Source of the DNA: an uncultured Phycisphaera sp.
Lineage (GTDB): Bacteria; Planctomycetota; Phycisphaerae; UBA1845
DNA length: 64,000 nt
Assembly: GCA_964486335.1 (NCBI GenBank)
Contig: CAZAMB010000005.1
Coordinates: forward strand, 100,008-164,007
Direction: 5' to 3'
Shown here: piece by piece, positions 1-64,000 of the stretch
How the letters are laid out: every line of letters starts with the position of its first letter
Numbering within the stretch: the stretch's first letter is position 1
Notes under the pieces: generated by a model
Database searches by the model: none
What the model saw: only the letters and a program-made list of their open reading frames with translations
What the model was told of the DNA's origin: nothing
Made by a program: the position numbers and the translations under genes

Positions 1-514
1 CCCGCAGATCAACCTCGTTGCGGTTCGCCTTCGCCCGATCGAACAGCCCCTTTGCCTTGCCATCGAACAGTATGCGGTATCCCAGCAATCCCTCCGGGGG
101 AAGCGACGCGAGTCTGCGCATGGCGAACCGCCGAGCGGATTCATAGAGACGTCCTCCGTCCCCGGCGCCGTCATGTCGCGGCACCAGCGTTCCCGCTCGG
201 TCATCGAGAACTCGTTGAAGCGAATCAATCGCCAGCTTCCAGTCGCGCCGGGCGATCGCGTCCTCCGCGCGACTCAGCAGATTGACGACCGGCGCCGAAG
301 TTTCGATCAGAATGGGTCCGTCGCCGCGCGCAAGTTCCGGCTCAAACCAGGTTCGAGCATCACCGCGAATGAGATCACCTGCCTCAACCTGGAGGACGGA
401 GGCTTCGCGCCGCTGGGCGACCGTCGAGGAATTCTGAATCGCGATGACGGCGACAATCGCCGACAAGAGCCTAACCAGCCGGAAAAAACTAAACTTTCTT
501 AAAGCGGCAATCAT
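1..514 (-). CDS. hypothetical secreted protein, N-terminal portion only (gene continues past left edge of window)
   Basis: Minus-strand frame from ATG at 514 to position 1 with no stop. N-terminus MIAALRKFSFFRLVRLLSAIVAVIAIQ is signal-peptide-like. Absent from ORF track because no stop lies in the window. Confidence 0.5.
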   Translation of the reverse strand, partial: MIAALRKFSFFRLVRLLSAIVAVIAIQNSSTVAQRREASVLQVEAGDLIRGDARTWFEPELARGDGPILIETSAPVVNLLSRAEDAIARRDWKLAIDSLQRVLDDRAGTLVPRHDGAGDGGRLYESARRFAMRRLASLPPEGLLGYRILFDGKAKGLFDRAKANRNEVDLR

Positions 515-850
515 CAGATGGAGATTCAACAACAGGCTCGAAACCCGGTCGACCACGATTCCCACGAACCGTCATCGCAAGGCGATTCGAACGACTCTTT
601 TACGCTCCAAACGGGTTATCGACCCGACCGAGCCGGGCAAAAACCCGACGGGCAGGCAGGAACTTTCGGCCCCGACTAGCCATCTTATCCGAACGGCCAC
701 GGCGACTCTACCAAACCGGATGGAATCCTGACGATTTGTTACCGGCGAGAGCCGAGGATCGAGCTTCGTAACAACAACGTAACGGACACTTGAATGGAAA
801 ACGCGCAGTCTGCGGAATGACTCTTGAATTGAAGAACTACGACTGCGATC

Positions 851-2275
851 TTACCGCCGACGCTTACGTTTGTCTTTCTTGTTGAGCACCCGTTTGCTCG
901 CGGTGGACCCCTTCTTGAAACTGGGCATGGCGCCGCCGGCCATCATTTTCGAGAACTGCGTGCCCATGCGAATGCGCTGAAGGAACGACTGCCCGCTCAT
1001 CATCTTCATCATCTGCCGCATCGGCTCGAACATCTTGACGAGTTGGCTGACTTCTTGCGGATCGGTACCCGAACCGCGTGCGATCCGCCGACGCCGTGAT
1101 GTGTCGATTATCTTGGGATTCTCGCGTTCTTTCGGCGTCATCGACTGAATCACCGCCTCGAATCTCACCATCTCGTCGTCGTCGATCTCCTCGTCGGGGA
1201 TCATCTCGGCCATGCCGGGGATTTTCTTGACAAGGTCCTTCATCGAACCCATCTGCCGCATCTTGCGAAGCTGGAACAGAAAGTCGTCGAGCGTGAACTT
1301 GCCCGTAGCCATCTTGGCTTCGAGCTTTTCGGCTTCGCCCTGGTCGTATTGCCGCTGAGCCTGCTCGACGAGTGTGAGAATGTCGCCCATGCCCAGAATG
1401 CGGCCCGCGACGCGGTCGGCATGGAACTCCTCGATCGCCTCCATCTTCTCGCCGACGCCGATGAACTTGATCGGTTTGCCGGTAACGCGTTTGACGGAGA
1501 GCGCCGCACCGCCGCGCGTGTCGCTGTCAAACTTGGTGAGAATCACGCCGTCGAGTTCGAGCCGCTCGTTGAACACTTTGGCCGTGTTCACCGCATCCTG
1601 ACCGGTCATCGCGTCGAGGACGAGGTAGACCTGCTGAGGACTGACGGCCTGCGCGACTTTTTGAAGCTCGCCCATCAGGTCTTCGTCGATGGCGAGACGT
1701 CCGGCCGTGTCGAGGATCACCACGTCGCGGTCAGTCTTTCGCGCTTCGGCGATTCCGTTACGGCACACCTTGACGGCGTTCTGGTGGCCGCGCTCGGTGT
1801 ACACCGGCACGCCGACCTGTCCGCCGATGACTTCGAGTTGGTCGATCGCCGCCGGGCGCTTGAGGTCGGCGGCCACGAGCAGCGGACGCTTCGCTCTCCC
1901 GAGCAGCATCTTGGCCATTTTTCCGCAGGTGGTGGTCTTGCCGGAGCCTTGCAGTCCGGCCATCAGCAATACCGTCGGACCGGGAGCGATGAAGGGAATC
2001 TTTGGATCGACCGGGCCCATGAGCCGGACGAGTTCGTCATGGACGATCTTGACCATGACCTCAGCGGGCTTGAGGGTCTTGATGACCTCGGCGCCGATCG
2101 CTTTCTGCTGGACTTCGTCGCAAAACTGCCGGGCGACTTCGAGATTGACGTCGGCTTCGAGCAGCGCGGTGCGAATCTCGCGCATCACCTCGGTGACGTT
2201 GGCTTCGGAGATCTTCCCCCGCCCGCGAAGTCCGCGAAACACGTCGTTGAGCTTGTTTGTCAGGACGTCAAACAT
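851..2275 (-). CDS. ffh: signal recognition particle protein Ffh (SRP54 GTPase)
   Basis: 474 aa. N-domain, G-domain with GLQGSGKTTT P-loop and DTAGR motif; Met-rich C-terminal M-domain. Unambiguous family match from sequence. Confidence 0.95.
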   Translation of the reverse strand: MFDVLTNKLNDVFRGLRGRGKISEANVTEVMREIRTALLEADVNLEVARQFCDEVQQKAIGAEVIKTLKPAEVMVKIVHDELVRLMGPVDPKIPFIAPGPTVLLMAGLQGSGKTTTCGKMAKMLLGRAKRPLLVAADLKRPAAIDQLEVIGGQVGVPVYTERGHQNAVKVCRNGIAEARKTDRDVVILDTAGRLAIDEDLMGELQKVAQAVSPQQVYLVLDAMTGQDAVNTAKVFNERLELDGVILTKFDSDTRGGAALSVKRVTGKPIKFIGVGEKMEAIEEFHADRVAGRILGMGDILTLVEQAQRQYDQGEAEKLEAKMATGKFTLDDFLFQLRKMRQMGSMKDLVKKIPGMAEMIPDEEIDDDEMVRFEAVIQSMTPKERENPKIIDTSRRRRIARGSGTDPQEVSQLVKMFEPMRQMMKMMSGQSFLQRIRMGTQFSKMMAGGAMPSFKKGSTASKRVLNKKDKRKRRR

Positions 2276-2411
2276 GGCGAGATGTTGTAGGTCGCGCCGA
2301 ACGCGGGGTCAAGCACGGTGACGCGGACGCAACGCTCACGAAATTGTCGTACAAGTTGATACGACGATCTCTGTTCCCTCGCATTCGCTCTGCTTGAGAG
2401 CAGTTGGCAAC

Positions 2412-2576
2412 CTACTTGGGAGATTTGCGCGGATGTTCCTGGCGGTTTCGAAGCTCGTCGGTCCTCTTGCGCCAGAACTCCAATTCCTGTTGCGGCGTCA
2501 TCCCGGCAATCTGGTTTCGCACATGCTCGGCTCCACGACGCTTCATTTCGACGCAATCAAATGTCTTTTTCTTCAT
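2412..2576 (-). CDS. small basic protein (54 aa, MKKKTFDCVEMKRRGAEHVRNQIAGMTPQQELEFWRKRTDELRNRQ...) overlapping the 3' end of the PIN gene; possible cognate partner of the PIN protein
   Basis: ATG at 2576, stop TAG at 2414..2412; overlaps the PIN stop codon by 20 nt in a different frame. Below the 60 aa cutoff of the ORF track. No family recognised. Confidence 0.35.
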   Translation of the reverse strand: MKKKTFDCVEMKRRGAEHVRNQIAGMTPQQELEFWRKRTDELRNRQEHPRKSPK

Positions 2577-3030
2577 ACTCGATGACCTCGCGCGGCGAAT
2601 GAATCGCCAGAGCTGGAAGCCCCCGAAGCGAATTCACCGCATTATAGAGCGGAATCTTGCTGAAGTGAACAATGTGCTGAAAGTTCCAACTGACAATCGT
2701 TGGGCAACGCGAAACGGTCGCGAGTGCCACGTAGAGAGCATCATCGGCCGAGCGCCTGGTCAGAATTCCGGCGTCGAGGTACGCATCTCGCAGCGCAAGT
2801 GCTTCAGCCGTGGTCTCGACTACTCTGGCGAATGCGGCCATTTCCTCGAAAAGCCGCCGAACGTCCGGTGGCGCCGGCTCGATTTCCGCCTGCACCACGC
2901 CGGATGTGACAAGTTCAAACTTCCCGAGCCGAACCTGATCAAAGAAGAGGATGCTCGTCTCGGCGAATTCAGGATCGAATGGACCACCGAAAACCGACGT
3001 ATCCGCATAGATTCGAAGCGGCTCTTTCAA
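2557..3030 (-). CDS. PIN-domain protein (VapC-like putative ribonuclease toxin)
   Basis: 157 aa. N-terminal IYADTSVFGG acidic motif and C-terminal IVSWNFQHIVHF are typical of PIN domains. Start codon is TTG (cat ttg aaa gag = L K E on the minus strand). Confidence 0.8.
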   Translation of the reverse strand: MKEPLRIYADTSVFGGPFDPEFAETSILFFDQVRLGKFELVTSGVVQAEIEPAPPDVRRLFEEMAAFARVVETTAEALALRDAYLDAGILTRRSADDALYVALATVSRCPTIVSWNFQHIVHFSKIPLYNAVNSLRGLPALAIHSPREVIEYEEKDI

Positions 3031-3158
3031 ATGGACTCATCCGGTTTTGAGGGTTCGTTTCTGACCTGCTCCCCCGGTGGGTTGGACCCTTGAGTCAATT
3101 CCCGTCCGCGAAGTCCGCGAAACACGTCGTTGTGTTTGTTTGTCAGGGCGTCGAACAT
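3027..3158 (-). pseudogene. remnant duplicate of the ffh 5' end (MFDALTNKHNDVFRGLRGREL..., 43 codons) ending in a stop that overlaps the PIN TTG start
   Basis: Translation of the minus strand from ATG at 3158 gives MFDALTNKHNDVFRGLRG. The genuine Ffh N-terminus is MFDVLTNKLNDVFRGLRG. The frame then diverges and stops at 3029..3027. Confidence 0.5.
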
Positions 3159-3250
3159 TAAGGAATGTTGTACGGCCGCACCGAGCCAATGGTCAAGATG
3201 CTATAGGGGGCGCGGACGAAAATCAGCAGGACACGGTCGCGGTGATTATT
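3098..3250. repeat. diverged direct-repeat copy B of the ffh start-codon plus upstream region (copy A at about 2205..2350)
   Basis: The first ~75 nt align at about 85% identity, e.g. ccgcgaagtccgcgaaacacgtcgttg is identical in both. Homology continues upstream with indels (ggtcaag..gcgcggacg). Confidence 0.7.
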
Positions 3251-3258
3251 CCGGATGA

Positions 3259-4077
3259 TTAATGGTCCGGCGCTTTCAGTTTCGTGACCGCCGGTTCAAA
3301 GGGATTCCCACACTCGGAACACCGATGTTCGGGAAGTCCGAACAGGTCATATCCGCACTTGTTGCAGTGCCCCGGCGGGTAGATCGGGCGATAGCGGTTT
3401 CGAAAAAACACGACCACGGAAATCACGGCGAATGGTACAAGCAAAAAAGGGAACACGGAATAAGAAACGTAATAGAGGGCATCTCGCAGCGTAACGATTC
3501 CGCGAAAAAACGCCAAATGCCACCGCCATGAACTGAGGCACAATCCCAACAACGCAAATGCACTATTCCATGCGACCGATTTGATCGAACGAAGCGGCCA
3601 ACAAAGTATACCGAGTCCCAACGTATAAACTCCAAGAAAGAGACTCGTCAATAGGTACGTATGAATGTCGAGTAAGAGTTGTCCCGCCGCGCCGCTGACG
3701 ACGCGAAATCCGACACCATACAAGAACGCCGCGAGAAGGCGACGTCGCCACAGGAACATCAAGGCCGACCGGGTGAATCTCCCAAGACGCGCAAAGAGGC
3801 GCAGATAAACCGATTCGTCGAACATGCCGGGAAAGTGATTGGAGCGACTCTCGATCCCGCGTCGACGGGCTTCGGCTTGCAAAATGCCGAGTATTTCTTG
3901 CGAAAGATCAGACGGATCGGCCAACCCGCGCACCACGTCGTCGTCGGTTGCATTTCGCCATGCCTCGACGAGTTCGCTTTGACTTTGGTCGCCTATCAAA
4001 GTCTGACCCATTCGGCGTCGGCATCGGTACTTAACGAGGAAGTGCGGCACCGATTCTCTCTTCGTTTGGTACGCCAT
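3259..4077 (-). CDS. hypothetical multi-pass membrane protein with C-terminal zinc-ribbon (CNKCGYDL..CSECG)
   Basis: 272 aa. Several hydrophobic segments and a C-terminal CxxC..CxxC motif. No family assignment possible by eye. Confidence 0.55.
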   Translation of the reverse strand: MAYQTKRESVPHFLVKYRCRRRMGQTLIGDQSQSELVEAWRNATDDDVVRGLADPSDLSQEILGILQAEARRRGIESRSNHFPGMFDESVYLRLFARLGRFTRSALMFLWRRRLLAAFLYGVGFRVVSGAAGQLLLDIHTYLLTSLFLGVYTLGLGILCWPLRSIKSVAWNSAFALLGLCLSSWRWHLAFFRGIVTLRDALYYVSYSVFPFLLVPFAVISVVVFFRNRYRPIYPPGHCNKCGYDLFGLPEHRCSECGNPFEPAVTKLKAPDH

Positions 4078-4207
4078 CGTTAATGAAAACGTCTATGGCC
4101 ATCTTGAGTTCTCGAAAGACCTGTTGTCGCCCTTGAAGGGAACATGGACAACGCTAGGCGCTACATGATATGATGAATACGTGCGCTCAGCAAAGAAATC
4201 TTCGGAC

Positions 4208-4450
4208 ATGGAGTGGATGGTCCGTCTCAAGCTCGAAGCCCTTGATGAGGGCGGCTATCTGGCTACGAGTCCGGATATTCAGGGCCTGCTCGCGCAGGGA
4301 TCCACCATCGCCGAGACCATGGAAATCGCCCGTGACGTGGCTCGGAAGATTATCGAAAGCTGCCTCGCCCACGGCGATCCACTTCCCAAACCCAAGCGAC
4401 GCAAGACCCACTCCCTGCAAGCCGTGGTTCCCGTCACGGTGGTCGCATGA
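4208..4450 (+). CDS. hicB: HicB-family antitoxin
   Basis: MVRLKLEALDEGGYLATSPDIQGLLAQGSTIAETMEIARDVARKII matches the HicB N-terminal RNase-H-like fold pattern (GGY..PD..G....G.T.EE......A). Stop TGA overlaps the hicA ATG (ATGA). Confidence 0.8.
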   Translation: MEWMVRLKLEALDEGGYLATSPDIQGLLAQGSTIAETMEIARDVARKIIESCLAHGDPLPKPKRRKTHSLQAVVPVTVVA

Positions 4451-4653
4451 CCTATCGCGAACTGGTTCGCAAGCTTCGTGCGGCCGGTTTCCAATTTGAC
4501 CGTTCCGCCGCCGGCAGCCACGAAATCTGGTATCACCCCGTAAAGCGACTTCGCACAACGGTTCCCAACCATCCTGGTGATCTTCCAACGGGTACGCTTC
4601 GCGCCATCATTCGACAGACCGGGCTGACGAAGAGAGAGTTTGAATCGTTGTGA
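4447..4653 (+). CDS. hicA: HicA-family mRNA interferase toxin
   Basis: 68 aa, MTYRELVRKLRAAGFQFDRSAAGSHEIWYHP, the YcfA/HicA dsRBD-like signature including the GSH motif. Confidence 0.85.
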   Translation: MTYRELVRKLRAAGFQFDRSAAGSHEIWYHPVKRLRTTVPNHPGDLPTGTLRAIIRQTGLTKREFESL

Positions 4654-4843
4654 TCCTGGTCAAGCGATTGCCGTCAACGCTTACAGCATCTCTCGCAACT
4701 TGCGTTTCGCCAAACCTCGACGAACTTGTCGTGCATTTGTTCGACCATCAATGCCTGACCCAAGCGGCGTCATCATCAGCGCCTGTCGTCCATGGGGCAC
4801 GCCCGGCCAGAGTTGAAATGGCCGACCACGCGCGGAGAAGATT

Positions 4844-5923
4844 CTATTCACAGCGACCGGCTGCGGCGATTCGCTCTTTAAGATCGGCGACTTCGCGTTC
4901 CAGATCCTTGATTCGCTTGATCCACTCCGGCAGCCGAGGAAACACGGCCATGGCCCGCTTGGCTTCGTCGATCGGCATGGCCGGCGATCCGAAAACCTTG
5001 GCACCCGGTTCAATGTTCCCCGAGATGCCCGACTGCGCCGCGACCGTGGCGTCATCACCGATCGACAAGTGGCCGGCAACGCCGACCTGGCCCGCGAGCG
5101 TGACGTGTCGTCCGACGGTCACCGATCCCGCCACGCCGATCAATCCCACGAAAAGGCAATCCGGGCCGACCTTGCTCCCGTGGCCGATGACGATCACGTT
5201 GCCGAACTTGGTTCCGGCGCCGATTTCCGTTTTGCCGAGCGTCGCGCGGTCGATTGTGCAATTCGCACCGATTTCGACATCCTCGCCAATGACCGCGCGG
5301 CCGACCTGCGGAATCTTGACCCACTTCTGTCCATGAGGTGCGTACCCGAGGCCGTCTTCGCCGATAACCGAACCCGCGTGAATGGTCACGCGATGACTGA
5401 TAAGCGATCCGTCGTATACGACGACATTGGGAAACAGCGTGCATCGATGGCCGATGCTCGCGCCTTCGCCGATGTAACATCCCGGGTAGATCGTGCAATC
5501 ATCGCCGATGGACACTCCGGCCTCGATGGTCACGCCGGCGGCAATGTTCGCGTTCTTCCCAACGGTAGCGGTCGGGTCGATGGTCGCTCCCTCGGAGATT
5601 CCCCATCGGGGATGCCGCCGATGGCCGTGCAACGTGATGATGGCAACGGTAATCGCGCCGTAAGGGTCAGCGCACCTTAGCACGGGCAATCCGGGTGGAA
5701 CTTCAACTTTCTCACCCACCACCACCGCCGACGCCTTGGTTACGCCCAGCCGATCGAGGTACTTCGGATTGGCAAGGAAGCTGATTTCGCCTTCACGGGC
5801 ATCGTCGAGCGTGTTGACCGCCGTGATTGTTGTATCCGAACCATCCAACCTGGCGGAAAAACCATTTGCAATGAGCACGTGGCAGAGTTCAGATAATTGC
5901 ATCAGGTTCCCTAGTTGGCCCAA
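4844..5923 (-). CDS. lpxD: UDP-3-O-(3-hydroxyacyl)glucosamine N-acyltransferase LpxD
   Basis: 359 aa. Extensive hexapeptide (left-handed beta-helix) repeats (IGANCTIDRATLG, VIGHGSKVG) and N-terminal LpxD domain. Confidence 0.9.
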   Translation of the reverse strand: MGQLGNLMQLSELCHVLIANGFSARLDGSDTTITAVNTLDDAREGEISFLANPKYLDRLGVTKASAVVVGEKVEVPPGLPVLRCADPYGAITVAIITLHGHRRHPRWGISEGATIDPTATVGKNANIAAGVTIEAGVSIGDDCTIYPGCYIGEGASIGHRCTLFPNVVVYDGSLISHRVTIHAGSVIGEDGLGYAPHGQKWVKIPQVGRAVIGEDVEIGANCTIDRATLGKTEIGAGTKFGNVIVIGHGSKVGPDCLFVGLIGVAGSVTVGRHVTLAGQVGVAGHLSIGDDATVAAQSGISGNIEPGAKVFGSPAMPIDEAKRAMAVFPRLPEWIKRIKDLEREVADLKERIAAAGRCE

Positions 5924-6270
5924 ACTTCGCGTTTTATAGGTCGCAAGTCATGCGATCGGCTAATTGTACGGAGTTCGCGCAAATACTGTCAATCTCCAGA
6001 GGAATGGTCATGCGTCCGGAAATGGCGAGCCTGGACATCAGCTGGAAGTCACCGCCCGGCGAAGTTCAGGCAAACAGTGGTAAGACCGTTCCTCACATCC
6101 TATGATGGTTCGTTTGCCGCGAGCCGGGAGAGGTTCGCCGTTTCGGATCAGGGCGTCACAGTCATCGGTTTTGTTCAGTGTGTTCAATTCGACAGGTTAC
6201 GAGTGACGGTTGGGCGTCTGAATCGCTCTTTGTGGGGCGCGGCCCAACGTTTGTCTGAAGGTACATTCGC

Positions 6271-7821
6271 GTGATTTTGTTTTGGATGACTTCGATCGCT
6301 TTCGTTGTTTCCACCTTGGCGCTCGCGCTCTACGGGCTGCACCTTTATGCGCTGCTATACCTTTTTCGACGGCGCGCATCCCAGAAGAACAATGAACAGC
6401 AACGGACGATAGAGACTTACGAAAAAGATCGAAAGCCCGACGATTGGCCGGTCGTCACCACGCAGATTCCGATCTACAACGAAAAAGATGTCATTCATCG
6501 CGTATTGACGGCGGTTGCCGGCATGGACTATCCGCCGGGAAGGCACGAGATTCAGGTACTCGATGACAGCGACGACGACACGAAGTTCATCGTCGACGAT
6601 CTTGTCGCGAGCCTTCGAGCACGCGGCGCGGATATCAAGGTGATTCGCCGCCCAACCCGAATGGCGTACAAGGCCGGAGCGCTCGCGCACGGACTAACGA
6701 CCGCGCGGGGAACGTATGTCGCCGTGTTCGACGCTGATTTTGTTCCGCCCAAGGGATTCCTTCGCACGGCCATTCCGCTGATCGATTCGACGCCGAACCT
6801 TGCCTGCATACAGGGTCGGTGGGCGCACCTCAACCGAGATGAATCCTGGCTGACCGAATCCCAGGCGCTGGGCATTGACGGCCATTTCGCGATTGAGCAG
6901 GGCGCCCGCGCGTGGAACGGACTCATGATGAATTTCAACGGAACCGCCGGCGTATGGCGGAAAGCCGCCATTGACGACCCCAGCGTAGGGGGCTGGAGCG
7001 GGGACACGCTGACGGAGGACCTAGATCTCTCGTATCGCGCTCAGCTGGCCGGCTGGAAACTGGACTATTGCCTGAATCTCCCCTGCCCGGCCGAACTGCC
7101 CAACTCGGTCGGCGCGCTCAAAAGCCAACAGCGCCGCTGGGCGACAGGGTCCATCCAGGTGGCGATCAAGCTGCTGCCGAGAATCTGGCGCGCGCCCGTT
7201 TCGATGGCCGAGAAACTCGAGGCCACGCTGCATCTGACGCATTATTCGGTCGCCGTCTGGATGCTGATCCTGGCGCTGGTCGCGCGCCCGATGCTGCTGG
7301 CGATCGTCGACGCCCGATTGTTCACGCAATGGGCGTGGTTTGCCTGGGGCGCCATTTATTTCTCGGCGTTGGCGCCGTCTCTCGTTTATGTCTACGCCCG
7401 ATACAGTCTCGAAGGCCGATGGTCTGGCATCCGGACCATTCCGGGCATGATGATTCTGGGATGCGGATTCTGTGTCAACAACACGCTGGCGGTCCTTCGC
7501 GGATTGACCTTGCAGGGCGGGGAGTTCGTGCGAACGCCAAAGTCCGGTAGCGTCGGAACAACAGTAAAGCGATCCAGCTATTCAACAATGCAATCCAACA
7601 TGTGGCTCATCGAAATCGGTTTGGGGCTTTATTCGTTCGCTTCCTTTGTAATCTATCTCACGGCGGAATTACGAGCGTTCAGCGTATTCCTTTTGCTCTA
7701 CGCGATCGGACTCACTCTGACCGGATGGCTTTCTCGCCCCGAACGATTCGGAAAGGTCCTTTTGCAAACCGATATCGTCGGAAGTGCGGCGTCCATGCAA
7801 CCCGCCGTCGTGGAGCCATGA
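6271..7821 (+). CDS. membrane-integrated family 2 glycosyltransferase (processive CesA/HAS/NodC-like)
   Basis: 516 aa. N-terminal TM, DDSDDDT and DADF (DXD) motifs, QRRRWATG (QxxRW) motif, multiple C-terminal TM helices. Confidence 0.85.
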   Translation: MILFWMTSIAFVVSTLALALYGLHLYALLYLFRRRASQKNNEQQRTIETYEKDRKPDDWPVVTTQIPIYNEKDVIHRVLTAVAGMDYPPGRHEIQVLDDSDDDTKFIVDDLVASLRARGADIKVIRRPTRMAYKAGALAHGLTTARGTYVAVFDADFVPPKGFLRTAIPLIDSTPNLACIQGRWAHLNRDESWLTESQALGIDGHFAIEQGARAWNGLMMNFNGTAGVWRKAAIDDPSVGGWSGDTLTEDLDLSYRAQLAGWKLDYCLNLPCPAELPNSVGALKSQQRRWATGSIQVAIKLLPRIWRAPVSMAEKLEATLHLTHYSVAVWMLILALVARPMLLAIVDARLFTQWAWFAWGAIYFSALAPSLVYVYARYSLEGRWSGIRTIPGMMILGCGFCVNNTLAVLRGLTLQGGEFVRTPKSGSVGTTVKRSSYSTMQSNMWLIEIGLGLYSFASFVIYLTAELRAFSVFLLLYAIGLTLTGWLSRPERFGKVLLQTDIVGSAASMQPAVVEP

Positions 7822-7854
7822 TCGGCAGATCGTCGATTCAGTTCGGAAATATCG

Positions 7855-8964
7855 TTAGTCTTTTTCGGAAGCCTGGATTGGTACGGGGAAGTTCTTTCGC
7901 AACAATCCGGACGGCGCCTGTCCGACCGTAACATAGCCGTCTCTTTCGATCTTCCCCAGAATCGCGTTGAGACTGGCCATGGCGTCGCTGAATCGCTGGA
8001 GAGAAAGGACGGCGGCTTCGTAAAGGCGGGGATCGCGGACAAGAAGTCCCGCCGTTCCCTTTCCTTCTTCCACCTGTCGAAGCGTGCTCGCGAGGCTCCG
8101 GGTTCCATTGTCAAGATTGTCGAGCACCTGGTTGAGCTTTCCAAAGGAACGGTCGAGGTTGGCTTCCGTCGTGTCAATCCCTGTGTTGAGATTGTCGGAA
8201 AGCCTCTGGGTCTGCGATCTCCACAGTTCCATCGTTTCCTTCAATGTTTCCGCGGACGCCTTCAGGTCATGCACGACGCCCTTCACGTCGCCTTGCACAT
8301 TCACATCACCGAGCACGACATTGAGATTGGCTACAAGCTGGTCGATTCGCTCGACGACGGTCGAAAGGTTCGGCGTTGTGGTCGCCCCGGGTTGTTCCAC
8401 CTCGGCAACCGTCCGCCGTTCAAGCAGGCGATTCATGTTGCGAGCCACCGGCGTCGCCTCGCCCGCGAGGTCTCCGATGTTGTTGATCATTCGCTGGACG
8501 GAATCCACCATATCGCGCGTGATGAACTCTCCGATCATGCTGCGCATTTCGCCGTGGATCTGCGCATCTTCCTTGGGAAGCAGCTTTCGATCGCCGCCCG
8601 GTTCAACGAAGATCTCCACCCGACCGACACCGAAGCCGAGCGTCGCGCCGTACAAGCGGGCGACCGCGCCCTGCGGAATCGAATACTGCGACTTGATCCC
8701 GGCCACCACGACGACGCCGAGATCAGGCCGCTCCGGATCGCCGAATTGAAGATCCTTGACGCGTCCGATTTCAACCCCGTTGAGCTGGATTGGCGTGCCT
8801 TGCGAGATGCCCCGCAATTCGCGCGCGCCGGTGATTTCCAGTCGCCACTCGTTGCCGCCCAGCCACTCCGGCGTTTCACCGAACCACGCCATCAATGTCG
8901 CCAGCACGATGAGCGACGCCGCCACGAATGTCCCCACGGCCATGTTGCGCTTGGTTTCAGTCAT
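7855..8964 (-). CDS. mlaD: MCE/MlaD-family substrate-binding protein of the ABC transporter
   Basis: 369 aa. N-terminal TM followed by Mce domain (GVEIGRVKDL..), C-terminal coiled-coil. Last gene of the mlaE-mlaF-mlaD operon. Confidence 0.8.
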   Translation of the reverse strand: MTETKRNMAVGTFVAASLIVLATLMAWFGETPEWLGGNEWRLEITGARELRGISQGTPIQLNGVEIGRVKDLQFGDPERPDLGVVVVAGIKSQYSIPQGAVARLYGATLGFGVGRVEIFVEPGGDRKLLPKEDAQIHGEMRSMIGEFITRDMVDSVQRMINNIGDLAGEATPVARNMNRLLERRTVAEVEQPGATTTPNLSTVVERIDQLVANLNVVLGDVNVQGDVKGVVHDLKASAETLKETMELWRSQTQRLSDNLNTGIDTTEANLDRSFGKLNQVLDNLDNGTRSLASTLRQVEEGKGTAGLLVRDPRLYEAAVLSLQRFSDAMASLNAILGKIERDGYVTVGQAPSGLLRKNFPVPIQASEKD

Positions 8965-9782
8965 TTCGATTCCTCGGCCTGCAAGGTCCTGAGAACCTCG
9001 GGCGAACAGCGACCCTCCACGAACCGGCGTACGCGCGCATCCTCGCTTCGATCGATGGCATCGGGCGATCCGTCAAAAATGAACCTTCCGCGAAAGAGCA
9101 TCACGATTCGGTCAGCGACCTTGCGAGCGCTGGCCATGTCGTGCGTCACGACCACACTCGTGACCGACAGCTCCCGCTTCAACTTGATGATCAATTCGTT
9201 GATCTCATCCGATCGCGGCGGATCAAGCCCTGTCGTCGGCTCGTCATACAAGATGACCTCCGGTTGCAGCGCGATGGCCCGAGCGAGCGCCACGCGCTTT
9301 TTCTGCCCGCCCGACAACTGTGCCGGCCACTTCGATTGAAGACCGTCCAGGCCCACCATGGCGAGCCGCTCCTTCACGATGCGATCAACCTCCGAACGCC
9401 TCTTGCGCGTATGTTCGAGCACCGGAAAGGCGACGTTTTGTCCCACCGTCATCGAATCGAACAACGCGCTGAGCTGAAAAAGATACCCGAATCGCGGTCG
9501 CAACTCAGCGAGTTTTCTTTCCGAGAGCTGATCGATCCGATCCTCGTGAAAATAGACCTCGCCACGATCAGGAGTCAACAACCGAACAATGTGGTTGAGA
9601 AGGACGCTCTTGCCCGATCCTGATTCGCCGATGATGACCGTCGTTTGTCCCGGCGTAAGGGCCAGATCGACACCCTCCAGAACCACCAGATCTCCAAACC
9701 GTTTGTGAACGCCGACCAATCGCACGATCGGGGCCGCGTGGCTGGAAGAAGGCGCGGAACTTGTGCAGATTCGGTCGATCAT
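8961..9782 (-). CDS. mlaF: ABC transporter ATP-binding protein (MlaF-like)
   Basis: Walker A GESGSGKS, signature LSGGQKKRVALARA, Walker B/D-loop. 4-nt overlaps with both neighbours. Confidence 0.9.
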   Translation of the reverse strand: MIDRICTSSAPSSSHAAPIVRLVGVHKRFGDLVVLEGVDLALTPGQTTVIIGESGSGKSVLLNHIVRLLTPDRGEVYFHEDRIDQLSERKLAELRPRFGYLFQLSALFDSMTVGQNVAFPVLEHTRKRRSEVDRIVKERLAMVGLDGLQSKWPAQLSGGQKKRVALARAIALQPEVILYDEPTTGLDPPRSDEINELIIKLKRELSVTSVVVTHDMASARKVADRIVMLFRGRFIFDGSPDAIDRSEDARVRRFVEGRCSPEVLRTLQAEESK

Positions 9783-10621
9783 CGAACGAGCGATTTGAAT
9801 CCGTAGACTCCCCGATACAACCCCGAAAGGAAGTAACCGACAAAAAAATCGGCGACAAGGATCGTGATGAAACTGACCACGAACGACTCCGTGCAGGCTC
9901 GTCCCACGCCTTCAGCGCCGGTCCGGCAATGAAATCCCTTGTAGCACGCGATCAGTCCGATGGCCCCCCCGAAAATGAAGCTCTTGGTGAATCCCACCAT
10001 CAAGTCCCATTTCTCGATTGCATTTTCGATGTAATACCAATAAGGCGAGGCCGGGATATTCTTGAGGTACACGGCGATGAACCAGCCCGCCAATGACCCG
10101 CATAGGTCGCAAAACACCGTCAGCAGCGGCGTCAACAGCAGGCACGCAAGGAATCGGGGAACCACCAGATAACGTACCGGATCGGCCCCCATCACCGTAA
10201 GCGCGTTGATCTGGTCGGTGACCCGCATGGTTCCCAATTCGGCCGTCAGCGCGCCGCCCACACGCCCCGCGACCATGACCCCGGCCAAAACCGGACCGAG
10301 CTCCTGAACGAGAGACAGCGTGACCAAGACCCCCATGCGCTGCTCGAACCCGGCTGCTTTTAATTGATCGTAACTTTGAATGGCTAGAACCAGGCCGACG
10401 AATGTACCCGTGACGGCAATGACCGGGACGGTCCGATTCCCGACCTCGTAGAAAAGTGGCATGGTTCTCGTCCAGGTGCGGAGTTGGATCACGCCCGGAA
10501 GAAGCCAGCGAATCATCTGCCAGGTGAACAGGCCGAACCGACCCAAAGCGGATAGCGTGCCGATCGTCCTGGAACCGACGAGGTCAAGCATCTGAGGGAT
10601 CCGTTTGCGATCAAGAATCAC
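9779..10621 (-). CDS. mlaE: ABC transporter permease (MlaE-like)
   Basis: 280 aa multi-TM permease of the MlaE/Ttg2B family, upstream of the ATPase and MCE genes. Confidence 0.85.
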   Translation of the reverse strand: MILDRKRIPQMLDLVGSRTIGTLSALGRFGLFTWQMIRWLLPGVIQLRTWTRTMPLFYEVGNRTVPVIAVTGTFVGLVLAIQSYDQLKAAGFEQRMGVLVTLSLVQELGPVLAGVMVAGRVGGALTAELGTMRVTDQINALTVMGADPVRYLVVPRFLACLLLTPLLTVFCDLCGSLAGWFIAVYLKNIPASPYWYYIENAIEKWDLMVGFTKSFIFGGAIGLIACYKGFHCRTGAEGVGRACTESFVVSFITILVADFFVGYFLSGLYRGVYGFKSLVR

Positions 10622-10788
10622 GGACTCGCGCCCGGTGCATCGAGTTCCCGCAATGAACCGAACCTGCCGACCGGCGAATCGGCGCGTATGTACAGGTGTT
10701 TATTGCGACTGTCAATTCGCCGATTCGGATCATTGGCCGCCGCAACCGCGCATTGTCGATGGATTCGCCAACGCTACGATAAGGCACC

Positions 10789-11562
10789 ATGATTTCAAGC
10801 GCCTCACGCCCAGTTTCCATCATTGTCCCCGCCTATCGTGAAGCGCCAAATATCCCGATCCTCGTGGAGCGAACGTTCGCGACCATGAACGCGGCGGGTC
10901 TTGATTCCGAAATGATCATCGTCGATGACGATTCACGCGACGGAACAGCAGAGGTGGTCCAGAGCCTTGCCCGACATCACCCCGTCCGTCTCCTCGTGAG
11001 GACGGACGAACGAGGGTTGTCGAGCGCGGTACTCGCCGGGTTTCAAATGGCGAAGTTTGAGCGATTCGTTGTACTCGACGCCGATCTTCAGCACCCACCC
11101 GAGGCCATCCCCGAACTGGTTCGCAAGCTTGACGATCCGAATTGTGATTTTGTTGTTGCATCCCGATACGTCGCCGCAGGCAAAGTTGCCGACACCTGGC
11201 CCGTCCATCGCCGACTGGCGAGCAAACTCGCTACACTATTGGCTAGGCCCCTGACGTCGGTCAGCGATCCTATGTCGGGGTTCTTTGCGTTGCGGCGTTC
11301 GACTTGGGACGCCGCCGATCGGTTGAACCCCATCGGCTACAAGATCGCTCTGGAGCTTTTCGTGAAGTGTCGTTGCCGCCATCCCTCGGAGGTGCCCATT
11401 CAATTTGCTACGCGCGTCGCGGGAACGAGCAAGGCCGGATTCGCGGAGGGGATGCGATATTTGAGACATTTGGTAAGCCTCTATTGGTTTCGGAGGCGTC
11501 GGCTGGTTGTTGCTGCGGCGGCGATCATTGCGACTTGCGTTATTGGGCTCGTATTCCGCTAA
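10789..11562 (+). CDS. GT2 polyprenol-phosphate mannose/glucose synthase-like glycosyltransferase (Dpm1-like)
   Basis: VSIIVPAYREAPNIPIL..IIVDDDSRDGT..VLDADLQHPPE, the typical GT2 DPM1-like catalytic domain, with a C-terminal TM helix. Confidence 0.85.
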   Translation: MISSASRPVSIIVPAYREAPNIPILVERTFATMNAAGLDSEMIIVDDDSRDGTAEVVQSLARHHPVRLLVRTDERGLSSAVLAGFQMAKFERFVVLDADLQHPPEAIPELVRKLDDPNCDFVVASRYVAAGKVADTWPVHRRLASKLATLLARPLTSVSDPMSGFFALRRSTWDAADRLNPIGYKIALELFVKCRCRHPSEVPIQFATRVAGTSKAGFAEGMRYLRHLVSLYWFRRRRLVVAAAAIIATCVIGLVFR

Positions 11563-11668
11563 TCGGCATTCGGCGATGAAATGGACTGTGGAATACGACC
11601 GGGCAGTCGCGTAAACTCTGGTGACGGAAGGCGACGTTGGATTCGCGACGTTGAAATTCGGAGAAGGA

Positions 11669-12511
11669 ATGGAAGTCCGGCTGGCGACATCCCGTGGGTT
11701 CTGCTTCGGCGTGGAAGACGCCATTGAGTTGGCCGAGGCCGCCGTTGCCGATCATGGCGCCGGACGCGTCGTGGCCCTTGGTCCGGTGATCCACAATAAG
11801 CAAGTGGTCGGTCGGTTGGAGCAGGCCGGTTTGGACCAATCAGGCGACCTCGAAACCATTGACTCGACCAAGGTCGTCCTGGTTCGCTCACACGGAGCGA
11901 CTCCCGAAACAATGCAGCGGATTCAAAACCGCGGGCTGACCGTCGTCGACGCCACATGCGTTCTCGTCAAGCGGGCGCAGAGCGTCGTCAAGCAACTGTA
12001 CGACGAGGGGTACCATGTCGTCATGATCGGTGACCCGAACCACCCCGAGGTGAAGGGGGTCATCGGCTACGCACCCGTTGTGACGGTGATTGATGATGAC
12101 TCCAATCTGGAAGAATCGCTGCCGTTCAAGGAACGGCTCGGCATCGTGGCGCAGACGACCCATTCTCCGGAGCATGTCGCCAAGGTGATCGCCAAGATTC
12201 TTGTGCGGCCCTACCGCGAAGTCAAAATCGTCAACACGCTATGCCTTGAGGTCACGCGCAGGCAGGAGGCTGCGATCGCCCTTTGCGGCGAAGTGGACGT
12301 CATGTTTGTTCTTGGCGGATTCCACTCCGCCAACACCAGGGAAATGGCCAGGCTCTGCCGCGAGGCCGGGACCGAAACCTATCACATTGAAACCTGGGAA
12401 CAATTCACCCCCGACATGGTGAACGGCAAGCGCGTCGCCGGTGTGACGGCCGGCGCTTCCACGCCGGAGTGGGTCATCGCCGAGTTTGCCCGAAACCTCG
12501 AAAGCATTTGA
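11669..12511 (+). CDS. ispH: 4-hydroxy-3-methylbut-2-enyl diphosphate reductase IspH
   Basis: MEVRLATSRGFCFGVEDAIELAE..VIHNKQVV..VLVRSHG are classic IspH/LytB motifs. Track ORF starts at 11621; the likely true start is the Met of MEVRLA. Confidence 0.9.
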   Translation: MEVRLATSRGFCFGVEDAIELAEAAVADHGAGRVVALGPVIHNKQVVGRLEQAGLDQSGDLETIDSTKVVLVRSHGATPETMQRIQNRGLTVVDATCVLVKRAQSVVKQLYDEGYHVVMIGDPNHPEVKGVIGYAPVVTVIDDDSNLEESLPFKERLGIVAQTTHSPEHVAKVIAKILVRPYREVKIVNTLCLEVTRRQEAAIALCGEVDVMFVLGGFHSANTREMARLCREAGTETYHIETWEQFTPDMVNGKRVAGVTAGASTPEWVIAEFARNLESI

Positions 12512-12805
12512 TCGCATCGGTAAAGTATGTCGGCAAATAGAGCCGCGGAGCCTGCCCTTTAGGCGAAGCGTCAAGGGTAAGGGAGCGGTGTCTTGCCTTG
12601 AAACTACGCCAATTCCGCTGCTTGATGAGTGCGACTCGGCGCAAAGCTCCTCGATGCCCATAGGGTTCTTTCAATGGACTTGAACCGATTCCGCTTCCTC
12701 GCCGTGTCGCTCTAATTCAAGCCCCTGCGCGCTCGACAGATTCAAGCTTCGGCCTATCCTTGTGATGGTGTCCGTTCAATATCGAACCAGGAGAGAGGGT
12801 GAACC

Positions 12806-13045
12806 ATGGCTGATCCGAAACACGGTGCTCGTCCGATGGTAGTCGAGGAAACGGTGGGCAAAAAGGCATACTGCCAATGCGGATGGTCGGAAAGACTCCC
12901 CTATTGCGACGGTGCCCATAGCCGCATGGGCACGGGACTCAGCCCCATCGTCGTGGAAGTAGCGGCACCGGGTCGAAAATCCGTCTGTCAGTGTCATCAA
13001 AGCAAAAACAAACCGTGGTGCGACGGGAGCCATTCGCGCCTGTGA
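12806..13045 (+). CDS. CDGSH iron-sulfur domain protein (two CDGSH motifs)
   Basis: 79 aa with CQCGWSERLPYCDGAHS and CQCHQSKNKPWCDGSHS, two mitoNEET-type CDGSH zinc-finger-like 2Fe-2S motifs. RBS gagaggg precedes the ATG. Confidence 0.8.
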   Translation: MADPKHGARPMVVEETVGKKAYCQCGWSERLPYCDGAHSRMGTGLSPIVVEVAAPGRKSVCQCHQSKNKPWCDGSHSRL

Positions 13046-13217
13046 TCCGTCAGGATGCCAAAAAATGGCCCGATGATGGGGCCTCGGCGAGGTAACGCGA
13101 AATCCATGCGCGTTCAGCAAAGAGCCTATCTCAAGTACAAGGCGAGCTGCGAACTTCAGTTCGCGCGGACTTCCAAAGGGCGATGATGCACTAGGCTCTA
13201 AAGACAAGCGGCGGCTG

Positions 13218-14687
13218 ATGATCATTTCAACTCTTTGGTGGTTGTGCTTTTGGACGGCGACGGGACTCTGCGTCGGGAGTTTTCTCAACGCCGTGATCTA
13301 CCGCATTCCTCGCGGAAAGTCGTTGCGCGCGCCGCTTTGGTCCGCTTGTCCGTTCTGCCGGTATCGCATCGCATGGTACGACAATATTCCCATTGTCAGC
13401 TTTCTGTTGCTGGGCGGTCGTTGCCGGAAATGCAACGTTCCGATTCCGACGCGATACCTGGTGATCGAGGCGGTAACTGCCGTTGTCGTCCTCATGCTGG
13501 TGGATGCCTTTCTGATCGGCCAGGTTCGCGACGGACTGAGTCGCAGCGAGTTCGGATTGACCGACCGCCTTTCATTCGACTGGCCGATTCTCGTGGCTCA
13601 TATCGTGCTCTTTGCCTGTTTGTTCGCCATGTCCGCGATCGACCTCGAGCATTACTGGGTTGATATTCGCTTCACTAACCTCGTCGTCGTCGCCGGGTTC
13701 GCGTTTCACGTGCTTTGGACGCCGCCGCACAGTCGGACATGGCTTCGGCCTTCCGACACACTTGCTGTCATGTCGTTGTGTGCACTGACCGGACTCGCCC
13801 TAGTCTGGATCGTCCTGTGCTGTCGTCCGCAAGTAGACCCCGAGGATTTCGGTGAACCCGTTGAACACGCCGATCCTTCGCCGCCCGCCGACGACCGCGC
13901 ACCCGGTTTGCCGCCTCCCTCGCTGTCGGCGCCGTCGCGCACCGGAGGATGGATCGCGTTGTTCGTTTTGGCCGCGCTCGTCGTCGTGATGTTCCTCGCG
14001 GAATCCCATGTAGCCCCGCTTCGGCATACGGGACGCGCACTGGCCCCGCTGGGTTTCCTGTTCGTATTGATTCTCTCACAGAGCATTTTGTCGCGCGATT
14101 CCGATCACGCCATCATGGAAGCGATCGACGAGGAAAGCGGAACGGCCCGTCGAATGGTCGCAGAGGAACTGCTGTTGATCGCTCCAGCCATTGTGCTCGC
14201 CCTCGTCGGATGGTGGATCATGTCCGGCGGCGAGTACGTCGCCCGCATCTCCGAGTCCCTGCACGCCTCAATGCAAATCGATGCTCTGGCGCTCTTTCGT
14301 CGATGGGCTCCGTTGGAGGGATTCTGCACGGCCGCTACCGGATACGTTGTGGCCGGTGCGCTGGGCTGGGCGGTGCGCATCGCATTCACGTTGTTGTTCG
14401 GCAAGGAAGCTTTCGGAACCGGAGATATTCATTTGATGGCCGCCGCGGGATGCGTCGCCGGCTGGCAAGTCGTCCTCCTCGGCTTTTTCCTGACGTGCGG
14501 GCTGGCCCTTGCCGGTTGGGTCATCGCTCTTCCGTTCAAACGAACGCGAGCACTACCCCTGGGGCCTTGGCTCTCTTTTTCGTTCTTGATCGTGACGATA
14601 TTCTATCAGCAAATCATGCAATGGCCGATGCTTGCGCGCGGACTCGAAACGGCAGGGTGGCTCCTTGGCTACCGAACTTCGTCTTAA
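13218..14687 (+). CDS. type IV prepilin peptidase (A24 family), long form with central insertion
   Basis: N-terminal tetracysteine zinc motif (CPFCRYRI..CRKCNVPI) and C-terminal peptidase domain (GTGDIHLMAAAGCVAGW). 489 aa with about 200 extra residues in between. Confidence 0.85.
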   Translation: MIISTLWWLCFWTATGLCVGSFLNAVIYRIPRGKSLRAPLWSACPFCRYRIAWYDNIPIVSFLLLGGRCRKCNVPIPTRYLVIEAVTAVVVLMLVDAFLIGQVRDGLSRSEFGLTDRLSFDWPILVAHIVLFACLFAMSAIDLEHYWVDIRFTNLVVVAGFAFHVLWTPPHSRTWLRPSDTLAVMSLCALTGLALVWIVLCCRPQVDPEDFGEPVEHADPSPPADDRAPGLPPPSLSAPSRTGGWIALFVLAALVVVMFLAESHVAPLRHTGRALAPLGFLFVLILSQSILSRDSDHAIMEAIDEESGTARRMVAEELLLIAPAIVLALVGWWIMSGGEYVARISESLHASMQIDALALFRRWAPLEGFCTAATGYVVAGALGWAVRIAFTLLFGKEAFGTGDIHLMAAAGCVAGWQVVLLGFFLTCGLALAGWVIALPFKRTRALPLGPWLSFSFLIVTIFYQQIMQWPMLARGLETAGWLLGYRTSS

Positions 14688-14716
14688 CCGCGCGCACATG
14701 GAGGAATTCGCTTGCC

Positions 14717-15076
14717 ATGAAACGCTGGGCAGTTTATCTTCGCGGCATTCTCGTCCTGCTCGTCGCGGGCGCGATCGGCCTTGTCCTGTTTCAGAACCGC
14801 TCTTACAAGGTCAACTTGTGGTTCTTTGGATTGACCGACGCGAGCAAGCAGGTAAACGTCGTTTGGGTGATGGTCTGGACGGCTGGTTTCACCCGCGCCG
14901 CTTGGTGGCTTTTTTCATTCGGACGGGGATTGATCCGCGACGTTCGTGAGCTTCGGCGAAATAACGCTTTGGTCGCGACGGAGCAGGCGTATGCGAAACG
15001 CGCTGCCGAGTTGGACGAGCGTGAACGGCTGATTGAGGAAAGAAAACGCCGGTCAGAAACGACGAATGACGAGTGA
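14717..15076 (+). CDS. small membrane protein with N-terminal TM pair and basic coiled-coil tail (LapA/DUF1049-like)
   Basis: 119 aa, MKRWAVYLRGILVLLVAGAIGLVLFQNR.. then ELDERERLIEERKRR. Lies in a different frame from the overlapping long spurious ORF 13949..15076. Confidence 0.5.
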   Translation: MKRWAVYLRGILVLLVAGAIGLVLFQNRSYKVNLWFFGLTDASKQVNVVWVMVWTAGFTRAAWWLFSFGRGLIRDVRELRRNNALVATEQAYAKRAAELDERERLIEERKRRSETTNDE

Positions 15077-15126
15077 GGGGATTGGAAGGAACGATTTCGC
15101 GAAAGCGGGAAGCAAGGAGAACGCAA

Positions 15127-15798
15127 ATGAACGGTCGGGTGACGTTTCGGGTGGCGATGTTGTTGGGCGGCTTGGTTTTTGCCGGAGGGTGCGCCAACCC
15201 GAAGAACATGGCGGACCTCGAAGCGCAGAATCAAAACCTGCGCAATCAGTTGAACCGCGCCGGCAGCGATCTCGCCTCTGCCATGAAGGAACGGGATCTC
15301 ATCAACGATCGGTTAAAAGCCGCCTTGCGCGACGCCGACGCCCTGAAGGCCGAGCTTGCCGGTCGTCCCGTGATCGAACCGACTCCGCCCGGCTGGACGG
15401 CGGTTCCCGGCGGGGGCATGATCGCCATTGAGGAAAATATTCTTTTCGCTCCCGGCAAGGCGGTGCTGCGCGATGACGCACGCCGAACGCTCGACTCGAT
15501 CGTCAGCACCTTGGGCGGCGAATACGGCGACAAGGACATCATGGTCTTCGGCCACACCGATGACCGACCGATCAAGAAAAGCGGATGGCAAGACAACTGG
15601 CAGCTCAGCACCGAGCGAGGCCTCGCGGTTGTTCGATACCTCAAGGAACACGGCATAGCGCCGGAACGGCTGGTCGCGGCCGGCTGTGGTGAGTTTCGAC
15701 CCCGCACGCCGAATACTTCCGAACCGAACCGACTGTCAAATCGCCGCGTGGAAATCTTCGCCATCGACGCCCAGCCGGGAACGGGACGCGGTCGATAG
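15127..15798 (+). CDS. OmpA/MotB-family peptidoglycan-binding lipoprotein
   Basis: Lipobox-like N-terminus (LVFAGGCANP), coiled-coil, then OmpA-like domain (FGHTDDRP..NWQLSTERGLAVVRYL..NRRVEI). Confidence 0.8.
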   Translation: MNGRVTFRVAMLLGGLVFAGGCANPKNMADLEAQNQNLRNQLNRAGSDLASAMKERDLINDRLKAALRDADALKAELAGRPVIEPTPPGWTAVPGGGMIAIEENILFAPGKAVLRDDARRTLDSIVSTLGGEYGDKDIMVFGHTDDRPIKKSGWQDNWQLSTERGLAVVRYLKEHGIAPERLVAAGCGEFRPRTPNTSEPNRLSNRRVEIFAIDAQPGTGRGR

Positions 15799-15855
15799 CC
15801 TCGACTCTATACGTTGTGGATTGAAGTTGCTCAGCGTTGGATTGGGTGGATGGCC

Positions 15856-16101
15856 TCAGGCGGAATCGCCATCGGTCCGCACTTCGAAAGGAACAACTTC
15901 GACACCGCCGTCAGTCCGCGCTTGTATCTGTTGAATTCGGTGTTCGGCTTTGGCGAGGAAGTCGCGGCACTGCTTGACCAGCGCCATTCCCTCTGCATAC
16001 CTCTCTATGGATTCTTCCAGTCCGATCTGACCACGCTCGATCTGGTCGGCAATCGTTTCTAGCTGTTTAAGCGCTTCTTCAAATGTCGGTTTCTTCGCCA
16101 T
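15856..16101 (-). CDS. xseB: exodeoxyribonuclease VII small subunit
   Basis: 81 aa, MAKKPTFEEALKQLETIADQIERGQIGLEESIERYAEGMALVKQCRDFL is the canonical XseB sequence pattern. Confidence 0.85.
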   Translation of the reverse strand: MAKKPTFEEALKQLETIADQIERGQIGLEESIERYAEGMALVKQCRDFLAKAEHRIQQIQARTDGGVEVVPFEVRTDGDSA

Positions 16102-16246
16102 CGTTGATCACGCCTATATTGTCCTTGAAGCACCATCGCCGCAAGCCCCAATCTCGATTCGCGGTTCGCATCAGTCGCTTTCTCACGGGCCGGGTTGTTT
16201 GCAATTGCCGGCAGTCGTAGACTGGTCGGTTCGGAGAGCCACTTTC

Positions 16247-16828
16247 ATGGCCGAATGCAACGCAAACCTGTGGGCCCCCTGGCGAATGGAATACATTCGT
16301 TCGCTGGGCGAAGAAGTCGCCCAGAGTGGTTGTTTTCTTTGCTCCTATTGGGATAAACCAAACGAAGATCAGAAGAATCATGTCATCTGGCGAACGCCGG
16401 CGGCCTTCGTCGTCATGAATCGCTTCCCCTACACAAACGGACACCTTCTGGCCTGCATTGCTGTTCATAAGGCAGATCTGTCCGATCTGACCGACGGCGA
16501 ACTCACGGAGATGACAAGGATGACGCGGGACGCCGTTTCCGTTCTCTGCGACACGATCAAGCCTCAGGGATTCAACATCGGGTACAATCTCGGGCGCTGC
16601 GCCGGCGCGGGATTGCCCGGTCACCTGCACTCCCACATTGTCCCTCGGTGGTCGGGCGACACGAACTTCATGGCCGTGGTGGGCGGGACACGCGTGATCC
16701 CGGATTCACTGGATGCCCTTTATCGTGAATTGCGTTCCGCCGCCCAACGCAAGGGGCTTATCCATCCCGCCTCCAATTTCGCTCCACTGCCGGTATCGGA
16801 TTCGAATCGTGCACAAGATGCGGGATGA
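16247..16828 (+). CDS. HIT-family nucleotide hydrolase/transferase
   Basis: Histidine triad HLHSHIVPRW with upstream nucleotide-binding region. Real start is probably MAECNANLW (track ORF begins at 16199). Confidence 0.8.
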   Translation: MAECNANLWAPWRMEYIRSLGEEVAQSGCFLCSYWDKPNEDQKNHVIWRTPAAFVVMNRFPYTNGHLLACIAVHKADLSDLTDGELTEMTRMTRDAVSVLCDTIKPQGFNIGYNLGRCAGAGLPGHLHSHIVPRWSGDTNFMAVVGGTRVIPDSLDALYRELRSAAQRKGLIHPASNFAPLPVSDSNRAQDAG

Positions 16829-17957
16829 ATGTCGGATGAACTTTACCGGCTCCTTTCACGCAACCGACCGGCGTCATTCAGAACAGCCTGATCCGTATCG
16901 CGGACCCTTCGAACTCGATCGTCATCGCATCGTGGAATGCACGGCTTTTCGTAGACTCGATCAGAAGACCCAGGTCTTTGCCACCACGTTCCATGACCAC
17001 TTCCGCACGCGCCTGACCCACACGCTGGAAGTTGCCCAGATCGCAAGGTGTCTCGCCGCCAACCTCCATGCGAATGAACCGCTCTGCGAGGCCATCGCCC
17101 TTGCACACGATCTTGGGCATCCTCCGTTCGGCCATGCCGGAGAGGCGGCGCTCAACGAAGTCATGTCAAACCATGGCGGATTCAATCACAACGCCCATTC
17201 GCTTCGGGTTGTTGAGTATCTCGAGCATCCCTTTCCCGGCTTTCGAGGCCTGAACTTGACTTGGGCGACACTAGAAGGACTTCAAGCCCACGCCACCCGA
17301 TACGATCAGCCGAGCACCGATTCGACGACCTCCTCACTCTCCGCGCCGACCGAATTGGGTTTCGGTGCAGCCGGCCCGAATCGATCCCATCCCAAGGACG
17401 GCGTGTCGCTGGAGGCGCGGATCACGTCACTGGCCGATCGCCTTGCCTACAATCTCCACGACATGGAGGACGCGATCGGCGCGGGCCTATTGAAGCAGAA
17501 TGATCTGGAAAACCTTCCGATCTGGATGGATGCATTTGCGAAGGCGAACCGTGACAACCAGGTCAAAAGTATCTTCGCAGTCCGCCGCTCCGTATTGGAT
17601 GCGATGCTTGACGCCGTTTTGGCGGATGCAATCGCTGTTCCGAAACCGTTCACTGGTTTGTCACCTGAATGCGACGCGGAATTGACTGAACTCGAGGTTC
17701 TCTTGCGAGAACGCGTATACGGCAGTCCCGATGTCGCCCGCGCTGACACGGAGGCTCAGTCCTTGATTCAAAGTCTCTTTGCCGTTTACACGCAGGACCC
17801 GCTTCGGCTTCCTGATCGCTTCCAACGACGAATCGCCCAGCAAGGCCGACATCGAGTGGTCTGCGATTACATCGCCGGCATGACCGACCGTTTTTGCAAA
17901 GCCGAGGCAATAAGGATGTGCGTGACGCCGCGCACTCCAGACCGCTGCCCGGAATGA
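16818..17957 (+). CDS. dGTP triphosphohydrolase-like HD-domain protein
   Basis: FRTRLTHTLEVAQIAR..LAHDLGHPPFGHAGE is the HD motif of the dGTPase (Dgt) family. Overlaps the HIT gene end by about 10 nt; start at 16818 or 16836. Confidence 0.85.
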   Translation: MRDECRMNFTGSFHATDRRHSEQPDPYRGPFELDRHRIVECTAFRRLDQKTQVFATTFHDHFRTRLTHTLEVAQIARCLAANLHANEPLCEAIALAHDLGHPPFGHAGEAALNEVMSNHGGFNHNAHSLRVVEYLEHPFPGFRGLNLTWATLEGLQAHATRYDQPSTDSTTSSLSAPTELGFGAAGPNRSHPKDGVSLEARITSLADRLAYNLHDMEDAIGAGLLKQNDLENLPIWMDAFAKANRDNQVKSIFAVRRSVLDAMLDAVLADAIAVPKPFTGLSPECDAELTELEVLLRERVYGSPDVARADTEAQSLIQSLFAVYTQDPLRLPDRFQRRIAQQGRHRVVCDYIAGMTDRFCKAEAIRMCVTPRTPDRCPE

Positions 17958-18172
17958 CCGCACGTCGATCGCCCGTGCCCATTCCCGACCCTAAACGTCT
18001 CCTGATTAGTTGCGTCCGCACAATCAAGCCAGGATCGTCTCAGGGCTGGGTGTGGGCGATGCTCGGTTTCTGCCAAACAGCAATCATCGACGCCGAGTGG
18101 CTTTCGCAATGGTTTCCGGTATAGTTTACGCTCAGTGTTCGACGCTAACTCCCGTCGCGAGGACGCGAAATC

Positions 18173-18940
18173 GTGCAATTACTGATCCCGATCAAGAAGC
18201 GCCTGGCCGAGAACCTTCAGCGCACGCACGACCGAATCCACGAGGCTTGTCACCGCGCCAACCGCGACCCTGCGGAAATCACCCTCGTCGCCGTCACCAA
18301 GTACGCGGAACTTCAGCATATCAATGCTTTGTTGGAGTTGGGCGTCGTCGATATCGGTGAAAGCCGCGTTCAGGAGCTTTCCCGCCGAGCGGCGGCGATC
18401 CAGGAATCCGCCGCGGCACGATCGTCGGGCCTTCCACTGCCGCGCTGGCACATGATCGGCCACCTTCAACGAAACAAAATTCGGCCGCTGCTTCCTTGGG
18501 CCTCGTTGATCCATTCCGTGGACAGTCTGCGACTTGCCGAGGAGATCGATACCGAATCAGCCCGCCTAGACCGCGTGCAGCCGGTACTGTTGGAGGTCAA
18601 CGCGAGCGGCGAATCCACCAAACAGGGAATCGCCGTCGCCGCCGCGACGCATTTTGTCGAGCAATGCTCAACACTGAAGAATCTTGAACTTCGCGGACTC
18701 ATGGCCATGGCCCCGCTGACCGACGATGCGGGCGTTATCCGCGGGGCCTTTGAGCGAGTGAGAGAATTGTTTGAGGAGATCATCACCGAAAGGTGCTGCG
18801 GACCGCAATTCCGTGACCTCTCCATCGGAATGAGCAACGATTTTGAACACGCCATTGAGTTCGGCGCGACGATCGTTCGCATCGGCTCCGCCTTATTCGA
18901 TGGTATCGAGCTTGCAACCCAACCAACCGCCGCCGATTGA
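18173..18940 (+). CDS. yggS: YggS-family pyridoxal-phosphate homeostasis protein (alanine-racemase-N-fold)
   Basis: 255 aa, LVAVTKY..IGHLQRNK..MGMSNDFE..ATIVRIGSALF, the PLPBP/YggS pattern. Confidence 0.85.
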   Translation: MQLLIPIKKRLAENLQRTHDRIHEACHRANRDPAEITLVAVTKYAELQHINALLELGVVDIGESRVQELSRRAAAIQESAAARSSGLPLPRWHMIGHLQRNKIRPLLPWASLIHSVDSLRLAEEIDTESARLDRVQPVLLEVNASGESTKQGIAVAAATHFVEQCSTLKNLELRGLMAMAPLTDDAGVIRGAFERVRELFEEIITERCCGPQFRDLSIGMSNDFEHAIEFGATIVRIGSALFDGIELATQPTAAD

Positions 18941-19521
18941 AGACTCAATTAAGTACGAACGCAGAGAGGATTAACCATGGCGTGCCCCTGGCTTCAGCCC
19001 GCGCGGAAAAGGTGTGCAGGACAACGCTCGGATTTCATGGATGACTCGCGTCGTGTTTCGTCGAATCGTGCCGCGATAATCTCTTCACGCTTCAGCACGG
19101 CACGTCACCCTGCAGCGCTTTGTTTCGACGTGCCGGACGAAGCAAGACATTCACAACCTCGGAGCCGCCAGGTCTGAACAGGGCTTTAAGATCATCGATG
19201 ACGGGCTCTGAAAAGAGGTTGGTTTGCAGACCGGCGACAAGGTGGTCGGTGCCGACGTTACCTGCTCATGACCATTCCTCCGTGATCCAGCCCGGAAGTG
19301 TGAGCCAGCGGGTGGATCAGTTTGACGGGGAAGGGTCACGCGAACACCAAGAATCTTCGGAAACCCAAAGCGCTTCCGCCAAACATATGTCAAAACACAG
19401 TCGGCGAAAGCAATCTACTGTGGATTCTTGCGAACCAACGCGGATTTGGTCCGCCGAAGCGGAGAATGTCGAAGCGGATGTAACTCTCGATGAGTGCCAT
19501 AGTTATGGCACCAAAAAAGAC

Positions 19522-19608
<87 letters not shown>

Positions 19609-19862
19609 TAACGAAAACCGATGTACGCCGGGCCGCCACCGCAACCCAGTTGCATCCGCCCAACGTCCGCTTCATGCGGGCTGGCGTTGTACCAGTCTCG
19701 GAGGCGAATCGCAAGGCATACGTTTTGTCCGAATTCTAATCCGAGAAAACGGCGACGGCGCGGTGACTTCACGCACAATCCTTGTGACATTCGCATGAGC
19801 AACCTATCATGCTCGCGGATGCAGGTCGACACGACTGATTAAGGCCTCGAGGGTCCGTTATC

Positions 19863-20642
19863 GTGCATCGTTACAAGCTCTTCTGTCTGATCGGTGGTGT
19901 TGCCGCGATGGCTCCAATGGCCTTGGGGCAGAGCGCCGCGCGCGACGACGAAGCCCAAATCGACCGCATTCTGACCGAGCTGCAGCGGCGAAGCGACGGC
20001 CTCCGCGATATCCGCTGCGATGTGACATTCGTGGACGACGATCGCGTCAACCTCGCCAAGAACATCAAACGCGGGAGCATCCGGCTGCTGATTGCTGATC
20101 CCAACCCGTTTTTCTACGTTCACTTCGATCGAACCGAACTGGACGGGGTCGCGGGTAAACAGGAATGGTATCTGTTTGACGGACGCTGGTTCCATCAGGC
20201 CATCGAGCGACTCGAACGAGTGACGAAACAGGAAATCGCCTCGACGGCTCAGAAGATCGACTTGTTCGATATGGAGACGGCTCCGTTTCCGCTGCCTTTC
20301 GGCCAAAAGAAAGAAAACATACTTAAGAACTTCGACGTTCGCATTCTTCCCCCGACCGGCGGCGACCCGCCGAACACGGATCACTTGATCTGCAATCCCA
20401 AGCCGGAAAGTCGTCTTGCCAGGAAGTACGACCAGCTCGAGCTTTTCGTCCATCGCGAGCTGCGTTTGCCGACGCGAATCGTCGTAACAAAGAACAACGG
20501 GATGGAAGTCAGCACGGCCGACTTTCCCGATCTGTCGGAATCATCCGTGAATACCGGGCTCAAGCTCGGCGACTTCGAAAGACCTTCTGCATGGAGCAAA
20601 TACAAGGAAGTGATCGAGGAACTCGTGCCGGCTGAGGATTAA
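19863..20642 (+). CDS. hypothetical secreted protein (signal peptide; possibly LolA-like fold)
   Basis: 259 aa with N-terminal signal sequence MHRYKLFCLIGGVAAMAPMALGQSAA. No clear family. Confidence 0.55.
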   Translation: MHRYKLFCLIGGVAAMAPMALGQSAARDDEAQIDRILTELQRRSDGLRDIRCDVTFVDDDRVNLAKNIKRGSIRLLIADPNPFFYVHFDRTELDGVAGKQEWYLFDGRWFHQAIERLERVTKQEIASTAQKIDLFDMETAPFPLPFGQKKENILKNFDVRILPPTGGDPPNTDHLICNPKPESRLARKYDQLELFVHRELRLPTRIVVTKNNGMEVSTADFPDLSESSVNTGLKLGDFERPSAWSKYKEVIEELVPAED

Positions 20643-20651
20643 TGCACTTAC

Positions 20652-21755
20652 TTGCACTCCGGCAGGGACTTGCCCGCTCCATCATTTGGGCAACTGCGTT
20701 TAGAGTTTCAACGACAGCGGAAAGGATCAACCGTGAGAAAACCGGCGGTTCTCGTGACCGGTGCCAGCGGCGAGGTCGGCTTCGGACTCATCGAACGATT
20801 CGATCGCTCGCTTGACTTGCAGATCGTCTCGCTCGACTTGAAAGAACCGCCGCCGCCGATCCGCGCGTTTTGTTCCGCCTCCATCGTCGGCGACATTCTC
20901 GACGAGAATCTTCTGCAGCGACTCGTTACCGAATACGAAATCCACGCGATCTATCATCTGGCCGCACTGCTGAGCACGCGCGCCGAATACACTCCCGAAA
21001 CCGCCCATCGCGTCAACGTCGAGGGCACGCTCAATCTTTTGCGTTTCGCCCATGAGCAGGCCCGTTGGCACGGTAACCCGGTTAAGTTCATCTTTCCCAG
21101 TTCCATCGCCGTTTACGGACTCCCCTCGGTCGAAGCGAAAAATCGGGCCGGTCGCGTCAAGGAAACGGACTGGGTCTTCCCGACGACGATGTACGGTTGC
21201 AACAAGGCCTATTGTGAACACCTCGGTCGATATTATTCGCTTTACTATCGCCAGCTTGCCGCGGAGGCCGTCCCCAGCGGCGTTGACTTTCGATCGGTCC
21301 GCTTCCCGGGGCTCATCAGTGCGGTCACCATGCCCACGGGCGGAACAAGCGATTACGCCGTGGAGATGATCCATGCCGCCGCCCAGAAAAAGCCGTACTC
21401 TTGCTTCGTCGAACCGGAAGCGAAGATCCCTTTCATGGTCATGCCCGATGCGATCAAAGCGTTGATCCAACTGGCGCAAGCACCGGCCGATCGACTCTCA
21501 CAGCGCGTTTACAACGTCGCGTCCTTCGCCCTCACGGCGGCCGAATTGCGTGCCCGCGTGCTGCGCGACTTCCCTGGTGCGCGGATCACATTCGAGCCAG
21601 ACGCCCAGCGGGCCCGAATTGTGCAGACTTGGCCGGAAGACGTGGACGACTCGCCGGCGCGTCGCGACTGGAATTGGTCGCCCGACTTCGATCATATGCG
21701 AGCTTTCGACAACTATCTGATCCCGGAGATTAAGAGACACTATCAATCGTTGTGA
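20652..21755 (+). CDS. NAD-dependent epimerase/dehydratase-family protein (extended SDR; L-threonine-dehydrogenase-like)
   Basis: VLVTGASGEVGFGL Rossmann motif and YGCNK (YxxxK) catalytic motif. Exact start uncertain. Confidence 0.8.
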   Translation: MHSGRDLPAPSFGQLRLEFQRQRKGSTVRKPAVLVTGASGEVGFGLIERFDRSLDLQIVSLDLKEPPPPIRAFCSASIVGDILDENLLQRLVTEYEIHAIYHLAALLSTRAEYTPETAHRVNVEGTLNLLRFAHEQARWHGNPVKFIFPSSIAVYGLPSVEAKNRAGRVKETDWVFPTTMYGCNKAYCEHLGRYYSLYYRQLAAEAVPSGVDFRSVRFPGLISAVTMPTGGTSDYAVEMIHAAAQKKPYSCFVEPEAKIPFMVMPDAIKALIQLAQAPADRLSQRVYNVASFALTAAELRARVLRDFPGARITFEPDAQRARIVQTWPEDVDDSPARRDWNWSPDFDHMRAFDNYLIPEIKRHYQSL

Positions 21756-21781
21756 CGTTGCACGGATTGATGATCGTCCAA

Positions 21782-22978
21782 TCAGACTCGGCGAAATGGT
21801 CCGACGTCGGCTTGGCTCACGCAGACTTCGACATTCGGCAGGAATACCGCTAAACGTTTTGCCAGCGAACCCAGCGCCGGACGCTCGCTCGCCCAATGCC
21901 CGAGCACGATCGCAGAGGCGTCGGCCCGACGAATCGCCAGCGCATCGTGGTGCCGCATTTCGCCGGTCACGACGACGTCGCCAACGCGAAGTCCCGCGCG
22001 AAACGGCAGACTTCCCGAAGCCCCGGCCACGGCAATAACCCGCGAAATCCGATGGTTGGCGTCTCCGACAATTTGAACAGTATCCGCCTTCGTTGAAGCG
22101 TGGAGTTTTCTTGCAAGCGACGCCAGCGTCACGGGGTTGACGAGTGATCCGATGCGCCCGATGCCCCGAACCGGCGGAGCCTTGAGCGGATACACGTCAA
22201 ACGCCGGCTCCTCATAAGGGTGCGCGGCACGCATCGCCGATACGACTTCTGGCAGGCGGCGAGACGGCACAACGACTTCAAGCCGAACTTCTTCAACGGT
22301 TTCGAGCCGCCCGCTCCTGCCCACGGCCGGATTGGTCCCCTTCGTGCCGAAAAACGTGCCCGTACCCTCCGAACGGAAACTGCAACTTTCGTAGTCGCCG
22401 ATGCGACCCGCCCCGGCTGCAAACATCGCGTCGGACACGTTCTCGAGGTGCATCAGCGGAACAAAAACCACAAGCTTGCACTCCGTCGGACCGGGCCGAT
22501 CGACATACTCTAGTGGTTCGGTTTTCGATACCCCGCAAAGCGACATCAATACGTCGTTCGTACCGCCTTCGGCGGCGTCCAGCGCCGTGTGCGTCGAGTA
22601 GATGGCGATCCCATTGTGAATGCATTCGAACACGAGCGACTCCATCCCGGCGCCCGGAGCGGAGAGCGACCCGATCGGTTTGAATATCGGCGGATGGTAG
22701 GCCAGCAGCAGTTCGACGCGCAGGCGGACGGCTTCTTCCAGCACGCGATGCGTCAAGTCAATCGCCACAAGCATTCGACGCACTCGTGCTGCTTGGTCCC
22801 CGGCGAGCAGGCCGACATTGTCCCATGATTGCGCCAGCGCCGTCGGGGCTATCACCTCCATGGCCGCGCGGACGTCCTCAACCGTGCACGCACCGCGACC
22901 TCGCGCGGTTCGCCGCCGAGCGGCTCCGTTGTTTGCAGTCGATCCACTCGAAGGTTTCTTGCTCATGTTCCGCCGCAC
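21782..22978 (-). CDS. Nif3-family dinuclear metal-centre protein (YqfO/GCH1-type-2 like)
   Basis: 398 aa, VIAPTALAQSWDNVGLL..LLAYHPPIF..IAIYSTHTALDAA. The Nif3 two-lobe architecture with a central insertion. Confidence 0.85.
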   Translation of the reverse strand: MRRNMSKKPSSGSTANNGAARRRTARGRGACTVEDVRAAMEVIAPTALAQSWDNVGLLAGDQAARVRRMLVAIDLTHRVLEEAVRLRVELLLAYHPPIFKPIGSLSAPGAGMESLVFECIHNGIAIYSTHTALDAAEGGTNDVLMSLCGVSKTEPLEYVDRPGPTECKLVVFVPLMHLENVSDAMFAAGAGRIGDYESCSFRSEGTGTFFGTKGTNPAVGRSGRLETVEEVRLEVVVPSRRLPEVVSAMRAAHPYEEPAFDVYPLKAPPVRGIGRIGSLVNPVTLASLARKLHASTKADTVQIVGDANHRISRVIAVAGASGSLPFRAGLRVGDVVVTGEMRHHDALAIRRADASAIVLGHWASERPALGSLAKRLAVFLPNVEVCVSQADVGPFRRV

Positions 22979-23829
22979 TCCGATTGGATCAGTTTCTGAA
23001 ACTCGTCCCGCATTCTTTGAGTGACAGCACCCACGCGACCGTCAGCGATATCATGTTTTTCGACACGGATCACCGGCACGATGCCCATGATGACATTGGT
23101 CACGAAGACTTCATGGGCATCCAGCAGATCGTCAATGGTCAACGGCGTCTCTTCGACGGAATATCCGCACCGCGGTGCAATCTCCAGCACGGCCTCCCGC
23201 GCGATGCCCGGTAGAACCGGCGTATCCAGCGGCGGCGTGCGAATCACTTGGTTGTGAACGACAAACGCGTTGCTGATCGAACCCTCGGCCAGTTGTCGAC
23301 CCGTTGTAAACCACAGCGACTCAAAACACTTCGCCTGTCTTGCCTCGCGCAGTCCGAGCAGTCTCGGCAAATACGCCGTCGACTTGTGACCCGCGAGCGG
23401 ATCAGTCGGCGACAGTTGAAACGAACAGACGACGACGCCCACGCCTTGTTCATATTGCCGGTCAGGACGTTCGACCATCGGCGCCGCCGAAACACATACC
23501 GTCAACCGCGGTGCGTCCGCGTTCGCGTCGTCGCGCATCGATCCCGCAGACACGGTCAGGCGAACCCTGCCCGTCAGGAGCGAGTTCCGCTTCAGCAATT
23601 GCTCAAGATCATCCGCACTGGGGAGCGACGCTGACTCCATCGGAGCGATCAGCTTCGCGGCGGACCTCTGCAAGCGATCGACGTGCCGATCAAGCCGGAA
23701 TACTCTCCCATTCACGGCCCGCATTGTCTCAAACAGCCCCGCTCCATGCAGAAACGCGCCGTCAAAAACGCTGATTCGGGCTTCGGAATCACTGACAAAC
23801 GAGCCATTGAGATAGACCACCGACGTCAT
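22963..23829 (-). CDS. class IV aminotransferase (likely aminodeoxychorismate lyase PabC, given context)
   Basis: 288 aa, fold-type IV PLP enzyme pattern (LHGAGLFETMRA..). Directly downstream of, and overlapping by ATGA, the PabB-like gene. Confidence 0.75.
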   Translation of the reverse strand: MTSVVYLNGSFVSDSEARISVFDGAFLHGAGLFETMRAVNGRVFRLDRHVDRLQRSAAKLIAPMESASLPSADDLEQLLKRNSLLTGRVRLTVSAGSMRDDANADAPRLTVCVSAAPMVERPDRQYEQGVGVVVCSFQLSPTDPLAGHKSTAYLPRLLGLREARQAKCFESLWFTTGRQLAEGSISNAFVVHNQVIRTPPLDTPVLPGIAREAVLEIAPRCGYSVEETPLTIDDLLDAHEVFVTNVIMGIVPVIRVEKHDIADGRVGAVTQRMRDEFQKLIQSECGGT

Positions 23830-25268
23830 GCCACGACAACTCCCGTGCGGCTTCGGCGGGCGACACGGACGGGCTCACCGACGCCCAAGGCCGCGAGCAT
23901 CCCTTCGGACTTGGCGCGAATCTCGTCCAGTTCGACGCTCGGATCGCTCTCGGCCACGATCGCGCCGCCGGCGTACGCGTGAACGAGATTGCCTCGCTGC
24001 AGCATCGTTCGAATGGCGATATTGAACGAGCATCGTCCGTCAAGACCGATCCACCCGATAGATCCGCAGTAGAGCTCACGGGGGGTCGGTTCAAGCTCGC
24101 GAATGATCTGCATTGCCCGCAACTTCGGCGCGCCTGTGATGGACCCGCCCGGAAACGACGCCTCCAGCAGGTCCACCCAACTGCAATTCTGTCGGAGCCG
24201 ACCTTCAACCGTCGCTACGCGGTGAAATACCGTCGGGTGTTCCTCGATTTCACCCGCCTCGGTCACGCGAACCGATCCGAATTCGCACACGCGGCCCAGG
24301 TCGTTGCGGAGTAGATCGACAATCATCGTCAATTCCGCGCGGTCTTTTTCACTTTCTTGCAGTTCAATTCGACGCGCAGCGTCCTTGGTCGGGTCTTCAG
24401 TCCGCGGTCGTGTTCCCTTGATCGGGCGCGTCACCACGATGCCGTCGTCAACGTCGAGAAAAAGTTCCGGCGATGAACACAATACCGCCGAATCGTCCCA
24501 ACGAAGAAACGCCGCATGCGAAGACGGATTGGTTTGTCGAAGGCGTCGGTACACGTTGAGCGGATCCGCGTTCGTTTGAAAGGAGAATCGCCGCGAAAGA
24601 TTGACCTGATACACGTCGCCCGCCTCGATGTACTCGATGGCCCGGCGCACTTTGCGCCGATACGCATCCGGCGGAAAATTGGAGACGGGGAGGCTACTCC
24701 GCAAAAGTGTAAGCTGAGGCGGCGTCAATCCAGCCGCCGCGCGAAGTCGTTTTCGGAGGAGGTCGAGACGGTGGTCCGCGCTGGGACGCCCGTCCGGCCC
24801 ACCCATGGCCCACTCCACCGCACACACAAACCATTGGCCTAGCAAATGATCGAAGACCAGCAAATGGTCGTACAGCCCGAATCGCAACAGCGGGACAGTC
24901 TCCGAATCGGATGGTCGAGGCAAGACCCGCTTGCCCACCAAACCGGCTTCATAGGAAAGATATCCAATCCATCCGCCCACGAAGGGGATCACATCGGGTT
25001 TCCACTGCGTGCCTTCCGGACATTTCGTACAAGCGGCCAGCTTCCGCAAAAACACTATTGGCGACAAGGCGCTTGCGTTTGTAACCGTCATTGTTTCCAC
25101 CGGGTCGCACGCGTAGATCGAAAACCGACCCGCGCGCCATGTCGGTTGAAGCGTTTCGAGCAGGGCGGGTTCCCGCCCCTGAGCGGTCATGACGGCCACC
25201 GCTTCCGAATCGGGTGAATCCGCAGACGGTTCAACAATGAAACGGGACACTCCATATGGCGAGTCCAT
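23826..25268 (-). CDS. pabB: aminodeoxychorismate/anthranilate synthase component I family protein
   Basis: 480 aa chorismate-binding enzyme, GAPKLRAMQIIRELE..YCGSIGW..FNIAIRT C-terminal motifs. Confidence 0.8.
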   Translation of the reverse strand: MDSPYGVSRFIVEPSADSPDSEAVAVMTAQGREPALLETLQPTWRAGRFSIYACDPVETMTVTNASALSPIVFLRKLAACTKCPEGTQWKPDVIPFVGGWIGYLSYEAGLVGKRVLPRPSDSETVPLLRFGLYDHLLVFDHLLGQWFVCAVEWAMGGPDGRPSADHRLDLLRKRLRAAAGLTPPQLTLLRSSLPVSNFPPDAYRRKVRRAIEYIEAGDVYQVNLSRRFSFQTNADPLNVYRRLRQTNPSSHAAFLRWDDSAVLCSSPELFLDVDDGIVVTRPIKGTRPRTEDPTKDAARRIELQESEKDRAELTMIVDLLRNDLGRVCEFGSVRVTEAGEIEEHPTVFHRVATVEGRLRQNCSWVDLLEASFPGGSITGAPKLRAMQIIRELEPTPRELYCGSIGWIGLDGRCSFNIAIRTMLQRGNLVHAYAGGAIVAESDPSVELDEIRAKSEGMLAALGVGEPVRVARRSRTGVVVA

Positions 25269-25390
25269 GATCGCCGAAGTATACTCCGAGACCGTTTTTG
25301 CAACGAGATTGCCTACGTTGACACGCCCGCTGTTGCGGAGTAACCTCTACTTTCAACTGGCGCGGATAAAAAGAAGTTTTTCACAGCAGG

Positions 25391-26707
25391 ATGAGGGTGA
25401 CTCTCATGCGAACTCGGCATCATCGATTTGCATCGGCGATCGCCGCGGCAGGTTGTCTCGCGGCGGGGGTTCTTTTCGGACGGCAAGCGACGAAGGCGCT
25501 GGCGCAAACGGAATCGCGGACAATCATCGGTGAAGGCGAAATCAACGCCAACGACGTGTATGTTCGAAGCGGCGATAGCCTGAATCACTATACGATCTGC
25601 AAGCTTCGCGCAGGCGATCGTGTCACCGTCGTCGGAGAACGCGGTGAATGGTACGAGATTCTTCCTCCCGATGGGTCGTTTTCGCTTGTCTCCGGTGACT
25701 ATGTGGACACGGCCGACAATCAAAAGGGCCTGATCAACGGCAACAACGTTCGCGTCCGTGCCGGGTCTCTTCTCAACGAGAACAAGTACACCGTCCAGAC
25801 CCTTTTGTCGAAGGGTGCCGAAGTATCGATTCTGGGCCGAAACCCTGACGGCTTTCTGCGAATCAAGCCGCCGCAGGGCGCGACGGTCTGGATTAATCGC
25901 TCGTTCGTTCAACTTGCCGCAGACGGGCGACCGTCATCGACGATCAGCGAAACGACAGCGACACCGCTTACCGGCTCAGATTCCCCGGCAAAGCCTGACG
26001 AACCAGTTGACGCTCCTTCCCCGGATGCGATTCCTCAACCCGGCGGAGCAGCTCCCCTCGCCGCGCCTCCTACGATTGCCGCGTCGAAACCTCGAACGGC
26101 CACTTCGGGTGATTCCGACCGTTTGCGCGCGCGACTCGATGAACTCGATCGGATCGTCAAGGAGCAGCTCGCCAAACCGTTCGCTGAACGCCAGTTCGAT
26201 GCGGCATTGACCGGTTTTCGTGAAGTCGCGGCCAGCGGTGACGAGTACATCGGCCAATACGCTGAACGTCGGATTGCCGAAATTGAGACTGCTGTTGAAG
26301 CCGCGGATTCATTTCGTCAGTTCAAACGACTCGACGAGATCGCCGATGCCAAACGACGGGAGTATCGCTCGGCGCGAGCTGCAATTCCCGAAACCGTTCC
26401 GACCCTGCCTACGGGAATCGAGATCAAAGGCGAGCTTCGAGCCAGCGTGTTGTTTCCGCCCGAGTCGGCCAATCCGCGCTATCGCCTGGTCGATCCCAGC
26501 GTTGCCGGAGGTCGGACCATCGGGTATGTGGAAATCCCCGCCGATTCGCCTATCAAAGTAAACGATTTTCTGGGACGTTACGTCGGGGTACGCGCACTTG
26601 AACGGCGCGTACAAAGCGGCGGTGTCGATCCGGTTCCGTTGTTCATTGCCAGCGAGTTGATTCCGCTTGAATCGCCGTTGTCGCCTGCGCCAACCGGCGG
26701 TAATTGA
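25391..26707 (+). CDS. secreted protein with tandem bacterial SH3-like domains and Pro/Ala-rich linker
   Basis: Signal peptide, then GDRVTVVGERGEWYEI and a second SH3b-like repeat, low-complexity P/A-rich region, C-terminal domain unknown. Confidence 0.6.
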   Translation: MRVTLMRTRHHRFASAIAAAGCLAAGVLFGRQATKALAQTESRTIIGEGEINANDVYVRSGDSLNHYTICKLRAGDRVTVVGERGEWYEILPPDGSFSLVSGDYVDTADNQKGLINGNNVRVRAGSLLNENKYTVQTLLSKGAEVSILGRNPDGFLRIKPPQGATVWINRSFVQLAADGRPSSTISETTATPLTGSDSPAKPDEPVDAPSPDAIPQPGGAAPLAAPPTIAASKPRTATSGDSDRLRARLDELDRIVKEQLAKPFAERQFDAALTGFREVAASGDEYIGQYAERRIAEIETAVEAADSFRQFKRLDEIADAKRREYRSARAAIPETVPTLPTGIEIKGELRASVLFPPESANPRYRLVDPSVAGGRTIGYVEIPADSPIKVNDFLGRYVGVRALERRVQSGGVDPVPLFIASELIPLESPLSPAPTGGN

Positions 26708-26777
26708 AACTCGATGGCACGAAGCCGAAAGACAAGCTTGAGAAACCTGCGGTTGCCCTGAGGAGGAAATTGAAACG

Positions 26778-26954
26778 ATGAAAAGAACGTTGACGCTGCG
26801 AAGGCAACTCACTGCCGTCGTCGGTGCTGGAATGCTGTTTCAGACCGGTGGCTGCATGATCGACACGAATGCTTTGTTCGCTCAGTTAGCAACGTCCGTG
26901 ATCCAGAACGTTCTGGCAACATTTATTTTTGGCGCGTTCAACTTGGTACCTTGA
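26778..26954 (+). CDS. small putative lipoprotein (58 aa)
   Basis: Strong SD aggagg at 26761..26766, ATG at 26778. MKRTLTLRRQLTAVVGAGMLFQTGGCMID carries a lipobox-like TGGC. Below the ORF-track size cutoff. Confidence 0.4.
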   Translation: MKRTLTLRRQLTAVVGAGMLFQTGGCMIDTNALFAQLATSVIQNVLATFIFGAFNLVP

Positions 26955-27204
26955 TCGACGGATTGTGAGCCGTCTACGCCGATGACGTTTGGCTGGGACA
27001 ATAGAGAAGTCCCTTCAGCCGTGTTCATCCTTGGCAAGCTATGGCTGAGCGCCTGCGGACGACTCCGAAGGAGATCGGGTTGTTGGCGCTTTAAGGGAAC
27101 TGCGGGCGTTTTTGAAGTGACTGACTGACCAATGAGTGCTCACGTCTTTGGGGCGGCGTGCTAAGTAAGACCATTTCCGACGTTTTCTCTTGCTACAGGC
27201 GGCT

Positions 27205-28482
27205 CTATCCCGTGCCTAGCGAAAGGGGTTTTTGGCAGTTGGGACAGATAATGGATTGCATACGTGACCAGCGCTGGGCGAGTGCATTCTCGCGGCGCGT
27301 AATCTCGTCGATCCGCTTCTGCAATTCGACTTCGCGTTCAGCGGCTTCGCGTTTAGCAACGGCAAGCGCATCTGCTTCGGTCTGAATTCGCGCGCCATGC
27401 TCGAACAACTCGCGCTCACGCTGGGCGAGCTTGTCGTTGAACTGAGTGATATCATGGAGTTGACCTCGTAGCGCGGCGTCGCGGGCGTCGAGTTCCGCCT
27501 CGCGTGTTTTCAGTCCGGATTGTTGTTCGTCAATGTGTCCCGCGTCTCGCTGCAACTGGGCGCGCCACTGGTTCAATCGCTGCCACGCATCGGCGATATT
27601 GGTGTTGATCGGGTCCAGTTTCGGTCCAGCATTCGGTTCGACCACACTCTCTTCGTCGTTCGTCGGTTCGTTCACCGCGGGTTTAGCGCCAACTGACGTG
27701 GATGGTGTCGATTGTGCGCGGGACTGCGTGGTCGCACCGCCGCAGGGGGTCGGTCTGGATTCGTTCATCTGCACGGCCAGCCCAAACGGACCGACCGTCA
27801 GGCGGTCGCCATTGGAGAGTGGATGCATTTCGCATCGCCGGCCGTTAACCCACACGCCGGAGCGACTTCCAAGATCATACAGGGCCGACCCGTCGCCGAA
27901 GCGAAATATGACGGCATGACGCATGGAAATGTCCGTGTGGTCGAGTCGAACGCCGGCCTTTTCGTGTCGTCCGATGAGGGCGGCGGCGGATTCAATTTTC
28001 CAGCTTCGCTCCGCATGAATGAGCGACAGAGTAATGGGCTGGGGAAGGCTCGTGGGCTCGATGAACTCCATTCCGCAGCCGGAATCGTCAGTCTCGCCGG
28101 CGGGGACGCGGATGGCGACCTGAATCATGCTGTCGCCGATGGAAATCACGTCGCCATCGTTGAGCGCGACGAGTTCGATTTTCTCTTTGTTGCGGCAGGT
28201 TCCATTGGTTGTGTGCAAGTCAAAGAGCAGGACGTCCTTGCCCGTGTTCACGATCGCACAATGAGCGACGCTGATGTCTCGATCGTGAAGTACGATGTGG
28301 GCCGGTCGCTTCGAACCAACCAATGTGACTGGACGACGTAGATTCCATGTTTTTTGACCGGCCGATCCGAACCCCGCCGTAATGCGCACTTGCGGCGCCG
28401 AGGGCGGCAATTCGATGGTCGGCTCCGCGAGTACGTTGGCGGCCTGGCTCATGGTCTGTTTCCCCTGCGTGGTCTCGGGCAT
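27205..28482 (-). CDS. FHA-domain protein (two FHA domains, coiled-coil tail, C-terminal CxxC zinc ribbon)
   Basis: Two FHA signatures (LVGSKRPAHIVLHDRDISVAHCAIV..; LIGRHEKAGVRLDHTDISMRHAVIF..GSRSGVWVNG). True start is likely Met at 28482 or 28452. The track ORF extends to 29232 through the surE gene on the other strand. Confidence 0.75.
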   Translation of the reverse strand: MPETTQGKQTMSQAANVLAEPTIELPPSAPQVRITAGFGSAGQKTWNLRRPVTLVGSKRPAHIVLHDRDISVAHCAIVNTGKDVLLFDLHTTNGTCRNKEKIELVALNDGDVISIGDSMIQVAIRVPAGETDDSGCGMEFIEPTSLPQPITLSLIHAERSWKIESAAALIGRHEKAGVRLDHTDISMRHAVIFRFGDGSALYDLGSRSGVWVNGRRCEMHPLSNGDRLTVGPFGLAVQMNESRPTPCGGATTQSRAQSTPSTSVGAKPAVNEPTNDEESVVEPNAGPKLDPINTNIADAWQRLNQWRAQLQRDAGHIDEQQSGLKTREAELDARDAALRGQLHDITQFNDKLAQRERELFEHGARIQTEADALAVAKREAAEREVELQKRIDEITRRENALAQRWSRMQSIICPNCQKPLSLGTG

Positions 28483-28659
28483 CGACGCCGACGTGAGCCG
28501 AATCTCGACGGAGGCGACAGACTGCGGCACGGGCCCTGTGGTCCGGTCGACCGCACGACCTGCGCAATCTGGAGTGCCGAATCCAAATAGTAAGGTACAA
28601 TTGGCAAGAGCGGCGCGGCAAATGTCGCCGAGAACGACGTCCGGAAACGTAGGGCAGGC

Positions 28660-29400
28660 ATGAAAAACGGATTGAATATCGTCCTGACAAACGATGACGG
28701 TTACGACGCGCTGGGGCTTTTGACGGCCTATAACGCGCTGGCGGAATTGGGGACCGTTCACGTTGTGGCGCCGCGGGCGGAGCGATCGGCGTGCAGCCAT
28801 ACGATCACGTTGCGGAACCCGATCACCGTAGAGCGTCGAACGCACGAACGATTCGGAGTGAGTTTCGCAGTGGACGGCACGCCGGCGGATTGCATTCGGC
28901 TGGCCGTTGCGGGGCTTGTTGAACCACCCATCGACATGGTGGCGTCGGGCATCAACCACGGAGCCAACGCAGGCGTGGACGTGTTTTATTCCGGAACGGT
29001 GGCGGGCGCTCGAGAGGGAGCGATTCTGGGCATTCCATCGATTGCGCTGTCTCAGGCGCTTCGGCAGGATGTCGCCGTTGATTGGAGCGCAGCCGGAACT
29101 GCGACGGGTATCGTGGTCCGAAGACTGGCGACCGAAACGCTGGAGGGGCCGGGGTTTTGGAGCGTTAATTTTCCGTCGCCGATCCCGACAAGCCCCGGTG
29201 ACCACATTCAGCGCGTTCCGCTGGCAATCCATCCGATGCCGATGCGATTCAACCGATCAGAGCGAGAGAACGGACGGGTGCTTCAATTCGATTACGGGGC
29301 ATCGTACTGGCTTCGCGACGTGACGGGTCCAAGCGACTATAGCGTCATTCGGGACGGCGGCATTGCGGTGACGGCCGTGCCGCTATACGGGCGCTTTTGA
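28660..29400 (+). CDS. surE: 5'/3'-nucleotidase SurE
   Basis: MKNGLNIVLTNDDGYDALGL..GINHGANAG.DVFYSGTVAGAREG is the canonical SurE sequence. Confidence 0.9.
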   Translation: MKNGLNIVLTNDDGYDALGLLTAYNALAELGTVHVVAPRAERSACSHTITLRNPITVERRTHERFGVSFAVDGTPADCIRLAVAGLVEPPIDMVASGINHGANAGVDVFYSGTVAGAREGAILGIPSIALSQALRQDVAVDWSAAGTATGIVVRRLATETLEGPGFWSVNFPSPIPTSPGDHIQRVPLAIHPMPMRFNRSERENGRVLQFDYGASYWLRDVTGPSDYSVIRDGGIAVTAVPLYGRF

Positions 29401-29424
29401 CGGATGCTGGCTTGCTTGGCGAAA

Positions 29425-29976
29425 TCAAACGGATTCGTTCTTGCGAACACCGAATGCGAATCGCAGCCGCGGCGGTCGGAGCCAGCCTGCCTGGGACGCC
29501 CCGGAAAGAAACAGGAATCCAACGCCGATGCCGATCAAGGACAATGGTGTGGTCCAAAGTGACGTCGGGTCATCGAACAACCAGCAACTGGGGTTCGCGG
29601 GGTCATAAAGAACCGTGGCAACGCGGTCCTCGGCAACGTTCTTCCAACGAACGAAACCCTTGCTGCGGTAGTTATGCCTTGAGAAGCGGCTTTGATGAAC
29701 GATCCTGCGGTGGCCGGCGGTGAAAATGACGGTTCGGTAGGCTCGACGACAGAATCGAACTTTTTGATGCCAAGGCTCGATGACTTCGTCGGAAGATCGG
29801 AGAATGTGGTCCATATAGGTAATTATGGCTTCGGTCCGGTATCCGAAACCACACAGTCTTGACGTGAGATACAGCCGGTACACTCCATAGGAAGCGACAA
29901 CCGCAGCCAGGACCAGATAGTAGCGTTGCAGCGGACCTGTGAGAGTCAGGTCCAGTTTCCTGCGTTTGGCTTTCAT
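29425..29976 (-). CDS. hypothetical membrane protein (DUF3592-like)
   Basis: 183 aa, two TM segments flanking a beta-rich domain. Weak resemblance only. Confidence 0.5.
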   Translation of the reverse strand: MKAKRRKLDLTLTGPLQRYYLVLAAVVASYGVYRLYLTSRLCGFGYRTEAIITYMDHILRSSDEVIEPWHQKVRFCRRAYRTVIFTAGHRRIVHQSRFSRHNYRSKGFVRWKNVAEDRVATVLYDPANPSCWLFDDPTSLWTTPLSLIGIGVGFLFLSGASQAGWLRPPRLRFAFGVRKNESV

Positions 29977-30132
29977 GAAGTAATCCTACGATTCCTGCAC
30001 TGATCAGCGTGCGGATTCGACACCGTTCTTCTCGGACGCGGCGCTTGGCGTGCATCGATCCTCTGCTCAGGATCGACGTGAACCGTGCGGAGTGGTAGGT
30101 TTCCGGGAAGCGCTCGACGACGAAAAAGCATT

Positions 30133-30139
30133 AAGGAGG
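30133..30139 (+). promoter_or_regulatory. Shine-Dalgarno aaggagg for the Top6A-like gene
   Basis: aaggaggaaccATG, spacing 5 nt to the ATG at 30144. Confidence 0.6.
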
Positions 30140-30143
30140 AACC

Positions 30144-31274
30144 ATGGCAGCGAGAACGGGAACCGGGAAGTCAACGACCAAGCGAAACGGAGCAGCCGAC
30201 GTTCGACTCGAAGCAATGGCAAGGGCCGTCGCGGACATGGCGTTTCGCAAGAAGGACCCTGAATTGTTCATTCCGGCTCGCTTGCTGAGCAATGTCGCGT
30301 TCAACGAAAAGACGCGGCACATCGAGATGGGCGACAACAAGCAGTCGCGGAGCTTCTTCAACTACGGTCAGGCGAAGCGGTTCATGCAGACGATGCTGGT
30401 GGCGAGCAAGTGCAAGGAACTGATCGAGCGCGGGAAGACGGCCAGCATTCGTCAGATCTACTACCTGTCGAAGCACACGATCAAAGGGACGAACGAGAAG
30501 ACTTTTGACGATCAGGCGGAGTCGGACCCGATCATCGAAGATGTCGAGGTCGCGATCGACACACTCCGCGAGGAATTGCACGTCTTCGCGAGCAATCGCG
30601 GCAATCTTGTCGGGCCGGTGACGCTGGTCGATGCGGGGAACACGCTGGACTGCACGGCGATGGGATCGGCGGGTTACGCGGTGCCGAGCATCTGCGAGCC
30701 GGACGTGATCCAGTTCAAGAAGTGCAATGCGAAGTTCATCCTGCACGTCGAAAAGGACACGGTGTGGCGGCGGTTCCATGAGGATCGGTTCTGGGACAAG
30801 CACCAATGCATCGTTTCGCACGGCGGCGGACAGCCCGCGCGCGGCATGCGCCGGCTGCTACGGCGGATGCACGAGGAACTCAAGTTACCGGTATTCGTGC
30901 TGCTCGATAACGATCCTTGGGGGTACTACATTTACTCGGTCATCAAGCACGGCTCGATCAATCTGGCGTATGAGTCGAGGCGGATGGCGATCCCGGACGC
31001 GAAGTTCATCGGCGTTTCGAGCTTTGACTACGACCGCTGCGAGATGAACGACGACGTGAAGATCGAGCTCGACGCGACGGACATCAAGCGTGCCAAACAG
31101 ATCGCGGCCTATCCGTGGTTCGAGAAGAAGCGGGAGTGGCAGCGGGAGTTCAAGAAGATGCTGGCCAACGGGTTCAAGATGGAGGTTGAAGCGATGATCT
31201 CCAAAGATCTTGAATACCTGACGGGCGAGTACGTGCCGATGAAGCTGAAGGACAAGAAGCAGTGGCTGGATTAG
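30144..31274 (+). CDS. Spo11/DNA topoisomerase VI subunit A (Top6A) homolog
   Basis: 376 aa with all three family hallmarks: 5Y-CAP motif ASIRQIYYLSKH (R-x-IYY with catalytic Tyr); Toprim glutamate ILHVEKDTVW; Toprim DxD VLLDNDPWGYYIYSV (DxDPxGxxI). Confidence 0.8.
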   Translation: MAARTGTGKSTTKRNGAADVRLEAMARAVADMAFRKKDPELFIPARLLSNVAFNEKTRHIEMGDNKQSRSFFNYGQAKRFMQTMLVASKCKELIERGKTASIRQIYYLSKHTIKGTNEKTFDDQAESDPIIEDVEVAIDTLREELHVFASNRGNLVGPVTLVDAGNTLDCTAMGSAGYAVPSICEPDVIQFKKCNAKFILHVEKDTVWRRFHEDRFWDKHQCIVSHGGGQPARGMRRLLRRMHEELKLPVFVLLDNDPWGYYIYSVIKHGSINLAYESRRMAIPDAKFIGVSSFDYDRCEMNDDVKIELDATDIKRAKQIAAYPWFEKKREWQREFKKMLANGFKMEVEAMISKDLEYLTGEYVPMKLKDKKQWLD

Positions 31275-31321
31275 CGCACTGAAAACTTTCCATCGCTCAG
31301 AATATGCGCGCCTTTTCGCAT

Positions 31322-32680
31322 TCAGCTTTCGCGCGATGGTCTCGTTGGCGAACTTGTTTCGGAGTGCGCTGTCCCTTCTCCAATCATTTTTTCCGCGATT
31401 CCGCGAGTAAGCTTGCGAAGGTCGATCCCGAGAACGGACTCGATCGTCGCCAGCGATTCGGAGAGCATTCTGGCCCGACTCAGCGCGGCCCCGGCAATCG
31501 CCCGGCCATCGCCTCCGTCGATGACGGTTACGTCACCCAGCTCCACCGTGGACACCGTCTTGCAGAGTTCGCCGACGACGCCCGGCAGCATTTCGGCAAG
31601 AAGGACGGTTAGTGCTTCCGGGTGTTCGTGAATGGCTGCGCCGATGCACTCAATCGCCGCGGCGCGGGCCTTGCCTTCTTCGAGGATCATCGCGGCCGCG
31701 CCTTCGGCCTTCGCCTTGGCCGTATCACGATCGGCGTTGGCTTGTTTAACCTGCGTGGCAATGAGTCGAGCCTCCTCCGCCTGCGCGGCGGCTTCCTGCG
31801 CTTGGGCTTCCTTCATGGCGGCTTCGCGAGCCAGTTCGGCCTGTCGCATGCGAAGGGCGTTGTTGGCTTCGGCGATGGACTTTTCGGCGCTGAGCCGCGC
31901 CGCTTCGGCCGTTTGATGTCCTTTGGCTTCAGCGGATCGCGCCTCGGCATCGCGCTCCGCGCGAGCCCTGCGCGCCTGAGCGTCGGCCTCGGCTTCCTTA
32001 ATGTCCGCTTCTGATTTGCGGGCTGCCTCAAACTGGCGCGCATTGGCACGAACTTCGGCGGACGCTTTTCGAGCAATGGACTCAAGGTATTGCTCATCGT
32101 CATGCACATTCTGAATATTCACGCTATCGATCACCATGCCGAGCTTACGGAAATCGTCGTTGACTTCGTTCATGACGGTGGCGACGAACTTGTCTCGGTC
32201 TTCGACAATTTCCTCGGGCGTCATCTTGCCGATCACCGCGCGAAGGCCTCCTTCGAGCGTTTCACGTGAAACACGCTCCAGCTCCACCTGGGGCTGACCA
32301 AGAAATCGCTCGATCGCGCTGCAGCGAATTTCCGGATCAGAGGAGACCTTGACATTGGCGACGCCGGTTACCGTGATCGGAATCATCTTGCCGCCGCCGG
32401 ATTGGGCCTTGACTTCTAGGCCGACCTGCATGTTGCGCAGGCTGAGCATCGCTACCTTCTCGATGATTGGTACGACGACGGTGCGTCCGCCGATCAACGT
32501 GCGGTAGCCGACGTTGTTCGACGCGCGTCGCCCACTGATGACCAGCAATTCACTGGGATTCCCGACGACTGTGAATTTGGCCACAAGCGTCAACAAGGCA
32601 ATGATCAAGAGAAGCACGCCCATCCCGATCAAGATGCCGGTTGCGGCGTCGCTTGTCTGTGCGAGAATCGTGGTGCTCAT
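31322..32680 (-). CDS. flotillin-like SPFH/band-7 protein
   Basis: 452 aa, N-terminal TM, SPFH domain, long Ala/Glu/Lys-rich coiled-coil (AEAKGHQTAEAARLSAEKSIAEANNALRMRQAELAREAAMKEAQAQEAAAQAEEARLIATQ). Confidence 0.85.
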   Translation of the reverse strand: MSTTILAQTSDAATGILIGMGVLLLIIALLTLVAKFTVVGNPSELLVISGRRASNNVGYRTLIGGRTVVVPIIEKVAMLSLRNMQVGLEVKAQSGGGKMIPITVTGVANVKVSSDPEIRCSAIERFLGQPQVELERVSRETLEGGLRAVIGKMTPEEIVEDRDKFVATVMNEVNDDFRKLGMVIDSVNIQNVHDDEQYLESIARKASAEVRANARQFEAARKSEADIKEAEADAQARRARAERDAEARSAEAKGHQTAEAARLSAEKSIAEANNALRMRQAELAREAAMKEAQAQEAAAQAEEARLIATQVKQANADRDTAKAKAEGAAAMILEEGKARAAAIECIGAAIHEHPEALTVLLAEMLPGVVGELCKTVSTVELGDVTVIDGGDGRAIAGAALSRARMLSESLATIESVLGIDLRKLTRGIAEKMIGEGTAHSETSSPTRPSRES

Positions 32681-33345
32681 GGACGTCCTCCCGTTGCCGG
32701 TTCCGTAATGAACTCGTGCTCTTTTGTGGAAACAACTTCCGCCAGTCCCGCGGCGTACCCTGCGATCACCACCTTCTCGCCAGCTGGGAACCGCTCGTCG
32801 CCACGCCGGGCTTTGGCGGCAACATAGCGCTCACCGGGCCCGACCTTCACGGCAACTTCCCCACGACGACCCGGTTCTATAGTCATCGTGACACGGGCCG
32901 GTTGATTGACGAAATCACCGGAATGAGACTCGCTTCCAACGCCCGAACGCTTCAACCATCTCAGAAGCTGATGTACCGCTTGGCCCGCGATCAGCCCAGA
33001 AACTGCCGCGATCCAGATCACACGATTGGCCCTGCCGCGACCGACAAATGTCATTGTCGTTCCGACGAGTCCAAACACCGCCATGAAATAAACGACAAGC
33101 TGCATGGAGAACCAGTTGGTCAACGACAGCGGCGAGGAACTTTTCAATGGGGCAACGTCGTGGTGCGGGCCGTGATGCGACAGATCATGATTGAAATCTC
33201 CGGCGGACACATCGCCGGAAAAGTCCGTCGAAGTCGCCCCGTCCACATCGACCTCCCCGGTCCCACTTCCGGAAAAGAGAGTCGAAACGAGCAGCAGCCC
33301 GCCGCCGACAATCAAGCAGATGATGTAGAGACTTGTCATGACCAC
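32677..33345 (-). CDS. NfeD-family membrane protein (partner of flotillin)
   Basis: N-terminal TM helices and C-terminal OB-fold segment GRRGEVAVKVGPGERYVAAKA; 4-nt overlap with the flotillin gene start. Confidence 0.75.
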   Translation of the reverse strand: MVMTSLYIICLIVGGGLLLVSTLFSGSGTGEVDVDGATSTDFSGDVSAGDFNHDLSHHGPHHDVAPLKSSSPLSLTNWFSMQLVVYFMAVFGLVGTTMTFVGRGRANRVIWIAAVSGLIAGQAVHQLLRWLKRSGVGSESHSGDFVNQPARVTMTIEPGRRGEVAVKVGPGERYVAAKARRGDERFPAGEKVVIAGYAAGLAEVVSTKEHEFITEPATGGRP

Positions 33346-33582
33346 TCCTTCGTCGCGCCGAAGCGTAATGATCTGAAAGAGCTATGGCAGTGTTGCCATC
33401 GACTCTTCGTTCCGCCTGTTCACCTGCAAACGATGCCAATGGTCGCACTGCGTAGGTAAAGTGTACCAACTGTTGTGCAACCGGCTACTATATTTTCTTG
33501 AGCGAATTGGAATCGGGGTGGGGGTTTCCCGGAGCTTCGCGGAGGTTCAGGTCGCAGGCTTGGCGGGAAATGAGGTAGCCCG

Positions 33583-34200
33583 TCAACCGCGGAACATAGC
33601 CCCGCCGCAGTATAACACCACAATCAGCCCTGATAGGGCCAGCGAGGTTACCGCCCAGCTTCGCCGAGTTGGGCGACGAAGGCCCAGTGCGCCCAGCACG
33701 ATGGTCGCAAGACAGGTCCCCAGCGCCGCAGTGCTGAGCAGACTCGACGCGATCATCCAACCGGGGACAGCCCCGCCGCGAGATTTCATGAACTCCATCA
33801 TGGCTTGGGTGAAGCCCGCGCCCTCTCGCCGGGCTTTTTCAATCTGCTCGACCATGTCCTGCATTTCAAGGGCGTGCCCTCCCAGGATGATCGAGGCGAT
33901 TCCGAACAGCACGATCGTGACGATGGCCAGAACCAGCGAGGCTGTTGCCGCGCCGTTGCCGAGAGACGGCTGCGGCGCTGCGGCGAATTCAAGAGAATCG
34001 CCGGATTCGAACGGACGTGGATGCACATCAGTCCGACGAATGGCCGTTGCGGTGGGAATTCCTTCGAGTTCGCCCAGCGTGGATTCGCCAGGCGCTGTGA
34101 CGGTGCGCTGACAATAGGGGCAGCGGACGACCTGCATCGCCCAGTGGTCATCGACTTCGATGGGTTCCGTGCAGGCCGCGCATTGAAACCGAATCGCCAT
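33583..34200 (-). CDS. hypothetical membrane protein with N-terminal zinc-ribbon
   Basis: MAIRFQCAACTEPIE..RCPYCQRT then three hydrophobic helices. The plus-strand ORF 33461..34111 is antisense noise. Confidence 0.55.
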   Translation of the reverse strand: MAIRFQCAACTEPIEVDDHWAMQVVRCPYCQRTVTAPGESTLGELEGIPTATAIRRTDVHPRPFESGDSLEFAAAPQPSLGNGAATASLVLAIVTIVLFGIASIILGGHALEMQDMVEQIEKARREGAGFTQAMMEFMKSRGGAVPGWMIASSLLSTAALGTCLATIVLGALGLRRPTRRSWAVTSLALSGLIVVLYCGGAMFRG

Positions 34201-34571
34201 GGATCGGATCGTATCTCGCGTCGCGCATCCTCGTCAATTGGTATTTGTTTCGCTCAATGTTGAAAAAAAACACAATTGAAGTCGTTCGGGCCTTTGCCGT
34301 GGGATGAGCAACTCCTGCGCTGGTTTATCAGTATTGATTCTGGGTTCTGCTATCATGAAACCAGGTGCTTTCCAATGTTGCGCAAAAGCCGCCGAACGGA
34401 AGCGCCGATTCCGCGCAATTCGGTCCTCGGCGAAGCGCTTACGCCATCGGGCGAGCCTTCAAGCATTTGATTCGCTAACGCCGATAGACCGTTCGCAAGG
34501 ATTGCAGGAATGAATGCCGCGCGGAGCGCTGAAATCATCGGTTGTTTCAAATTGATAACGGAGCGGCTTCC

Positions 34572-34784
34572 ATGATAACCAAGAGCGAAACCATCGCGGA
34601 GATTATGTTCCTCAATCCGACTGCCGGGGCGGCCTTTCTCTCCGAGTTCAACAACGACGACCTCGTTCGCTATCTCGGACGACTTCGTGATCTGGGCACA
34701 TCGGCACGCGGCTCGGACGCGCGACGCGCGAGCGAGCCGGCAAAGCCCTTATCACCGTTTGCGGTAACCCTGATCCCCGCCTAG
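34572..34784 (+). CDS. hypothetical small protein
   Basis: 70 aa from ATG preceded by ggagcgg. No similarity recognised; could be non-coding. Confidence 0.3.
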   Translation: MITKSETIAEIMFLNPTAGAAFLSEFNNDDLVRYLGRLRDLGTSARGSDARRASEPAKPLSPFAVTLIPA

Positions 34785-34798
34785 GTCTACAGACGCCT

Positions 34799-35077
34799 TC
34801 ACGATGACCTCTTTCGGGCTTCGTCGAGCCAGACTCGAAGATTCCTGGCCAGCAGTTCGGGCGTTCCGTCAGCCATGATTCGTTCGATCGCCTTTGGTTC
34901 CAGCTTGAGCGATTTCATGGCTGTTGCCGCGCGAGTCCACAGTCGCTTCCGCTTCGCTTCGGTATCGGCAAGGTACAATTCCGTCACGATCTCCTGCAAT
35001 CGCGCAAGCATGATCTCGTCGCGGTGATCGTAATAACGGCTGATGATCTTCTTCTGGTGCGGCGTAAACTCACCCAT
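34799..35077 (-). CDS. hypothetical small protein (MGEFTPHQKKIISRYYDHRDEIMLARLQEIVTELYL...)
   Basis: 92 aa from the internal ATG at 35077. The upstream part of the 139 aa track ORF is Arg/Gly-rich noise. Confidence 0.4.
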   Translation of the reverse strand: MGEFTPHQKKIISRYYDHRDEIMLARLQEIVTELYLADTEAKRKRLWTRAATAMKSLKLEPKAIERIMADGTPELLARNLRVWLDEARKRSS

Positions 35078-35273
35078 GGCCGCGTGATATCGATACCGAC
35101 AACGGCCGTCAAGTCGCGCCCCAGAAAGCCACGCCCCAAAAGGGCGATTTCCGGTTCCGGCCGAACCGCCATTTCTCGCTTGACGACGGTTGATTGGCGT
35201 AGTTAAGATGCAGGTCAACAGTCAGGTCGAGCTGCGGGTCCGAGAGGGGTGTCGTATTTTCGGAGGACCGACC

Positions 35274-37277
35274 ATGTGCCGTGCAATTCAGACTGAATTC
35301 AACCGAACCGTTGCCATTACGTTGATGGCGTTCATGTGCTTGTGGGTAGGCGCTGAACAGGCCCTCGGCCAATCGGACCCAACGAACGCCCGCACGATCT
35401 ATCGCTTGAACTCGGTGAGCACTTTTCAGCAAGGGTGCTTTGACCCTTGCATGTGTCCGTTGCTTGAGCAGCGTCCCATGCGCGGGACATTCGCTCTTCG
35501 TCATGTCAGCACCCAGAACGGTTTCCAATCATTCGCGGTGGAAGACGTGAATTGGACGGTAGCCTACGACGATCCTGAGTTGCGCGTTACCGGGACGGGT
35601 AGTTACACGATCGGCACGCCGGGCGTCATCACCGTGTTGCACCATCGGCTCGAACTGGATCTGAAGGTGGGCAACAACGCCGTGGAGTATTTTGACAGTG
35701 GTTGGATCATCGGCCCAAACCTGCCGCACATCGGCATCACGATTTCAAAGAACAACATGTTCTGCTTTGATACCGTGTTCGTCATTTCGGCCGACCCGGT
35801 GCCTGCCGCAGAGTTTTCGCGGTATGCGCTTGTACAGGGCAGCACGTTTGAACGCGGCTGCTATGACCCTTGCGACTGTCTGCCACCGGGTTCGCCGCAG
35901 CCCGTGGTCGGGACGTTTCGACTCGTGCCGCTGTACGACAACAGCCTGTTCGCCGAGTTCGCGATGGTGGACATTCAATGGAATGTATTGAGCACGATTC
36001 CCACGGTACCGCCGAATCTTCCGATTGCCGGGACAGGCACTTACATGGTCGGCGGCGAATTTGCCGCTCAACAGCGAATGCGCGCCGACCTGCGCGTCGG
36101 AGGCGAGGAATCCCAGCATTTTGATAGCCGCATGGTGGTCGGCGGATCAGCGTTTCCCACACGAATCGACGCTACTATTTCCGTCAGCGGAATGGTCTGT
36201 TTTGACTCTGTCATACACGTCGTGGCCGAGCGACTAAACTCCGGGGTCGTGTGCGGTGGAATTGCCGGCATCGGATGCGCCAACGGAGAGTTCTGCAAAT
36301 ACGCCGTCGGCGAATGCTGTTGCGATTTCCAGGGCATTTGTCAGCCGATTCCCGAGGCCTGCATCACGGTTTGGGATCCCGTGTGCGGCTGCGACGGCCA
36401 GACCTACGGCAACGAGTGCGAGGCCGACCGCGCGGGAGTTGCGATCGACCACTTCGGCGAGTGTGCCGGACCGTGCGACACGGCGACCGGCAAAGGCTGC
36501 GTCAAGGTCATCATCGACATGGACCCAAGCACGCCGGGATTCCAGTCGAGCATCACCGTGCCTCCCGGCAGCCCTACGATCCGCGGCATCGGCGTTTACG
36601 TTTACGACCCGAATGGTCAGAATTCGATCTGGGATATCGGGTATCTGGGCGGTCTCGATCGTGGCATCGCATTCGGGCACACGCCGTCGAACACGAATCC
36701 GCAGGGCCGCGTCGCCGGGCTGATTGCCTATCCGGGTACGCCGGTGAACCCCGGCAATACACCGATGATGATCCAACCGGCCATGGACAAAGGCTTCGGC
36801 GGCGCTGAAGTCCAATATGTGGAATACGGCGCGACGCAATCGGCGATAATGGCCTCTGAGCCATTGCAGCCGATCTTCACGGTTGACGTCATCCTCCAAA
36901 ACGCAGGCATCGGCGACACGTTTGGTTTTCAGATCATGGATTTTGTTCGCGTCTGGTCGGGCGGCTCCGGTGGTGCGTTCTCGACTCAGGGGCCGATGAG
37001 CCTTGACACTGGCGGTGACGTCGTGCCGGACGGCACCGTAAGCATTTACGGCATCGATGCCGACGCGGCGATTCCCGTTCCTCCGGCGGCGTTTTACGTT
37101 GATTTCATGGACCGCGGATTGGGACAAGCGAGTTCAGGGCAGATCGGCGCTACGATCACTGTTGCGGCAGGCGTCGAACCAATTCCGGCAGTAACGACCT
37201 GGGGAGCGGTCGTCATGGTACTTCTTGTGCTTTCCGCGGGAACCGTGGTGCTTCAACGATCGCGGCAAAGTGCTTGA
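35274..37277 (+). CDS. large secreted Cys-rich protein with two tandem ~155 aa repeats, a Kazal-type domain and a PEP-CTERM-like C-terminal anchor
   Basis: Signal peptide; repeats each carrying GC[FY]DPC[MD]C. Kazal signature CITVWDPVCGCDGQTYGNECEADRAG; C-terminal IPAVTTWGAVVMVLLVLSAGTVVLQRSRQSA. Confidence 0.7.
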   Translation: MCRAIQTEFNRTVAITLMAFMCLWVGAEQALGQSDPTNARTIYRLNSVSTFQQGCFDPCMCPLLEQRPMRGTFALRHVSTQNGFQSFAVEDVNWTVAYDDPELRVTGTGSYTIGTPGVITVLHHRLELDLKVGNNAVEYFDSGWIIGPNLPHIGITISKNNMFCFDTVFVISADPVPAAEFSRYALVQGSTFERGCYDPCDCLPPGSPQPVVGTFRLVPLYDNSLFAEFAMVDIQWNVLSTIPTVPPNLPIAGTGTYMVGGEFAAQQRMRADLRVGGEESQHFDSRMVVGGSAFPTRIDATISVSGMVCFDSVIHVVAERLNSGVVCGGIAGIGCANGEFCKYAVGECCCDFQGICQPIPEACITVWDPVCGCDGQTYGNECEADRAGVAIDHFGECAGPCDTATGKGCVKVIIDMDPSTPGFQSSITVPPGSPTIRGIGVYVYDPNGQNSIWDIGYLGGLDRGIAFGHTPSNTNPQGRVAGLIAYPGTPVNPGNTPMMIQPAMDKGFGGAEVQYVEYGATQSAIMASEPLQPIFTVDVILQNAGIGDTFGFQIMDFVRVWSGGSGGAFSTQGPMSLDTGGDVVPDGTVSIYGIDADAAIPVPPAAFYVDFMDRGLGQASSGQIGATITVAAGVEPIPAVTTWGAVVMVLLVLSAGTVVLQRSRQSA

Positions 37278-37305
37278 ATACGATCGTCCGGTCTCGCCGG
37301 GTTGG

Positions 37306-38175
37306 TTACGATCCAAACAGAACGTACCGCTGGTTCGGCTGGGCAAACCCGGCGAACTCACGGCTCACAAAGTTAAACGAAGGATCATCCCATTCGTCCG
37401 AGTAGTGATAAAGGTATGTCCGCTTGCGCACCGCTTCAGGCAGCGTTCGCAAGTCCTTCAAGGATGCGTGGATGGGTTCGAGCGAATCTTCAAGCTGGAC
37501 ATCGTGGAAAATGATGCAAGCGCGGTCCATCCGTCCGCCGAACCCGGCTCGGTCGAACCGCGTGTCTCCTGAGTAGATGGCCAGAGAGCCGGTCGATGCG
37601 TCGCGCATCGACACGCCAAAACTGGGCCAATCGAACTGACGCTCCACGCGAATGTGATCGGTGGGGAATAGACCCAGCTCAAAACGCTCCATCATCGTCA
37701 ACGGACGTTCTTTGTCGTTGACGTCAAGCGGCTTCGGCGCAAAGTAATCTTCCAGTGAAGCCTGCCGGCCGTTGAGCGAACCGAGACCGCCCCGAAGCGA
37801 ATGCTCCCAAAGCGACCGAATCAGCTCAGCCGATCCGAACAACTCAGGGCGACGCGTTTCAGCGCAGCGAGCGAAGCGGATGATGGATGCCCATTCCTCG
37901 AGTCCGCCAATATGGTCGGCGTGCAAGTGGGTAATGATGACGCCGCGAAGTGCAGAATAACAGATGTTTCCGCCGCTACCGAGATAGGAAAACTCCGGCA
38001 TGTCCTTTAACCTATGCAGAGCGAGCGGCCCGGTTGCGCCGAAGTCGATGAGCAGGGCGTCGTCAGGTCGATCCTGCTTGTCGGGACCGGATGCCCATGC
38101 TTCAATCAGCGCGCTGGATTGCAGATTGCGTTTCGCGAAGGCGGAACCAACGCCGAGAAACGTGAGCGTAAGCAC
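37306..38175 (-). CDS. MBL-fold metallo-hydrolase
   Basis: HxHxDH motif ITHLHADHIGGL and downstream His/Asp ligands. Confidence 0.85.
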   Translation of the reverse strand: MLTLTFLGVGSAFAKRNLQSSALIEAWASGPDKQDRPDDALLIDFGATGPLALHRLKDMPEFSYLGSGGNICYSALRGVIITHLHADHIGGLEEWASIIRFARCAETRRPELFGSAELIRSLWEHSLRGGLGSLNGRQASLEDYFAPKPLDVNDKERPLTMMERFELGLFPTDHIRVERQFDWPSFGVSMRDASTGSLAIYSGDTRFDRAGFGGRMDRACIIFHDVQLEDSLEPIHASLKDLRTLPEAVRKRTYLYHYSDEWDDPSFNFVSREFAGFAQPNQRYVLFGS

Positions 38176-38270
38176 GGTGAATGTCCCTTTTCGTTACGCG
38201 GTCGCGCCGACGCCCGGAGTATACAGGGAATGCGACCACAGGGAAGTTGGCGCTCGCCCCAGGCATCGAC

Positions 38271-39071
38271 ATGCGATATGTACTGAAAGACAAAGTCGTT
38301 CTTATTACTGGTGCGTCTGAAGGCATCGGCCGGGCCTGCGCCGTCGAGTTCCATCAGGCCGGCAGTTGCGTCGTGGCGGCCGCCCGGTCGTTGGAGAAAC
38401 TCGAGGCGCTGGCCTGCGAACTGGGCGATCGGGTGACGGCTTTTCGGCTCGACGTTACCGACAAGGTACAGCGGCAGGCCGCGGTCGCAGCAACTCTTGA
38501 GAAACATGGACGCATTGACGTGCTCATCAACAACGCCGGATGGGCGAGCTTCGGCACCGTGCTCAAGACGCCGCAAGAACATCTTAACCGGATGATCGAC
38601 TTGAACTTCCTTGGTCCGATCGCGTTGATCCAGGCGGTATTGCCGCAGATGATCGGACGAGGCAGCGGGCAAATCATCAACATCTCCTCCGTCGTGGGCA
38701 CACAGGCGATTCCACGCATGACGGTTTACAGCGCCACCAAGTCGGCGTTGAACGCGCTCTCCACCGGACTTCGCATGGAATTGCGCGGCACGGGCGTGGA
38801 CGTGCTTTCCGTTTCGCCCAGCTCCACCAACACGGCTTTCTTTCGATCGGCTGCAACGGTGGACGCCCGTGCAACACGCATTGCCGAGACTCAATACACG
38901 CCCGAGCGCGTCGCCCGCGCGATCGTCCGCTCGTCGCGGCGCCGTCGCGCCGAAGTCACGCTATCCTTAGAGGGAAAGACCATTACCACGATTCGGCGAA
39001 TTTCGCATCGACTAGCCGATGGTATCATGTTTCACGTAGCCAAGCGTGCGATGCCGGAAACGCGAGAATGA
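38271..39071 (+). CDS. short-chain dehydrogenase/reductase (SDR)
   Basis: [14 protein letters not shown] (TGxxxGxG), [25 protein letters not shown] (S..YxxxK). Confidence 0.85.
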
Positions 39072-39096
39072 TCTGATCCTCTTGAGGACGGCTGGT

Positions 39097-40200
39097 ATGT
39101 CGGAATCGCATGGTTCGCCCCGTCGTTTGAACGCGTTGGATCGATTTCTTACGCTCTGGATTTTCCTGGCCATGGGAGCGGGCGTACTCCTTGGATACGG
39201 AATTCCCGGCGTGGAGGCGTTCGTCCATCGATTTCAGGTCGGCACGACCAACATTCCCATCGCGCTCGGTTTGATCCTGATGATGTACCCACCGCTGGCG
39301 AAGGTGCGCTACGAGAAGCTTGGCGACGTCTTTCGCAACACGCGGATTCTCGGCCTGTCGCTGTTGCAGAACTGGGTGATCGGGCCGATTCTCATGTTCG
39401 TGCTCGCCGTCCTTTTTCTGGGTGACCACCCGCAATACATGACCGGACTCATCATGATCGGGCTTGCCCGGTGCATTGCGATGGTGATTGTCTGGAACGA
39501 ACTGGCGTGCGGCGACGCCGAATACGCGGCGGGGCTGGTCGCATTCAATGCGGTGTTTCAGGTGTTGTTCTATTCGATCTATGCATGGTTGTTCATCACC
39601 ATCCTCCCGCCGATGCTCGGATTGGCCGGCGCCGTCGTGGAGGTCACGATATCGCAGATCGCATGGAGCGTGTTCATCTACCTGGGCATCCCCTTTCTGG
39701 CCGGTTTGCTCACGCGAATCGCGCTGGTTCGCATGCGCGGGCAGACGTGGTATGAGCAGCAATTCATCCCGCGCATTTCGCCGATCACACTGATGTCGCT
39801 GTTGTTCACCATCATCGTGATGTTCTCGCTGAAGGGCGAGATGATCGTCCGGCTTCCCATGGACGTGGTTCGCATCGCCATTCCTCTTTGCATCTACTTC
39901 GTGGCCATGTTCTTCGTTTCATATGCCATGGGGCGAGCGATTGGGGCCGATGATGCGAGGACCACGACGATCGCCTTCACCGCTGCTAGCAACAACTTCG
40001 AACTGGCGATCGCGGTGGCCGTCGCGATATTCGGAATCAACTCCGGAGCGGCTTTCGCTGCGGTGATCGGTCCCTTGGTCGAGGTTCCGGTGATGATCGC
40101 CCTGGTGAATGTGTCGCTGCGTTTTCGTCGGCGGCACCTCGACCCCGACCAATCTGCTCGGGCGACAGCAACTGGCGGAACATCGGAAAAGACCATATGA
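39097..40200 (+). CDS. acr3: ACR3-family arsenite efflux transporter
   Basis: About 368 aa, 10-TM pattern with [29 protein letters not shown] and [13 protein letters not shown], characteristic of ArsB/ACR3 (BART superfamily). Confidence 0.8.
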
Positions 40201-40256
40201 TTCGTTCCGCGACGGCCAACGAACAAACACGCTGATTAAGGGTCGATTCAACCTGG

Positions 40257-41768
40257 ATGGAACGAAAGAGCGTTTACCTTGAGACAATGGGCTGCCAGAT
40301 GAACGTGCTCGACAGCGAGCTCGTCATGGGACAGCTTCGCGCATTGGGTTATTCGCCTACGAGCGCCATGACCGAAGCCGATGTCGTGCTGCTCAATACT
40401 TGTTCGGTGCGAGACCACGCCGAGCAGAAAGTTCTTTCCCGGCTTGGCGCGCTTAAGAAAACAAAATCTAGCCGACCCGACATGGTGGTGGGTGTGATCG
40501 GCTGCATGGCCGAGCGCGACCCCGACGGCATCTTCAGCAAAATGCCGCACGTGGATTTGGTTTGCGGGCCGGGTGAACTGAACAAGGTGCCGGCTCTGAT
40601 CGAGGACGTTCGGGCGACGCGATCGCGCGCAATTGCCCTTGCCCAATCGCTTTCACGTAAGAGCACGCCGCTGGATCGCGGTTTGGAGTACGATTCCGTC
40701 GAAGCGCTCGATCTCTCGCGCGACCCCGCGCCCGGTGAATCCGTGCTCCAGTCTTACGTTCGCGTGCAGAGGGGCTGCGACAAGTTTTGCACGTTTTGCG
40801 TCGTTCCGTTCACTCGCGGACCGGAACGGAGTCGGCCGCCGTCGCAGATCGTCGATGAGGCTCGAATGCTCGCTGATCGCGGCGCTAAGGAGATCACGCT
40901 TCTTGGACAGACGGTCAACAGCTATGTGCAATCGGAAGACGGAAAAGAGGTTCGATTTGCGGATCTGCTCGAGCGCGTCAGTGCGGTTCCCGGTGTCGAA
41001 CGAGTTCGTTTTGTCACGAGCTACCCCGGCGATTTTACTGATGACATTTTGCAGGCCATGCGCGATTTGCCCCAAGTGTGCGAATACTTACACCTTCCGG
41101 TGCAGAGCGGAAGCGACACCGTCTTGCAGCGCATGCGTCGCCAGTACAGCGTTTCGCAATACACTGAACTGATCGACCGCGCCCGACAGTATGTCCCAGA
41201 CATCGCCATCGCAAGCGACTTTATCGTCGGATTCTCGGGTGAGACTCAAGAGGATCACGAAGCCACGAAGCGACTAATCGAGCGATGTATGTTCAAGAAC
41301 ATCTTCGTCTTCAAGTACTCGACGAGGCCCGGAACGGTGGCGGACAAGCGCATGGACGATGACGTTTCGGAATCCGTCAAGCGTGGACGCAACGTTGAAT
41401 TGCTGCGTCTGCAAGAGGGCATTTCGATGGAAGCCAATCAGCGAATGATCGGGCGCGAAGTCGAAGTGCTCGTGGAAGGTTTCAGTAAGGCCGCACTGAA
41501 GGCGCAGGAATCGGAGCAGGATCGCGGCCAGGAAGTCGGGTGGCGGCGCGGCGACCAATTGGTTGGCCGAACGCGACAAGATCAGATTGTTGTCTTTTCA
41601 GGTGATCGACGTTTGATCGGCAATTTCATTTCGGTCCGCGTCGTTGCGGCAACCGCGCTGACGTTGCACGCCGAATTCAAGAGGGGTGACAACGGCCGTG
41701 TGACGAGCGACCCTCTCGCGGATCGGCTTCCGGTCGCTACCCTCCCGATTGTTTGTGGTTCCGGTTGA
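40257..41768 (+). CDS. miaB: tRNA-2-methylthio-N6-dimethylallyladenosine synthase MiaB
   Basis: MTTase N-domain (VYLETMGCQMNVLDSE), radical-SAM CDKFCTFCVVP (CxxxCxxC), TRAM C-terminus. Confidence 0.9.
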   Translation: MERKSVYLETMGCQMNVLDSELVMGQLRALGYSPTSAMTEADVVLLNTCSVRDHAEQKVLSRLGALKKTKSSRPDMVVGVIGCMAERDPDGIFSKMPHVDLVCGPGELNKVPALIEDVRATRSRAIALAQSLSRKSTPLDRGLEYDSVEALDLSRDPAPGESVLQSYVRVQRGCDKFCTFCVVPFTRGPERSRPPSQIVDEARMLADRGAKEITLLGQTVNSYVQSEDGKEVRFADLLERVSAVPGVERVRFVTSYPGDFTDDILQAMRDLPQVCEYLHLPVQSGSDTVLQRMRRQYSVSQYTELIDRARQYVPDIAIASDFIVGFSGETQEDHEATKRLIERCMFKNIFVFKYSTRPGTVADKRMDDDVSESVKRGRNVELLRLQEGISMEANQRMIGREVEVLVEGFSKAALKAQESEQDRGQEVGWRRGDQLVGRTRQDQIVVFSGDRRLIGNFISVRVVAATALTLHAEFKRGDNGRVTSDPLADRLPVATLPIVCGSG

Positions 41769-41809
41769 CGCCTTGCGAAAACTGCATGGCCCAGCTATAC
41801 TTCCCAGTC

Positions 41810-42169
41810 ATGACTTCGAGCCATTCCACGGTTGCACCGCCGCGAACGCTGCCGGCTCCCGAGACGCTGGAGGACACGCGCGCTCACCATCAGCTTCTGC
41901 CGATGTATCATGTTGTCCTGCTTGATGACAATGACCATACGTATGACTACGTGATTTCCATGCTTCGAAAGCTCTTTGGCATGACGACCGAACAGGCCTT
42001 CGTTCACGCCAACGAAGTGGACACGCAAAAACGAGTGATCCTCGATACGACCACGCTCGAAAGGGCTGAGTTAAAGCGGGATCAGATTCACACGTTTGGG
42101 CGCGATTGGCGCATTCCTCGTTGTGCCGGCAGCATGTCCGCGGTCATTGAGCCGGCCGGCGACCGATAA
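41810..42169 (+). CDS. clpS: ATP-dependent Clp protease adaptor ClpS
   Basis: MYHVVLLDDNDHTYDYVISMLRKLFGMTTEQAFVHANEVDTQKRVIL is the ClpS core. Start at the MTSSHS Met. Confidence 0.85.
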   Translation: MTSSHSTVAPPRTLPAPETLEDTRAHHQLLPMYHVVLLDDNDHTYDYVISMLRKLFGMTTEQAFVHANEVDTQKRVILDTTTLERAELKRDQIHTFGRDWRIPRCAGSMSAVIEPAGDR

Positions 42170-42309
42170 GCCCACAGAGATAGACACTTTTCTCAAGCCC
42201 ACTGAATTCGCGGGCCTGCGGTGCTTCGCTTGCGAATCGGCAGAATGTGTTTTTTTCGAGTCGTTGACAGCCCGAAACGACCCGGCTAACGTTTGGAAGC
42301 GATGTCTTT

Positions 42310-42381
42310 GCGGGTGTAGCTCAGTGGTAGAGCGTCACGTTGCCAACGTGAATGTCGAGGGTTCGAGCCCCTTCACCCGCT
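42310..42381 (+). tRNA. tRNA-Gly (anticodon GCC)
   Basis: GCGGGTGTAGCTCAGTGGTAGAGCGTCACGTTGCCAACGTGAATGTCGAGGGTTCGAGCCCCTTCACCCGCT. Acceptor GCGGGTG/CACCCGC, anticodon loop TTGCCAA; no encoded CCA. Confidence 0.9.
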
Positions 42382-42653
42382 GTTCCTGACGCGCCGTACC
42401 ACGAAGCGACACAGGCGTGCAACCTTTGACTCCAACGCTAGTTACAGCGACCGATTCTCGGCTTTCCTAGATTCTCATTGCCTGGTCGCTTTTGCCAGAA
42501 AGTGACCGGAATGGACCGCAGTGGACGCCCATTCGTGCAAGGTCTAGTGCGAATTGAACTCGATGAAAATGCTACGAGGGTTGTGAATTGGCGGGCTTCG
42601 ATTGGTGGTGGGTCGACGCTCGGAGATTCGTCGACCAGTGCGCTCAAAGTAGA

Positions 42654-43166
42654 ATGGAAATGGTCATGGGAATTCGCAACGTCATGGCAGCATTTGAGGC
42701 AATCGATCGTTGCGTCACGAGATGGATGGCTCGTTATGGGCAGCTGCTCCTTCGATTAAGCTTGGCCTTTGTTTTCCTCTGGTTTGGCGCCTTGAAATTC
42801 TTTCCCGAAATGAGCCCCGCCCAGGAACTCGCCACGCGTACCATTGGTTATTTGACCGGCGGTTGGGTCGGCCCAGGTCTGTCCGTTCCTGCACTCGCGG
42901 CGTGGGAGTGCCTGATTGGGCTTGGACTCCTCATCGGAAAGGGACTGCGCGCCGTCCTGTTCCTTCTATACTTGCAGATGATGGGTACGTTGACGCCCGT
43001 GGTCCTCTTTCCCGAAGTAGTGTTTTCCCGCATTCCTTTCGTTCCGACCTTGGAAGGACAGTACATCATTAAGAACCTCGTATTGATCAGTGCAGGCATT
43101 GTGATCGGCGCGACTGTTCGCGGTGGCAAGCTGGTCGCCGAGCCGCACGCCGTTGTGGACGAATGA
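42654..43166 (+). CDS. DUF417/YkgB(RclC)-like inner-membrane protein
   Basis: About 170 aa, RYGQLLLRLSLAFVFLWFGALKF.. four-TM pattern typical of the DUF417 family. Start ambiguous (42654 or 42684). Confidence 0.55.
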   Translation: MEMVMGIRNVMAAFEAIDRCVTRWMARYGQLLLRLSLAFVFLWFGALKFFPEMSPAQELATRTIGYLTGGWVGPGLSVPALAAWECLIGLGLLIGKGLRAVLFLLYLQMMGTLTPVVLFPEVVFSRIPFVPTLEGQYIIKNLVLISAGIVIGATVRGGKLVAEPHAVVDE

Positions 43167-43627
43167 ACTTACAGAGTACGCCGGACGGTTTCACGCTCCC
43201 ATTCCAGGCATTCGGCAATCCATAAGGAAAGCTCGGCGGCCAGGTCCGCTCGCAGGAGGATGTACGAGCCCCGACCGTATTTTTCGTCGACTGGATGCAA
43301 CACGGCATGGGCGGCGGGTGTGGTCAATTCCAATTAGCCTACCGTCATCGACGCCCGTTCGCTCTTCAGCGGTCCGGTCAGTGCGAGCATTTGATAGATC
43401 AATTCCCATTCTCGTCTTGCGCGTTCGAGATGAGCAATCAGTTCTAGGTTATACGACTGTATATTGTGCGCTCGCTCCATGGCGGCATGCAAATCATTCA
43501 ACGTCAGAGCCGCTCGCTTCCACGTGGCCCGACTTTCGCGAGTTCGCCACTCCTCGCTTGAAAGCACGACTTCGCGTCTGTACTCCGCAAGAGGCCGCGA
43601 CTGGGCGACGAGCAAAAACCGTTTCAA
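43148..43627 (-). pseudogene. DinB/YfiT-like or regulator-like gene interrupted by an in-frame TAA
   Basis: A 97 aa ORF ends at TAA (43333..43331). The same frame continues for 54 more codons of protein-like sequence (..HPVDEKYGRGSYILLRADLAAELSLWIAECLEWERETVRRTL) down to a TAA at about 43169..43167. Confidence 0.35.
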
Positions 43628-43772
43628 TTCAGATTCAGTCGAGGCGCTTCGCGGGAGACACTGATCTTTGGTTCAGACGGGAGCGCAAAAAGTTGCCAAA
43701 TGCGTCCGGGGCGTTTGCTTGAGAATGAAGTATGAGACAGAATCCCGATACTCTTCAGCTTGAGGCACACTA

Positions 43773-44009
43773 ATGCGACCCAGTTTTAATACAATTTGGC
43801 AAAACGGGCGCTTTACAGGATCTTTGACGCAACATCTCAAAAAGATTGCTCAATTGAGTAGATCGACTTTCAATTGCGAACGCTACTTGAAAGCGCTTCT
43901 TAATATTATCATACTATCAACTGATGCTCGTCTCATTAGAACGAAAGGACTCTCGGAGTTTTTGCGGCAGCGTGTTCCGCATTCGGGCCTCATATCAAAT
44001 TCGGCCTGA
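43773..44009 (+). CDS. questionable small ORF in an AT-rich segment
   Basis: 78 aa ORF in a 43690..44050 stretch of about 42% GC, far below the window average. No family recognised. Confidence 0.2.
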   Translation: MRPSFNTIWQNGRFTGSLTQHLKKIAQLSRSTFNCERYLKALLNIIILSTDARLIRTKGLSEFLRQRVPHSGLISNSA

Positions 44010-44055
44010 GCGGGGCTGACAAGGACGTTGAGCTGTCCTACCCAATCATGACGCT

Positions 44056-45465
44056 GTGCCATCGAAAAGTGTTTGGCTGAGGTTTTTCTGTGAAGGCCGT
44101 TGCCTTTCGAGGGCCGCGCTGGCGCGGTCGCTTGCGGACCAAGGCGTATCGGTCGTGGATCCTTTGTCAGAGCGCGAGTCCGGCCCCGGAATTGTCGTAT
44201 TCCAAATTGTTAATTCCGAGCTCTGTGAGCTGATGTCCAAAGTCTCATGTTGTGGTTCGGAACGAGTGCTCGCTTTGGCCGATACTCCATCTGTACTTAA
44301 AAAAGGAGACGTTTGGCGCCTTTTGCACGCCGGCGCGGCGGATGTATTTGATTGGGTGGAATCGGCCAATCCGGCACGGGAGATCGCGATCCGGTTGACA
44401 CGTTGGACCGAGGTCGACGAAATTGTCAAATCATCTCTGGTTCGGGAAAACCTGATTGGACATAGTCGAATTTGGAACGACCTCCTTCGACAAATCGTCG
44501 AAGTAGCGCGATTTTCCGAAGCCTCGATTCTGATAACAGGAGAGAGTGGAACCGGTAAGGAATTGATTGCCCGTTTGATCCATACACTCGATGCCCGGCC
44601 AGACAAAGGTGAACTCGTCGTGCTCGACTGCACAACGATTGTACCGGAACTCGCTGGAAGCGAATTCTTTGGTCACGAGCGTGGGGCCTTTACCGGAGCG
44701 ATTGTCGCACGTGATGGCGCCTTCGCGCTGGCGAACGGCGGCACGCTTTTCCTCGACGAAGTCGGAGACCTACCACGGACGTTGCAGGCGCAGTTGCTTC
44801 GCGTGATACAGGAACACACCTATAAACGTGTAGGAGGCAACCAATGGTGCCAGTCGCATTTTCGATTGTTGTGTGCCACGAACAAGGACTTGACGGTTGA
44901 GGTGAAGGAAGGGCGATTTCGCGCCGACTTGTACTACCGAATTGCAGATTGGACGATTCGATTGCCCCCACTTCGTGACCGTACCGAGGACATTCCCCTG
45001 TTGGCTCGACACTTCATCCAAGCCCATGGCCACCATCGGAGCGATTTCAATTCCGAAGTGACCGAGTATCTGTTGTCTCGGGACTACCCGGGAAACGTTC
45101 GCGATCTGAAACAAGTGGTGGCGCGAATGAGCCATCGACACGTTGGCCAGGGCGAAATCACCGTCGGAGCGATCCCGCCCACGGACCGGCCTCAGGCGGA
45201 GAGTCCGTTGGATAGATGGAGCGACAGAGTGTTCGAACTACCGGTTCGACACTCTCTGGCAGTTGGCGTGGGACTGAAGGAAATCGGCCGAATTGCCGAG
45301 GAGACCGCCGTTCAGATCGCTCTCGCGGAAGAAGGCGGAAATCTGCAGCGAGCCGCTCGACGATTGAAAGTGTCGGATCGCGCCTTGCAGCTCCGACAAG
45401 CCAACGGACGAGGACCCAAGGAAGCGCCCAGCGACCCCGTCATCGAGGGACGGACGCCTGCGTAG
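44056..45465 (+). CDS. sigma-54-dependent transcriptional activator (bEBP) with degenerate N-terminal receiver-like domain
   Basis: AAA+ sigma-54 interaction domain (ITGESGTGKELIARLIH, GAFTGA, ESELFGHE-like FFGHERGAF), C-terminal Fis-type HTH. The N-terminal ~130 aa resemble a receiver but lack an obvious phospho-acceptor Asp. GTG start at 44056. Confidence 0.85.
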   Translation: MPSKSVWLRFFCEGRCLSRAALARSLADQGVSVVDPLSERESGPGIVVFQIVNSELCELMSKVSCCGSERVLALADTPSVLKKGDVWRLLHAGAADVFDWVESANPAREIAIRLTRWTEVDEIVKSSLVRENLIGHSRIWNDLLRQIVEVARFSEASILITGESGTGKELIARLIHTLDARPDKGELVVLDCTTIVPELAGSEFFGHERGAFTGAIVARDGAFALANGGTLFLDEVGDLPRTLQAQLLRVIQEHTYKRVGGNQWCQSHFRLLCATNKDLTVEVKEGRFRADLYYRIADWTIRLPPLRDRTEDIPLLARHFIQAHGHHRSDFNSEVTEYLLSRDYPGNVRDLKQVVARMSHRHVGQGEITVGAIPPTDRPQAESPLDRWSDRVFELPVRHSLAVGVGLKEIGRIAEETAVQIALAEEGGNLQRAARRLKVSDRALQLRQANGRGPKEAPSDPVIEGRTPA

Positions 45466-46282
45466 CCGGCGAAGGTTGGAGCCATGGCTCATTTGGCTCG
45501 ACCATCGGTCTGGAGGGCTTGGCGCCAAAGTGAACGGAACCGACGGGGTTTCGCGAGACTTGGGAAATGAGCCTCAGGATATTCCCGCCGAGAACAAGTC
45601 GCGCGTACTGGGGCGACATGCCAAGCGCTCGAACCTTGGCCAACTCGACGCCAGGATGCAACCAAGGACCGTCGGAACCAAACAGAATTTTTCTTGCGCC
45701 GGCACGATGAAGCGCTTCTTCGAGCAGATCGAACCTTCTTACACCGGACGTATCGGTATGGACATTGGGGTAACGAGTCAGTATGTCCAGGAACGCTCGC
45801 TGGGCGCGCCAGTCGTCTGCGAAGCTGCCCAGATGCGGGATAATGAAATTGACGCCGGCGTATTCCGAAGCGATCAACTCTACCTGCGAGACCTCGCCCA
45901 TCACATCGTAGAGGATGGGCAATGACCAGCGTTTCGCGGCTGCGCAAACCTCTCTTGTGATGGAAGCGTTGTACCGATGGACCTTGATTCCGCGAAATCC
46001 ATGCACGTGCACCGCCTCGTCGATCATCGCCTGCATTCGACCCCGGTCGGCATGTGGGTGGACGAAGGCAAAGCCGATAAAACGACCATTGGATTGAGCG
46101 ACAATTCTCGCCACTTCGCGGTTGGCGGTTCGGTAGTCGGAATGAAACGCAGGGAAGAGTACAGTTCGGCGAATCCCGGCCGCGTCGGCCCGAGCAATGT
46201 ACTTCCCAAGCGGCGCAGCGGTGTCCCAGGGACCCGTCAATCCGTCTCCGCGACCGGCATGGCAATGGCAGTCAATGATCAT
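45440..46282 (-). CDS. amidohydrolase-2 family TIM-barrel metal-dependent hydrolase
   Basis: MIIDCHCHAG (HxH) N-terminus, later His and Asp ligands (FIIPHLG, FGSDGPW). Confidence 0.8.
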   Translation of the reverse strand: MIIDCHCHAGRGDGLTGPWDTAAPLGKYIARADAAGIRRTVLFPAFHSDYRTANREVARIVAQSNGRFIGFAFVHPHADRGRMQAMIDEAVHVHGFRGIKVHRYNASITREVCAAAKRWSLPILYDVMGEVSQVELIASEYAGVNFIIPHLGSFADDWRAQRAFLDILTRYPNVHTDTSGVRRFDLLEEALHRAGARKILFGSDGPWLHPGVELAKVRALGMSPQYARLVLGGNILRLISQVSRNPVGSVHFGAKPSRPMVEPNEPWLQPSPATQASVPR

Positions 46283-46442
46283 GGAATCAACCTGAAAATC
46301 GTGATGGACCGCCTGCGGTAGTTGAAGTTCATTGCCGATGCGTCATGGATTCGTCGCCTCTGGGACTTCAGTAACATCTCCGACAAGACCAATTGAATAC
46401 CGGGCCGTCTGTTCACAATTGCCGAAGCGATTTGATTTTAGT

Positions 46443-47447
46443 TTATAGAATCGCACCCGATCGAGATTTGAACCAGGGGGTCAACCGTCTGGCGCCGTCC
46501 AGATTCAGTTCGGTGTGAATGTGATTCGTATGCGGACTAGGGCCAGCATAGTTTCCGTCCTTTCGGCCACTCCGTGAACCATTCCATTTGATACGATTCC
46601 AAATAACGAACTGAATTCCGATGGCCGAAGCATTTTGTACAAGCCAGTTCGCTATCGGATCTCCGACGGCGGAGTTTGCTTGGTGATCTATTTCGCGAAT
46701 CATGATGTCGAGAGCGCGCCCCACCCCGTGAACGGAGGTTTCTGACGGAGTTGCTGAATTAAATCGACATGCATAACCACCGACGGAATCAACGCCTGGA
46801 AACGTCCTTCGTATATAGGTTCCCAGTTCGGCCGCGCCAGGTGTAAACGTGCCGCTGCAATTGCGTCCATTGGCCCACGGTGGAGGACTATCATAGCGAA
46901 CAAACTGTGCTTCGCCGGCAGCGCGAACGTCGGCGGGTAGCACCCATTTCTCGCTCGAAATCGACGGGCTCGGAGAATCCGGCATACTTCCCGTGAGTCG
47001 CTCCCAGGTCCGTCTGCCGACAATGCCGTCAACCGTCAAGCCGTTCGCTCGCTGAAATGTCAGTACCGCCGCTCTCGTAAGGGGACCGAAGGCCCCATCC
47101 TCAGAAAGGCGGCTTTGTCCGGGCGCGGCGTTAGTCGCAATCCAAGCATTAAGTCGTCTTTGCAATTCGATGACAGCCGCTCCGCGCGAACCGGTTCGCA
47201 GCGTTGGCCAAGTTGGTGACTCGTTGAGAATCTCGTCGAACGATAACTCGTCAAGACCAAGTTCATGACCAGGGGACTGCTCAATTTGAAGTACACCGGG
47301 CAAGATCTCATCCAGCTCGGTTGAAAATGGCGATTGATGATCCAGCGGCAGGATGATGTTGCGGCCATGTCGAAACCAGCGGCCGCCTCGTTTTGCACGC
47401 AGGCCACTTGTTTTTCTTACAGAAGATGATGCGCGCAGTCTGTTCAT
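46443..47447 (-). CDS. endolysin-like protein: peptidoglycan-binding domain (PG_binding_1) plus LAS/M15-type metallopeptidase-like C-terminal domain
   Basis: LTVDGIVGRRTWERL is the PG_binding_1 signature. SVHGVGRALDIM and HTNHIHTE resemble LAS-peptidase zinc ligands (SxHxxGxAxD ... H). ATG at 47447 overlaps the upstream stop (ATGA). Residues ~20-35 carry the GRWFRHGRNIILPL motif. Confidence 0.6.
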   Translation of the reverse strand: MNRLRASSSVRKTSGLRAKRGGRWFRHGRNIILPLDHQSPFSTELDEILPGVLQIEQSPGHELGLDELSFDEILNESPTWPTLRTGSRGAAVIELQRRLNAWIATNAAPGQSRLSEDGAFGPLTRAAVLTFQRANGLTVDGIVGRRTWERLTGSMPDSPSPSISSEKWVLPADVRAAGEAQFVRYDSPPPWANGRNCSGTFTPGAAELGTYIRRTFPGVDSVGGYACRFNSATPSETSVHGVGRALDIMIREIDHQANSAVGDPIANWLVQNASAIGIQFVIWNRIKWNGSRSGRKDGNYAGPSPHTNHIHTELNLDGARRLTPWFKSRSGAIL

Positions 47448-48604
47448 GACCTGACTCCTTGGTTTAGGGACAAAGTGGAACCGTAAGATTCCCCGGCGGC
47501 TGAATTCTCGAGTTTCAATTGGCGTGCGCGCGCCAGCGCTTGGCACGCTGAACTGATGTCAATTGGGTTGTGATCGGCGTTGATCAGAAAGGCGATGTTT
47601 GCCCGTGCAGGTCTTTGAACCGAAAGCAGTACCGTTTGGACCCCCATACCCCTAAGCCGACCGGTCATTCTCCTTGCTTCGCCTGACGACCGAAACGACA
47701 ATATCTGCACAGGGAAGAGTCCCGGAGATGGCGTGAATCCTGCCGATCGTGTTCCGGCACGAAATCGTCGTACATTGGAGAGGAGCTGCGATCGTCGTGA
47801 GTTGCCGATGCGCTCGTTGGCCGTCAGCGCGTTCGTGGCAGCCCTGATGGACGCCTGGGAAGGCGGACTGCAATGAACTCGAGTCTCGCTGCGCGTTGCA
47901 AACTGCTCGACAATGTCACCGCGACTCGACAGAGCGGCCACCGGCGCTCCGAATCCCTTGGCCAGGGAACTGATCAAGACCAATTCCTTCGCGCGAACGC
48001 CCCACCACTGGGAGCTTCCGCCTCCGCCTAGCCCATACGGCATTGTTCGCGTCGGTCGCGCGCCAAGAACGCCAAGCGCTTGAGTGTCATCTACGACAAC
48101 AAGACCCTTCACGGCTCGCATCTGACGAAGATAGCTTGTAAGAGGTGCAACCCGTCCGCATCGCATACAGGAACCATCAACGACAACCACCGGACGTGAT
48201 GCAGGCCCGCCAGCATCCTGAAGTGATCGACGCAATGACGAAGGGCAATAGTGCCGAAACGTCTGGACAGACGCGCCGCGCGCCGCCGCCCGTTCCAGTC
48301 CCCAGCGTCCGATGGGATAAAGTCCGCTATCCATGAAAAACCGTGCCCCTTCGTCGGCGAGCATGCCGAGGAAGTCCCAAAACAAGTGTAACGTCGAAGT
48401 TCCAAGCAAAGCCGCTTCACAGCCTTGCAGGTCGGCCAACAATTGGGCGACCCGCTTCGCCTCAGCTGACTCATCAAGTGCCGCAGGTCGGCCGGTCGTC
48501 AACTGCTCCCACGATCCCAGCGCCGAACTCGGGTGCCGCATGCCCAGATACTGGGCCGAGGTAAAGTCAAGCACTGGATGATTTCCGTCAACGACCTCTG
48601 CCAC
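47444..48604 (-). CDS. alpha-oxoamine synthase (BioF/KBL)-like class I/II PLP-dependent aminotransferase, divergent
   Basis: 386 aa, SLAKGFGAP matches the S-x-x-K PLP-lysine motif of the AONS/KBL family. Overall pattern of fold-type I enzyme. Confidence 0.65.
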   Translation of the reverse strand: MAEVVDGNHPVLDFTSAQYLGMRHPSSALGSWEQLTTGRPAALDESAEAKRVAQLLADLQGCEAALLGTSTLHLFWDFLGMLADEGARFFMDSGLYPIGRWGLERAAARGASVQTFRHYCPSSLRRSLQDAGGPASRPVVVVDGSCMRCGRVAPLTSYLRQMRAVKGLVVVDDTQALGVLGARPTRTMPYGLGGGGSSQWWGVRAKELVLISSLAKGFGAPVAALSSRGDIVEQFATRSETRVHCSPPSQASIRAATNALTANERIGNSRRSQLLSNVRRFRAGTRSAGFTPSPGLFPVQILSFRSSGEARRMTGRLRGMGVQTVLLSVQRPARANIAFLINADHNPIDISSACQALARARQLKLENSAAGESYGSTLSLNQGVRS

Positions 48605-50261
48605 CCGTCAATTGCGATTGCAGCCGTTGGCTTAATAGCACTGAAGGCATGGTCGCATTCACCATTCCACTCACCGGCTGAGCTGTCAGATCAACACCCG
48701 TAGCCGCGCGGTAAGCATGGAGGTAACCCTGAATTTCCGGCTTCCAATATCGAGCCCATGTTCGAGCGTGTTCCTGGTCTGTTAGGACATTCCAGTTTCC
48801 ATACCGGATCGAGAGCAGAATCCGTTCTCCGAGGACGCCCAAATCGCGAAAATGGGTGACCGTTACGTCGCTCCAACCCTGAACTCGTTTCATCGCGTCC
48901 ACGCGGCCCATCCACGGTTCCGCATAGGGCACCATGATCCGAGTGCCGAGGAATTCGCGCATTTCGGGTCGGGACAACAACCACTGCTGCATCATCATCT
49001 CGACTCGCGCTGTCCACGGCAGATCCCCGAATTGATTGTGCGCCCCTTGGGCAAGCAGCAAATGGACTTCCTTTAGCGCGTTGAGAAGAGGGAACCCGTC
49101 GGAAATCACGGTCGTGTCCGAGTCTTCCTGAAAAAACACGGAGCTGCGATACAAAAGATCGTGAAATGCTTCGAGAAACTTTGAACGGTTGTCGGCCGGA
49201 CGCATGGTCGAAACGGCCTTGCCCGCGAGCGCCAGTCCGTAGTGGTGGCTATACTCATAGGCTCGGCGAGGAACCGTGAGGCGATGGACTTCGTCCTGGA
49301 TGTACCCCCAAAGAAAGTTGTTGAGTGGCCTCAGCGGATCGATTTCCAACTCGGCCAATGGGTCGCGACCTGCGCCGCGCCGTTTGTTCTGGAATCGAAG
49401 GCTGATGGCGTTCAATGTTTGCGCCAACATCCCTTCTTCGTGCCAATACGACCAGATCAGTTCCAGCAGGCATGGACAAGAAGATTTCGCGCAGAGGATT
49501 TTCCCGTCACAGAAGGCCGAGGTAGCCGTCTGTTCTCGCCAATTCTCACCGAAGGCAGCGGTTAGAATCGTGTTCAAGTAATTGATATCCTTCGTTCGCA
49601 AGTAACTCGCCAGCTTGTCGCTAATGTCCTTCAGGGTGCCGCCCGGCAATGGGAAGTCATCCTCCAGACGTTTGACTTCAGATCCGGGGTCATCCTTTTC
49701 ACCCCATCCTTCGGTCTCGGCGCATGCGCATGGATCGCAATTACTCTTTTCACCTGCTTCTTGTTGTTTCTGAGCAGATGCGCCTTCGCGTGTTGTCGAT
49801 TCCGGATCGTCGGGTTTACGATAACAGGGATCAGGCTTTTTCTTTTCGGGGTCCAGAAACTCATCAGGATGCATTCCCTTTTGAAACGGCCCGCATGTGC
49901 AGCCGCAGCGGATGAGCAAAAACGTCTCCGTGGCCGTCTTCAAAAGGTCGTAGGCGTCCATGCCGTGGATGCAGGGTTCCTTGCTCAAACTTTCTCGCAG
50001 CCTTCGTTCCGGGCAGCAGTCGGGATCTTTGGTGTCTTTGTCGCAGAGCACTCGATCAATAAACTTCGCGTATTCCGAGAACGATGTCCGTTCCGAAGCA
50101 GTCCGAATCCACATCCATAACGGATACGTGTCGTCCCGTTTGAGCGGGGATCTCGAAAGCGAAAAGGTGCCGGACGCCGGCTTGGCAAAATCGCCAGAAA
50201 CACTTACCTTGACTCCCTTCGCCAGCTCTTTACCTTCAACAATAATCTTTCCTTCAGCCAT
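48588..50261 (-). CDS. hypothetical Cys-rich protein (557 aa), no recognisable family
   Basis: Strong RBS aaggag 7 nt upstream. Multiple CC/CxC clusters (DPDCCPE, IRCGCTCGP, CDPCACAE, CAKSSCPCL). Local GC is visibly lower than the flanking core genes. Confidence 0.6.
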   Translation of the reverse strand: MAEGKIIVEGKELAKGVKVSVSGDFAKPASGTFSLSRSPLKRDDTYPLWMWIRTASERTSFSEYAKFIDRVLCDKDTKDPDCCPERRLRESLSKEPCIHGMDAYDLLKTATETFLLIRCGCTCGPFQKGMHPDEFLDPEKKKPDPCYRKPDDPESTTREGASAQKQQEAGEKSNCDPCACAETEGWGEKDDPGSEVKRLEDDFPLPGGTLKDISDKLASYLRTKDINYLNTILTAAFGENWREQTATSAFCDGKILCAKSSCPCLLELIWSYWHEEGMLAQTLNAISLRFQNKRRGAGRDPLAELEIDPLRPLNNFLWGYIQDEVHRLTVPRRAYEYSHHYGLALAGKAVSTMRPADNRSKFLEAFHDLLYRSSVFFQEDSDTTVISDGFPLLNALKEVHLLLAQGAHNQFGDLPWTARVEMMMQQWLLSRPEMREFLGTRIMVPYAEPWMGRVDAMKRVQGWSDVTVTHFRDLGVLGERILLSIRYGNWNVLTDQEHARTWARYWKPEIQGYLHAYRAATGVDLTAQPVSGMVNATMPSVLLSQRLQSQLTGGRGR

Positions 50262-50285
50262 GATTTTCTCCTTCGTTCGACGGGA

Positions 50286-51614
50286 CTATGAGGCCCGTGC
50301 GATTGTTTTCTGTGTTCGACCGACGAAAACCCTGCTCCGCGAACAACGGACACAAGCGCCAAACGTGCTTCGAAGCGCCCAATGACTGAGCAATCCACTC
50401 ACGAGGCGACTCTCTTCAACCGGATTGAGGACGCCGTACGCTTTTGCTTGTCCCAATACGGCGAACACAAGCGACTCCGGAGCGGCCCGCAACTGTTCTG
50501 GAAATCGTCGCCAGGTCTGAAAGAGTCTCATTAGGCGATGTGGTTGCCGCTCCTCGACACCGAGGACTTCCCCCAGAGACAATCCCCTGAGAGACTTCGG
50601 TCGATGATGTGTCAACAACGCCACAAAACCAGGAATGCTTGCCTGTAACGCGTTGAATAGCGCGAAACGTCTTGGGTCAAGCTGCGTTGGCGGATAAAAC
50701 GCGTCCCACATCCTCGCGAAATGTTCCCATTGCGGATGTGGATAGAGCGCTTGTCCGACCGCACAACTGAGCTTGACCCTGATCCACGGGCTTGGGTGCG
50801 GATCGTCAAGGTTGATTCGAAAAACGAATCCACGCGGCAGACTGACTACACTCATCAATCCCATGGTGGACGTGATGCCCAACTTCGCCACGGACCAGAA
50901 GTCGGCAACAACCTCGGAAATCCACCGCTCCCAGGCCAGCCACGCAAACGCTTCTGCGCTCCCTTTCTTCCGCATTCCCAGAAGAATTGGCCGGAAGGAC
51001 GGAACCAGTTTCAGCAGTTCCGCTGCCTGATGACCGACCTCGTGGACCAAAGACGATGCGATTCCGCTGCCTACCATTCTCTCCCGCGGCACGCGGATAA
51101 TGGCAACGGGATTGCGCCCGCCCGTGGGCATCCGCGTTCGCGCCCGCCGTATCGCCGCGCCGGGTCCGCGGTCCAGGTAACAAATCACCGGCGGTTCCGA
51201 GTAGTAGCCGCCACCAAGGTGCAATGCATCGGCGGCAAACGCATCCAGTCCGGATAGCCAGATTCCCGTTTCATGTTCGCTGCGTTGAGTGATTGCATCC
51301 GCAAACAGATCAAGATCCGAAAGGACGGCGTTGAACCGCAATCGGAGGAGTACGAATCGCCGCTGCGCTTCCTCGGCGGAGGACAACCGCCCATTCGAAC
51401 CCTCAAGCCACGCCAGAAATGCAACGACTTGTTCCCGCAAATTGCGTCGCCCTTGAAGCAAGTACCCGTCGATGGCTCTTTGCGCGGTTGAGGAAATCGC
51501 CGCGGCGGTTACCGAAGTGATTTGCAGCGCGAATGGCTTCACGATAGCCAGTCGTGTCAGCAGGGCACGGGCTTCCTGCGCAAGAAAACAAGTTGTGTTG
51601 GAACGCATGGACAC
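50286..51614 (-). CDS. hypothetical protein with HExxH zinc-metallopeptidase-like motif (442 aa)
   Basis: LVHEVGHQAAEL motif. GTG/ATG start with gggag RBS. No family recognised. Confidence 0.6.
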   Translation of the reverse strand: MSMRSNTTCFLAQEARALLTRLAIVKPFALQITSVTAAAISSTAQRAIDGYLLQGRRNLREQVVAFLAWLEGSNGRLSSAEEAQRRFVLLRLRFNAVLSDLDLFADAITQRSEHETGIWLSGLDAFAADALHLGGGYYSEPPVICYLDRGPGAAIRRARTRMPTGGRNPVAIIRVPRERMVGSGIASSLVHEVGHQAAELLKLVPSFRPILLGMRKKGSAEAFAWLAWERWISEVVADFWSVAKLGITSTMGLMSVVSLPRGFVFRINLDDPHPSPWIRVKLSCAVGQALYPHPQWEHFARMWDAFYPPTQLDPRRFALFNALQASIPGFVALLTHHRPKSLRGLSLGEVLGVEERQPHRLMRLFQTWRRFPEQLRAAPESLVFAVLGQAKAYGVLNPVEESRLVSGLLSHWALRSTFGACVRCSRSRVFVGRTQKTIARAS

Positions 51615-51620
51615 GACTTG

Positions 51621-52289
51621 TCAAACTCCCAACAGAATGATGCGCCGACCGCGGCGAATCCAGCGACCGCTCTGCCCCGCACTCGAAGTGCTCGCCAGCC
51701 CAGTGTTCATGAGGCCTGGCGCATGACGTTGAGCCGCGGCGGCCAGGGCCGACTTTGCGACGATTCGGGGATCAGTGGTATGTGGGGATGCGGCGGCGTG
51801 CTGAGCAGCGGCGCCGGCCAAGCGAACGAATCGTCGGGCGATTTCAAATTCCTGATCTTCGCCGCTGAGGCCCTCAAATTCCAAGCCAAACAGCTTGCCG
51901 GCCGCGGATCCGGCGGCACTTCCAAGCGCCGTTCCGACACCGGGGATCGGGATGAGTGACCCCAGGGCGCCTCCGGCAATCGGCAGAACCTTCTTGGCGA
52001 TGCCTTTGAGGATTCCGCCAAGCGGACGGAAAACGCGAGGAGCGATGCGCTTAATCCCCTTCCAGGCGCGCTTGAACAATTTGCCGAGGAATTCATCGAT
52101 TTCCTGGTCGCTCGACAATGTGAGCAGTTCGGAGGCGAAATCAACTTCTTCGTCCTGCGTAAATGGTCCCTCGCCGGTCCCGAAATCTCCAAATTCTTCG
52201 AAGACTTCAAAATCGCTCGTTTCACCGCCGAAACCATCGGTTTCCCCGGTGTCTTCGAAATACGTCTGAGTCTGGTCTATGTCGTGCAT
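51621..52289 (-). CDS. hypothetical protein (222 aa): acidic N-terminus, Gly-rich amphipathic middle, C-terminal GRWIRRGRRIILLGV motif
   Basis: Strong RBS aggag 7 nt upstream. Paralogous to the next gene upstream. Confidence 0.55.
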   Translation of the reverse strand: MHDIDQTQTYFEDTGETDGFGGETSDFEVFEEFGDFGTGEGPFTQDEEVDFASELLTLSSDQEIDEFLGKLFKRAWKGIKRIAPRVFRPLGGILKGIAKKVLPIAGGALGSLIPIPGVGTALGSAAGSAAGKLFGLEFEGLSGEDQEFEIARRFVRLAGAAAQHAAASPHTTDPRIVAKSALAAAAQRHAPGLMNTGLASTSSAGQSGRWIRRGRRIILLGV

Positions 52290-52301
52290 GTGTTTCTCCT
52301 C

Positions 52302-53291
52302 TTAAATGCCAAGTGCTACGATGGTGTGTCCCGTACGCATCCACCTGCCGTTACCGGGCCGATGAATGGCATAACTGATCCTTGATTCATCCTCGGTTTG
52401 GTCTTCCTCAGGTGCGACAGGAGGCTTGTTGCTTATGCCGAAACCTTGGTCGATCGAATCCTGAATGACGCTTCCACAATGTTGGGCACATGCCGCACAA
52501 TCGCACTCGATTGGCTCCACGGGTTCCGGCGCGACACCGGCGGCCGAACGTGCCCCACCATTGCTCGATGACGACGGAAAAGAAGATGGCATGGACGTTT
52601 GCGCAGGCCGTGTTCCGCTGTCGGTCGGAGGAAATTCCGGCCCATGGGATGGCTTTCCTGTGCGATGCCGCCATCTCCGTTTGCGTCGAAGCTGCTCGCG
52701 AAGAACGCGGAGTGCTGTTCTAATGGCAGGCAAAGCAGCATTTCTCGCGTGTTGTGTACGAGACAGCCGTCTCGCCAACCGACCTGCCAATCGTCCAAAC
52801 CGAACAGCTCGACGTGCTCTCTCAAGGTCCTCTTCATCCGTTTCGAACCCCTCAAGACTGCCATCAATGAACTCCCGAAATTGAGCGTTCAAAGACTCTG
52901 ACGGATCGCCCATGGGCGACGACGCGATGAAGGGTACCCGGCGAATGCCATCAATTGCGCTCTGTACTTGCGGCGTGATGAACTTGGCCAGACTATTCGT
53001 CGTTGAAGTGAGTGACTCCCCGCATTTGCCTAATGTCGCGAGCACAGCTCTGGCAATCTCGTTGCCACTGACCGCTCCTAGCAGGTCAATTGCCAGTTCT
53101 TCTTCGTTTTTTTGGCGATCGTACATAGCACAATTCAATTGGATTGGACTCGCGCATGGGTCCGAACTCAGCTGTGAAAGAAAGCAAGTTCCATGCCAGA
53201 AAAACTGGGCCAATAATGGGCATTCTGGCGAAGTGTACTTCGCAACGACTGATGAACGGTGCAATTCAGCGAATCGCGCTTCGCCGATCAT
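52302..53291 (-). CDS. hypothetical protein, paralog of the 222 aa protein; C-terminal GNGRWMRTGHTIVALGI motif
   Basis: Shares an acidic segment (EGFETDEEDLERARRAVRFGRLAG vs EGLSGEDQEFEIARRFVRLAG) and the terminal motif with the downstream gene. Start is either 53291 or the internal Met near 53125. Confidence 0.5.
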   Translation of the reverse strand: MIGEARFAELHRSSVVAKYTSPECPLLAQFFWHGTCFLSQLSSDPCASPIQLNCAMYDRQKNEEELAIDLLGAVSGNEIARAVLATLGKCGESLTSTTNSLAKFITPQVQSAIDGIRRVPFIASSPMGDPSESLNAQFREFIDGSLEGFETDEEDLERARRAVRFGRLAGRLARRLSRTQHARNAALPAIRTALRVLREQLRRKRRWRHRTGKPSHGPEFPPTDSGTRPAQTSMPSSFPSSSSNGGARSAAGVAPEPVEPIECDCAACAQHCGSVIQDSIDQGFGISNKPPVAPEEDQTEDESRISYAIHRPGNGRWMRTGHTIVALGI

Positions 53292-53542
53292 TCTGTTCGC
53301 TGTTGTCCAGTGAACGAAACAGGCCGAGGTGTTATGGGATTCCGTGGCCTGTGGTCAATGGTATTGGATAAGGCAACGAATCACTCGTTTCGAGGTGAAT
53401 CGGACGTTTAAAGTGACGAATCCTGACTTGATCCTACTCGATTGCTCCAATGCTGGGATGAATACTCATTTAACAGATCGCAAATGGCTCTTGGAAAGAA
53501 ACGTGGAAGGGGTTTCCGCATTCTCCGTAACTCTTTGGTTTT

Positions 53543-53613
53543 GCGCGGTTTAGAACTCGCTGCGTTCATGTTGCCTACGTAAATGTCGAGGGTTCGAGTT
53601 CCTTCACCCGCTT
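53543..53613 (+). pseudogene. decayed copy of tRNA-Gly(GCC), with similarity to the 3' flank of the intact tRNA-Gly continuing to about 53720
   Basis: 3' 45 nt gttgcctacgtaaatgtcgagggttcgagttccttcacccgct align to the intact gene with 4 mismatches. The 5' half (D-arm) is scrambled. A further ~110 nt downstream align at about 75-80% to 42382..42490. Confidence 0.6.
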
Positions 53614-53656
53614 TGTTTGACGCGCCGTGCCAGCGAGTGACATCGCGGTCCAACTC

Positions 53657-53863
53657 TTGACCCCAGCGCGAGTTACGACGACCGATTCTTGCCTTTCCCA
53701 GGTTTACATTTCATGGTCGCGTTTCGAGCTGTCTAAGCGGGCGGGCGTCCCGTACAGCGGAATCCACCGCTTTATCAGCTACGACCGCGACCTGACCCTG
53801 ACAACGGCGTCACGGCTGGCCGACGTGCTGGGGCTGGAATTGCGCCCTGCAAAAGGAAAGTAG
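53657..53863 (+). CDS. small XRE/Cro-type helix-turn-helix protein (possible excisionase/regulator)
   Basis: LSKRAGVPYSGIHRFISYDRDLTLTTASRLADVLGLEL matches the HTH_XRE pattern. Immediately upstream of the integrase. Start codon uncertain (candidate TTG at 53657). Confidence 0.4.
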   Translation: MTPARVTTTDSCLSQVYISWSRFELSKRAGVPYSGIHRFISYDRDLTLTTASRLADVLGLELRPAKGK

Positions 53864-53870
53864 GTGCATC

Positions 53871-55340
53871 ATGCCGAGAGTATTCCGGCAAAAATACACG
53901 CAACCGACGGCAGACGGAAAACGAAAAACGCGACAAAGCGCTAAGTGGTACGTCGAGTACCGCGACGCCCAAGGCATTCGGCGTCGGGTTCCGGGGTACA
54001 CCGACAAGGGCGCGACCCAACAGCTCGCGGCGGAGTTGGAACGAAACGCGGAGCGACAGCTCGCGGGTCTGGTCGATGCCTTTGCCGATCATCGAAAGCG
54101 CCCTTTGCGGGAACACCTGAATGATTGGCACGGCGCCTTGATCGCACGCGGCGCGTCGCGCGATTATGCCGACTTGGTCAAGAGCCGAGCGACCAAGGCG
54201 CTGACAGGTTGCGGATTCGTTTTCCTTGCCGACGTATCGGCATCCGACCTGCAAGCCTATCTGAGCAGGTTGCGAAGCGACGGACTGAGCATTCAAACGG
54301 TCAATTTCTACCTGCAAGCGGTCAAGCAGTTTTTCCGCTGGATGGTTGCTGACCGACGAATGCCCGACAACCCGGTCGCGTACCTGCGCGGGGGGAATGT
54401 CCGAACGGATCGTCGCCACGATCGACGCGCACTCGACACTGATGAACTGCGATCGCTACTCGACGCTACGAAGAATGGACCGGAACGGTTTGGCATGAAG
54501 CCTGATGCGCGGGCAATGCTTTATCAGCTTGCGGTTGAAACTGGTCTGCGGGCCACCGAACTGCGAACGCTGACTTGGGATTGTCTGGACTTGGAAGGCG
54601 ACCTGCCGACGGTGACGGTCAAGGCCGGTTATAGCAAACACCGGCGAACCGATACCCTTCCTTTAAAGCCGTCTACGACGCAAACGCTGGCCCGCTGGAG
54701 CAACGAACTCGGCAACGTGGACCCAACGGCACGCCTTTTCAACATGCCGCCCAAGGCCGCGAAAATGCTCCGAGCTGATCTGGCCGACGCTGGCTTACCG
54801 TATGCCGATGCTGATGGGCGCGTGGCCGATTTTCATTCCTTGCGGCACACTTACATTTCCAATCTGGCCCGTGGCGGTGTTCATCCAAAGATCGCCCAAC
54901 AGCTTGCCCGGCATTCGACCATTACGCTGACGATGGATCGCTATTCGCACACGGTTTTGGGCGAGCTATCAGACGCACTGTCGGCCCTGCCGGAGCTGGA
55001 CGCCACGCCATTCGAGCAAGAATCGGTGAGAGCGACCGGCACCTGCGGCAACCCCCAAAAATGCTTACCGATTTCCTTACCGAAATCCTTACCGAAACGC
55101 GGTGCGCGGCGAGAGTTGTCCCATTCATCGGCGTGCAATGATCCAACGCAAACCGCGAAATTCGACCGGCAAGAAAATCCTATGAATATAGGTATTTCCT
55201 GCGCTTCCACGCGTGACGACGCGGGTGTGTTCGTGGAACAATCCCGACTGCGCCCGGCGGGATTCGAACCTGCGACCCCCGGTTTAGGAAACCGGTGCTC
55301 TATCCAACTGAGCTACGAGCGCAACAATCGGCTAGTATAA
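53871..55340 (+). CDS. tyrosine-type site-specific integrase (phage integrase family)
   Basis: N-terminal SAM-like core-binding region and C-terminal catalytic box HSLRHTYIS (HxxR) ... LTMDRYSH (catalytic Tyr). The open frame continues ~130 aa past the Tyr, through the antisense tRNA-Arg, to the first stop at 55340. Confidence 0.85.
   Translation: MPRVFRQKYTQPTADGKRKTRQSAKWYVEYRDAQGIRRRVPGYTDKGATQQLAAELERNAERQLAGLVDAFADHRKRPLREHLNDWHGALIARGASRDYADLVKSRATKALTGCGFVFLADVSASDLQAYLSRLRSDGLSIQTVNFYLQAVKQFFRWMVADRRMPDNPVAYLRGGNVRTDRRHDRRALDTDELRSLLDATKNGPERFGMKPDARAMLYQLAVETGLRATELRTLTWDCLDLEGDLPTVTVKAGYSKHRRTDTLPLKPSTTQTLARWSNELGNVDPTARLFNMPPKAAKMLRADLADAGLPYADADGRVADFHSLRHTYISNLARGGVHPKIAQQLARHSTITLTMDRYSHTVLGELSDALSALPELDATPFEQESVRATGTCGNPQKCLPISLPKSLPKRGARRELSHSSACNDPTQTAKFDRQENPMNIGISCASTRDDAGVFVEQSRLRPAGFEPATPGLGNRCSIQLSYERNNRLV
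55249..55322 (-). tRNA. tRNA-Arg (anticodon CCT)
   Basis: Minus strand GCGCTCGTAGCTCAGTTGGATAGAGCACCGGTTTCCTAAACCGGGGGTCGCAGGTTCGAATCCCGCCGGGCGCA. Anticodon stem CCGGT/ACCGG with loop TTCCTAA, T-loop TTCGAAT, acceptor with one G-U pair. Confidence 0.8.
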
Positions 55341-55588
55341 CGGTCCACTGGCCGAAAGCCCGTTACCTAGACCCCTTCCCATCGAGCCTCGTTTACAAAC
55401 GAGGGTTTACTAGTTATCGGACCTTATCGGCTGAAACCAGTCCGGTTTTCTCAATTGAGTCACTGGCGGAATCCGAAATGGTCGAATACGATCATGCCCC
55501 CTCCGTGATCGTGGTATTCGATCGCTTGAGGGTTATGTTGCGTGATGGCGTTGTTTTCCGGTGGCAGTTTGCGTAGATAGGAGCTTTC

Positions 55589-55786
55589 GTGATCAAAGTC
55601 CGACCCCGAGGGAATGAATCAGTCCAGCAATTGCTCAAGCGGTTTAAGCGCCTTTGTCAACGAGAAGGACTGATTCGCGACATGAAGCGGCACAGCTACT
55701 ACGAGAAACCCTCGGATCGAAAGAGACGTCAGTCCCGCAAAGTTGTGCGCAAGGTTGACGTGGTTGAAACTCCGCGGGCGCGCTGA
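55589..55786 (+). CDS. rpsU: 30S ribosomal protein S21
   Basis: 65 aa, MIKVRPRGNESVQQLLKRFKRLCQREGLIRDMKRHSYYEKPSDRKRR is the canonical bS21 sequence. Confidence 0.9.
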   Translation: MIKVRPRGNESVQQLLKRFKRLCQREGLIRDMKRHSYYEKPSDRKRRQSRKVVRKVDVVETPRAR

Positions 55787-55816
55787 TCGGCTAGCATGGA
55801 TTTGAGGAAGTTCTTC

Positions 55817-55847
55817 AGGCGGGGCATTTTGCTCCGCCTTTTTTATT
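55817..55847 (+). terminator. rho-independent terminator after rpsU
   Basis: aGGCGGGGcattttgCTCCGCCtttttta: GC-rich stem followed by a T-run, 30 nt after the rpsU stop. Confidence 0.6.
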
Positions 55848-55929
55848 GACGCGGCCGTCATCGCCCACCACCCGCTCACCGGGTCATCCGATAGTATCCG
55901 TGGAGCGCTGCGAACGAACGCGAAGGGGC

Positions 55930-56721
55930 ATGGACATGGACAAGAACAAACCGGTGGCCTTGGTGACCGGTGGTTCACGGGGAATCGGTCGTGCGATCTG
56001 CGTCGAGGTCGCCCGCGCAGGTTTCGACGTGGTCATCAACTTCAATGAGAATCTGGGCGCGGCCGAGGAGACTCGGGTGCTCGTCGAAAAGGCGGGCGGC
56101 ACTGGAGAAACCTGTCAAGCCGATATCACATCATCATCCGATCGGGATCTGCTCGTCGAATACGCGATGGAACGCTTCGGCCGCATCGATCTGCTCGTCA
56201 ACAATGCCGGCATCGCGCCCAAGGTCCGCAAGGACATACTCGAAACAGACGAACAGACTTTCGATCATATTCTCAACGGCAATCTCCGCTCTCCCTACTT
56301 CGTCACGCAGCGCGTCGCGAGGGAAATGATTCAACTCATTCAGTCGAAGCGCATCAGTCGCGCGTCGATCGTCAACATCTCTTCGCTTCGCTCCTACACG
56401 GCGGCCCGAAATTACGGAGAATACTGCGTCAGCAAGGCCGGAGTCGGTATGATCACCAAGCTTTTCGCCGTCCGTCTGGCCGAATACGGTATCGGTGTTT
56501 ACGAAGTCTGCCCCGGTATCATCGAAACCGACATGACTTCGTCGCAAGCCACGCGCGACTATTACAACCGCGAAATCGCCAAGGGCATGGCTCCGATCAA
56601 CCGGTGGGGCAGGCCCGAGGAAGTCGCCTTGGCCGTCGGCGCCGTCGCTCGAGGGTACTTTCCGTTTAGCACCGGCATGGTGCTTCATGTCGACGGCGGG
56701 TGGCACCTTCGACACCTGTGA
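55930..56721 (+). CDS. short-chain dehydrogenase/reductase (3-oxoacyl-ACP-reductase-like SDR)
   Basis: VALVTGGSRGIGRAI, NNAG, SSLRSYTAARNYGEYCVSKAG (S..YxxxK), PGIIETDM. Confidence 0.85.
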   Translation: MDMDKNKPVALVTGGSRGIGRAICVEVARAGFDVVINFNENLGAAEETRVLVEKAGGTGETCQADITSSSDRDLLVEYAMERFGRIDLLVNNAGIAPKVRKDILETDEQTFDHILNGNLRSPYFVTQRVAREMIQLIQSKRISRASIVNISSLRSYTAARNYGEYCVSKAGVGMITKLFAVRLAEYGIGVYEVCPGIIETDMTSSQATRDYYNREIAKGMAPINRWGRPEEVALAVGAVARGYFPFSTGMVLHVDGGWHLRHL

Positions 56722-56931
56722 CCTGTGAATCCGCGCTGTGCTGGCAGGGACGGCGCTTCGGCTTCACTTATGGGTCCTACGATGCGTCGAGTAGCCGGCA
56801 CATTTACGGAAACCTAGAATGGATCAGCGGGAAGCCCATTTCGGAGGTCCGGTTGCGAACTTCCCGAGTGGTCCACGAGGGTTAGATTGGCGCGAATTCT
56901 AAGATTGATATCACCGCAGGGAGAGCGAGCG

Positions 56932-57906
56932 ATGCGACTGGGGACGATGGGTCTGATTGGTCTGTTCACGATCCTCGCGGGAAAAGCCGACGGCGGACTC
57001 ATCATCACGCTCGACGCGCGGGATTCCGCGGGGATGCCATTTGCGTCGCCCGCGACGGCGGGCACAACCGCGCGAGTAGGCATCCTGCTTTCAACCGATG
57101 GTGCGGATGATCCGCTTCCCGACCTGCGCGGCCTCCAGTTCGATTTCTCGGGCACAAGTTCGAGCATTTTGGTGAATTCGTTCGCATGGTCGGTCAATGA
57201 GGATGTCTATGCATTTCGCACGACGGCGCCGCCGAATGTTTCGGCGATTACGCTGCTCTTGGCGAGTTCATCAACGCTGCTGACGTTGACGGGAACCCCG
57301 GTGCAGGTCGCGTCGGTGGACATCACGGTGAATGGAACCGGCACACTTGATGTGCGTAACACGGCCGCGCCTGACACCAACACTTCGGCCTGGTTTCGCG
57401 CCGGATTCGCGACGTCGATGGAATTCTCACTGATTCACGGAAACCTCACGGGCGGCACGCTGGACATCGCGGTTCCCGGGACGGTTGATCCCGGTCCCGT
57501 TGGTGGTGGCGGAGGCGGCGGTTCGGGAGGCGGTGATCCGGCGACAACCGATTCCGACTCCGACGGCGTGGTCGACGCCGACGATGCGTTTCCCGACGAT
57601 CCAACCGAAACGATGGACACCGACAACAACGGCGTCGGCAACAATAACGATCCCGACGACGACGGCGACGGTGTGGACGACGCAGACGATGCGTTTCCGA
57701 TCGATCCTGCGGAAACGACCGACACCGACGGCGACGGCATCGGCGACAACGCCGATCCGGATACAGGCGGAGGCATCATCAACAATCCGCCCCCCAACTC
57801 GGCGCCGCGCATGTGCGGTTTCGGCATGGTCGGCCCGACCTTGCTTTTATTTGTCAGTCTCGCCGCGGTCCGATCGCAACGGTACCGGCCGAACAGACAC
57901 GGCTGA
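56932..57906 (+). CDS. secreted protein with thrombospondin-type-3-like Ca-binding Asp-rich repeats and PEP-CTERM-like C-terminal anchor
   Basis: Signal peptide MRLGTMGLIGLFTILAG. Repeats DTDNNGVGNNNDPDDDGDGVDDADDAFP / DTDGDGIGDNADPD. C-terminus PRMCGFGMVGPTLLLFVSLAAVRSQRYRP. Confidence 0.65.
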   Translation: MRLGTMGLIGLFTILAGKADGGLIITLDARDSAGMPFASPATAGTTARVGILLSTDGADDPLPDLRGLQFDFSGTSSSILVNSFAWSVNEDVYAFRTTAPPNVSAITLLLASSSTLLTLTGTPVQVASVDITVNGTGTLDVRNTAAPDTNTSAWFRAGFATSMEFSLIHGNLTGGTLDIAVPGTVDPGPVGGGGGGGSGGGDPATTDSDSDGVVDADDAFPDDPTETMDTDNNGVGNNNDPDDDGDGVDDADDAFPIDPAETTDTDGDGIGDNADPDTGGGIINNPPPNSAPRMCGFGMVGPTLLLFVSLAAVRSQRYRPNRHG

Positions 57907-57936
57907 TCTTTTTCAATCGTAATGAACAAACCGGCG

Positions 57937-60288
57937 CTATAGTCCGCCCTGCCGCACGCGGAAATGTGCCACAGATGACCAGGTGTTGGGCGATCCGCCG
58001 GCCAAAAAGCACCACGGACCAACCGCGGAACTGCTTCCGAACGCCGGTGCGCCAATGGCGAGACAATCGTTAGGGGCCGAAAACGGAACTTGAAACCGGA
58101 TTGAATGTCCGCCCGACTCCACGACCACCCCGGCGCCGTTGCCGCGTGCCTGCGGTCTCGGCGGATCATAGGAATAAAGAAACGGCAGGCCCGCCCCACC
58201 ATCGGACGGTGAACCGTCGACTTCAAGCGTTCCGGCGGCGACATAATCACAATAAACCGTCGCGGAACCGCAACCGACGTTTACCGTCACCGTGACGAAG
58301 TCTCCGGCCGTTACTTCCGCCGGAGAGACGCTTATGCTCCCGCAGCCCGACTGGTAGGGAGCTACATCGAGTTCGTCGCATACGGGGTCAAGCTGGGCGA
58401 TCACCTCCACCGGTTCTTCCAGTTCACCCACGAGTGTTCGACTCCCATTCGCGTCTTCCAAATAAACGCTCACCGTGATCGTGTCGCGATCGCCGGCGCG
58501 AGCATTGGGATCGGATGAATAGACGATGGTCGTCAAGTGGCTTTCGACTTCGTCGCCTTCGGTGATGCCGTCGCCGAGGTGGCCGTGATCACCCGACGTG
58601 GACCAAACGTATAGTAAGGTGCCGCTTGGCGGGGATGACAGCGTCGCCGTGAAGTTCCGCGTCTCGCCGACTTCGACGCGCGTCGATTCGGGCGTGACGT
58701 GGACCGTGCGCGGCGCGGCCACGATTTCCCAACTGTCAGCCCAGCTCGACGACTGATTGTCCTTAACCACCGCGCCCAGATCGAGCGCCGCCATAGCCAA
58801 TTGAATGGCTCTCAGGAAAGTCGCACTCCTTGCGACGGCGGCAGCATTGGATTGCAGCGTTGCCAATGTGGATTGCGTGCTCAACGCCGACGGCCAGAAC
58901 TTTTGCAGCTGAATGACGATGTTGGAGGTAAAGATCTCATCGTCGGCCATGTTCCTGATGGCGACCGTGACAAAGTCAGCCGCCTGTTTGTTGGTGCGCG
59001 GTACGGCCACGCCGATTTCGAGAAGCACCGGATTGAGCGTTTCGACAAAGGCGGCCAGCGCGCCCGCCGAGGCCGATTCCATCGCGCTCAGCGGACCGCC
59101 AATGGCAACGGTCTCAAGAATCGGAACAAAGAAATCGAGCAGCACGAGCTTCCATTGCAGCGAATCGGCCTCCGCGCTCCACGCCGGCACAAAATTGGCG
59201 AACTGAGGATCCGTTGTAATGCCCGGCGTGCCGACAAAGTCGAACGAAGAACCGATCACGATCGCCTTGTAATAGGTCTTCGCATTTCCGGTTTCGTGCG
59301 TGAGTTCGATTGGCGGCAGCGTAATCGGCGCCCAGGAAGCTGAGCCGCTGAGCACTGCGCTGATGGAACTGATCAGGCTCAGCCGATAGGTCGTCGGGAC
59401 CTCCATTTCGTCCACCCGCTCGGGAGGCGTGATGTCGCGACGTGTGCCCGCGTCGTTTTCGGTGGCCGTTCGATAGACATACAGCTTGCCGCGGCGGCGA
59501 AAGTTATTGATCGCCACGATGCCTTCGCCGTCGGGGTTGTGCGCGATCTGAACGCCGCTTTGTCGAGTGCTTCCGTCGGGCGTGATCAGCAAGAGTGGGC
59601 TTACACCCGTCGATTGCATGTGCGGTCCGAGTTTGAGTTGGGCTGAGTCGTCCGCCACGGTCGTGCTGTCGCGCGGCGGTTCGGGGAACTTCGTTGCTTC
59701 ATGCGCTGCGTCGAGAGCTGCCAGCACCGTCTCGTCGCCATCTTGAAGAGCCCCCGCGTCGGCGCCCAGCGCCGCCTCGATGGCGTCCGTCAGGTCCGCC
59801 ACTGCCTGTGTCTGATCAAGCAGGTCGAGCACGTTCGATAGCGAATCGGGAAAGATCGTCCAGCCCCCATTGGCGAAGTAAAGCAGCGCCAGCGCCGTTG
59901 TTCTTGAGTTAATGACGTTGGGCACCGCGTGATCGGGATTGGCAAACCCCATCAGGATCAACCGTCCGGTTCCATCCACGACCTGCACGAACGAGGGCGT
60001 ACGTAACCGGACACTCAGCGAAAATGCCCCATCCGCCGACGGCGTCGCCGTCGAATCCGATGACCGTACGCGCAGCGTCGTCGGATCGATGGTCATGCCA
60101 ACCGGCAGCGAGACCGTGCCAACCAGCATCTTCGGCTCGTCCAAGACGATCGAGGGAGGCCGCTCGATGGTCGGCTCGTCGCCACCGCCGTTGCCATTGC
60201 CGCCTCCGCCGCCCGGCGCTGCCGGGCAACCGGGAATCAACGCCAACATCATCAGCACCAACCACCCGCAGCGGCAAGACGCATTCAT
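57937..60288 (-). CDS. large hypothetical lipoprotein (783 aa)
   Basis: Lipoprotein signal MNASCRCGWLVLMMLALIPGC followed by a Gly-rich linker. No family recognised. Confidence 0.6.
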   Translation of the reverse strand: MNASCRCGWLVLMMLALIPGCPAAPGGGGGNGNGGGDEPTIERPPSIVLDEPKMLVGTVSLPVGMTIDPTTLRVRSSDSTATPSADGAFSLSVRLRTPSFVQVVDGTGRLILMGFANPDHAVPNVINSRTTALALLYFANGGWTIFPDSLSNVLDLLDQTQAVADLTDAIEAALGADAGALQDGDETVLAALDAAHEATKFPEPPRDSTTVADDSAQLKLGPHMQSTGVSPLLLITPDGSTRQSGVQIAHNPDGEGIVAINNFRRRGKLYVYRTATENDAGTRRDITPPERVDEMEVPTTYRLSLISSISAVLSGSASWAPITLPPIELTHETGNAKTYYKAIVIGSSFDFVGTPGITTDPQFANFVPAWSAEADSLQWKLVLLDFFVPILETVAIGGPLSAMESASAGALAAFVETLNPVLLEIGVAVPRTNKQAADFVTVAIRNMADDEIFTSNIVIQLQKFWPSALSTQSTLATLQSNAAAVARSATFLRAIQLAMAALDLGAVVKDNQSSSWADSWEIVAAPRTVHVTPESTRVEVGETRNFTATLSSPPSGTLLYVWSTSGDHGHLGDGITEGDEVESHLTTIVYSSDPNARAGDRDTITVSVYLEDANGSRTLVGELEEPVEVIAQLDPVCDELDVAPYQSGCGSISVSPAEVTAGDFVTVTVNVGCGSATVYCDYVAAGTLEVDGSPSDGGAGLPFLYSYDPPRPQARGNGAGVVVESGGHSIRFQVPFSAPNDCLAIGAPAFGSSSAVGPWCFLAGGSPNTWSSVAHFRVRQGGL

Positions 60289-60519
60289 GCTCGGTCCTCA
60301 TCCTCGTTCTGTTCAAATGTCAGTAACAATACGCTTACACAGAAACTGGTTCCTTTGGTTCCCGCAGAAGTGGCAATTTCTTACTCGGAATGCCCCGATT
60401 TCGCAACGAACAGGAAAAAGCGTCGGCGCATCGTGCCATCCCCAACTCGGATGCCTTGGTCCGCAGCCAAAGTTCATTGGTTTTTTCACGATTCTGCCGC
60501 TTTGCGTTACCATGAAGGC

Positions 60520-61257
60520 ATGGACCGAACACGACAAATGCCGCCGGCCAACCACGACGACACCTGGCGGCTCTTTCGCATTATGGCCGAATTCGTTGAT
60601 GGGTTTGACACGATGGCCCGCGTTCCGCCCGCCGTTTCGGTGTTCGGTTCAGCCCGGACGCCCGCCGACGATCCTTATTATGCCCAGGCTGAGCAGCTGG
60701 GCGGAGAACTCGCGCGGAGCGGGTTTGCGGTGATGACGGGCGGCGGTCCGGGAATCATGGAAGCTGCCAACAAGGGTGCACAGGAGGCCGGTGGAGTAAG
60801 CATTGGACTGAATATCTTCCTGCCGAAGGAGCAGAAGGCCAACTCCTTCCAAACGGTTTCGCTCGATTTTCGTCACTTTTTCTGCCGCAAGGTGATGTTC
60901 GTCAAGTACGCCGTGGCCTTTGTCTGCTTTCCCGGCGGGTACGGAACGCTCGACGAGTTTTTTGAATCGATGACGCTGATCCAGACGGGTAAGACACAGC
61001 GATTCCCCGTGATCCTCATCGGATCGGAGTACTGGACGCCGCTGCTGAGTTGGATGCGATCAAGCCTGGTCGATCGACATTCCTACGTCGATCGGTCGGA
61101 TCTCGATCTGTGCGTCGTGACCGACGACGTGGCCGAGGCCGCCAAGATCATTGCAAGGTCTCATCAACGTCGGCCTGCGGAATCAGCAACACCGCGTCGT
61201 CCGGAGGAAACCACCACGCCGGAAGGAACATTTCAGGGCCGACAACCCTTGCGATGA
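60520..61257 (+). CDS. LOG-family (TIGR00730) nucleotide-binding protein / cytokinin riboside 5'-monophosphate phosphoribohydrolase-like
   Basis: VSVFGSAR..MTGGGPGIMEAANKGA..FPGGYGTLDE is the LOG-family Rossmann signature. Start at the internal Met MDRTRQM. Confidence 0.85.
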   Translation: MDRTRQMPPANHDDTWRLFRIMAEFVDGFDTMARVPPAVSVFGSARTPADDPYYAQAEQLGGELARSGFAVMTGGGPGIMEAANKGAQEAGGVSIGLNIFLPKEQKANSFQTVSLDFRHFFCRKVMFVKYAVAFVCFPGGYGTLDEFFESMTLIQTGKTQRFPVILIGSEYWTPLLSWMRSSLVDRHSYVDRSDLDLCVVTDDVAEAAKIIARSHQRRPAESATPRRPEETTTPEGTFQGRQPLR

Positions 61258-61307
61258 ACAGGATACTGGTTTCCCGGCATTTCTCGTCAGATTTGGTCTT
61301 TCTATCG

Positions 61308-62228
61308 TCAATCGAAATTGCAGATCGTGCGTATGGTCGTCACGAAGTCGCGGCAGGCGGCGGCGACGCACGATTTCCAGTCGGCGGAGGAGCTACGGTA
61401 TTTCGGTTCGTTGTGTGCGAAAATGACGCTCCGCGAAGCCGCAACGACGGCACCGGTTCCGTCGGGCTTGAAGCATTTGGCGACTTCATCAGCTGTCCGG
61501 CCTTGGGCGCCGAATCCGGGCACAAGGAAGATGCAATTGGGCATGATATCTCGCAAGCGGACGGTGGAGGGCAAGTCACGCGGCGAGACGACAGCTCCGA
61601 TGCAACTGTAGCCGCTCAGGCCGACGAGTCCGTCGGCACCGGCCCACTCCTGGACCATTTGTGCCACGCTGTGACATACCATGGAGCCATCCGCGAGTGT
61701 CAGCCCTTGAACGCGGGACGCGGATTCATTGCTGGTCTGAACGAGCACGAACAGGCCGCGACCGGTCGCCTGCGCCGTCTCGACGAACGGACCGACGCCG
61801 TCCCAGCCAAAATAGGGATTCACCGTGACGGCATCAGCGACCGCGGGATCGTCCGCCGCACCTCCCAATGTCGCCTTGGCGTATTGGGCCGACGTGTGGC
61901 CGATGTCAGCGCGTTTGACGTCGCCGATGACAAGGAGCCCGGCGCAATGCGAAACGGCGATCAATTCGTGATAAGCGGTGATGCCGCCCGGTCCGTAGGG
62001 TTCAAAAAAGGCGATGTTGATTTTTATGGCAGGGACCAATGGCGCAACGGCCTCGATGACGCCTCGTCCGAACGCAGTGATTGCGTCGGTCGCGCTGTTG
62101 AGCGAGCGAAGCGATTCAGGCAGCCGCTCGACGAGCGGATCGAGTCCGACACAAACGGGAGCATGCTTGTCCCGAACAGCGTTCGCCAGCCTGTCGCCAA
62201 AACTCATCAGCATTCCATCCTTCCCCAT
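61308..62228 (-). CDS. pyrF: orotidine 5'-phosphate decarboxylase (type 2)
   Basis: VCVGLDP..IKINIAFFE..VIGDVKRADIG, type-2 PyrF motifs. Real start probably MSFGDRL (about 62207). Confidence 0.85.
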   Translation of the reverse strand: MGKDGMLMSFGDRLANAVRDKHAPVCVGLDPLVERLPESLRSLNSATDAITAFGRGVIEAVAPLVPAIKINIAFFEPYGPGGITAYHELIAVSHCAGLLVIGDVKRADIGHTSAQYAKATLGGAADDPAVADAVTVNPYFGWDGVGPFVETAQATGRGLFVLVQTSNESASRVQGLTLADGSMVCHSVAQMVQEWAGADGLVGLSGYSCIGAVVSPRDLPSTVRLRDIMPNCIFLVPGFGAQGRTADEVAKCFKPDGTGAVVAASRSVIFAHNEPKYRSSSADWKSCVAAACRDFVTTIRTICNFD

Positions 62229-62421
62229 GCCGTGGGCTCCAAGAAGCCGCCGCCATTACTTTGCACAATGCCGCCGGCATGCGACCGTCGGATCGCGCCG
62301 GGAGGTCGCGTGACTAACCCGCGAAGCGCGCGGCTCGCAGCCTCATCTGGATCATAAGCCTGACGAGTTCCGCTCACAACGATGATCGGTAACTTGACAT
62401 GACCCAAGCCGACAACGAACA

Positions 62422-63558
62422 ATGATCACCATGAGTCCCCCTCGCGGTCGGAAGAACAAGGGAGAAAAGGTACGGGTTCCGTTTCGACGGAACCGGTCGC
62501 CGCGCCAGCGGAACAATGACTGGACCGACAAGGATCGCGAGGGCGATGCGAAGGAACTTGACGCGATTCGCGGCGAACGGGTCGTCCCCAAAGGCGATAT
62601 TTCGCGGCAAAGGACGATCATCGTCGGCGGTGATGCGCGGAGCGATTTGATTCGTGGGGTCGTGGTGGCGGTCCGAGGGCTTTATGCGGACGTGGATGAC
62701 GGATCGCGCGTCGTCGGCTGCACCGTTCGACGAATTCTTCGTACGCGGATCATTCATGAGCGAAACCCGGTCACCGTGGGAGACCGCGTTGGGTTTGTCG
62801 TGGACGGTCCGGGCTCTGGACAAACTCCGGAAGGCGTCATTGAGTCGATCGAGCCGAGGCGCGGCGTGCTTCAGCGCCTTGCAGGCCGGCGTGTGCAAAC
62901 AATCGTTGTCAACGTAGATCAGGCCATCATCGTCTCGTCCGCCGGACAGCCCGATCCCAAACCGCACCTGATCGATCGATACATGGTGTCGGCCCACGCG
63001 GGCGAAATCGCGCCGGTCATTTGCATGAACAAGATCGACCTCGACGTGGACGGGTTCGCGGTCGGATTGCTCGATCGATATGAGCGATTGGGCTACCGGA
63101 CAGTTCGGACCAGCGCCGCAACCGGCGAGGGGATCGAAGCGTTGCGCGAAATGCTCCGTGATCGCATAAGCGTGATCGCCGGGCAAAGCGGCGTCGGCAA
63201 GAGTTCTCTGCTCAACGCGCTCCAGCCGGGGCTGGAACTTCGAGTCGGCGCCGTGCATGCTCAAACGGAAAAGGGGAAGCACACAACGACGACGGCCTGC
63301 ATGCACCGCCTTGCCTTTGGCGGCTACGTCGTCGATACACCGGGCATTCGATCGTTTGATTTGTCGGTCATACCGGCTGGTGAGCTGGAAGCCTACTTCG
63401 CGGAATTCGTTCCGTTGGTTCCGAAGTGCAAATTCCCCGACTGCACGCACACGCACGAGACGGAATGCGCCGTCGTGTCAGCCGTAGAGTCGGGAGAGAT
63501 TCATCCCGACCGCTACGCGACGTACCTTGGCTTGTTCCAAGAAGCTTCGCGCCGTTGA
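62422..63558 (+). CDS. rsgA: ribosome small-subunit-dependent GTPase A (RsgA/YjeQ)
   Basis: OB-fold region, circularly permuted GTPase motifs (VNKIDL, GQSGVGKSSLLNAL, DTPG), C-terminal Cys/His zinc knuckle (CKFPDCTHTHETEC). Long basic N-terminal extension. Confidence 0.85.
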   Translation: MITMSPPRGRKNKGEKVRVPFRRNRSPRQRNNDWTDKDREGDAKELDAIRGERVVPKGDISRQRTIIVGGDARSDLIRGVVVAVRGLYADVDDGSRVVGCTVRRILRTRIIHERNPVTVGDRVGFVVDGPGSGQTPEGVIESIEPRRGVLQRLAGRRVQTIVVNVDQAIIVSSAGQPDPKPHLIDRYMVSAHAGEIAPVICMNKIDLDVDGFAVGLLDRYERLGYRTVRTSAATGEGIEALREMLRDRISVIAGQSGVGKSSLLNALQPGLELRVGAVHAQTEKGKHTTTTACMHRLAFGGYVVDTPGIRSFDLSVIPAGELEAYFAEFVPLVPKCKFPDCTHTHETECAVVSAVESGEIHPDRYATYLGLFQEASRR

Positions 63559-63611
63559 GCACGACCCGACCCCTTGACGGCGTGAGCCCCTGAAGCGTAT
63601 GCCGATGGGCG

Positions 63612-63989
63612 CTAAACGGCCAAGGCCTCTTGCGGCGAATTGCCCGCCGCGGCCGCTTCAACGGACTCACCCGCTAAACCTCCCGCCATGGCTTCATCGG
63701 CGCGACCTTTCAGCCATTCCAATCGCTGGGCTAAGGATTGTAACGCTTGTTGAGCCCCGCCATCATTGGATTCCAAGCCTGTTGTCACGTCGCTGATCGC
63801 AGCGCGGATCTGCGACAATTCTCGTTCTTTCTGAACACGAAGCGACTGAATAGCCTGATCCAGCGCTTCATACAAATCCTTGAACTCATCACGACGACGG
63901 AGCGGTCGCAGAGTGGGTAGTCGCCCGTCGGCGATCTGGAGAAGGTATCGCTTCATCACGAACAGCGGGCCGCAGATTCGATGGGTCAT
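63612..63989 (-). CDS. hypothetical coiled-coil protein (may start beyond window end)
   Basis: 125 aa ORF beginning 11 nt from the right window edge; heptad-like pattern. No family. Confidence 0.35.
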   Translation of the reverse strand: MTHRICGPLFVMKRYLLQIADGRLPTLRPLRRRDEFKDLYEALDQAIQSLRVQKERELSQIRAAISDVTTGLESNDGGAQQALQSLAQRLEWLKGRADEAMAGGLAGESVEAAAAGNSPQEALAV

Positions 63990-64000
63990 CAGAATTGACC

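Follow-up and report, generated by a model that had tools for sequence, protein, structure and literature searches.

A putative PIN-domain toxin cassette between two diverged copies of the ffh start region, an apparently recurrent landing site for toxin–antitoxin genes in Phycisphaerae

The window analyzed here, a stretch of 64,000 nucleotides from an uncultured Phycisphaera sp., encodes on its minus strand an intact Ffh/SRP54 protein (ffh, 851..2275; 474 aa) that contains the Pfam domains SRP54_N, SRP54 and SRP_SPB (E = 1e-23 to 1e-72) and shows 73–92% amino acid identity to its orthologues in other Phycisphaerae loci. Sequence alignment shows that the ffh promoter, the start codon and the first 19 codons are present in the window as two diverged copies, both on the minus strand. 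Copy A (2218..2340) consists of ffh codons 1–19 (2275-2218), promoter A and about 28 nt further upstream, whereas copy B (3101..3230) consists of ffh codons 1–19, promoter B and about 30 nt of upstream sequence, and adjoins the stop codon (3259) of the gene we denote mem272. The core of the repeat is an ungapped segment of 72 nt with 86% identity (2218-2289 vs 3101-3172); blastn aligned 97 nt (2218-2313 vs 3101-3197; 81.4% identity, E = 1.2e-18), and gapped alignment traces a weaker similarity for another 25–30 nt or so past the -35 box, to approximately 2340 and 3230. The start-to-start distance between the two copies is 883 nt. According to the original prediction, about 150 bp around the ffh start are doubled, with approximately 85% identity over the first 75 nt; the similarity between 2205..2350 and 3098..3250 was reproduced by alignment, but the repeat unit is slightly shorter, about 125–130 nt, spanning roughly positions -65 to +58 with respect to the ATG. 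An assembly artefact is not an obvious explanation for the duplication because the identical locus is found in a second, independent assembly (a Logan SRR14787580 contig), and is further disfavored by the recurrence of the architecture in contigs from different samples (L163 from ENA and L164 from JGI; here and below, L numbers denote the compared loci). When the whole window was scanned for direct repeats with a minimum length of 35 nt and a maximum spacing of 4 kb, five families emerged, and just two of these bracket a gene cassette, namely the A/B pair and a pair derived from the 5' end of mem272.

The order of open reading frames originally described, that is, ffh, a small ORF, a PIN-like ORF and a remnant ORF, all on the minus strand, was recovered, and so was the 0.8-kb cassette formed by the PIN gene and the small ORF downstream of it between the two ffh promoter/start copies; these are the only genes between the repeats, with no transposase, integrase or other mobile element. 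The PIN gene (2557..3030, minus strand, TTG start) encodes a VapC-like protein of 157 aa that scores below the threshold for the Pfam PIN family PF01850 (19.4 bits where 23.6 is required; E = 0.0017). Its 1347 homologues are patchily spread across phyla, and several are named 'VapC family toxin', while some carry PF01850 or PF13470. The protein has, as judged from its AF2 model (pLDDT 89), a PIN (Rossmann-like) nuclease fold, with VapC2, VapC15, FitB and VapC11 being the top matches in a Foldseek search against the PDB (probability 1.0, TM 0.55–0.63). Of the acidic active-site residues typical of the family (usually D, E, D, D), D10 is nearly invariant and E49 and D97 are invariant among 31 homologues, and what appears to be the position of the fourth acidic residue is occupied by an invariant asparagine, N116. 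We refer to this protein as a putative toxin. The small ORF (2412..2576, minus strand; 54 aa) overlaps the PIN gene by 20 nt and follows it with the same overlap of about 20 nt in all contexts examined, and its product is presumed to be the antitoxin. All of its 71 homologues are unnamed and none contains a Pfam domain; the family is characterized by the invariant FDCVEM..RGA motif and W35, and the AF2 model is a two-helix hairpin (pLDDT 87.5) that found no match in a fold search of the PDB. Scans of NCBIfam and PADLOC with the PIN protein, the small ORF and mem272 gave no matches, and sequence searches of the PDB with the small ORF and with a profile of the PIN protein returned nothing useful.

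Both copies of the repeat retain the promoter motif TTGACC-N17/18-TACAAC located 8 nt ahead of the ATG. On the minus strand, promoter A consists of a -10 box TACAAC at 2289-2284 and a -35 box TTGACC at 2312-2307 (17-nt spacer), and promoter B of the same boxes at 3172-3167 and 3196-3191, respectively (18-nt spacer); thus, copy B has the intact-looking promoter and start codon that had been attributed to it. A generic promoter scan, which demands a T at the last position of the -10 box, misses the TACAAC hexamer of ffh, so the motif conserved across relatives was used instead. As a regular expression, this motif matches copies A and B alone in the 64-kb window, and it precedes ffh in 25 of 43 relatives. 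The short distance from the promoter to the ATG would imply a leaderless or nearly leaderless mRNA. The ORF that starts in copy B (3027..3158, minus strand; 43 codons) reads MFDALTNKHNDVFRGLRG... and consists of ffh codons 1–19/20 (3158-3101) followed by 23 codons from the sequence upstream of PIN. The proposal that the PIN gene is preceded by a 43-codon leader derived from ffh accordingly holds for only about 19–20 codons, the other 23 being unrelated to ffh. The predicted overlap of the TGA of this leader ORF with the TTG start of the PIN gene (TTGA) is borne out, and similar arrangements are found in relatives: counting the window, five lineages out of six have a remnant ORF whose stop overlaps the toxin start (ATGA in L163/L164 and L169) or lies 1 nt ahead of it (L007 and L094). 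Each remnant retains an intact ATG and intact -35 and -10 boxes, and the spacers vary. At the other end of the cassette, the spacer past the stop codon of the small ORF (2318..2411, minus strand) is predicted to form hairpins, one of which is followed by AAUUUCG (-34.7 kcal/mol; z = -2.9 against shuffled sequences), and might separate the cassette from promoter A as a weak terminator or insulator.

The mem272 gene (3259..4077, minus strand; probable true start at 4014) encodes a membrane protein with a C-terminal zinc ribbon and is lineage-restricted, with just 8 homologues. It is the native upstream neighbor of ffh, adjoining either ffh or an ffh remnant in L088, L089, L163, L164, L169 and L171. 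This context modifies the suggestion that PIN is expressed from a duplicated ffh promoter: the promoter of copy B indeed looks intact, but copy B is at the native site, lying next to mem272 as the single copy does in the empty-site loci described below. PIN therefore would be served from where the original promoter lay, whereas it would be copy A, beside ffh, that arrived or was created with the cassette. The 5' end of mem272 is itself repeated on the minus strand, with one copy at 3948..4025 (approximately -15 to +63 with respect to the ATG at 4014) and the other, a remnant located just downstream of lpxD, at 4700..4777 (78 nt, 74% identity, blastn E = 1e-6). The remnant translates to LGQALMVEQMHDKFVEVWRNA, with the WRNA motif of the mem272 orthologues retained, and diverges thereafter. 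These repeats bracket, in the same manner as the PIN cassette is bracketed, a HicBA cassette on the plus strand (4145..4653; HicB 4181/4208-4450, HicA 4447-4653) with Pfam matches to HicA (E = 1e-20) and HicB_lk (E = 1e-4), and with its own promoter-like site at 4145-4174 detected by the promoter scan. The homology of this cassette with L002, L003 and L009 begins only about 30 nt before hicB and ceases at the stop codon of hicA. The mem272 remnant is flanked on its upstream side by the housekeeping gene lpxD (4844..5923, minus strand), assigned by Pfam LpxD/Hexapep matches of the identical gene in L001. The Rfam gathering search of the window returned three tRNAs only, none of them near the locus.

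Comparison of the region upstream of ffh in relatives revealed either an empty site or the same remnant design as in the window; in no case was the remnant replaced by an unrelated gene of full length. Empty sites, with the order mem272-promoter-ffh and a single promoter copy beside mem272, were found in L088, L089 and L171, which are distant relatives (about 80% nucleotide identity in ffh). In seven related loci (L007, L085, L086, L094, L163, L164 and L169), ffh and a displaced 5' remnant flank cargo genes. PIN cassettes at ffh codons 14–20 are present in three further contigs from two lineages, with the order mem272, promoter and 20 ffh codons, PIN, small ORF and ffh in L163/L164, and mem272, promoter and 14 ffh codons, and PIN in L169. 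HicAB resides at codon ~89 in two lineages (L007 and L094), where ffh codons 1 to ~89 are followed by HicA-HicB, further genes and ffh, and in L085/L086, codons 1–25 are followed by genes for DUF433, DUF4258 and DUF2283 proteins and by ffh. Across the loci, the ffh repeats extend over 42 to 267 nt, with junctions at codons 14, 20, 25 and ~89. In addition, there are donor-like loci that lack a remnant and carry PIN and the small ORF (L095), HicAB-ORF255 (L003 and L090) or DUF2283 (L022) directly before ffh. Neither the PIN cassette, compared with seven other loci, nor the HicBA cassette, compared with three, has conserved non-coding ends, which argues against transposon- or integron-like ends. 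No recombinase genes were detected in the related islets, the sole mobility gene being an IS200-like Y1 transposase in L085 that is absent in the sister locus L086. Synteny upstream of ffh is highly variable among the relatives. Other direct repeats (L015, L019, L023 and L007 1574/2838) turned out to represent paralogue arrays or to have non-toxin–antitoxin content, and we claim no genome-wide rule. A donor or a close empty-site relative of the window was not found, the nearest ffh being 85% identical at the nucleotide level, and a sliding-window comparison with 14 relatives resolved no mosaic breakpoint in the ffh gene of the window, a test that has no power at these identities (all at most 85%). 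The start of ffh appears to be a recurrent landing site in related bacteria, with the displaced copy reused for toxin expression; a search of the literature on ffh as an island integration site, or on toxin–antitoxin cassettes with flanking duplications, found no direct precedent.

The differences between remnants and functional copies bear on how these arrangements were formed. Pooled over the loci, synonymous differences account for 31 of 36 codons (P = 1.5e-8; an in-situ duplication with a neutral remnant would be expected to give 40%). By locus, the synonymous share is 7/8 in L163, 10/11 in L007, 6/6 in L094, 5/6 in L085 and 3/5 in the window; the bias is significant singly in L163, L007, L094 and L085/L086 (P = 3e-4 to 6e-3 each), and not in the window (P = 0.10 against random mutation and 0.32 against the 40% in-situ expectation) because only five codons differ between A and B, three of them synonymously, one as a natural variant (A/V) and one as a unique change (L9H). 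The Ala4 of copy B is the common allele among relatives. Copy B matches copy A at 53 of 58 nt and any of 42 relatives at no more than 50 of 58, and in a four-point comparison each remnant is nearer to the ffh of its own genome than to the remnant of the other lineage. The synonymous character of the differences in relatives, together with the retained -35 and -10 boxes, suggests that the divergence existed already between two functional alleles and is not the result of decay after a duplication; the original conclusion that an identity of ~85% makes the event not recent is therefore unsafe. On the pooled data, remnant and functional copy resemble a pair of working ffh alleles brought together by recombination more than a target duplication that has decayed. 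The upstream regions of L085 and L086 are 99.8% identical, yet different cargo adjoins ffh, and the two ffh genes differ at 38 positions in nt 1–303 and at just 4 in nt 304–1428, which indicates a recombination tract ending inside ffh. In L007, the divergence at fourfold sites from the empty-site locus L096 is 0.238 for the remnant compared with 0.093 and 0.123 for the flanks, and the remnant promoter is likewise more diverged from L096 than either flank.

We consider it somewhat more probable than its negation that the cassette arrived by recombination anchored in ffh, of the homology-facilitated illegitimate recombination (HFIR) or 'displacement' type that has been proposed for toxin/immunity arrays (PMC5361080), with the two copies representing two alleles. 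This view draws on the place of copy B at the native site, the recurrence of the design, the synonymous bias, the tract within ffh in L085/L086, the donor-like loci and the lack of conserved cassette ends and recombinases. Under this scenario, the two-gene module, VapC-like PIN and its 54-aa partner, would have been placed within the former first ~20 codons of ffh through one homologous crossover inside the highly conserved ffh and a second, illegitimate join at codon ~20. The incoming DNA would have brought its own ffh promoter and start (copy A), so that ffh stayed intact, whereas the resident copy of the promoter and initial 19 codons (copy B) would have been pushed upstream, still beside the old neighbor mem272; the displacement then possibly spread through flanking homology. 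We infer both the direction of the event and the donor. Today, copy A would drive ffh, and the toxin operon is most likely expressed from copy B, where a sigma70-type promoter would drive the 43-codon leader ORF with the stop (TTGA) probably coupled to the PIN start. Several observations speak against this scenario. The synonymous bias is not significant in the window itself, for which neither a donor nor a close empty-site relative was found. Independent events predict no fixed junctions, yet the window and L163 share a PIN junction at codon ~20, L007 and L094 share a HicAB junction at codon ~89, and each remnant groups with the ffh of its own genome. Furthermore, the L007 remnant, being more diverged than its flanks, looks imported rather than resident, so that displacement in a single simple step cannot explain all of the loci. 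Fixed junctions would be expected if the ffh 5' segment and the cassette looped out as a circle via the repeats and re-entered another ffh by a single RecA-type (Campbell) crossover, remaking the same junctions each time and refreshing the ffh segment with host alleles, similar to the life cycle proposed by Kobayashi's group for restriction–modification (RM) systems flanked by long repeats (PMC2853133). Such a cycle would also account for the homologous hicA leader shared by L007 and L094, for junctions that are constant per cassette type in diverged lineages, for the grouping of remnants with the ffh of their own genome, for the synonymous differences and for the beginning of the duplication exactly at the ATG in L163, L007, L086 and L094, and the empty sites are compatible with precise loop-out. 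We still regard it as rather unlikely, given that the homology arms are very short (58–267 nt) and 5–17% diverged, and thus poor RecA substrates; that the promoter and about 240 extra nt of the L007 remnant are foreign compared to L096, contrary to what Campbell insertion at an L096-like site predicts; that the L169 junction is different (codon 14); that the junction-to-PIN spacers are unrelated across the three PIN loci; and that no circular intermediate was seen.

The original prediction implied instead a duplication in situ followed by divergence of initially identical copies. The long target duplication could have been made by staggered breaks or template switching, as proposed for RM systems, for which such insertions without mobility genes are documented (PMC2853133). 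The greater similarity of copy B to copy A than to any of the 42 relatives and the unique L9H change fit this explanation, which we nonetheless deem improbable because a neutral remnant should gain mostly non-synonymous changes and indels, in conflict with the pooled count, because all remnants retain both promoter boxes and the start codon and differ in their spacers, and because Ala4 of copy B is the common allele of relatives and not a random change. The window, L163/L164 and L169 represent three lineages that have diverged to about 48–50% amino acid identity in mem272, 68–77% in PIN and 83% in Ffh, and all have mem272, an ffh remnant and PIN in this order. Alternatively, this shared order could go back to a single ancient insertion that predated the radiation of the mem272-ffh clade and was inherited vertically, with subsequent gene conversion, consistent with remnant and functional copy being more alike within a genome than between genomes, and loss by loop-out in L088, L089 and L171. 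This history has little to commend it to us: it would require many independent losses, the junctions differ among the three lineages (codon 14 vs 20), the junction-to-PIN spacers of 10, 72 and ~85 nt are unrelated in sequence, the ffh-proximal ends are unlike (137 nt with a promoter vs 12 nt), and conversion alone predicts about 40% synonymous differences compared to the ~86% found. Finally, the repeats could be the attL and attR of a relic of a site-specific integrative element that targeted the ffh 5' end and whose integrase was lost or acts in trans. The outcome resembles that at prfC, with the 5' end and promoter of the gene supplied beside the insert and direct repeats flanking the cargo, and ffh is targeted recurrently in many relatives; but with no integrase or recombinase in the islets, junctions scattered over codons 14, 20, 25 and ~89, repeat lengths from 42 to 267 nt and no conserved cassette ends, we give this origin hardly any credence.

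The ffh locus and its relatives are relevant to a broader problem, in that the movement of chromosomal toxin–antitoxin cassettes devoid of mobility genes is poorly understood, and the first 14–90 codons of ffh present a concrete, reused landing site. The footprints at this site are interpretable: functional-looking displaced 5' ends, a recombination tract ending in ffh, and both empty and filled sites. There is also a regulatory consequence: an essential gene has had its promoter and start displaced, and these are apparently recycled as a toxin promoter and coupling leader. In some relatives the essential ffh itself ends up downstream of the toxin operon. A bolder and, in our judgment, doubtful generalization is that small toxin–antitoxin cassettes in these Phycisphaerae are integrase-free 'homing' elements that each bring along the ffh promoter and start, in a short copy, as a portable homology arm, and enter and exit by host homologous recombination. 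Such elements would exploit the ffh promoter, which is taken to be strong and leaderless, by way of a leader peptide that derives from ffh and is translationally coupled to the toxin. On that reading, the cassettes in L163 and L007 leave ffh without its own promoter, so the essential gene would depend on transcription through the toxin operon, and, if true, this would constitute a new route for addiction modules to spread and become entrenched. If confirmed, the findings at ffh would mean that the concepts of 'long target duplication' and 'displacement', developed for RM and polymorphic-toxin loci, apply to ordinary type II toxin–antitoxin modules as well, and would provide a model, open to testing, of how addiction modules become entrenched beside essential genes.

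Among known systems, the cassette itself is closest to VapBC, given that the PIN fold is nearest to VapC and FitB and that both form small operons of two overlapping genes with a wide, patchy distribution. It differs from VapBC in that the toxin gene comes first and the partner lies downstream, whereas the canonical antitoxin, which contains a DNA-binding domain, is encoded upstream; in that the partner is an unannotated, predicted two-helix protein without a recognizable DNA-binding antitoxin fold; and in the sub-threshold Pfam PIN score and the apparent invariant Asn at the fourth acidic position. With regard to location, the SXT/R391 integrative and conjugative elements insert in the 5' coding end of prfC, a conserved gene related to translation, which is tolerated since the element replaces the lost 5' end and promoter with its own. 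At about 100 kb, SXT is large and employs a tyrosine integrase and a fixed 17-bp core, whereas the ffh inserts span 0.75–2.3 kb, lack an integrase and have variable junctions. The minimal mobile elements of Neisseria are variable cassettes at a fixed site that are swapped by homologous recombination in the conserved flanks, without dedicated recombinases; they have two conserved flanks and no partial flank duplication, whereas at our locus ffh is the only conserved flank.

RM gene complexes inserted with a long target duplication (Nobusato et al. 2000; Furuta, Abe & Kobayashi 2010, PMC2853133) are flanked by direct repeats of more than 30 bp and up to about 400 bp that sometimes overlap gene ends, by a mechanism that remains unresolved (PMC2853133). 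The ffh locus shares with them an addiction-type module without mobility genes between long direct repeats, and a repeat of about 125 nt that is present as a single copy at empty sites (L088, L089 and L171, all distant relatives). It departs from them in that the cargo at ffh consists of type II toxin–antitoxin modules, the repeats in the window are 74–86% identical rather than mostly 90–100%, most differences between the ffh repeats of relatives are synonymous, a single essential gene is hit repeatedly at its promoter and 5' end, and the displaced copy of that gene is reused as a toxin promoter and leader. The orphan C-terminal/immunity pairs of Rhs and CdiA and the effector-immunity genes of type VI secretion systems form displacement arrays (HFIR; Kirchberger et al. 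2017, PMC5361080) in which, as at ffh, a toxin module enters via a conserved anchor gene and the displaced piece keeps a fragment of the anchor, giving rise to direct repeats, with one homologous and one illegitimate join proposed. In those arrays, the anchor is the conserved core of the toxin itself and the displaced 3' fragments accumulate downstream, whereas at ffh the anchor is an unrelated essential housekeeping gene whose displaced promoter and 5' end lie upstream and would drive the newcomer.

The minus strand of the window carries ffh (851..2275; strong Pfam match to Ffh), a 54-aa ORF (2412..2576), a 157-aa ORF with a sub-threshold Pfam match to PIN only (2557..3030) and a 43-codon ORF (3027..3158) that starts MFDALTNKHNDVFRGLRG and contains a copy of the ffh 5' end, hereafter the remnant; its TGA stop overlaps the TTG codon at which the 157-aa ORF begins. 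The original prediction placed a PIN gene and a small downstream ORF between two copies, A and B, of the ffh promoter/start segment. Alignment reproduced this repeat, with an ungapped core of 72 nt at 86% identity (2218-2289 versus 3101-3172) and a blastn match of 81.4% over 97 nt (2218-2313 versus 3101-3197; E = 1.2e-18), and both ORFs indeed lie between copies A and B. A fainter likeness continues beyond the blastn-aligned repeat for ~25-30 nt more on the upstream side, giving a repeat unit of ~125-130 nt that, with the ATG as reference, covers roughly -65 to +58. The identical locus is present in an independent assembly. Across the whole window, a scan for direct repeats (minimum length 35 nt, maximum spacing 4 kb) yielded five families, and the pairs that bracket a cassette are the ffh pair and one other only. 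Elsewhere, the gene for a secreted protein of 339 aa, whose acidic repeats are rich in D (DADDAFP.DP.ET.DTD), contains two tandem 105-nt units at 57548-57757 (77% identical), which look like ordinary repeat-protein evolution.

The duplicated segment includes a putative promoter. The motif CTTGACC-N17/18-TA(C/A)AA(C) precedes ffh in 25 of the 43 aligned Phycisphaerae loci, with its end 5-11 nt, mostly 7-10 nt, upstream of the ATG, and the loci without it are mostly those in which another gene abuts the ffh ATG. Within the 64-kb window, the motif matches at two sites only, both on the minus strand: in copy A (2276-2312; -35 box 2312-2307, -10 box 2289-2284) and in copy B (3159-3196; -35 box 3196-3191, -10 box 3172-3167), with identical boxes and different spacers. 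Because 8 nt separate the -10 box from the ATG in the window copies, the mRNA of this essential gene is probably leaderless or nearly so.

Directly upstream of copy B lies mem272; its product, a membrane protein with a zinc ribbon, is restricted to the lineage and has 8 homologues. In three related loci (L088, L089 and L171), mem272 is followed by one promoter and full-length ffh, without a cassette, and, judging from this arrangement, the native position of the ffh promoter is that of copy B. Filled counterparts occur in L163/L164, from two separate samples (mem272, promoter plus 20 ffh codons, PIN, small ORF, 12 nt, ffh), and in L169 (mem272, promoter plus 14 ffh codons, PIN). In L095, the PIN-small ORF pair ends 34 nt before ffh, and no ffh remnant was found in the 80 nt available. 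The 'empty' mem272-ffh spacer of L171 (5727-6090) spans 365 nt and contains short internal repeats (AAACGAAGCCAGTTG twice); it could be the scar of a lost insert. In L019 (3767-6249), genes for small membrane proteins form a tandem array, and at least one of the proteins has a mem272-like C-terminal zinc ribbon (CxxCGY...CPECG).

The cargo itself is widespread. The 157-aa protein has 1347 homologues at 60-76% identity in many phyla, some named 'VapC family toxin', and its AlphaFold model (pLDDT 89) best matches VapC and FitB toxins (Foldseek probability 1.0, TM 0.55-0.63). The family of the 54-aa ORF is unannotated, counts at least 71 members and is marked by an invariant FDCVEM..RGA motif; the ORF product is predicted to form a two-helix hairpin, and the model produced no fold match in the PDB. 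The small ORF lies 3' of the PIN gene with a ~20-nt overlap that is constant in all contexts examined; the two therefore constitute a conserved toxin-first two-gene module, and we infer from the pairing that the 54-aa protein is the antitoxin. Cassettes of different loci have no common non-coding flanks.

Comparison of the related loci identifies the ffh 5' end as an apparent recurrent landing site. In L007, ffh nt 1-267 recur 1.6 kb upstream (96% identity), and HicA, HicB and a 288-aa ORF occupy the interval; the remnant of L094 ends at the same ffh position and is followed by a hicA leader homologous to that of L007. In L085/L086, a remnant of 25 codons precedes DUF433, DUF4258 and DUF2283 genes. 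Small toxin-antitoxin (TA)-like genes frequently abut the ffh ATG (L022, L003, L090, L009), and synteny upstream of ffh is otherwise highly variable among relatives. IS200-like Y1 transposase genes were seen in the ffh islet of L085 (5361-5864), missing from its near-identical sister L086, and adjoining a PIN-small ORF cassette in L166 (676-1353).

Next to the PIN cassette, the window contains a second TA cassette bracketed alike: HicB/HicA genes (4181-4653, plus strand) lie between two 78-nt copies of the mem272 5' end (3948-4025 and 4700-4777; 74% identical). The distal copy, just downstream of lpxD, still encodes the conserved ...FVEVWRNA motif and then diverges. Across four loci, homology of the HicBA cassette covers the genes and ~30 nt of promoter only. 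In one of these relatives' loci, L009, a window-type hicBA lies between 66-nt repeats (1531-1596 and 2390-2455; 92% identical) that correspond to the 3' terminus of another hicB gene, of the L007 type; the cassettes of L009 are nested, with a weakly SIR2-like gene between hicBA and ffh. Bracketing of the same kind may also exist at a non-ffh locus, L162, where direct repeats (85-350 and 2896-3109; up to 77 nt, ~86% identity) enclose a PIN-small ORF cassette together with an array of NTP_transf_2/HEPN pairs (403-2850 in all).

The core of the original prediction, that the PIN gene is expressed through a captured ffh promoter and leader, gains comparative evidence from these loci. Promoter and ATG are kept in every remnant, and in five of six lineages, the window included, the remnant ORF is open up to the toxin start: stop and start overlap as TTGA in the window and as ATGA in L163/L164 and L169, and in L007 and L094 the remnant stop is followed by 1 nt and the toxin ATG. 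The exception is L085/L086, with a ~40-nt gap. That the ORF reaches the toxin even though the stretches linking the ffh codons to the toxin gene are unrelated in sequence and vary in length argues for promoter capture with translational coupling. The functional ffh of L163 and L007 lacks its own promoter motif and is presumably transcribed by read-through from the promoter of the remnant; in the window, cassette and ffh are separated by promoter A and a structured spacer. In several relatives, the cassette gene stops 1-34 nt before the ATG of an ffh without promoter motif (gaps at L163 1417-1428, L007 7990-8000, L095 703-735, L022 7999-8001 and L090 769-777), and there ffh is probably transcribed through the TA operon.

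As for the origin of the two copies, in-situ duplication of the target followed by decay of the remnant predicts that ~60% of the differing codons are non-synonymous. The window, with 3/5 differing codons synonymous, is not significant alone, and one of its two replacements, Ala4 versus Val4, also varies naturally in relatives; against the prediction, synonymous differences account for 7/8 in L163, 10/11 in L007, 5/6 in L085 and 6/6 in L094 (first 27 codons), or 31/36 when these are pooled with the window (P = 1.5e-8). Moreover, the upstream sequences of L085 and L086 share 99.8% identity, their ffh genes show 38 differences in the first 303 nt and 4 in the other 1125 nt, and their cargo beside ffh differs, a pattern indicative of a recombination tract that ends within ffh and moves the adjacent cargo along. 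The synonymous bias and this tract lead us to favour recombination anchored in ffh, by homology-facilitated illegitimate recombination (HFIR)/displacement of the kind suggested for T6SS and Rhs arrays (PMC5361080), which would unite two functional ffh alleles.

Displacement in one simple step does not fit all observations. The PIN junction at codon ~20 is common to the diverged lineages of the window and L163, as is the HicAB junction at codon ~89 to diverged L007 and L094, and despite these shared junctions each remnant resembles the ffh of its own genome. The L007 remnant and promoter are also more diverged from the empty-site relative L096 than either flank (fourfold-site divergence of 0.238 for the remnant versus 0.093 and 0.123 for the flanks). 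These facts leave room for two rivals to one-step displacement: circle/Campbell integration with a 'portable homology arm', and ancient insertion followed by gene conversion. Integration of the integrase type is unlikely, given the variable junctions and the lack of both a recombinase and conserved cassette ends.

Literature searches on ffh as an integration site and on TA cassettes with flanking duplications returned no description of such an arrangement. The nearest described phenomenon is the 'insertion with long target duplication' of restriction-modification gene complexes (PMC2853133); as to mechanism, the model that comes closest is that of HFIR displacement at polymorphic-toxin loci (PMC5361080). 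The present case differs in that the cargo is type II TA, the target is an essential housekeeping gene, used recurrently at its promoter and 5' end, the repeats appear to be allelic in nature, and the displaced copy appears to be reused for toxin expression.

Follow-up and report, generated by a model that had tools for sequence, protein, structure and literature searches.

The 64-kb stretch of Phycisphaerae DNA analyzed here (the window) very probably encodes subunit A of a topoisomerase VI (Topo VI) of the conventional A2B2 type, vertically inherited in Phycisphaerae, with its partner gene top6B located beside dnaA on another contig. The gene, top6A (30144..31274, + strand), is an ATG-initiated open reading frame (ORF) for DNA topoisomerase VI subunit A of 376 aa. 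Reading of the sequence places a Shine-Dalgarno-like AAGGAGG (30132..30138, + strand) 6 nt 5' of the ATG, in line with the ribosome-binding site reported in a preliminary description of this DNA. The gene start given there, position 30133, falls within this AAGGAGG site, and the start codon is at 30144. A promoter and terminator scan around top6A returned no site, with 0.6 and 2.1 expected by chance; scanning for the sigma-70 consensus has little power in Planctomycetota.

Judged by homology, the product is a genuine full-length Top6A with intact catalytic motifs. Pfam matched TP6A_N at residues 78-147 (3.5e-18), Topo_VI_alpha at residues 153-194 (4e-5), and TOP6A-Spo11_Toprim at residues 198-368 (5e-58), the last over the full profile (1-170). 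The domain order is a 5Y-CAP/winged-helix domain with Tyr107, a small beta domain, and a Toprim domain with E203 and D255-x-D257. The NCBIfam equivalog NF003333 scored 535.1 bits against a cut-off of 465 and covered profile positions 14-366 of 367. Among solved structures, the top match was S. shibatae Top6A (2zbk_A, E = 2e-76, residues 34-371), followed by M. jannaschii (1d3y_A, 8e-51) and M. mazei (2q2e_A, 1e-46). Structure prediction was superfluous because the homology to these solved Top6A structures was unambiguous. With archaeal and bacterial Top6A proteins, the window protein shares the three-domain architecture over its full length, the tyrosine in its R-x-x-Y/F-Y setting, E and DxD in Toprim, a T2BI box of the Topo VI type, and the N-terminal segment that contacts Top6B. 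The difference lies in the location of the gene away from top6B, while the protein itself is no different.

The R-x-IYY context of the catalytic tyrosine, part of the set of Top6A hallmarks that the preliminary description had considered intact, was present as R103-Q-I-Y106-Y107 (codons at 30450..30464, + strand; motif IRQIYY, residues 102-107) and comprises the conserved Arg and the catalytic Tyr of the 5Y-CAP. IRQIYY aligned with irdlYY of S. shibatae Top6A and with lreaYY of M. jannaschii Top6A, in which the roles of R99 and Y103 have been described (PMC7671362). Across 44 Top6A family members, R103, Y107, E203, D255, and D257 were invariant. The Wadjet Toprim nucleases JetD/MksG are encoded within the JetABC/MksBEF operon. 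The window protein had been set apart from these nucleases, and this distinction was upheld, as its strong Pfam and NCBIfam matches were all to Top6A models and no SMC/kleisin-like genes were found among the top6A neighbors scanned.

The T2BI box forms the interface between the two A subunits above the catalytic Tyr, and the N-terminal CAP segment, which binds the Top6B transducer helix, is absent in Mini-A and Topo VIII. Both regions of the window protein were of the Topo VI kind. Its T2BI box reads KMEVEAM (K345-M-E-V-E-A350-M, codons at 31176..31196, + strand; KMEVEA, residues 345-350), which fits the Topo VI definition (R/K-x-E-x-x-A/S-x) and neither that of Mini-A (xWELDAL) nor that of Topo VIII (RVELNAM) (PMC7671362). 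The archaeal alignments start early, at query residue 34 and chain residue 32 for S. shibatae and at residue 8 for M. mazei, and Top6A proteins whose B gene is adjacent match residues 34-75 with 66% identity. By this alignment, the window protein keeps the N-terminal CAP segment, for which a contact with the Top6B transducer helix is predicted.

These features bear on a different explanation, in which top6B was lost and Top6A acts alone or with an unrecognizable partner, in a Spo11-like or Mini-A-like manner. Eukaryotic Spo11 has a homologous fold and homologous catalytic residues, but its partner is a degenerate subunit resembling Top6B, and its breaks are programmed. The window protein matches archaeal and bacterial Top6A best, and a canonical Top6B whose motifs are intact is available. 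Mini-A comprises phage- and prophage-encoded proteins that combine 5Y-CAP with Toprim and stand alone (Takahashi et al. 2019, PMC7671362); they are without the N-terminal CAP segment contacting Top6B and carry the box xWELDAL (PMC7671362). The window protein resembles Mini-A in being an A-like protein with no B gene nearby and in its conserved catalytic Tyr and E/DxD. However, it differs in its 376-aa length with a full N-terminus, its KMEVEAM box, and its housekeeping neighbors, and is not a Mini-A protein.

No Top6B was found in the window, as the preliminary description had also noted. GHKL and Topo-VIb Pfam models gave no match among all ORFs of at least 435 aa and most of those of 300-434 aa, and a six-frame tblastn of the 64-kb window with two lineage-matched Top6B queries gave best E values of 0.74 and 2.0. 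The 64-kb window contained no dnaA either. The top6A gene is flanked by a divergent 183-aa ORF on its 5' side (29425..29976, - strand), called as a gene on Logan contigs, matching no Pfam family and forming no part of the enzyme, and by a downstream gene (31322..32680, - strand). These opposite-strand flanks make top6A monocistronic, in agreement with the initial reading. Genes near top6A encode a chorismate-binding enzyme, an SH3 protein, a double-FHA protein, SurE, the 183-aa ORF product, and an SPFH/Band-7 protein; the 183-aa ORF and the SPFH/Band-7 gene lie on the strand opposite to top6A.

From its monocistronic position, the gene had been described as looking like an acquired singleton. 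In such a case, top6A would have arrived recently by horizontal transfer, for example on a mobile element, and would be independent of the host topoisomerases. Besides the opposite-strand flanks, this would be consistent with the varying context among relatives with 87-88% identical proteins and with a strain-level indel downstream. However, GC content across top6A was flat (0.58-0.60), and no integrase, transposase, or tRNA genes were found within about 10 kb, where the neighbors are of the housekeeping type. The nearest tRNAs lie at 19.5 and 42.3 kb and an integrase lies at 53.9 kb. The Top6A tree, described below, placed the window gene inside Phycisphaerae, next to genomes with a Top6B in the matching sub-clade, and the gene was under purifying selection. 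A relocation within the genome of the sub-clade's ancestor accounts better for the variable context, since the divergent upstream ORF moved along with top6A and is common to the nearest relative. Recent acquisition is thus very improbable, and the description as an acquired singleton was not supported.

The local arrangement was reproduced in independent assemblies. Logan contigs from SRR14787579 and SRR14787580 were 100% identical to the window over 10.6 kb and 3.3 kb, respectively, and contigs from four SRR346462xx runs were 99.3-99.9% identical. The gene order SurE, ORF183, top6A, and downstream gene recurred on five Logan contigs from five runs at 99.3-100% identity. These contigs bear on the remaining technical explanation, an assembly or binning artifact in which the A and B genes are truly adjacent and the window is misassembled. 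Such a case was seen in CP070744.1, where Top6B is broken by 100-N gaps. The window locus, on the other hand, has no N run, and its arrangement is that of the five independently assembled contigs, which leaves an artifact with hardly any probability. The top6A nucleotide sequence was 100% identical in all five contigs, and a strain-level synonymous/nonsynonymous comparison was therefore uninformative. Directly 3' of top6A, the Logan contigs displayed the strain-level indel.

Topo VI had been called rare in bacteria, which holds in general but not for the class Phycisphaerae, where both subunits form large families. Among the matches listed, at least 120 clusters of Top6A relatives were 79-92% identical to the window protein, and the best 120 clusters, where named, came from Planctomycetota or Phycisphaerae MAGs. 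At E <= 1e-10, there were at least 8000 candidates for Top6A and at least 8000 for Top6B, an equally large family. Linkage between the two genes was surveyed by scanning a species-representative genome collection with a Top6B query (P0224), which yielded 80 loci that were classified by tblastn. Top6A lay within 500 bp downstream of Top6B in 27 of the 80 loci and 0.5-10 kb downstream in 16, and was absent within at least 8 kb in 19 (on both sides in 13, on the downstream side only in 6). Contig ends or gaps made linkage undeterminable in the other 18. Direct adjacency was thus found in only 27 of 62 judgeable related genomes, and the two genes were unlinked in 19 of the 62 Top6B-bearing genomes (about 31%). 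In half of the loci (40/80), dnaA was divergent from Top6B and at most 1.5 kb upstream of it. Separate top6A and top6B loci are a common state in Phycisphaerae, with top6B being the gene that stays at the origin.

The relatives of the window gene display successive arrangements of the two subunits. On a 2.67-Mb contig (L007), Top6B (647 aa) immediately precedes a Top6A with 84% identity to that of the window, and the pair is divergent from dnaA-dnaN-dciA-gyrB. In a neighbor-joining (NJ) tree, which carries no support values, the window Top6A fell in a shallow sub-clade with L009, L010, and L011, nested among Phycisphaerae lineages in which the B and A genes adjoin. In L009, Top6B next to dnaA is followed by 6.2 kb with five inserted genes and then by Top6A, which is 88% identical to that of the window. 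This arrangement is an intermediate stage of A-B separation. In L010, Top6A is without an adjoining Top6B, and in L011 it is likewise alone, with nucS before it. The counterpart sub-clade in the B tree (NJ, likewise no support values) contained L009, L020, L059, L084, L024, L025, L027, L014, L021, L016, and L019, and all members besides L009 were stand-alone or undeterminable.

The nearest relative retains both subunits. The closest Top6A to that of the window (88% identity, NJ) is L010, on contig CAZYEX010000089.1 of MAG GCA_964646605.1, and the same MAG carries a Top6B beside dnaA on contig CAZYEX010000049.1 (L027). Having A and B on these two contigs, the nearest relative of the window gene keeps both subunits in an unlinked state. 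A homolog of the 183-aa ORF occupies the same position directly upstream of Top6A in L010 (46% identity, E = 2e-38), which indicates that the relocated module of this ORF divergent from top6A is shared and is older than the split between the two. The dN/dS of the window top6A was 0.05-0.09, alike against linked and unlinked relatives; these values are approximate, as dS of 1.0-1.9 is near saturation, but they lie well under 1. The window top6A is under strong purifying selection.

A candidate for the partner of the window protein was found in one of the runs that contain the window. The Top6B P0287 is a full-length protein of 726 aa on a contig from SRR14787580, the run in which a contig matching the window at 100% identity also occurs. 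The P0287 contig has the order dciA-dnaN-dnaA followed by the divergent top6B and then a C5 DNA methylase. P0287 scored 651 bits with NF003218 (cut-off 274) and 505 with TIGR01052 (cut-off 381), and it matched M. mazei Top6B (PDB 2q2e_B) at 1e-144. The N-box EAVDNSLDA, G1 DNGPGI, G2 GQQGIGISAA, and the switch-lysine region SEGKEAIAD were all kept. The tetranucleotide distance between the P0287 contig and the window was 0.116, compared with 0.118 +/- 0.020 for same-length segments within the window, and the closest of 76 other loci was at 0.131. P0287 also has NCBI and Logan as sources with a withheld NCBI record, like the window's own proteins and unlike six other NCBI proteins, although this parallel may only reflect tool behavior. 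Its nearest B relatives form an unlinked sub-clade that includes L027, the Top6B of the MAG with the closest Top6A. In GCA_975901355.1, the nearest relative by B, Top6B is near dnaA and Top6A is absent within 10 kb downstream. A mirror-tree correlation of A and B distances gave r = 0.861 for P0287 (rank 11 of 82), a non-discriminating value since many candidates were at about 0.86.

From the shared run and the matching composition, we strongly infer that P0287 is the window organism's own Top6B; this evidence is circumstantial, and the metagenome might hold a second related Phycisphaerae. Three other candidates for the window's own Top6B failed, namely P0185 (GCA_005240095.1 / SRR6261452), P0250 from L034 (GCA_964494205.1 / SRR12822863), and P0172 (SRR19044049 / SRR20309470). 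P0185, P0250, and P0172 are each a further stand-alone or origin-linked Top6B.

With these results, the loss of top6B can be weighed in full. It draws on the 64-kb window without Top6B, on the indirect assignment of P0287 to the window genome, and on the existence of stand-alone A-like proteins (Mini-A) in bacteria and phages (PMC7671362). Missing a partner gene in 64 kb is weak evidence for an orphan, because about a third of the genomes in this clade encode their Top6 subunits far apart. On the opposing side are the full N-terminus (aligned from residue 34 with S. shibatae and from residue 8 with M. mazei), the TP6A_N match, the Topo VI-type box, and the 66% identity that residues 34-75 share with Top6A proteins encoded beside a B gene. 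Furthermore, linked and unlinked relatives gave equal dN/dS, B lies elsewhere in the nearest relative, which carries the same gene module, and a matching B of matching composition occurs in the same sample. Taken together, a true orphan is highly unlikely. The claim that the protein lacks a partner is not supported, in view of the unlinked relatives, the second contig of the nearest MAG, and P0287 beside dnaA. The preliminary description had named, as the finding that would speak against its view, a phylogenetically matching Top6B at another place in the genome; such a gene very probably exists in the form of P0287, given its place beside dnaA and in the sub-clade including L027.

In Topo VI, the G-segment is cleaved by Top6A dimers, whereas Top6B dimers take hold of the T-segment and use ATP hydrolysis to power strand passage. 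By analogy with this published knowledge, the window protein would act as part of such a holoenzyme. Two Top6A protomers would form the DNA gate, and Tyr107, with Arg103 and with Mg2+ held by Glu203, Asp255, and Asp257, would transiently break both DNA strands. The second duplex would be captured and driven through by two Top6B protomers (GHKL ATPase, H2TH, and transducer). The top6B gene very probably lies divergent from dnaA in the origin region (dciA-dnaN-dnaA, then top6B on the opposite side), on a different contig from top6A, and top6A has very probably relocated with the small divergent ORF to a housekeeping neighborhood of genes for an FHA protein, SurE, and an SPFH protein. Topo VI would most likely be a dedicated decatenase/relaxase beside gyrase, a role that we take from the literature on related enzymes.

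This role is in keeping with published accounts of Topo VI. In Planctomycetota, Topo VI has been reported in Pirellulaceae, Thermoguttaceae, Lacipirellulaceae, Sedimentisphaeraceae, and Anaerohalosphaeraceae (Allen & Maxwell 2024, PMC11302465), the last two of which belong to the class Phycisphaerae. Topo IV is missing from PVC bacteria that have Topo VI, and Topo VI has been suggested as the supplier of decatenase activity (PMC11302465). Topo VI has also been described as a preferential decatenase (PMC8837201). The published Planctomycetota set is of the same phylum as the window and has both subunits together with gyrase, but gene order is not discussed there (PMC11302465). In the literature searched, we found no account of the dnaA-top6B juxtaposition or of graded top6A unlinking.

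Topo VI in Phycisphaerae is already published, and the window gene is a routine member. As a standard enzyme subunit from a lineage already reported with Topo VI, it carries little weight as a discovery. The dnaA-top6B juxtaposition and the graded unlinking of top6A are a modest comparative-genomics observation and not a new kind of system. The conserved juxtaposition does offer a modest, testable lead on a tie between Topo VI and replication in bacteria reported without Topo IV. Positions of top6A were graded, from adjacent through 1-6 kb off to unlinked, and top6B was by dnaA in half or more of the sampled genomes. A tentative and rather doubtful extension would be that Phycisphaerae use Topo VI as a core replication factor linked to the origin, with top6B held at gyrB-dciA-dnaN-dnaA and top6A having repeatedly drifted. 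If this were true, the subunits would be co-regulated in trans, and top6B expression would possibly be coupled to dnaA and to replication initiation. Action of Top6A without any B subunit is far less likely than this extension.

Two features of public data affect how such loci appear. Scaffold gaps in MAG chromosomes labeled complete can look like split genes. In CP070744.1, an apparently split Top6B (the first 490 aa at 2.45 Mb, residues 494-608 beside Top6A at 0.48 Mb) was considered as gene fission and rejected because 100-N scaffold gaps lie exactly at both break points (L006:7560-7659 and L060:11315-11414). The FHA-SurE...Top6A synteny of CP070744.1 with the window was discarded on account of the same gaps, and the apparently split Top6B of CP070827.1 was likewise a scaffold-gap artifact. 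The second feature concerns annotation, as curated NCBIfam models give these proteins the name "DNA topoisomerase IV subunit A", so that bacterial Topo VI goes unnoticed in genome annotations.

Among the 80 Top6B loci taken from species-representative genomes (L016–L095), dnaA was divergent from top6B and at most 1.5 kb away in 40, the usual gene order being gyrB-dciA-dnaN-dnaA <> top6B(-top6A). The same side observation also covers L007, L009, L014, L098, L101 and L100, the SRR14787580 contig that carries the candidate Top6B partner of the window organism (P0287). With top6B in this recurrent position, Topo VI sits at the presumed origin of replication across much of Phycisphaerae.

Directly downstream of the candidate partner top6B, L100 encodes a C5 DNA methyltransferase (PF00145, L100:6993-8429). 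In the MAG record CP070744.1, a D12 methyltransferase and a NotI-family restriction enzyme lie between a top6B fragment and top6A. Restriction-modification genes seem to have been inserted repeatedly downstream of top6B, and such insertions are a possible route to the unlinking of top6B and top6A. A different neighbor was found in the relative with the stand-alone Top6A P0009, which is 87% identical to the window Top6A. Here, a NucS-family endonuclease gene precedes top6A at a distance of 32 bp and is co-oriented with it, and this arrangement is kept in two independent assemblies (L011:9078-9968 and L012:430-1320).

The break that leaves the top6B fragment of CP070744.1 coincides with two 100-N scaffold gaps (L006:7560-7659, L060:11315-11414). 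A gap of the same length was present in CP070827.1 (L068:11376-11475), and both of these MAG records, titled 'chromosome', are interrupted at about amino acids 490-508 of top6B. With its top6B halves lying about 2 Mb apart, the CP070744.1 arrangement mimics a split gene. The probable cause of this pattern is an error in scaffolding, or else a break induced by repeats at one and the same site in the two genomes.

In one MAG among the Top6B loci, contigs CAZZFA010000025.1 (L057) and CAZZFA010000009.1 (L094) each encode a Top6B-Top6A pair; the pairs differ, and their Top6A proteins were 66% and 65% identical to the window Top6A. Either this genome has two Topo VI paralogs or the bin is contaminated. 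The 666 kb contig JANQQE010000021.1 (L052), labelled 'Alphaproteobacteria bacterium', has a dnaA <> top6B-top6A locus of the Phycisphaerae type. This locus is nearly identical to those at L047, L051 and L095, suggesting that the bin is mislabelled. The sole archaeal match among the 80 loci was a Woesearchaeota contig with a GC content of 0.30 (CAYITI010000066.1, L093), and it has one of the query peptide patterns in common.

Five of the six curated NCBIfam Top6A equivalog models (NF003332-NF003334, NF003336 and NF003337) are titled 'DNA topoisomerase IV subunit A' instead of VI, and this title is carried into annotations such as 'MAG: DNA topoisomerase IV subunit A [Phycisphaerae bacterium]'. 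The title is likely a systematic misnomer, one that masks bacterial Topo VI and causes confusion with ParC.

Directly downstream of the window top6A, we observed a strain-level indel (31480..33061; compared loci L002-L005). In four SRR346462xx runs, the contigs were 99.3-99.9% identical to the window as far as 31479, and their alignment restarted at about 33062 with an identity of just 88-92%. The SPFH/Band-7 gene (31322-32680) is missing from these contigs, as is most of the 222-aa membrane ORF that comes after it, and a 122-aa ORF stands in their place.

Elsewhere in the window, four large ORFs matched no Pfam family at E <= 1e-3, encoding 783 aa (57937..60288, minus strand), 557 aa (48588..50261, minus), 442 aa (50286..51614, minus) and 435 aa (61050..62357, plus); tblastn found no likeness to Top6B in them. 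A metallo-beta-lactamase-fold protein (37306..38175, minus) matched Pfam Anti-Pycsar_Apyc1 at 92 bits against a cut-off of 50, which is unusual in chromosomal housekeeping surroundings; it could simply be a relative of cyclic-nucleotide phosphodiesterases. The 3' end of a tyrosine-recombinase (phage integrase family) ORF (53871..55340, plus) overlaps tRNA-Arg(CCT) (55248..55323, minus), and GC content dips to 0.54 beside this ORF (52000..54000). Together, these features may mark an integrated element. Another dip in GC content, to 0.53-0.54, follows tRNA-Gly(GCC) (42310-42381) at 42-45 kb.

Follow-up and report, generated by a model that had tools for sequence, protein, structure and literature searches.

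The window considered here, i.e. the whole 64-kb stretch of DNA that was analysed, contains a segment of 13 kb between two convergent tRNA genes, tRNA-Gly(GCC) and tRNA-Arg(CCT), with a tyrosine integrase at one end, and the question is whether this segment is one integrative island, several elements, or ancestral DNA next to a duplicated tRNA. The segment is foreign DNA, made up of three parts (E1, E2 and E3) and not of one island, and the reading retained here, with a probability of about 0.8, is that these are three decayed tyrosine-integrase elements located at tRNA 3' parts. The type of island is an ordinary, already known one. An earlier note on this DNA had read the segment as an integrative island acquired next to the 3' ends of tRNA genes, and had considered two successive or tandem integrations possible. 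The acquired origin is supported by four marks of a tRNA-targeting integrative island: an att-type repeat, a tyrosine integrase (also as a pseudogene matching the repeat), variable content at the site in relatives, and deviant composition. The successive or tandem character also stands, with three elements in place of two.

Composition and gene content of the segment

The heterogeneous composition reported in the earlier note was recovered. Indeed, the GC content is 55.9% in 42382-53565 versus 58.5% on the left and 59.8% on the right, and tetranucleotide usage in 4-kb windows, when correlated with that of the remaining window sequence, gives 0.85-0.90 inside (windows fully within 42382-55247) versus 0.908-0.955 outside, all inside values being below all outside values. 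The shift is modest, amounting to 2.6-4 GC points and to a tetranucleotide r of 0.87 versus 0.93. The other features listed in that note are also present, with small coordinate corrections: the tRNA-Gly(GCC), its diverged second copy, the small HTH gene, the tyrosine integrase and the antisense tRNA-Arg(CCT).

Two classes of mobile elements were ruled out. Membership in the ICEs was rejected because no relaxase, coupling protein or type IV secretion domain was found in the ORFs of 42382-55247 (Pfam, NCBIfam, PHROGs). Membership in the prophages was rejected because profile searches of the same interval revealed no capsid, tail, terminase or portal gene, the sole phage-like match being a PG_binding_1 endolysin-like protein that belongs to a conserved cassette (see below).

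Element E1 in the tRNA-Gly gene

The integration target is an intact tRNA-Gly(GCC) (42310-42381, plus strand; ARAGORN; Rfam tRNA, 71.9 bits), preceded by MiaB (40257-41768) and ClpS (41753-42169). E1 (42335-53612; 11.2 kb) sits in this gene. A direct repeat of 159 nt, ungapped and 78% identical, is formed by 42335-42493 and 53566-53724 (blastn E = 2e-32), and its left border is the first base of the anticodon stem; in the related elements of L084 and L085, the genuine att repeats start at the anticodon stem too. To the left of 53566, no likeness to the tRNA-Gly 5' half was detected (Smith-Waterman score of 16, reached by 444 of 2000 shuffles). The second copy, previously placed at 53543-53720, is therefore a real repeat, whose start had been set about 23 nt too far to the left.

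The two cores and the two arms of E1 can all still be recognised. The attL core (42335-42381, plus strand), i.e. the left 47 nt of the repeat, covers tRNA-Gly from its anticodon stem through its 3' terminus; it is identical at 42 of 47 positions to the second copy and at 47 of 47 to the att copy of L095. The attR core (53566-53612, plus strand) is a decayed tRNA-Gly 3' part with the corresponding five mismatches. Between attL and the integrase gene lies the P' arm (42382-42555, plus strand), composed of a flank named F (112 nt, 42382-42493) and an extension (42494-42555), and homologous in alignments to the spacer between tRNA-Gly and integrase in L095 and L100; for the extension, the Smith-Waterman score against L095 is 54, with a shuffle maximum of 28 (0 of 2000 shuffles reach it). 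The roughly 110 nt described earlier as the downstream flank of the tRNA are accordingly an element arm and not host flank. The P arm (53525-53565, plus strand), which forms the conserved distal end of E1 directly left of attR, is homologous to the sequence left of attR in L091 (31 of 38 positions identical; Smith-Waterman 41, shuffle maximum 24, 0 of 2000 shuffles); the left end of L095 gave no significant alignment with it.

The "disrupted gene" of the earlier note is the integrase pseudogene of E1, of the tRNA-Gly type (43175-43651, minus strand), an internal fragment with an in-frame stop. It corresponds to residues 223-382 of a 498-aa reference integrase and lacks the N-terminal 222 and C-terminal 116 residues, including most of the Pfam catalytic region (residues 301-468 in the L095 integrase). 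It shares 48% identity over 160 aa with the L095 integrase (tblastn, E = 3e-37) and 50% over 159 aa with that of L100 (E = 2e-34), and it reads towards tRNA-Gly, the usual orientation in this integrase family. The 64-kb window does not contain an intact tRNA-Gly-type integrase. The expected place of the 3' third of the integrase gene is occupied by a DoxX/DUF417-like membrane protein gene (42588-43166, plus strand), already noticed as a DUF417 gene, whose matches to DUF417 (E = 1e-5) and DoxX (E = 2e-4) are both under the Pfam gathering thresholds; integrase residues 383-498 are undetectable there. On the other side, an AT-richer spacer according to the GC profile (43652-44055) leads from the integrase fragment to the cargo cassette, and its sole ORF (43773-44009, 78 aa) has no family match in Pfam, NCBIfam or PHROG. 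The DoxX-like gene and the cassette lie inside E1 and may have entered with it or been inserted into it later.

The same locus was compared in relatives with 78-82% MiaB identity, none closer and none from the same species or genus. The order MiaB-ClpS-tRNA-Gly is kept in L087, L091 and L100. In L100 (81% MiaB identity) it is followed by an intact element of the same family as E1, with a homologous arm, an intact integrase and other cargo; this integrase is 78% identical to that of the metagenome contig L095, where it also adjoins tRNA-Gly. L091 carries a 4.9-kb island without integrase, with other cargo and the same layout as E1, while an unrelated integrase and a phage-like element follow the tRNA-Gly in L087. 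No tRNA-Gly was found after ClpS in L089 and L101. The cargo after tRNA-Gly thus differs between relatives or is absent, and no relative examined has the same genes in the same order without an integrase, the arrangement that would have indicated an ancestral core.

E2, a putative remnant of an older element

Judged from the sequence, the 112 nt that follow attR (53613-53724, plus strand) and are then cut off are what is known of a third element, E2, of which they would be the P' arm and which would be an older member of the same family as E1. They are 73% identical to the F of E1 and 57% identical to the F of L095 and of L091. That F is element DNA is shown by L091, in which ordinary host DNA, without likeness to F, comes after attR.

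An unlikely alternative is that only two elements existed, the 112 nt being native host flank, and the E1 attP resembling them because an ancestor of E1 had acquired host flank through imprecise excision. Long att identity segments extending beyond the tRNA end are known for some elements, e.g. HP1 and SLP1, and the two flanks in the window share 73% identity, compared with 57% for each of them against L095 or L091. However, F lies between core and integrase gene in L100 and L095 and is therefore element-borne, the host flank after the L091 attR is unlike it, and the flank in the window breaks off precisely at the truncated gene that belongs to another element, as would be expected more from a deletion within an element than from native DNA. 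Very improbable is a scenario free of horizontal transfer, with the second copy as a decayed local duplicate of tRNA-Gly and its flank, and the genes in between as ancestral core. The identity of only 78% between the copies does suggest an old event, and a portion of the flank motif is seen again behind the tRNA-Gly of L091, but the copy has no tRNA 5' half and begins exactly at the anticodon stem, both arms are common to elements elsewhere (two of them with intact integrases), an integrase pseudogene lies within the segment, the content after tRNA-Gly is different in every relative, and the composition deviates.

Element E3 in the tRNA-Arg gene

Three successive elements being the preferred reading, the right-hand part of the segment is assigned to E3. 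An intact tRNA-Arg(CCT) (55248-55323, minus strand; ARAGORN; Rfam, 66.9 bits) represents its attL and closes the foreign segment on the right; beyond this tRNA lies rpsU (55589-55786; S21 is annotated on contig L082). The E3 tyrosine integrase (53871-55340, plus strand; 489 aa) is apparently intact (Pfam Phage_integrase, PF00589, E = 2e-18) and has more than 2700 homologues; an alignment of 26 family members, the window protein among them, shows no variation at the catalytic residues R227, K256, H322, R325, H348 and Y358. As described earlier, this ORF reads into the antisense tRNA-Arg, which it spans entirely, its last residues (...RPAGFEPATPGLGNRCSIQLSYE...) being the translation of the antisense tRNA. 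The C-terminal tail of about 130 residues is encoded by this tRNA and by arm-type repeats (55062-55098, plus strand), three 12-nt units containing CTTACCGA and encoding the peptide LPISLPKSLP. These units are the only exact arm-repeat matches in the window, and the same repeats are found near both element ends in L084 and L085. The conservation of the tail in integrases of the E3 type is largely explained by these DNA signals (arm repeats and tRNA).

Upstream of the integrase, an HTH ORF (53627-53863; Pfam HTH_3, E = 3e-5) consists of translated arm DNA up to 53726 and, from there, of a 5'-truncated HTH_3 gene of E3 (53726-53863, plus strand) that has lost about 22 N-terminal codons. Its residues 34-76 share 44% identity with residues 23-65 of a 71-aa HTH protein encoded upstream of the integrase in L086 (BLASTP, E = 5e-11), and its Pfam match spans profile positions 14-52 only. 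The homology begins two bases past the end of the arm repeat at 53724.

The closest homologues of the E3 integrase are located in elements of about 7.7 kb with tRNA-Arg repeats of 53-54 nt and GCTTACCG arm repeats near both ends. Intact relatives in L084, L085 and L086, of 7.7 kb or somewhat longer and with tRNA repeats at their ends, have genes for an integrase, for HTH_3 regulators, for an HTH_17/AlpA-like protein and for an AAA_25 or primase-polymerase-like protein. Genes for capsid, packaging, relaxase or conjugation functions were not seen, and these elements may be satellites, integrated plasmids or mobilisable elements. The window contains one tRNA-Arg and one arm-repeat cluster, and neither a second tRNA-Arg repeat nor distal arm sites were found in it. 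The integrase belongs with tRNA-Arg and a separate remnant without second att site, and is not that of the tRNA-Gly island. A single island (42382-55247) still mobilised by this integrase, with the two tRNA genes or their fragments as ends, would agree with the position of the gene at the segment end, adjoining a tRNA, and with its being the single intact integrase in the 64-kb window, but is hardly tenable, given that its homologues are bounded by direct tRNA-Arg and not tRNA-Gly repeats, that the window lacks the tRNA-Arg repeat and the distal arm site, that the adjacent HTH gene is truncated, that tRNA-Gly has next to it the pseudogene of a second integrase from a different family, and that the anticodon stems of tRNA-Gly and tRNA-Arg are unrelated.

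Cargo of E1

Both the sigma-54 activator and the operon without known function that were reported earlier are present between the tRNA-Gly copies. The activator (bEBP; 44056-45465, plus strand; Sigma54_activat, E = 1e-56) is convergent with the operon and has an RtcR/PspF-like AAA+ core, a C-terminal HTH_8 and about 125 uncharacterised first residues (NCBIfam RtcR-like, 1.7e-86, below cut-off; PADLOC RtcR_PspF2, 4e-83). The operon (45440-53126, minus strand) comprises seven genes encoding, in transcription order, a 274-aa protein (52302-53126), a 222-aa glycine-zipper protein (51621-52289), a 442-aa HEVGH protein (50286-51614), a 557-aa protein (48588-50261), a BioF/Kbl-like protein (47444-48604), the PG_binding_1 endolysin-like protein (46443-47546) and an Amidohydro_2 protein (45440-46282), all on the minus strand. 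A candidate sigma-54 promoter, TGGCATGGAACTTGCT (53183-53198, minus strand), precedes the ATG at 53126 by 57 nt, with one mismatch to TGGCAC-N5-TTGCW and within the implausible first 55 codons of a 329-aa ORF; the pattern is not enriched overall in the window, and the call rests on position.

The same gene order with a convergent bEBP occurs in Planctomycetia (L096/L097) and Nitrospira (L098/L099), where no tRNA was found near the cassette, and homologues are distributed over at least six phyla. Because the gene order is the same in distant phyla, horizontal transfer is the most likely origin of the cassette. For the 442-aa protein, whose HEVGH motif is invariant, the homologues with 60-68% identity also include proteins labelled Chloroflexi, Acidobacteria, Methylomirabilis and Methylococcus; neither this protein nor the 557-aa protein has a Pfam family or a PDB fold match. 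Two small cassette proteins, one of them the 222-aa protein with its glycine-zipper segment, have in common a C-terminal motif GRWxRxGxxIxLLG, which is also found near the N-terminus of the endolysin-like protein. No relative of the cassette protein was found in IMG/VR by profile search. A tentative and rather doubtful suggestion is that the E1 cargo could be a mobile self-regulated system of an undescribed kind, perhaps a bacteriocin-like or lysis-linked export module with which membrane-active proteins are made, processed and let out across the cell wall; the motif common to these proteins would then serve for docking or targeting.

Comparison with known systems and proposed history

In Dehalococcoides, islands are arranged in tandem downstream of a single small-RNA gene, ssrA (the tmRNA gene), whose 3' end is found again as a direct repeat at the border of each island; the module for integration is placed beside attL on the reverse strand, the cargo varies between islands, and some islands without module have been discussed as fixed or cis-mobilisable (McMurdie et al. 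2011, PMC3146451). The window, as read here, resembles them in its tandem islands, its module beside attL on the reverse strand, its module-less member and its differing cargo, but has tyrosine recombinases and a 47-nt tRNA repeat where they have a serine recombinase and a 20-bp ssrA repeat (PMC3146451). It also differs in having a second hot spot (tRNA-Arg) that faces the first, and in that all its copies are decayed. For the Asn tDNAs of Klebsiella pneumoniae (PMC4891358) and for phage-ICE tandems (PMC13651849), one tRNA gene is reported to receive different elements in different strains, which accumulate by site-specific accretion, a pattern like the one proposed here; those examples concern well-sampled pathogens with active elements, whereas the window comes from a poorly sampled planctomycete and has no intact element.

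Small elements of the P4/PICI/AICE style (integrase, AlpA/HTH_17-type excisionase and replication protein) are similar in gene content to the intact relatives of E3, of which the window keeps only the integrase and a gene fragment. In mycobacteriophages such as BPs, attP is located inside the repressor gene and immunity depends on integration, a change known to matter. As in BPs, the att core of E3-type elements lies inside an ORF and integration alters the C-terminal end of the protein, here the last 15 or so residues of the integrase, which come from the tRNA host side; the altered part would thus be an integrase tail instead of a repressor.

From this anatomy and from the intact relatives, we infer that E1 entered tRNA-Gly, its attP giving the tRNA a new 3' part (attL) and the displaced 3' part now lying 11.2 kb away as attR. 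E1 would have landed ahead of its older relative E2, resulting in a tandem arrangement by accretion, and E2 would have been reduced to the 112-nt arm beside the att core. E3, from the tRNA-Arg(CCT)-specific family of about 7.7 kb, would have come in from the opposite side, and a later deletion probably fused the E2 arm to the middle of the E3 HTH gene, removing also the second att site of E3 and its replication and excision genes. The E1 integrase, whose loss from both ends is visible in the pseudogene, would have decayed thereafter. E1 carries the DoxX-like gene and a self-contained sigma-54-dependent cassette.

Nothing in the segment looks mobile any more, and its anatomy predicts no excision, the E1 integrase being dead and E3 having a single att site. 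The segment would now be fixed, because E1 has att sites without an integrase and E3 an integrase with only one att site. The main interest of the island is its carriage of a widely shared gene cluster, and this cargo merits a separate study.

tRNA genes, direct repeat and composition of the segment

The segment is bounded by a tRNA-Gly(GCC) gene at 42310-42381 on the forward strand (ARAGORN; Rfam, 71.9 bits) and by a tRNA-Arg(CCT) gene at 55248-55323 on the reverse strand (ARAGORN; Rfam, 66.9 bits), both as read in the earlier note. Both tRNAs are intact, as expected from integration into tRNA genes, and genes encoding MiaB and ClpS (Pfam) are located to the left of tRNA-Gly. A repeat finder detected a single long direct repeat within 41500-56500, in which 42335-42493 matches 53566-53724 over 159 nt without gaps (78% identity; blastn E-value 2e-32). 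The second copy of the tRNA 3' half with its flank, noticed earlier from the sequence alone, is therefore real, although the start first assigned to it (53543) has to be shifted rightwards by about 23 nt. The first 47 nt of the repeat (42/47 identical) cover the 3' part of tRNA-Gly, beginning with the first base of the anticodon stem, and the remaining 112 nt the flank downstream of the tRNA (73% identity between copies). The DNA left of the second copy shows no likeness to the tRNA 5' half or to its upstream region (Smith-Waterman score of 16, equalled in 444 of 2000 shuffles), so that this copy comprises the tRNA 3' part only and was rejected as a whole decayed tRNA. A known small RNA in the flank was likewise unsupported, since Rfam matched nothing besides the tRNAs in the two flank copies.

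The suspected compositional anomaly was recovered. Indeed, the GC content falls to 55.9% between the tRNA-Gly copies, compared with 58.5% on their left and 59.8% on their right, and every 4-kb window wholly within 42382-55247 correlates less well in tetranucleotide usage with the remainder of the window (0.85-0.90) than do all the 4-kb windows outside this range (0.908-0.955, mean 0.932, sd 0.010). Pfam searches of the segment ORFs identified a sigma-54 activator, Amidohydro_2, PG_binding_1, a distant aminotransferase-class protein, HTH_3 and a Phage_integrase ORF (53871-55340), with four ORFs assigned to no family and a DoxX/DUF417-like ORF, right of tRNA-Gly, scoring under the thresholds; the DUF417-like gene, the activator and the unassigned ORFs had all been predicted between the two copies. 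The short-read contig L001 from the source sample, identical to the window over 39991-42339, stops at 42339, 4 bases into the tRNA-Gly att core; this end could reflect strain variation at the integration site or, just as well, an assembly break of the kind common in conserved tRNA genes. Contigs identical in sequence are also present in the read sets SRR14787579 and SRR14787580.

A tRNA-Gly element with a dead integrase

The intact integrase had been taken as that of the 11-kb island, but it serves tRNA-Arg, as indicated by the related elements on contigs L084 and L085, which carry tRNA-Arg repeats. The tRNA-Gly side is a separate element (E1, 42335-53612) with its own dead integrase. Indeed, the gene described earlier as disrupted is an integrase pseudogene (43175-43651, reverse strand) covering residues 223-382 of the type encoded on L095, a metagenome contig, and L100, a contig of a relative; it shares 48% identity with the L095 integrase over 160 aa (E = 3e-37, one in-frame stop) and 50% with that of L100. 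It lacks the N-terminal 222 and the C-terminal 116 residues and has therefore lost most of the Pfam catalytic region (residues 301-468 in the L095 integrase), and a DoxX-like gene fills the position expected for the 3' third of the integrase gene.

This pseudogene was found by comparing the window ORFs with L095, a 2.4-kb contig retrieved from JGI metagenomes with a DNA pattern built from the tRNA end and its flank. L095 carries the tRNA-Gly 3' part without the 5' half, a window-like flank and, on the opposite strand, a gene for a 498-aa integrase that shares 78% identity with the L100 integrase and 29%, over the whole length, with the integrase at tRNA-Arg; a scan of viral contigs gave no match to it. 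One metagenome match to the DNA pattern (L094) was due to chance and lies inside a purD gene. A profile of the tRNA-Arg integrase family run against the six-frame translation of the window returned no second integrase, a false negative, because the E1 pseudogene belongs to a sister family that is only 27-29% identical.

Attachment arms and a probable third element

The 112-nt flank and a further ~60 nt (to ~42555) align with the spacer between tRNA-Gly and the integrase gene in L100 and L095 (alignments A4 and A7), the extension reaching a Smith-Waterman score of 54 against L095 (shuffle maximum of 28, 0/2000 shuffles reaching it). On account of this homology, the flank is the integrase-side arm of attP (P') and not, as had been supposed, host DNA downstream of the tRNA; in the relative L091, the second tRNA copy is followed by ordinary host sequence, which is unlike the flank. 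To the left of the second copy in the window, ~40 nt align with the equivalent stretch of L091 (31/38 identical, score of 41, shuffle maximum of 24, 0/2000) and represent the other arm (P). The left 45 nt of L095 show no significant homology to this E1 P arm, and none is claimed.

In the window, the second copy is followed by a further P'-like arm, 73% identical to the E1 arm and 57% to the L095 and L091 arms, which ends after 112 nt at a truncated HTH gene. As the flank is element DNA, this arm implies a third element (E2, 53613-53724). In the simplest account, E1 would have entered a tRNA-Gly gene already rebuilt by the older relative E2, by tandem accretion, and a later deletion would have taken the rest of E2, anything beyond it and the distal part of the tRNA-Arg element. 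Accretion and deletion are what we infer from the homologies, which are themselves observed. The proposal of an acquired island, possibly formed by two successive or tandem integrations, is supported as to the island and the tandem accretion, but three elements rather than two are indicated.

The integrase at tRNA-Arg

The small HTH gene and the tyrosine integrase reading into the antisense tRNA-Arg, both pointed out in the earlier note, were found by Pfam and form a third unit (E3), in which the final residues of the integrase ORF are tRNA-Arg translated antisense. This integrase has more than 2700 homologues, mainly in Planctomycetota. In an alignment of 26 homologues, R227, K256, H322, R325, H348 and Y358 are invariant, the ORF remains open for ~130 residues beyond the catalytic tyrosine in 25 of the 26, and the tail contains a conserved LPxSLPKSLP stretch and next ...LRPAGFEPATPGLGNRCSIQLSYE... 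The first stretch is the translation of 12-nt DNA repeats containing CTTACCG and the second is antisense tRNA; both are DNA signals read as protein, and the tail, which looks conserved as protein, owes much of this conservation to the DNA level. The integrase ORFs of the window (54950-55340), of L084, of L085 and of the more distant family member L086 cross arm-type repeats and the whole antisense tRNA (PAGFEPAT...RCSIQLSYE). The antisense T-arm peptide occurs in 23 (strict pattern) to 42 (loose pattern) of the best 120 integrase matches. As the att core lies inside the integrase ORF, integration alters the last ~15 residues.

The closest homologues are encoded on L084 (70% identity) and L085 (67%), where the integrase overlaps tRNA-Arg(CCT), a second partial tRNA-Arg copy is located ~7.7 kb upstream, 53-54-nt direct repeats span the tRNA-Arg 3' end to the D/anticodon stem, and CTTACCG repeats lie close to both element ends; the intervening genes encode HTH_17, AAA_25, TubC_N, ParE and HTH_3. 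L086 has the same arrangement at tRNA-Lys. The window holds a single tRNA-Arg sequence, with no second copy, and a sole CTTACCG repeat cluster (55062-55098). Furthermore, its HTH ORF matches a 71-aa HTH protein of L086 (residues 23-65, 44% identity, E = 5e-11) only from its own residue 34 (nt 53726), and the codons before nt 53726 are translated tRNA-Gly flank repeat, which ends at 53724. The HTH_3 protein beside the L085 integrase was rejected as a relative of the window HTH protein, being unrelated; the related one is that of L086. On the basis of the single tRNA-Arg, the single CTTACCG cluster and the HTH alignment starting at residue 34, E3 is a stump, reduced to an apparently intact integrase, an HTH gene truncated at its 5' end and attL in tRNA-Arg; it has lost the second att site together with the excisionase-type gene and the replication-type genes.

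The tails of several integrases of this family match the antisense translation of the window tRNA-Ser(CGA) at 19522-19608 (e.g. P0030, E = 1e-8); the family evidently also targets tRNA-Ser and, in L086, tRNA-Lys. No element is present at the window tRNA-Ser itself. Weak tblastn matches of family tails near tRNA-Gly (P0032 and others) were attributed to tRNA antisense similarity or noise, because P0032 targets tRNA-Lys. Scanning of viral contigs for the family gave distant matches only (44% or less), several of them at contig ends.

The orthologous tRNA-Gly locus in relatives

Contigs encoding the nearest MiaB proteins in a large protein database (77-82% identical) were compared. The order MiaB-ClpS-tRNA-Gly(GCC) is kept in L087, L091 and L100, and the content after tRNA-Gly differs among the three, a comparison that speaks for the island reading of the earlier note. 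L087 (MiaB 82%) encodes, at 12060-21530, a 414-aa integrase on the tRNA strand, followed by genes with D5_N/DUF5906 primase-type, small-terminase (Terminase_4) and Peptidase_S49 domains. In L091 (MiaB 78%), the genes after tRNA-Gly encode NHL-repeat and YtkA-like proteins and a MauG-like peroxidase; the tRNA 3' part recurs 4969 nt downstream (87% over 60 nt), with an UbiB gene within ~30 nt after this second copy. In L100 (MiaB 81%), the tRNA is followed by a 228-nt spacer, an opposite-strand integrase gene reading towards the tRNA, a gene for a Ser/Thr kinase-TPR protein and other genes. The L087 integrase is unrelated to the E1 type, and at least two integrase types therefore use the tRNA-Gly gene. 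L089 and L101 have no tRNA-Gly downstream of ClpS, and a contig search with MiaB gave, among the matches listed, identities of 66% or less and no tRNA-Gly nearby.

The cargo cassette

The genes from 44056 to ~53200 form one unit, in which a sigma-54 activator with an RtcR/PspF-like AAA+ core (44056-45465, forward strand) converges with an operon (45440-53126, reverse strand). The operon encodes, in order, a 274-aa, a 222-aa, a 442-aa and a 557-aa protein, a distant BioF/Kbl-family protein (NCBIfam bioF, E = 3e-18, far below the cut-off), a PG_binding_1 protein and an Amidohydro_2 protein. A candidate sigma-54 promoter, TGGCATGGAACTTGCT (53198-53183, reverse strand), with one mismatch to the consensus, lies 57 nt upstream of the ATG at 53126; as the pattern is not enriched in the window, this call rests on its position and on the neighbouring activator. 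The candidate promoter falls inside the first 55 codons of a mechanically listed 329-aa ORF (52302-53291); these codons (53126-53291) are not protein-like and are probably not coding, the likely start being the ATG at 53126. On the Logan contig L082, which has the same sequence, an ORF in a different frame (52433-52864) is called instead of the 329-aa ORF. As listed mechanically, the ORFs of the BioF-like and PG_binding_1 proteins share 103 nt (47444-47546), and the true PG_binding_1 gene probably starts later than 47546.

The 274-aa and 222-aa proteins both have a GRWxRxGxxIxLLG motif at the C-terminus as well as an acidic E-rich/ARRxVR segment, and a glycine-zipper stretch is present in the 222-aa protein (Pfam, E = 0.016). 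The PG_binding_1 protein matches phage endolysins and carries near its N-terminus the GRWFRHGRNIIL motif, as in the small proteins. The G-R-W-x-R-x-G-x-x-I-x-L motif (51621-51665, 52302-52346 and 47346-47390, all on the reverse strand) could be a docking or targeting peptide. More than 5700 homologues were found for the 442-aa protein, in which an HEVGH motif is invariant; identity is 60-68% for the best 120, none of which has a Pfam domain and whose labels include Chloroflexi, Blastocatellia, Nitrospira, Methylomirabilis, Methylococcus and Planctomycetia. For the 557-aa protein, there are 979 cluster representatives. Neither of these two large proteins belongs to a Pfam or NCBIfam family or has a match in PDB sequence searches. 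Their AlphaFold models are all-alpha (pLDDT 80.6/pTM 0.83 and pLDDT 71.9/pTM 0.74), and comparison of both with the PDB returned nothing specific (Foldseek best E = 0.64 for the 442-aa model).

A Planctomycetia MAG (L096/L097) and Nitrospira (L098/L099) carry the same genes in unchanged order, together with the convergent activator; copies of the nine-gene cassette span 44056-53200 in the window, 8454-18970 in L096 and 9296-21294 in L098. No tRNA was found within 10 kb of the L096/L097 and L098/L099 cassettes. A gene for DruA (Druantia defence) is located just past the activator in the Planctomycetia copies (L096, 19751-20122; L097, 11722-12369), and a gene for an IS200-type Y1 transposase immediately upstream of the Nitrospira cassette. 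Viral contigs scanned for the 442-aa protein gave no match, and a literature search for the cassette found no description. The endolysin-like protein of the window and the amidase or M20 peptidase genes of the other copies are the sole hints of a role linked to the cell wall.

Present state and significance

Judged from its sequence, no part of the segment appears capable of independent movement. E1 retains its two arms and its two cores (5 differences in 47 nt) and lacks an integrase; E3 has an integrase with all catalytic residues and only one att site; of E2, a mere scrap is left. A tRNA-Gly-type integrase encoded elsewhere in the genome could in principle act on E1. The segment is neither an ICE nor a prophage, since Pfam, NCBIfam and PHROGs identified no transfer or virion genes among its ORFs. 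In its arrangement, the segment is a standard tRNA-associated genomic island shaped by tandem accretion and decay. Among the published cases found, the nearest is that of the tandem ssrA islands of Dehalococcoides, where integration modules lie beside attL and are absent from some islands, and where the cargo varies (PMC3146451).

The island itself is textbook biology and belongs to a known kind, here from a lineage that is poorly sampled. The analysis distinguishes two related integrase families, specific for tRNA-Gly and for tRNA-Arg, respectively, whose recognisable arms allow annotators to mark island borders in Planctomycetota genomes, and it explains why gene callers extend such integrases by ~130 residues across the tRNA gene. 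In this planctomycete lineage, which has been little studied, the MiaB-ClpS-tRNA-Gly locus serves at least two unrelated integrase types as an integration hot spot. The cargo outweighs the island: it is a sigma-54-dependent cassette of nine genes, with two fold-orphan proteins, found on thousands of metagenomic contigs across phyla, and its location inside a recognisable mobile element supports horizontal spread. The cassette is a defined target for functional work and a finding in its own right, and it is there that the potential novelty lies.
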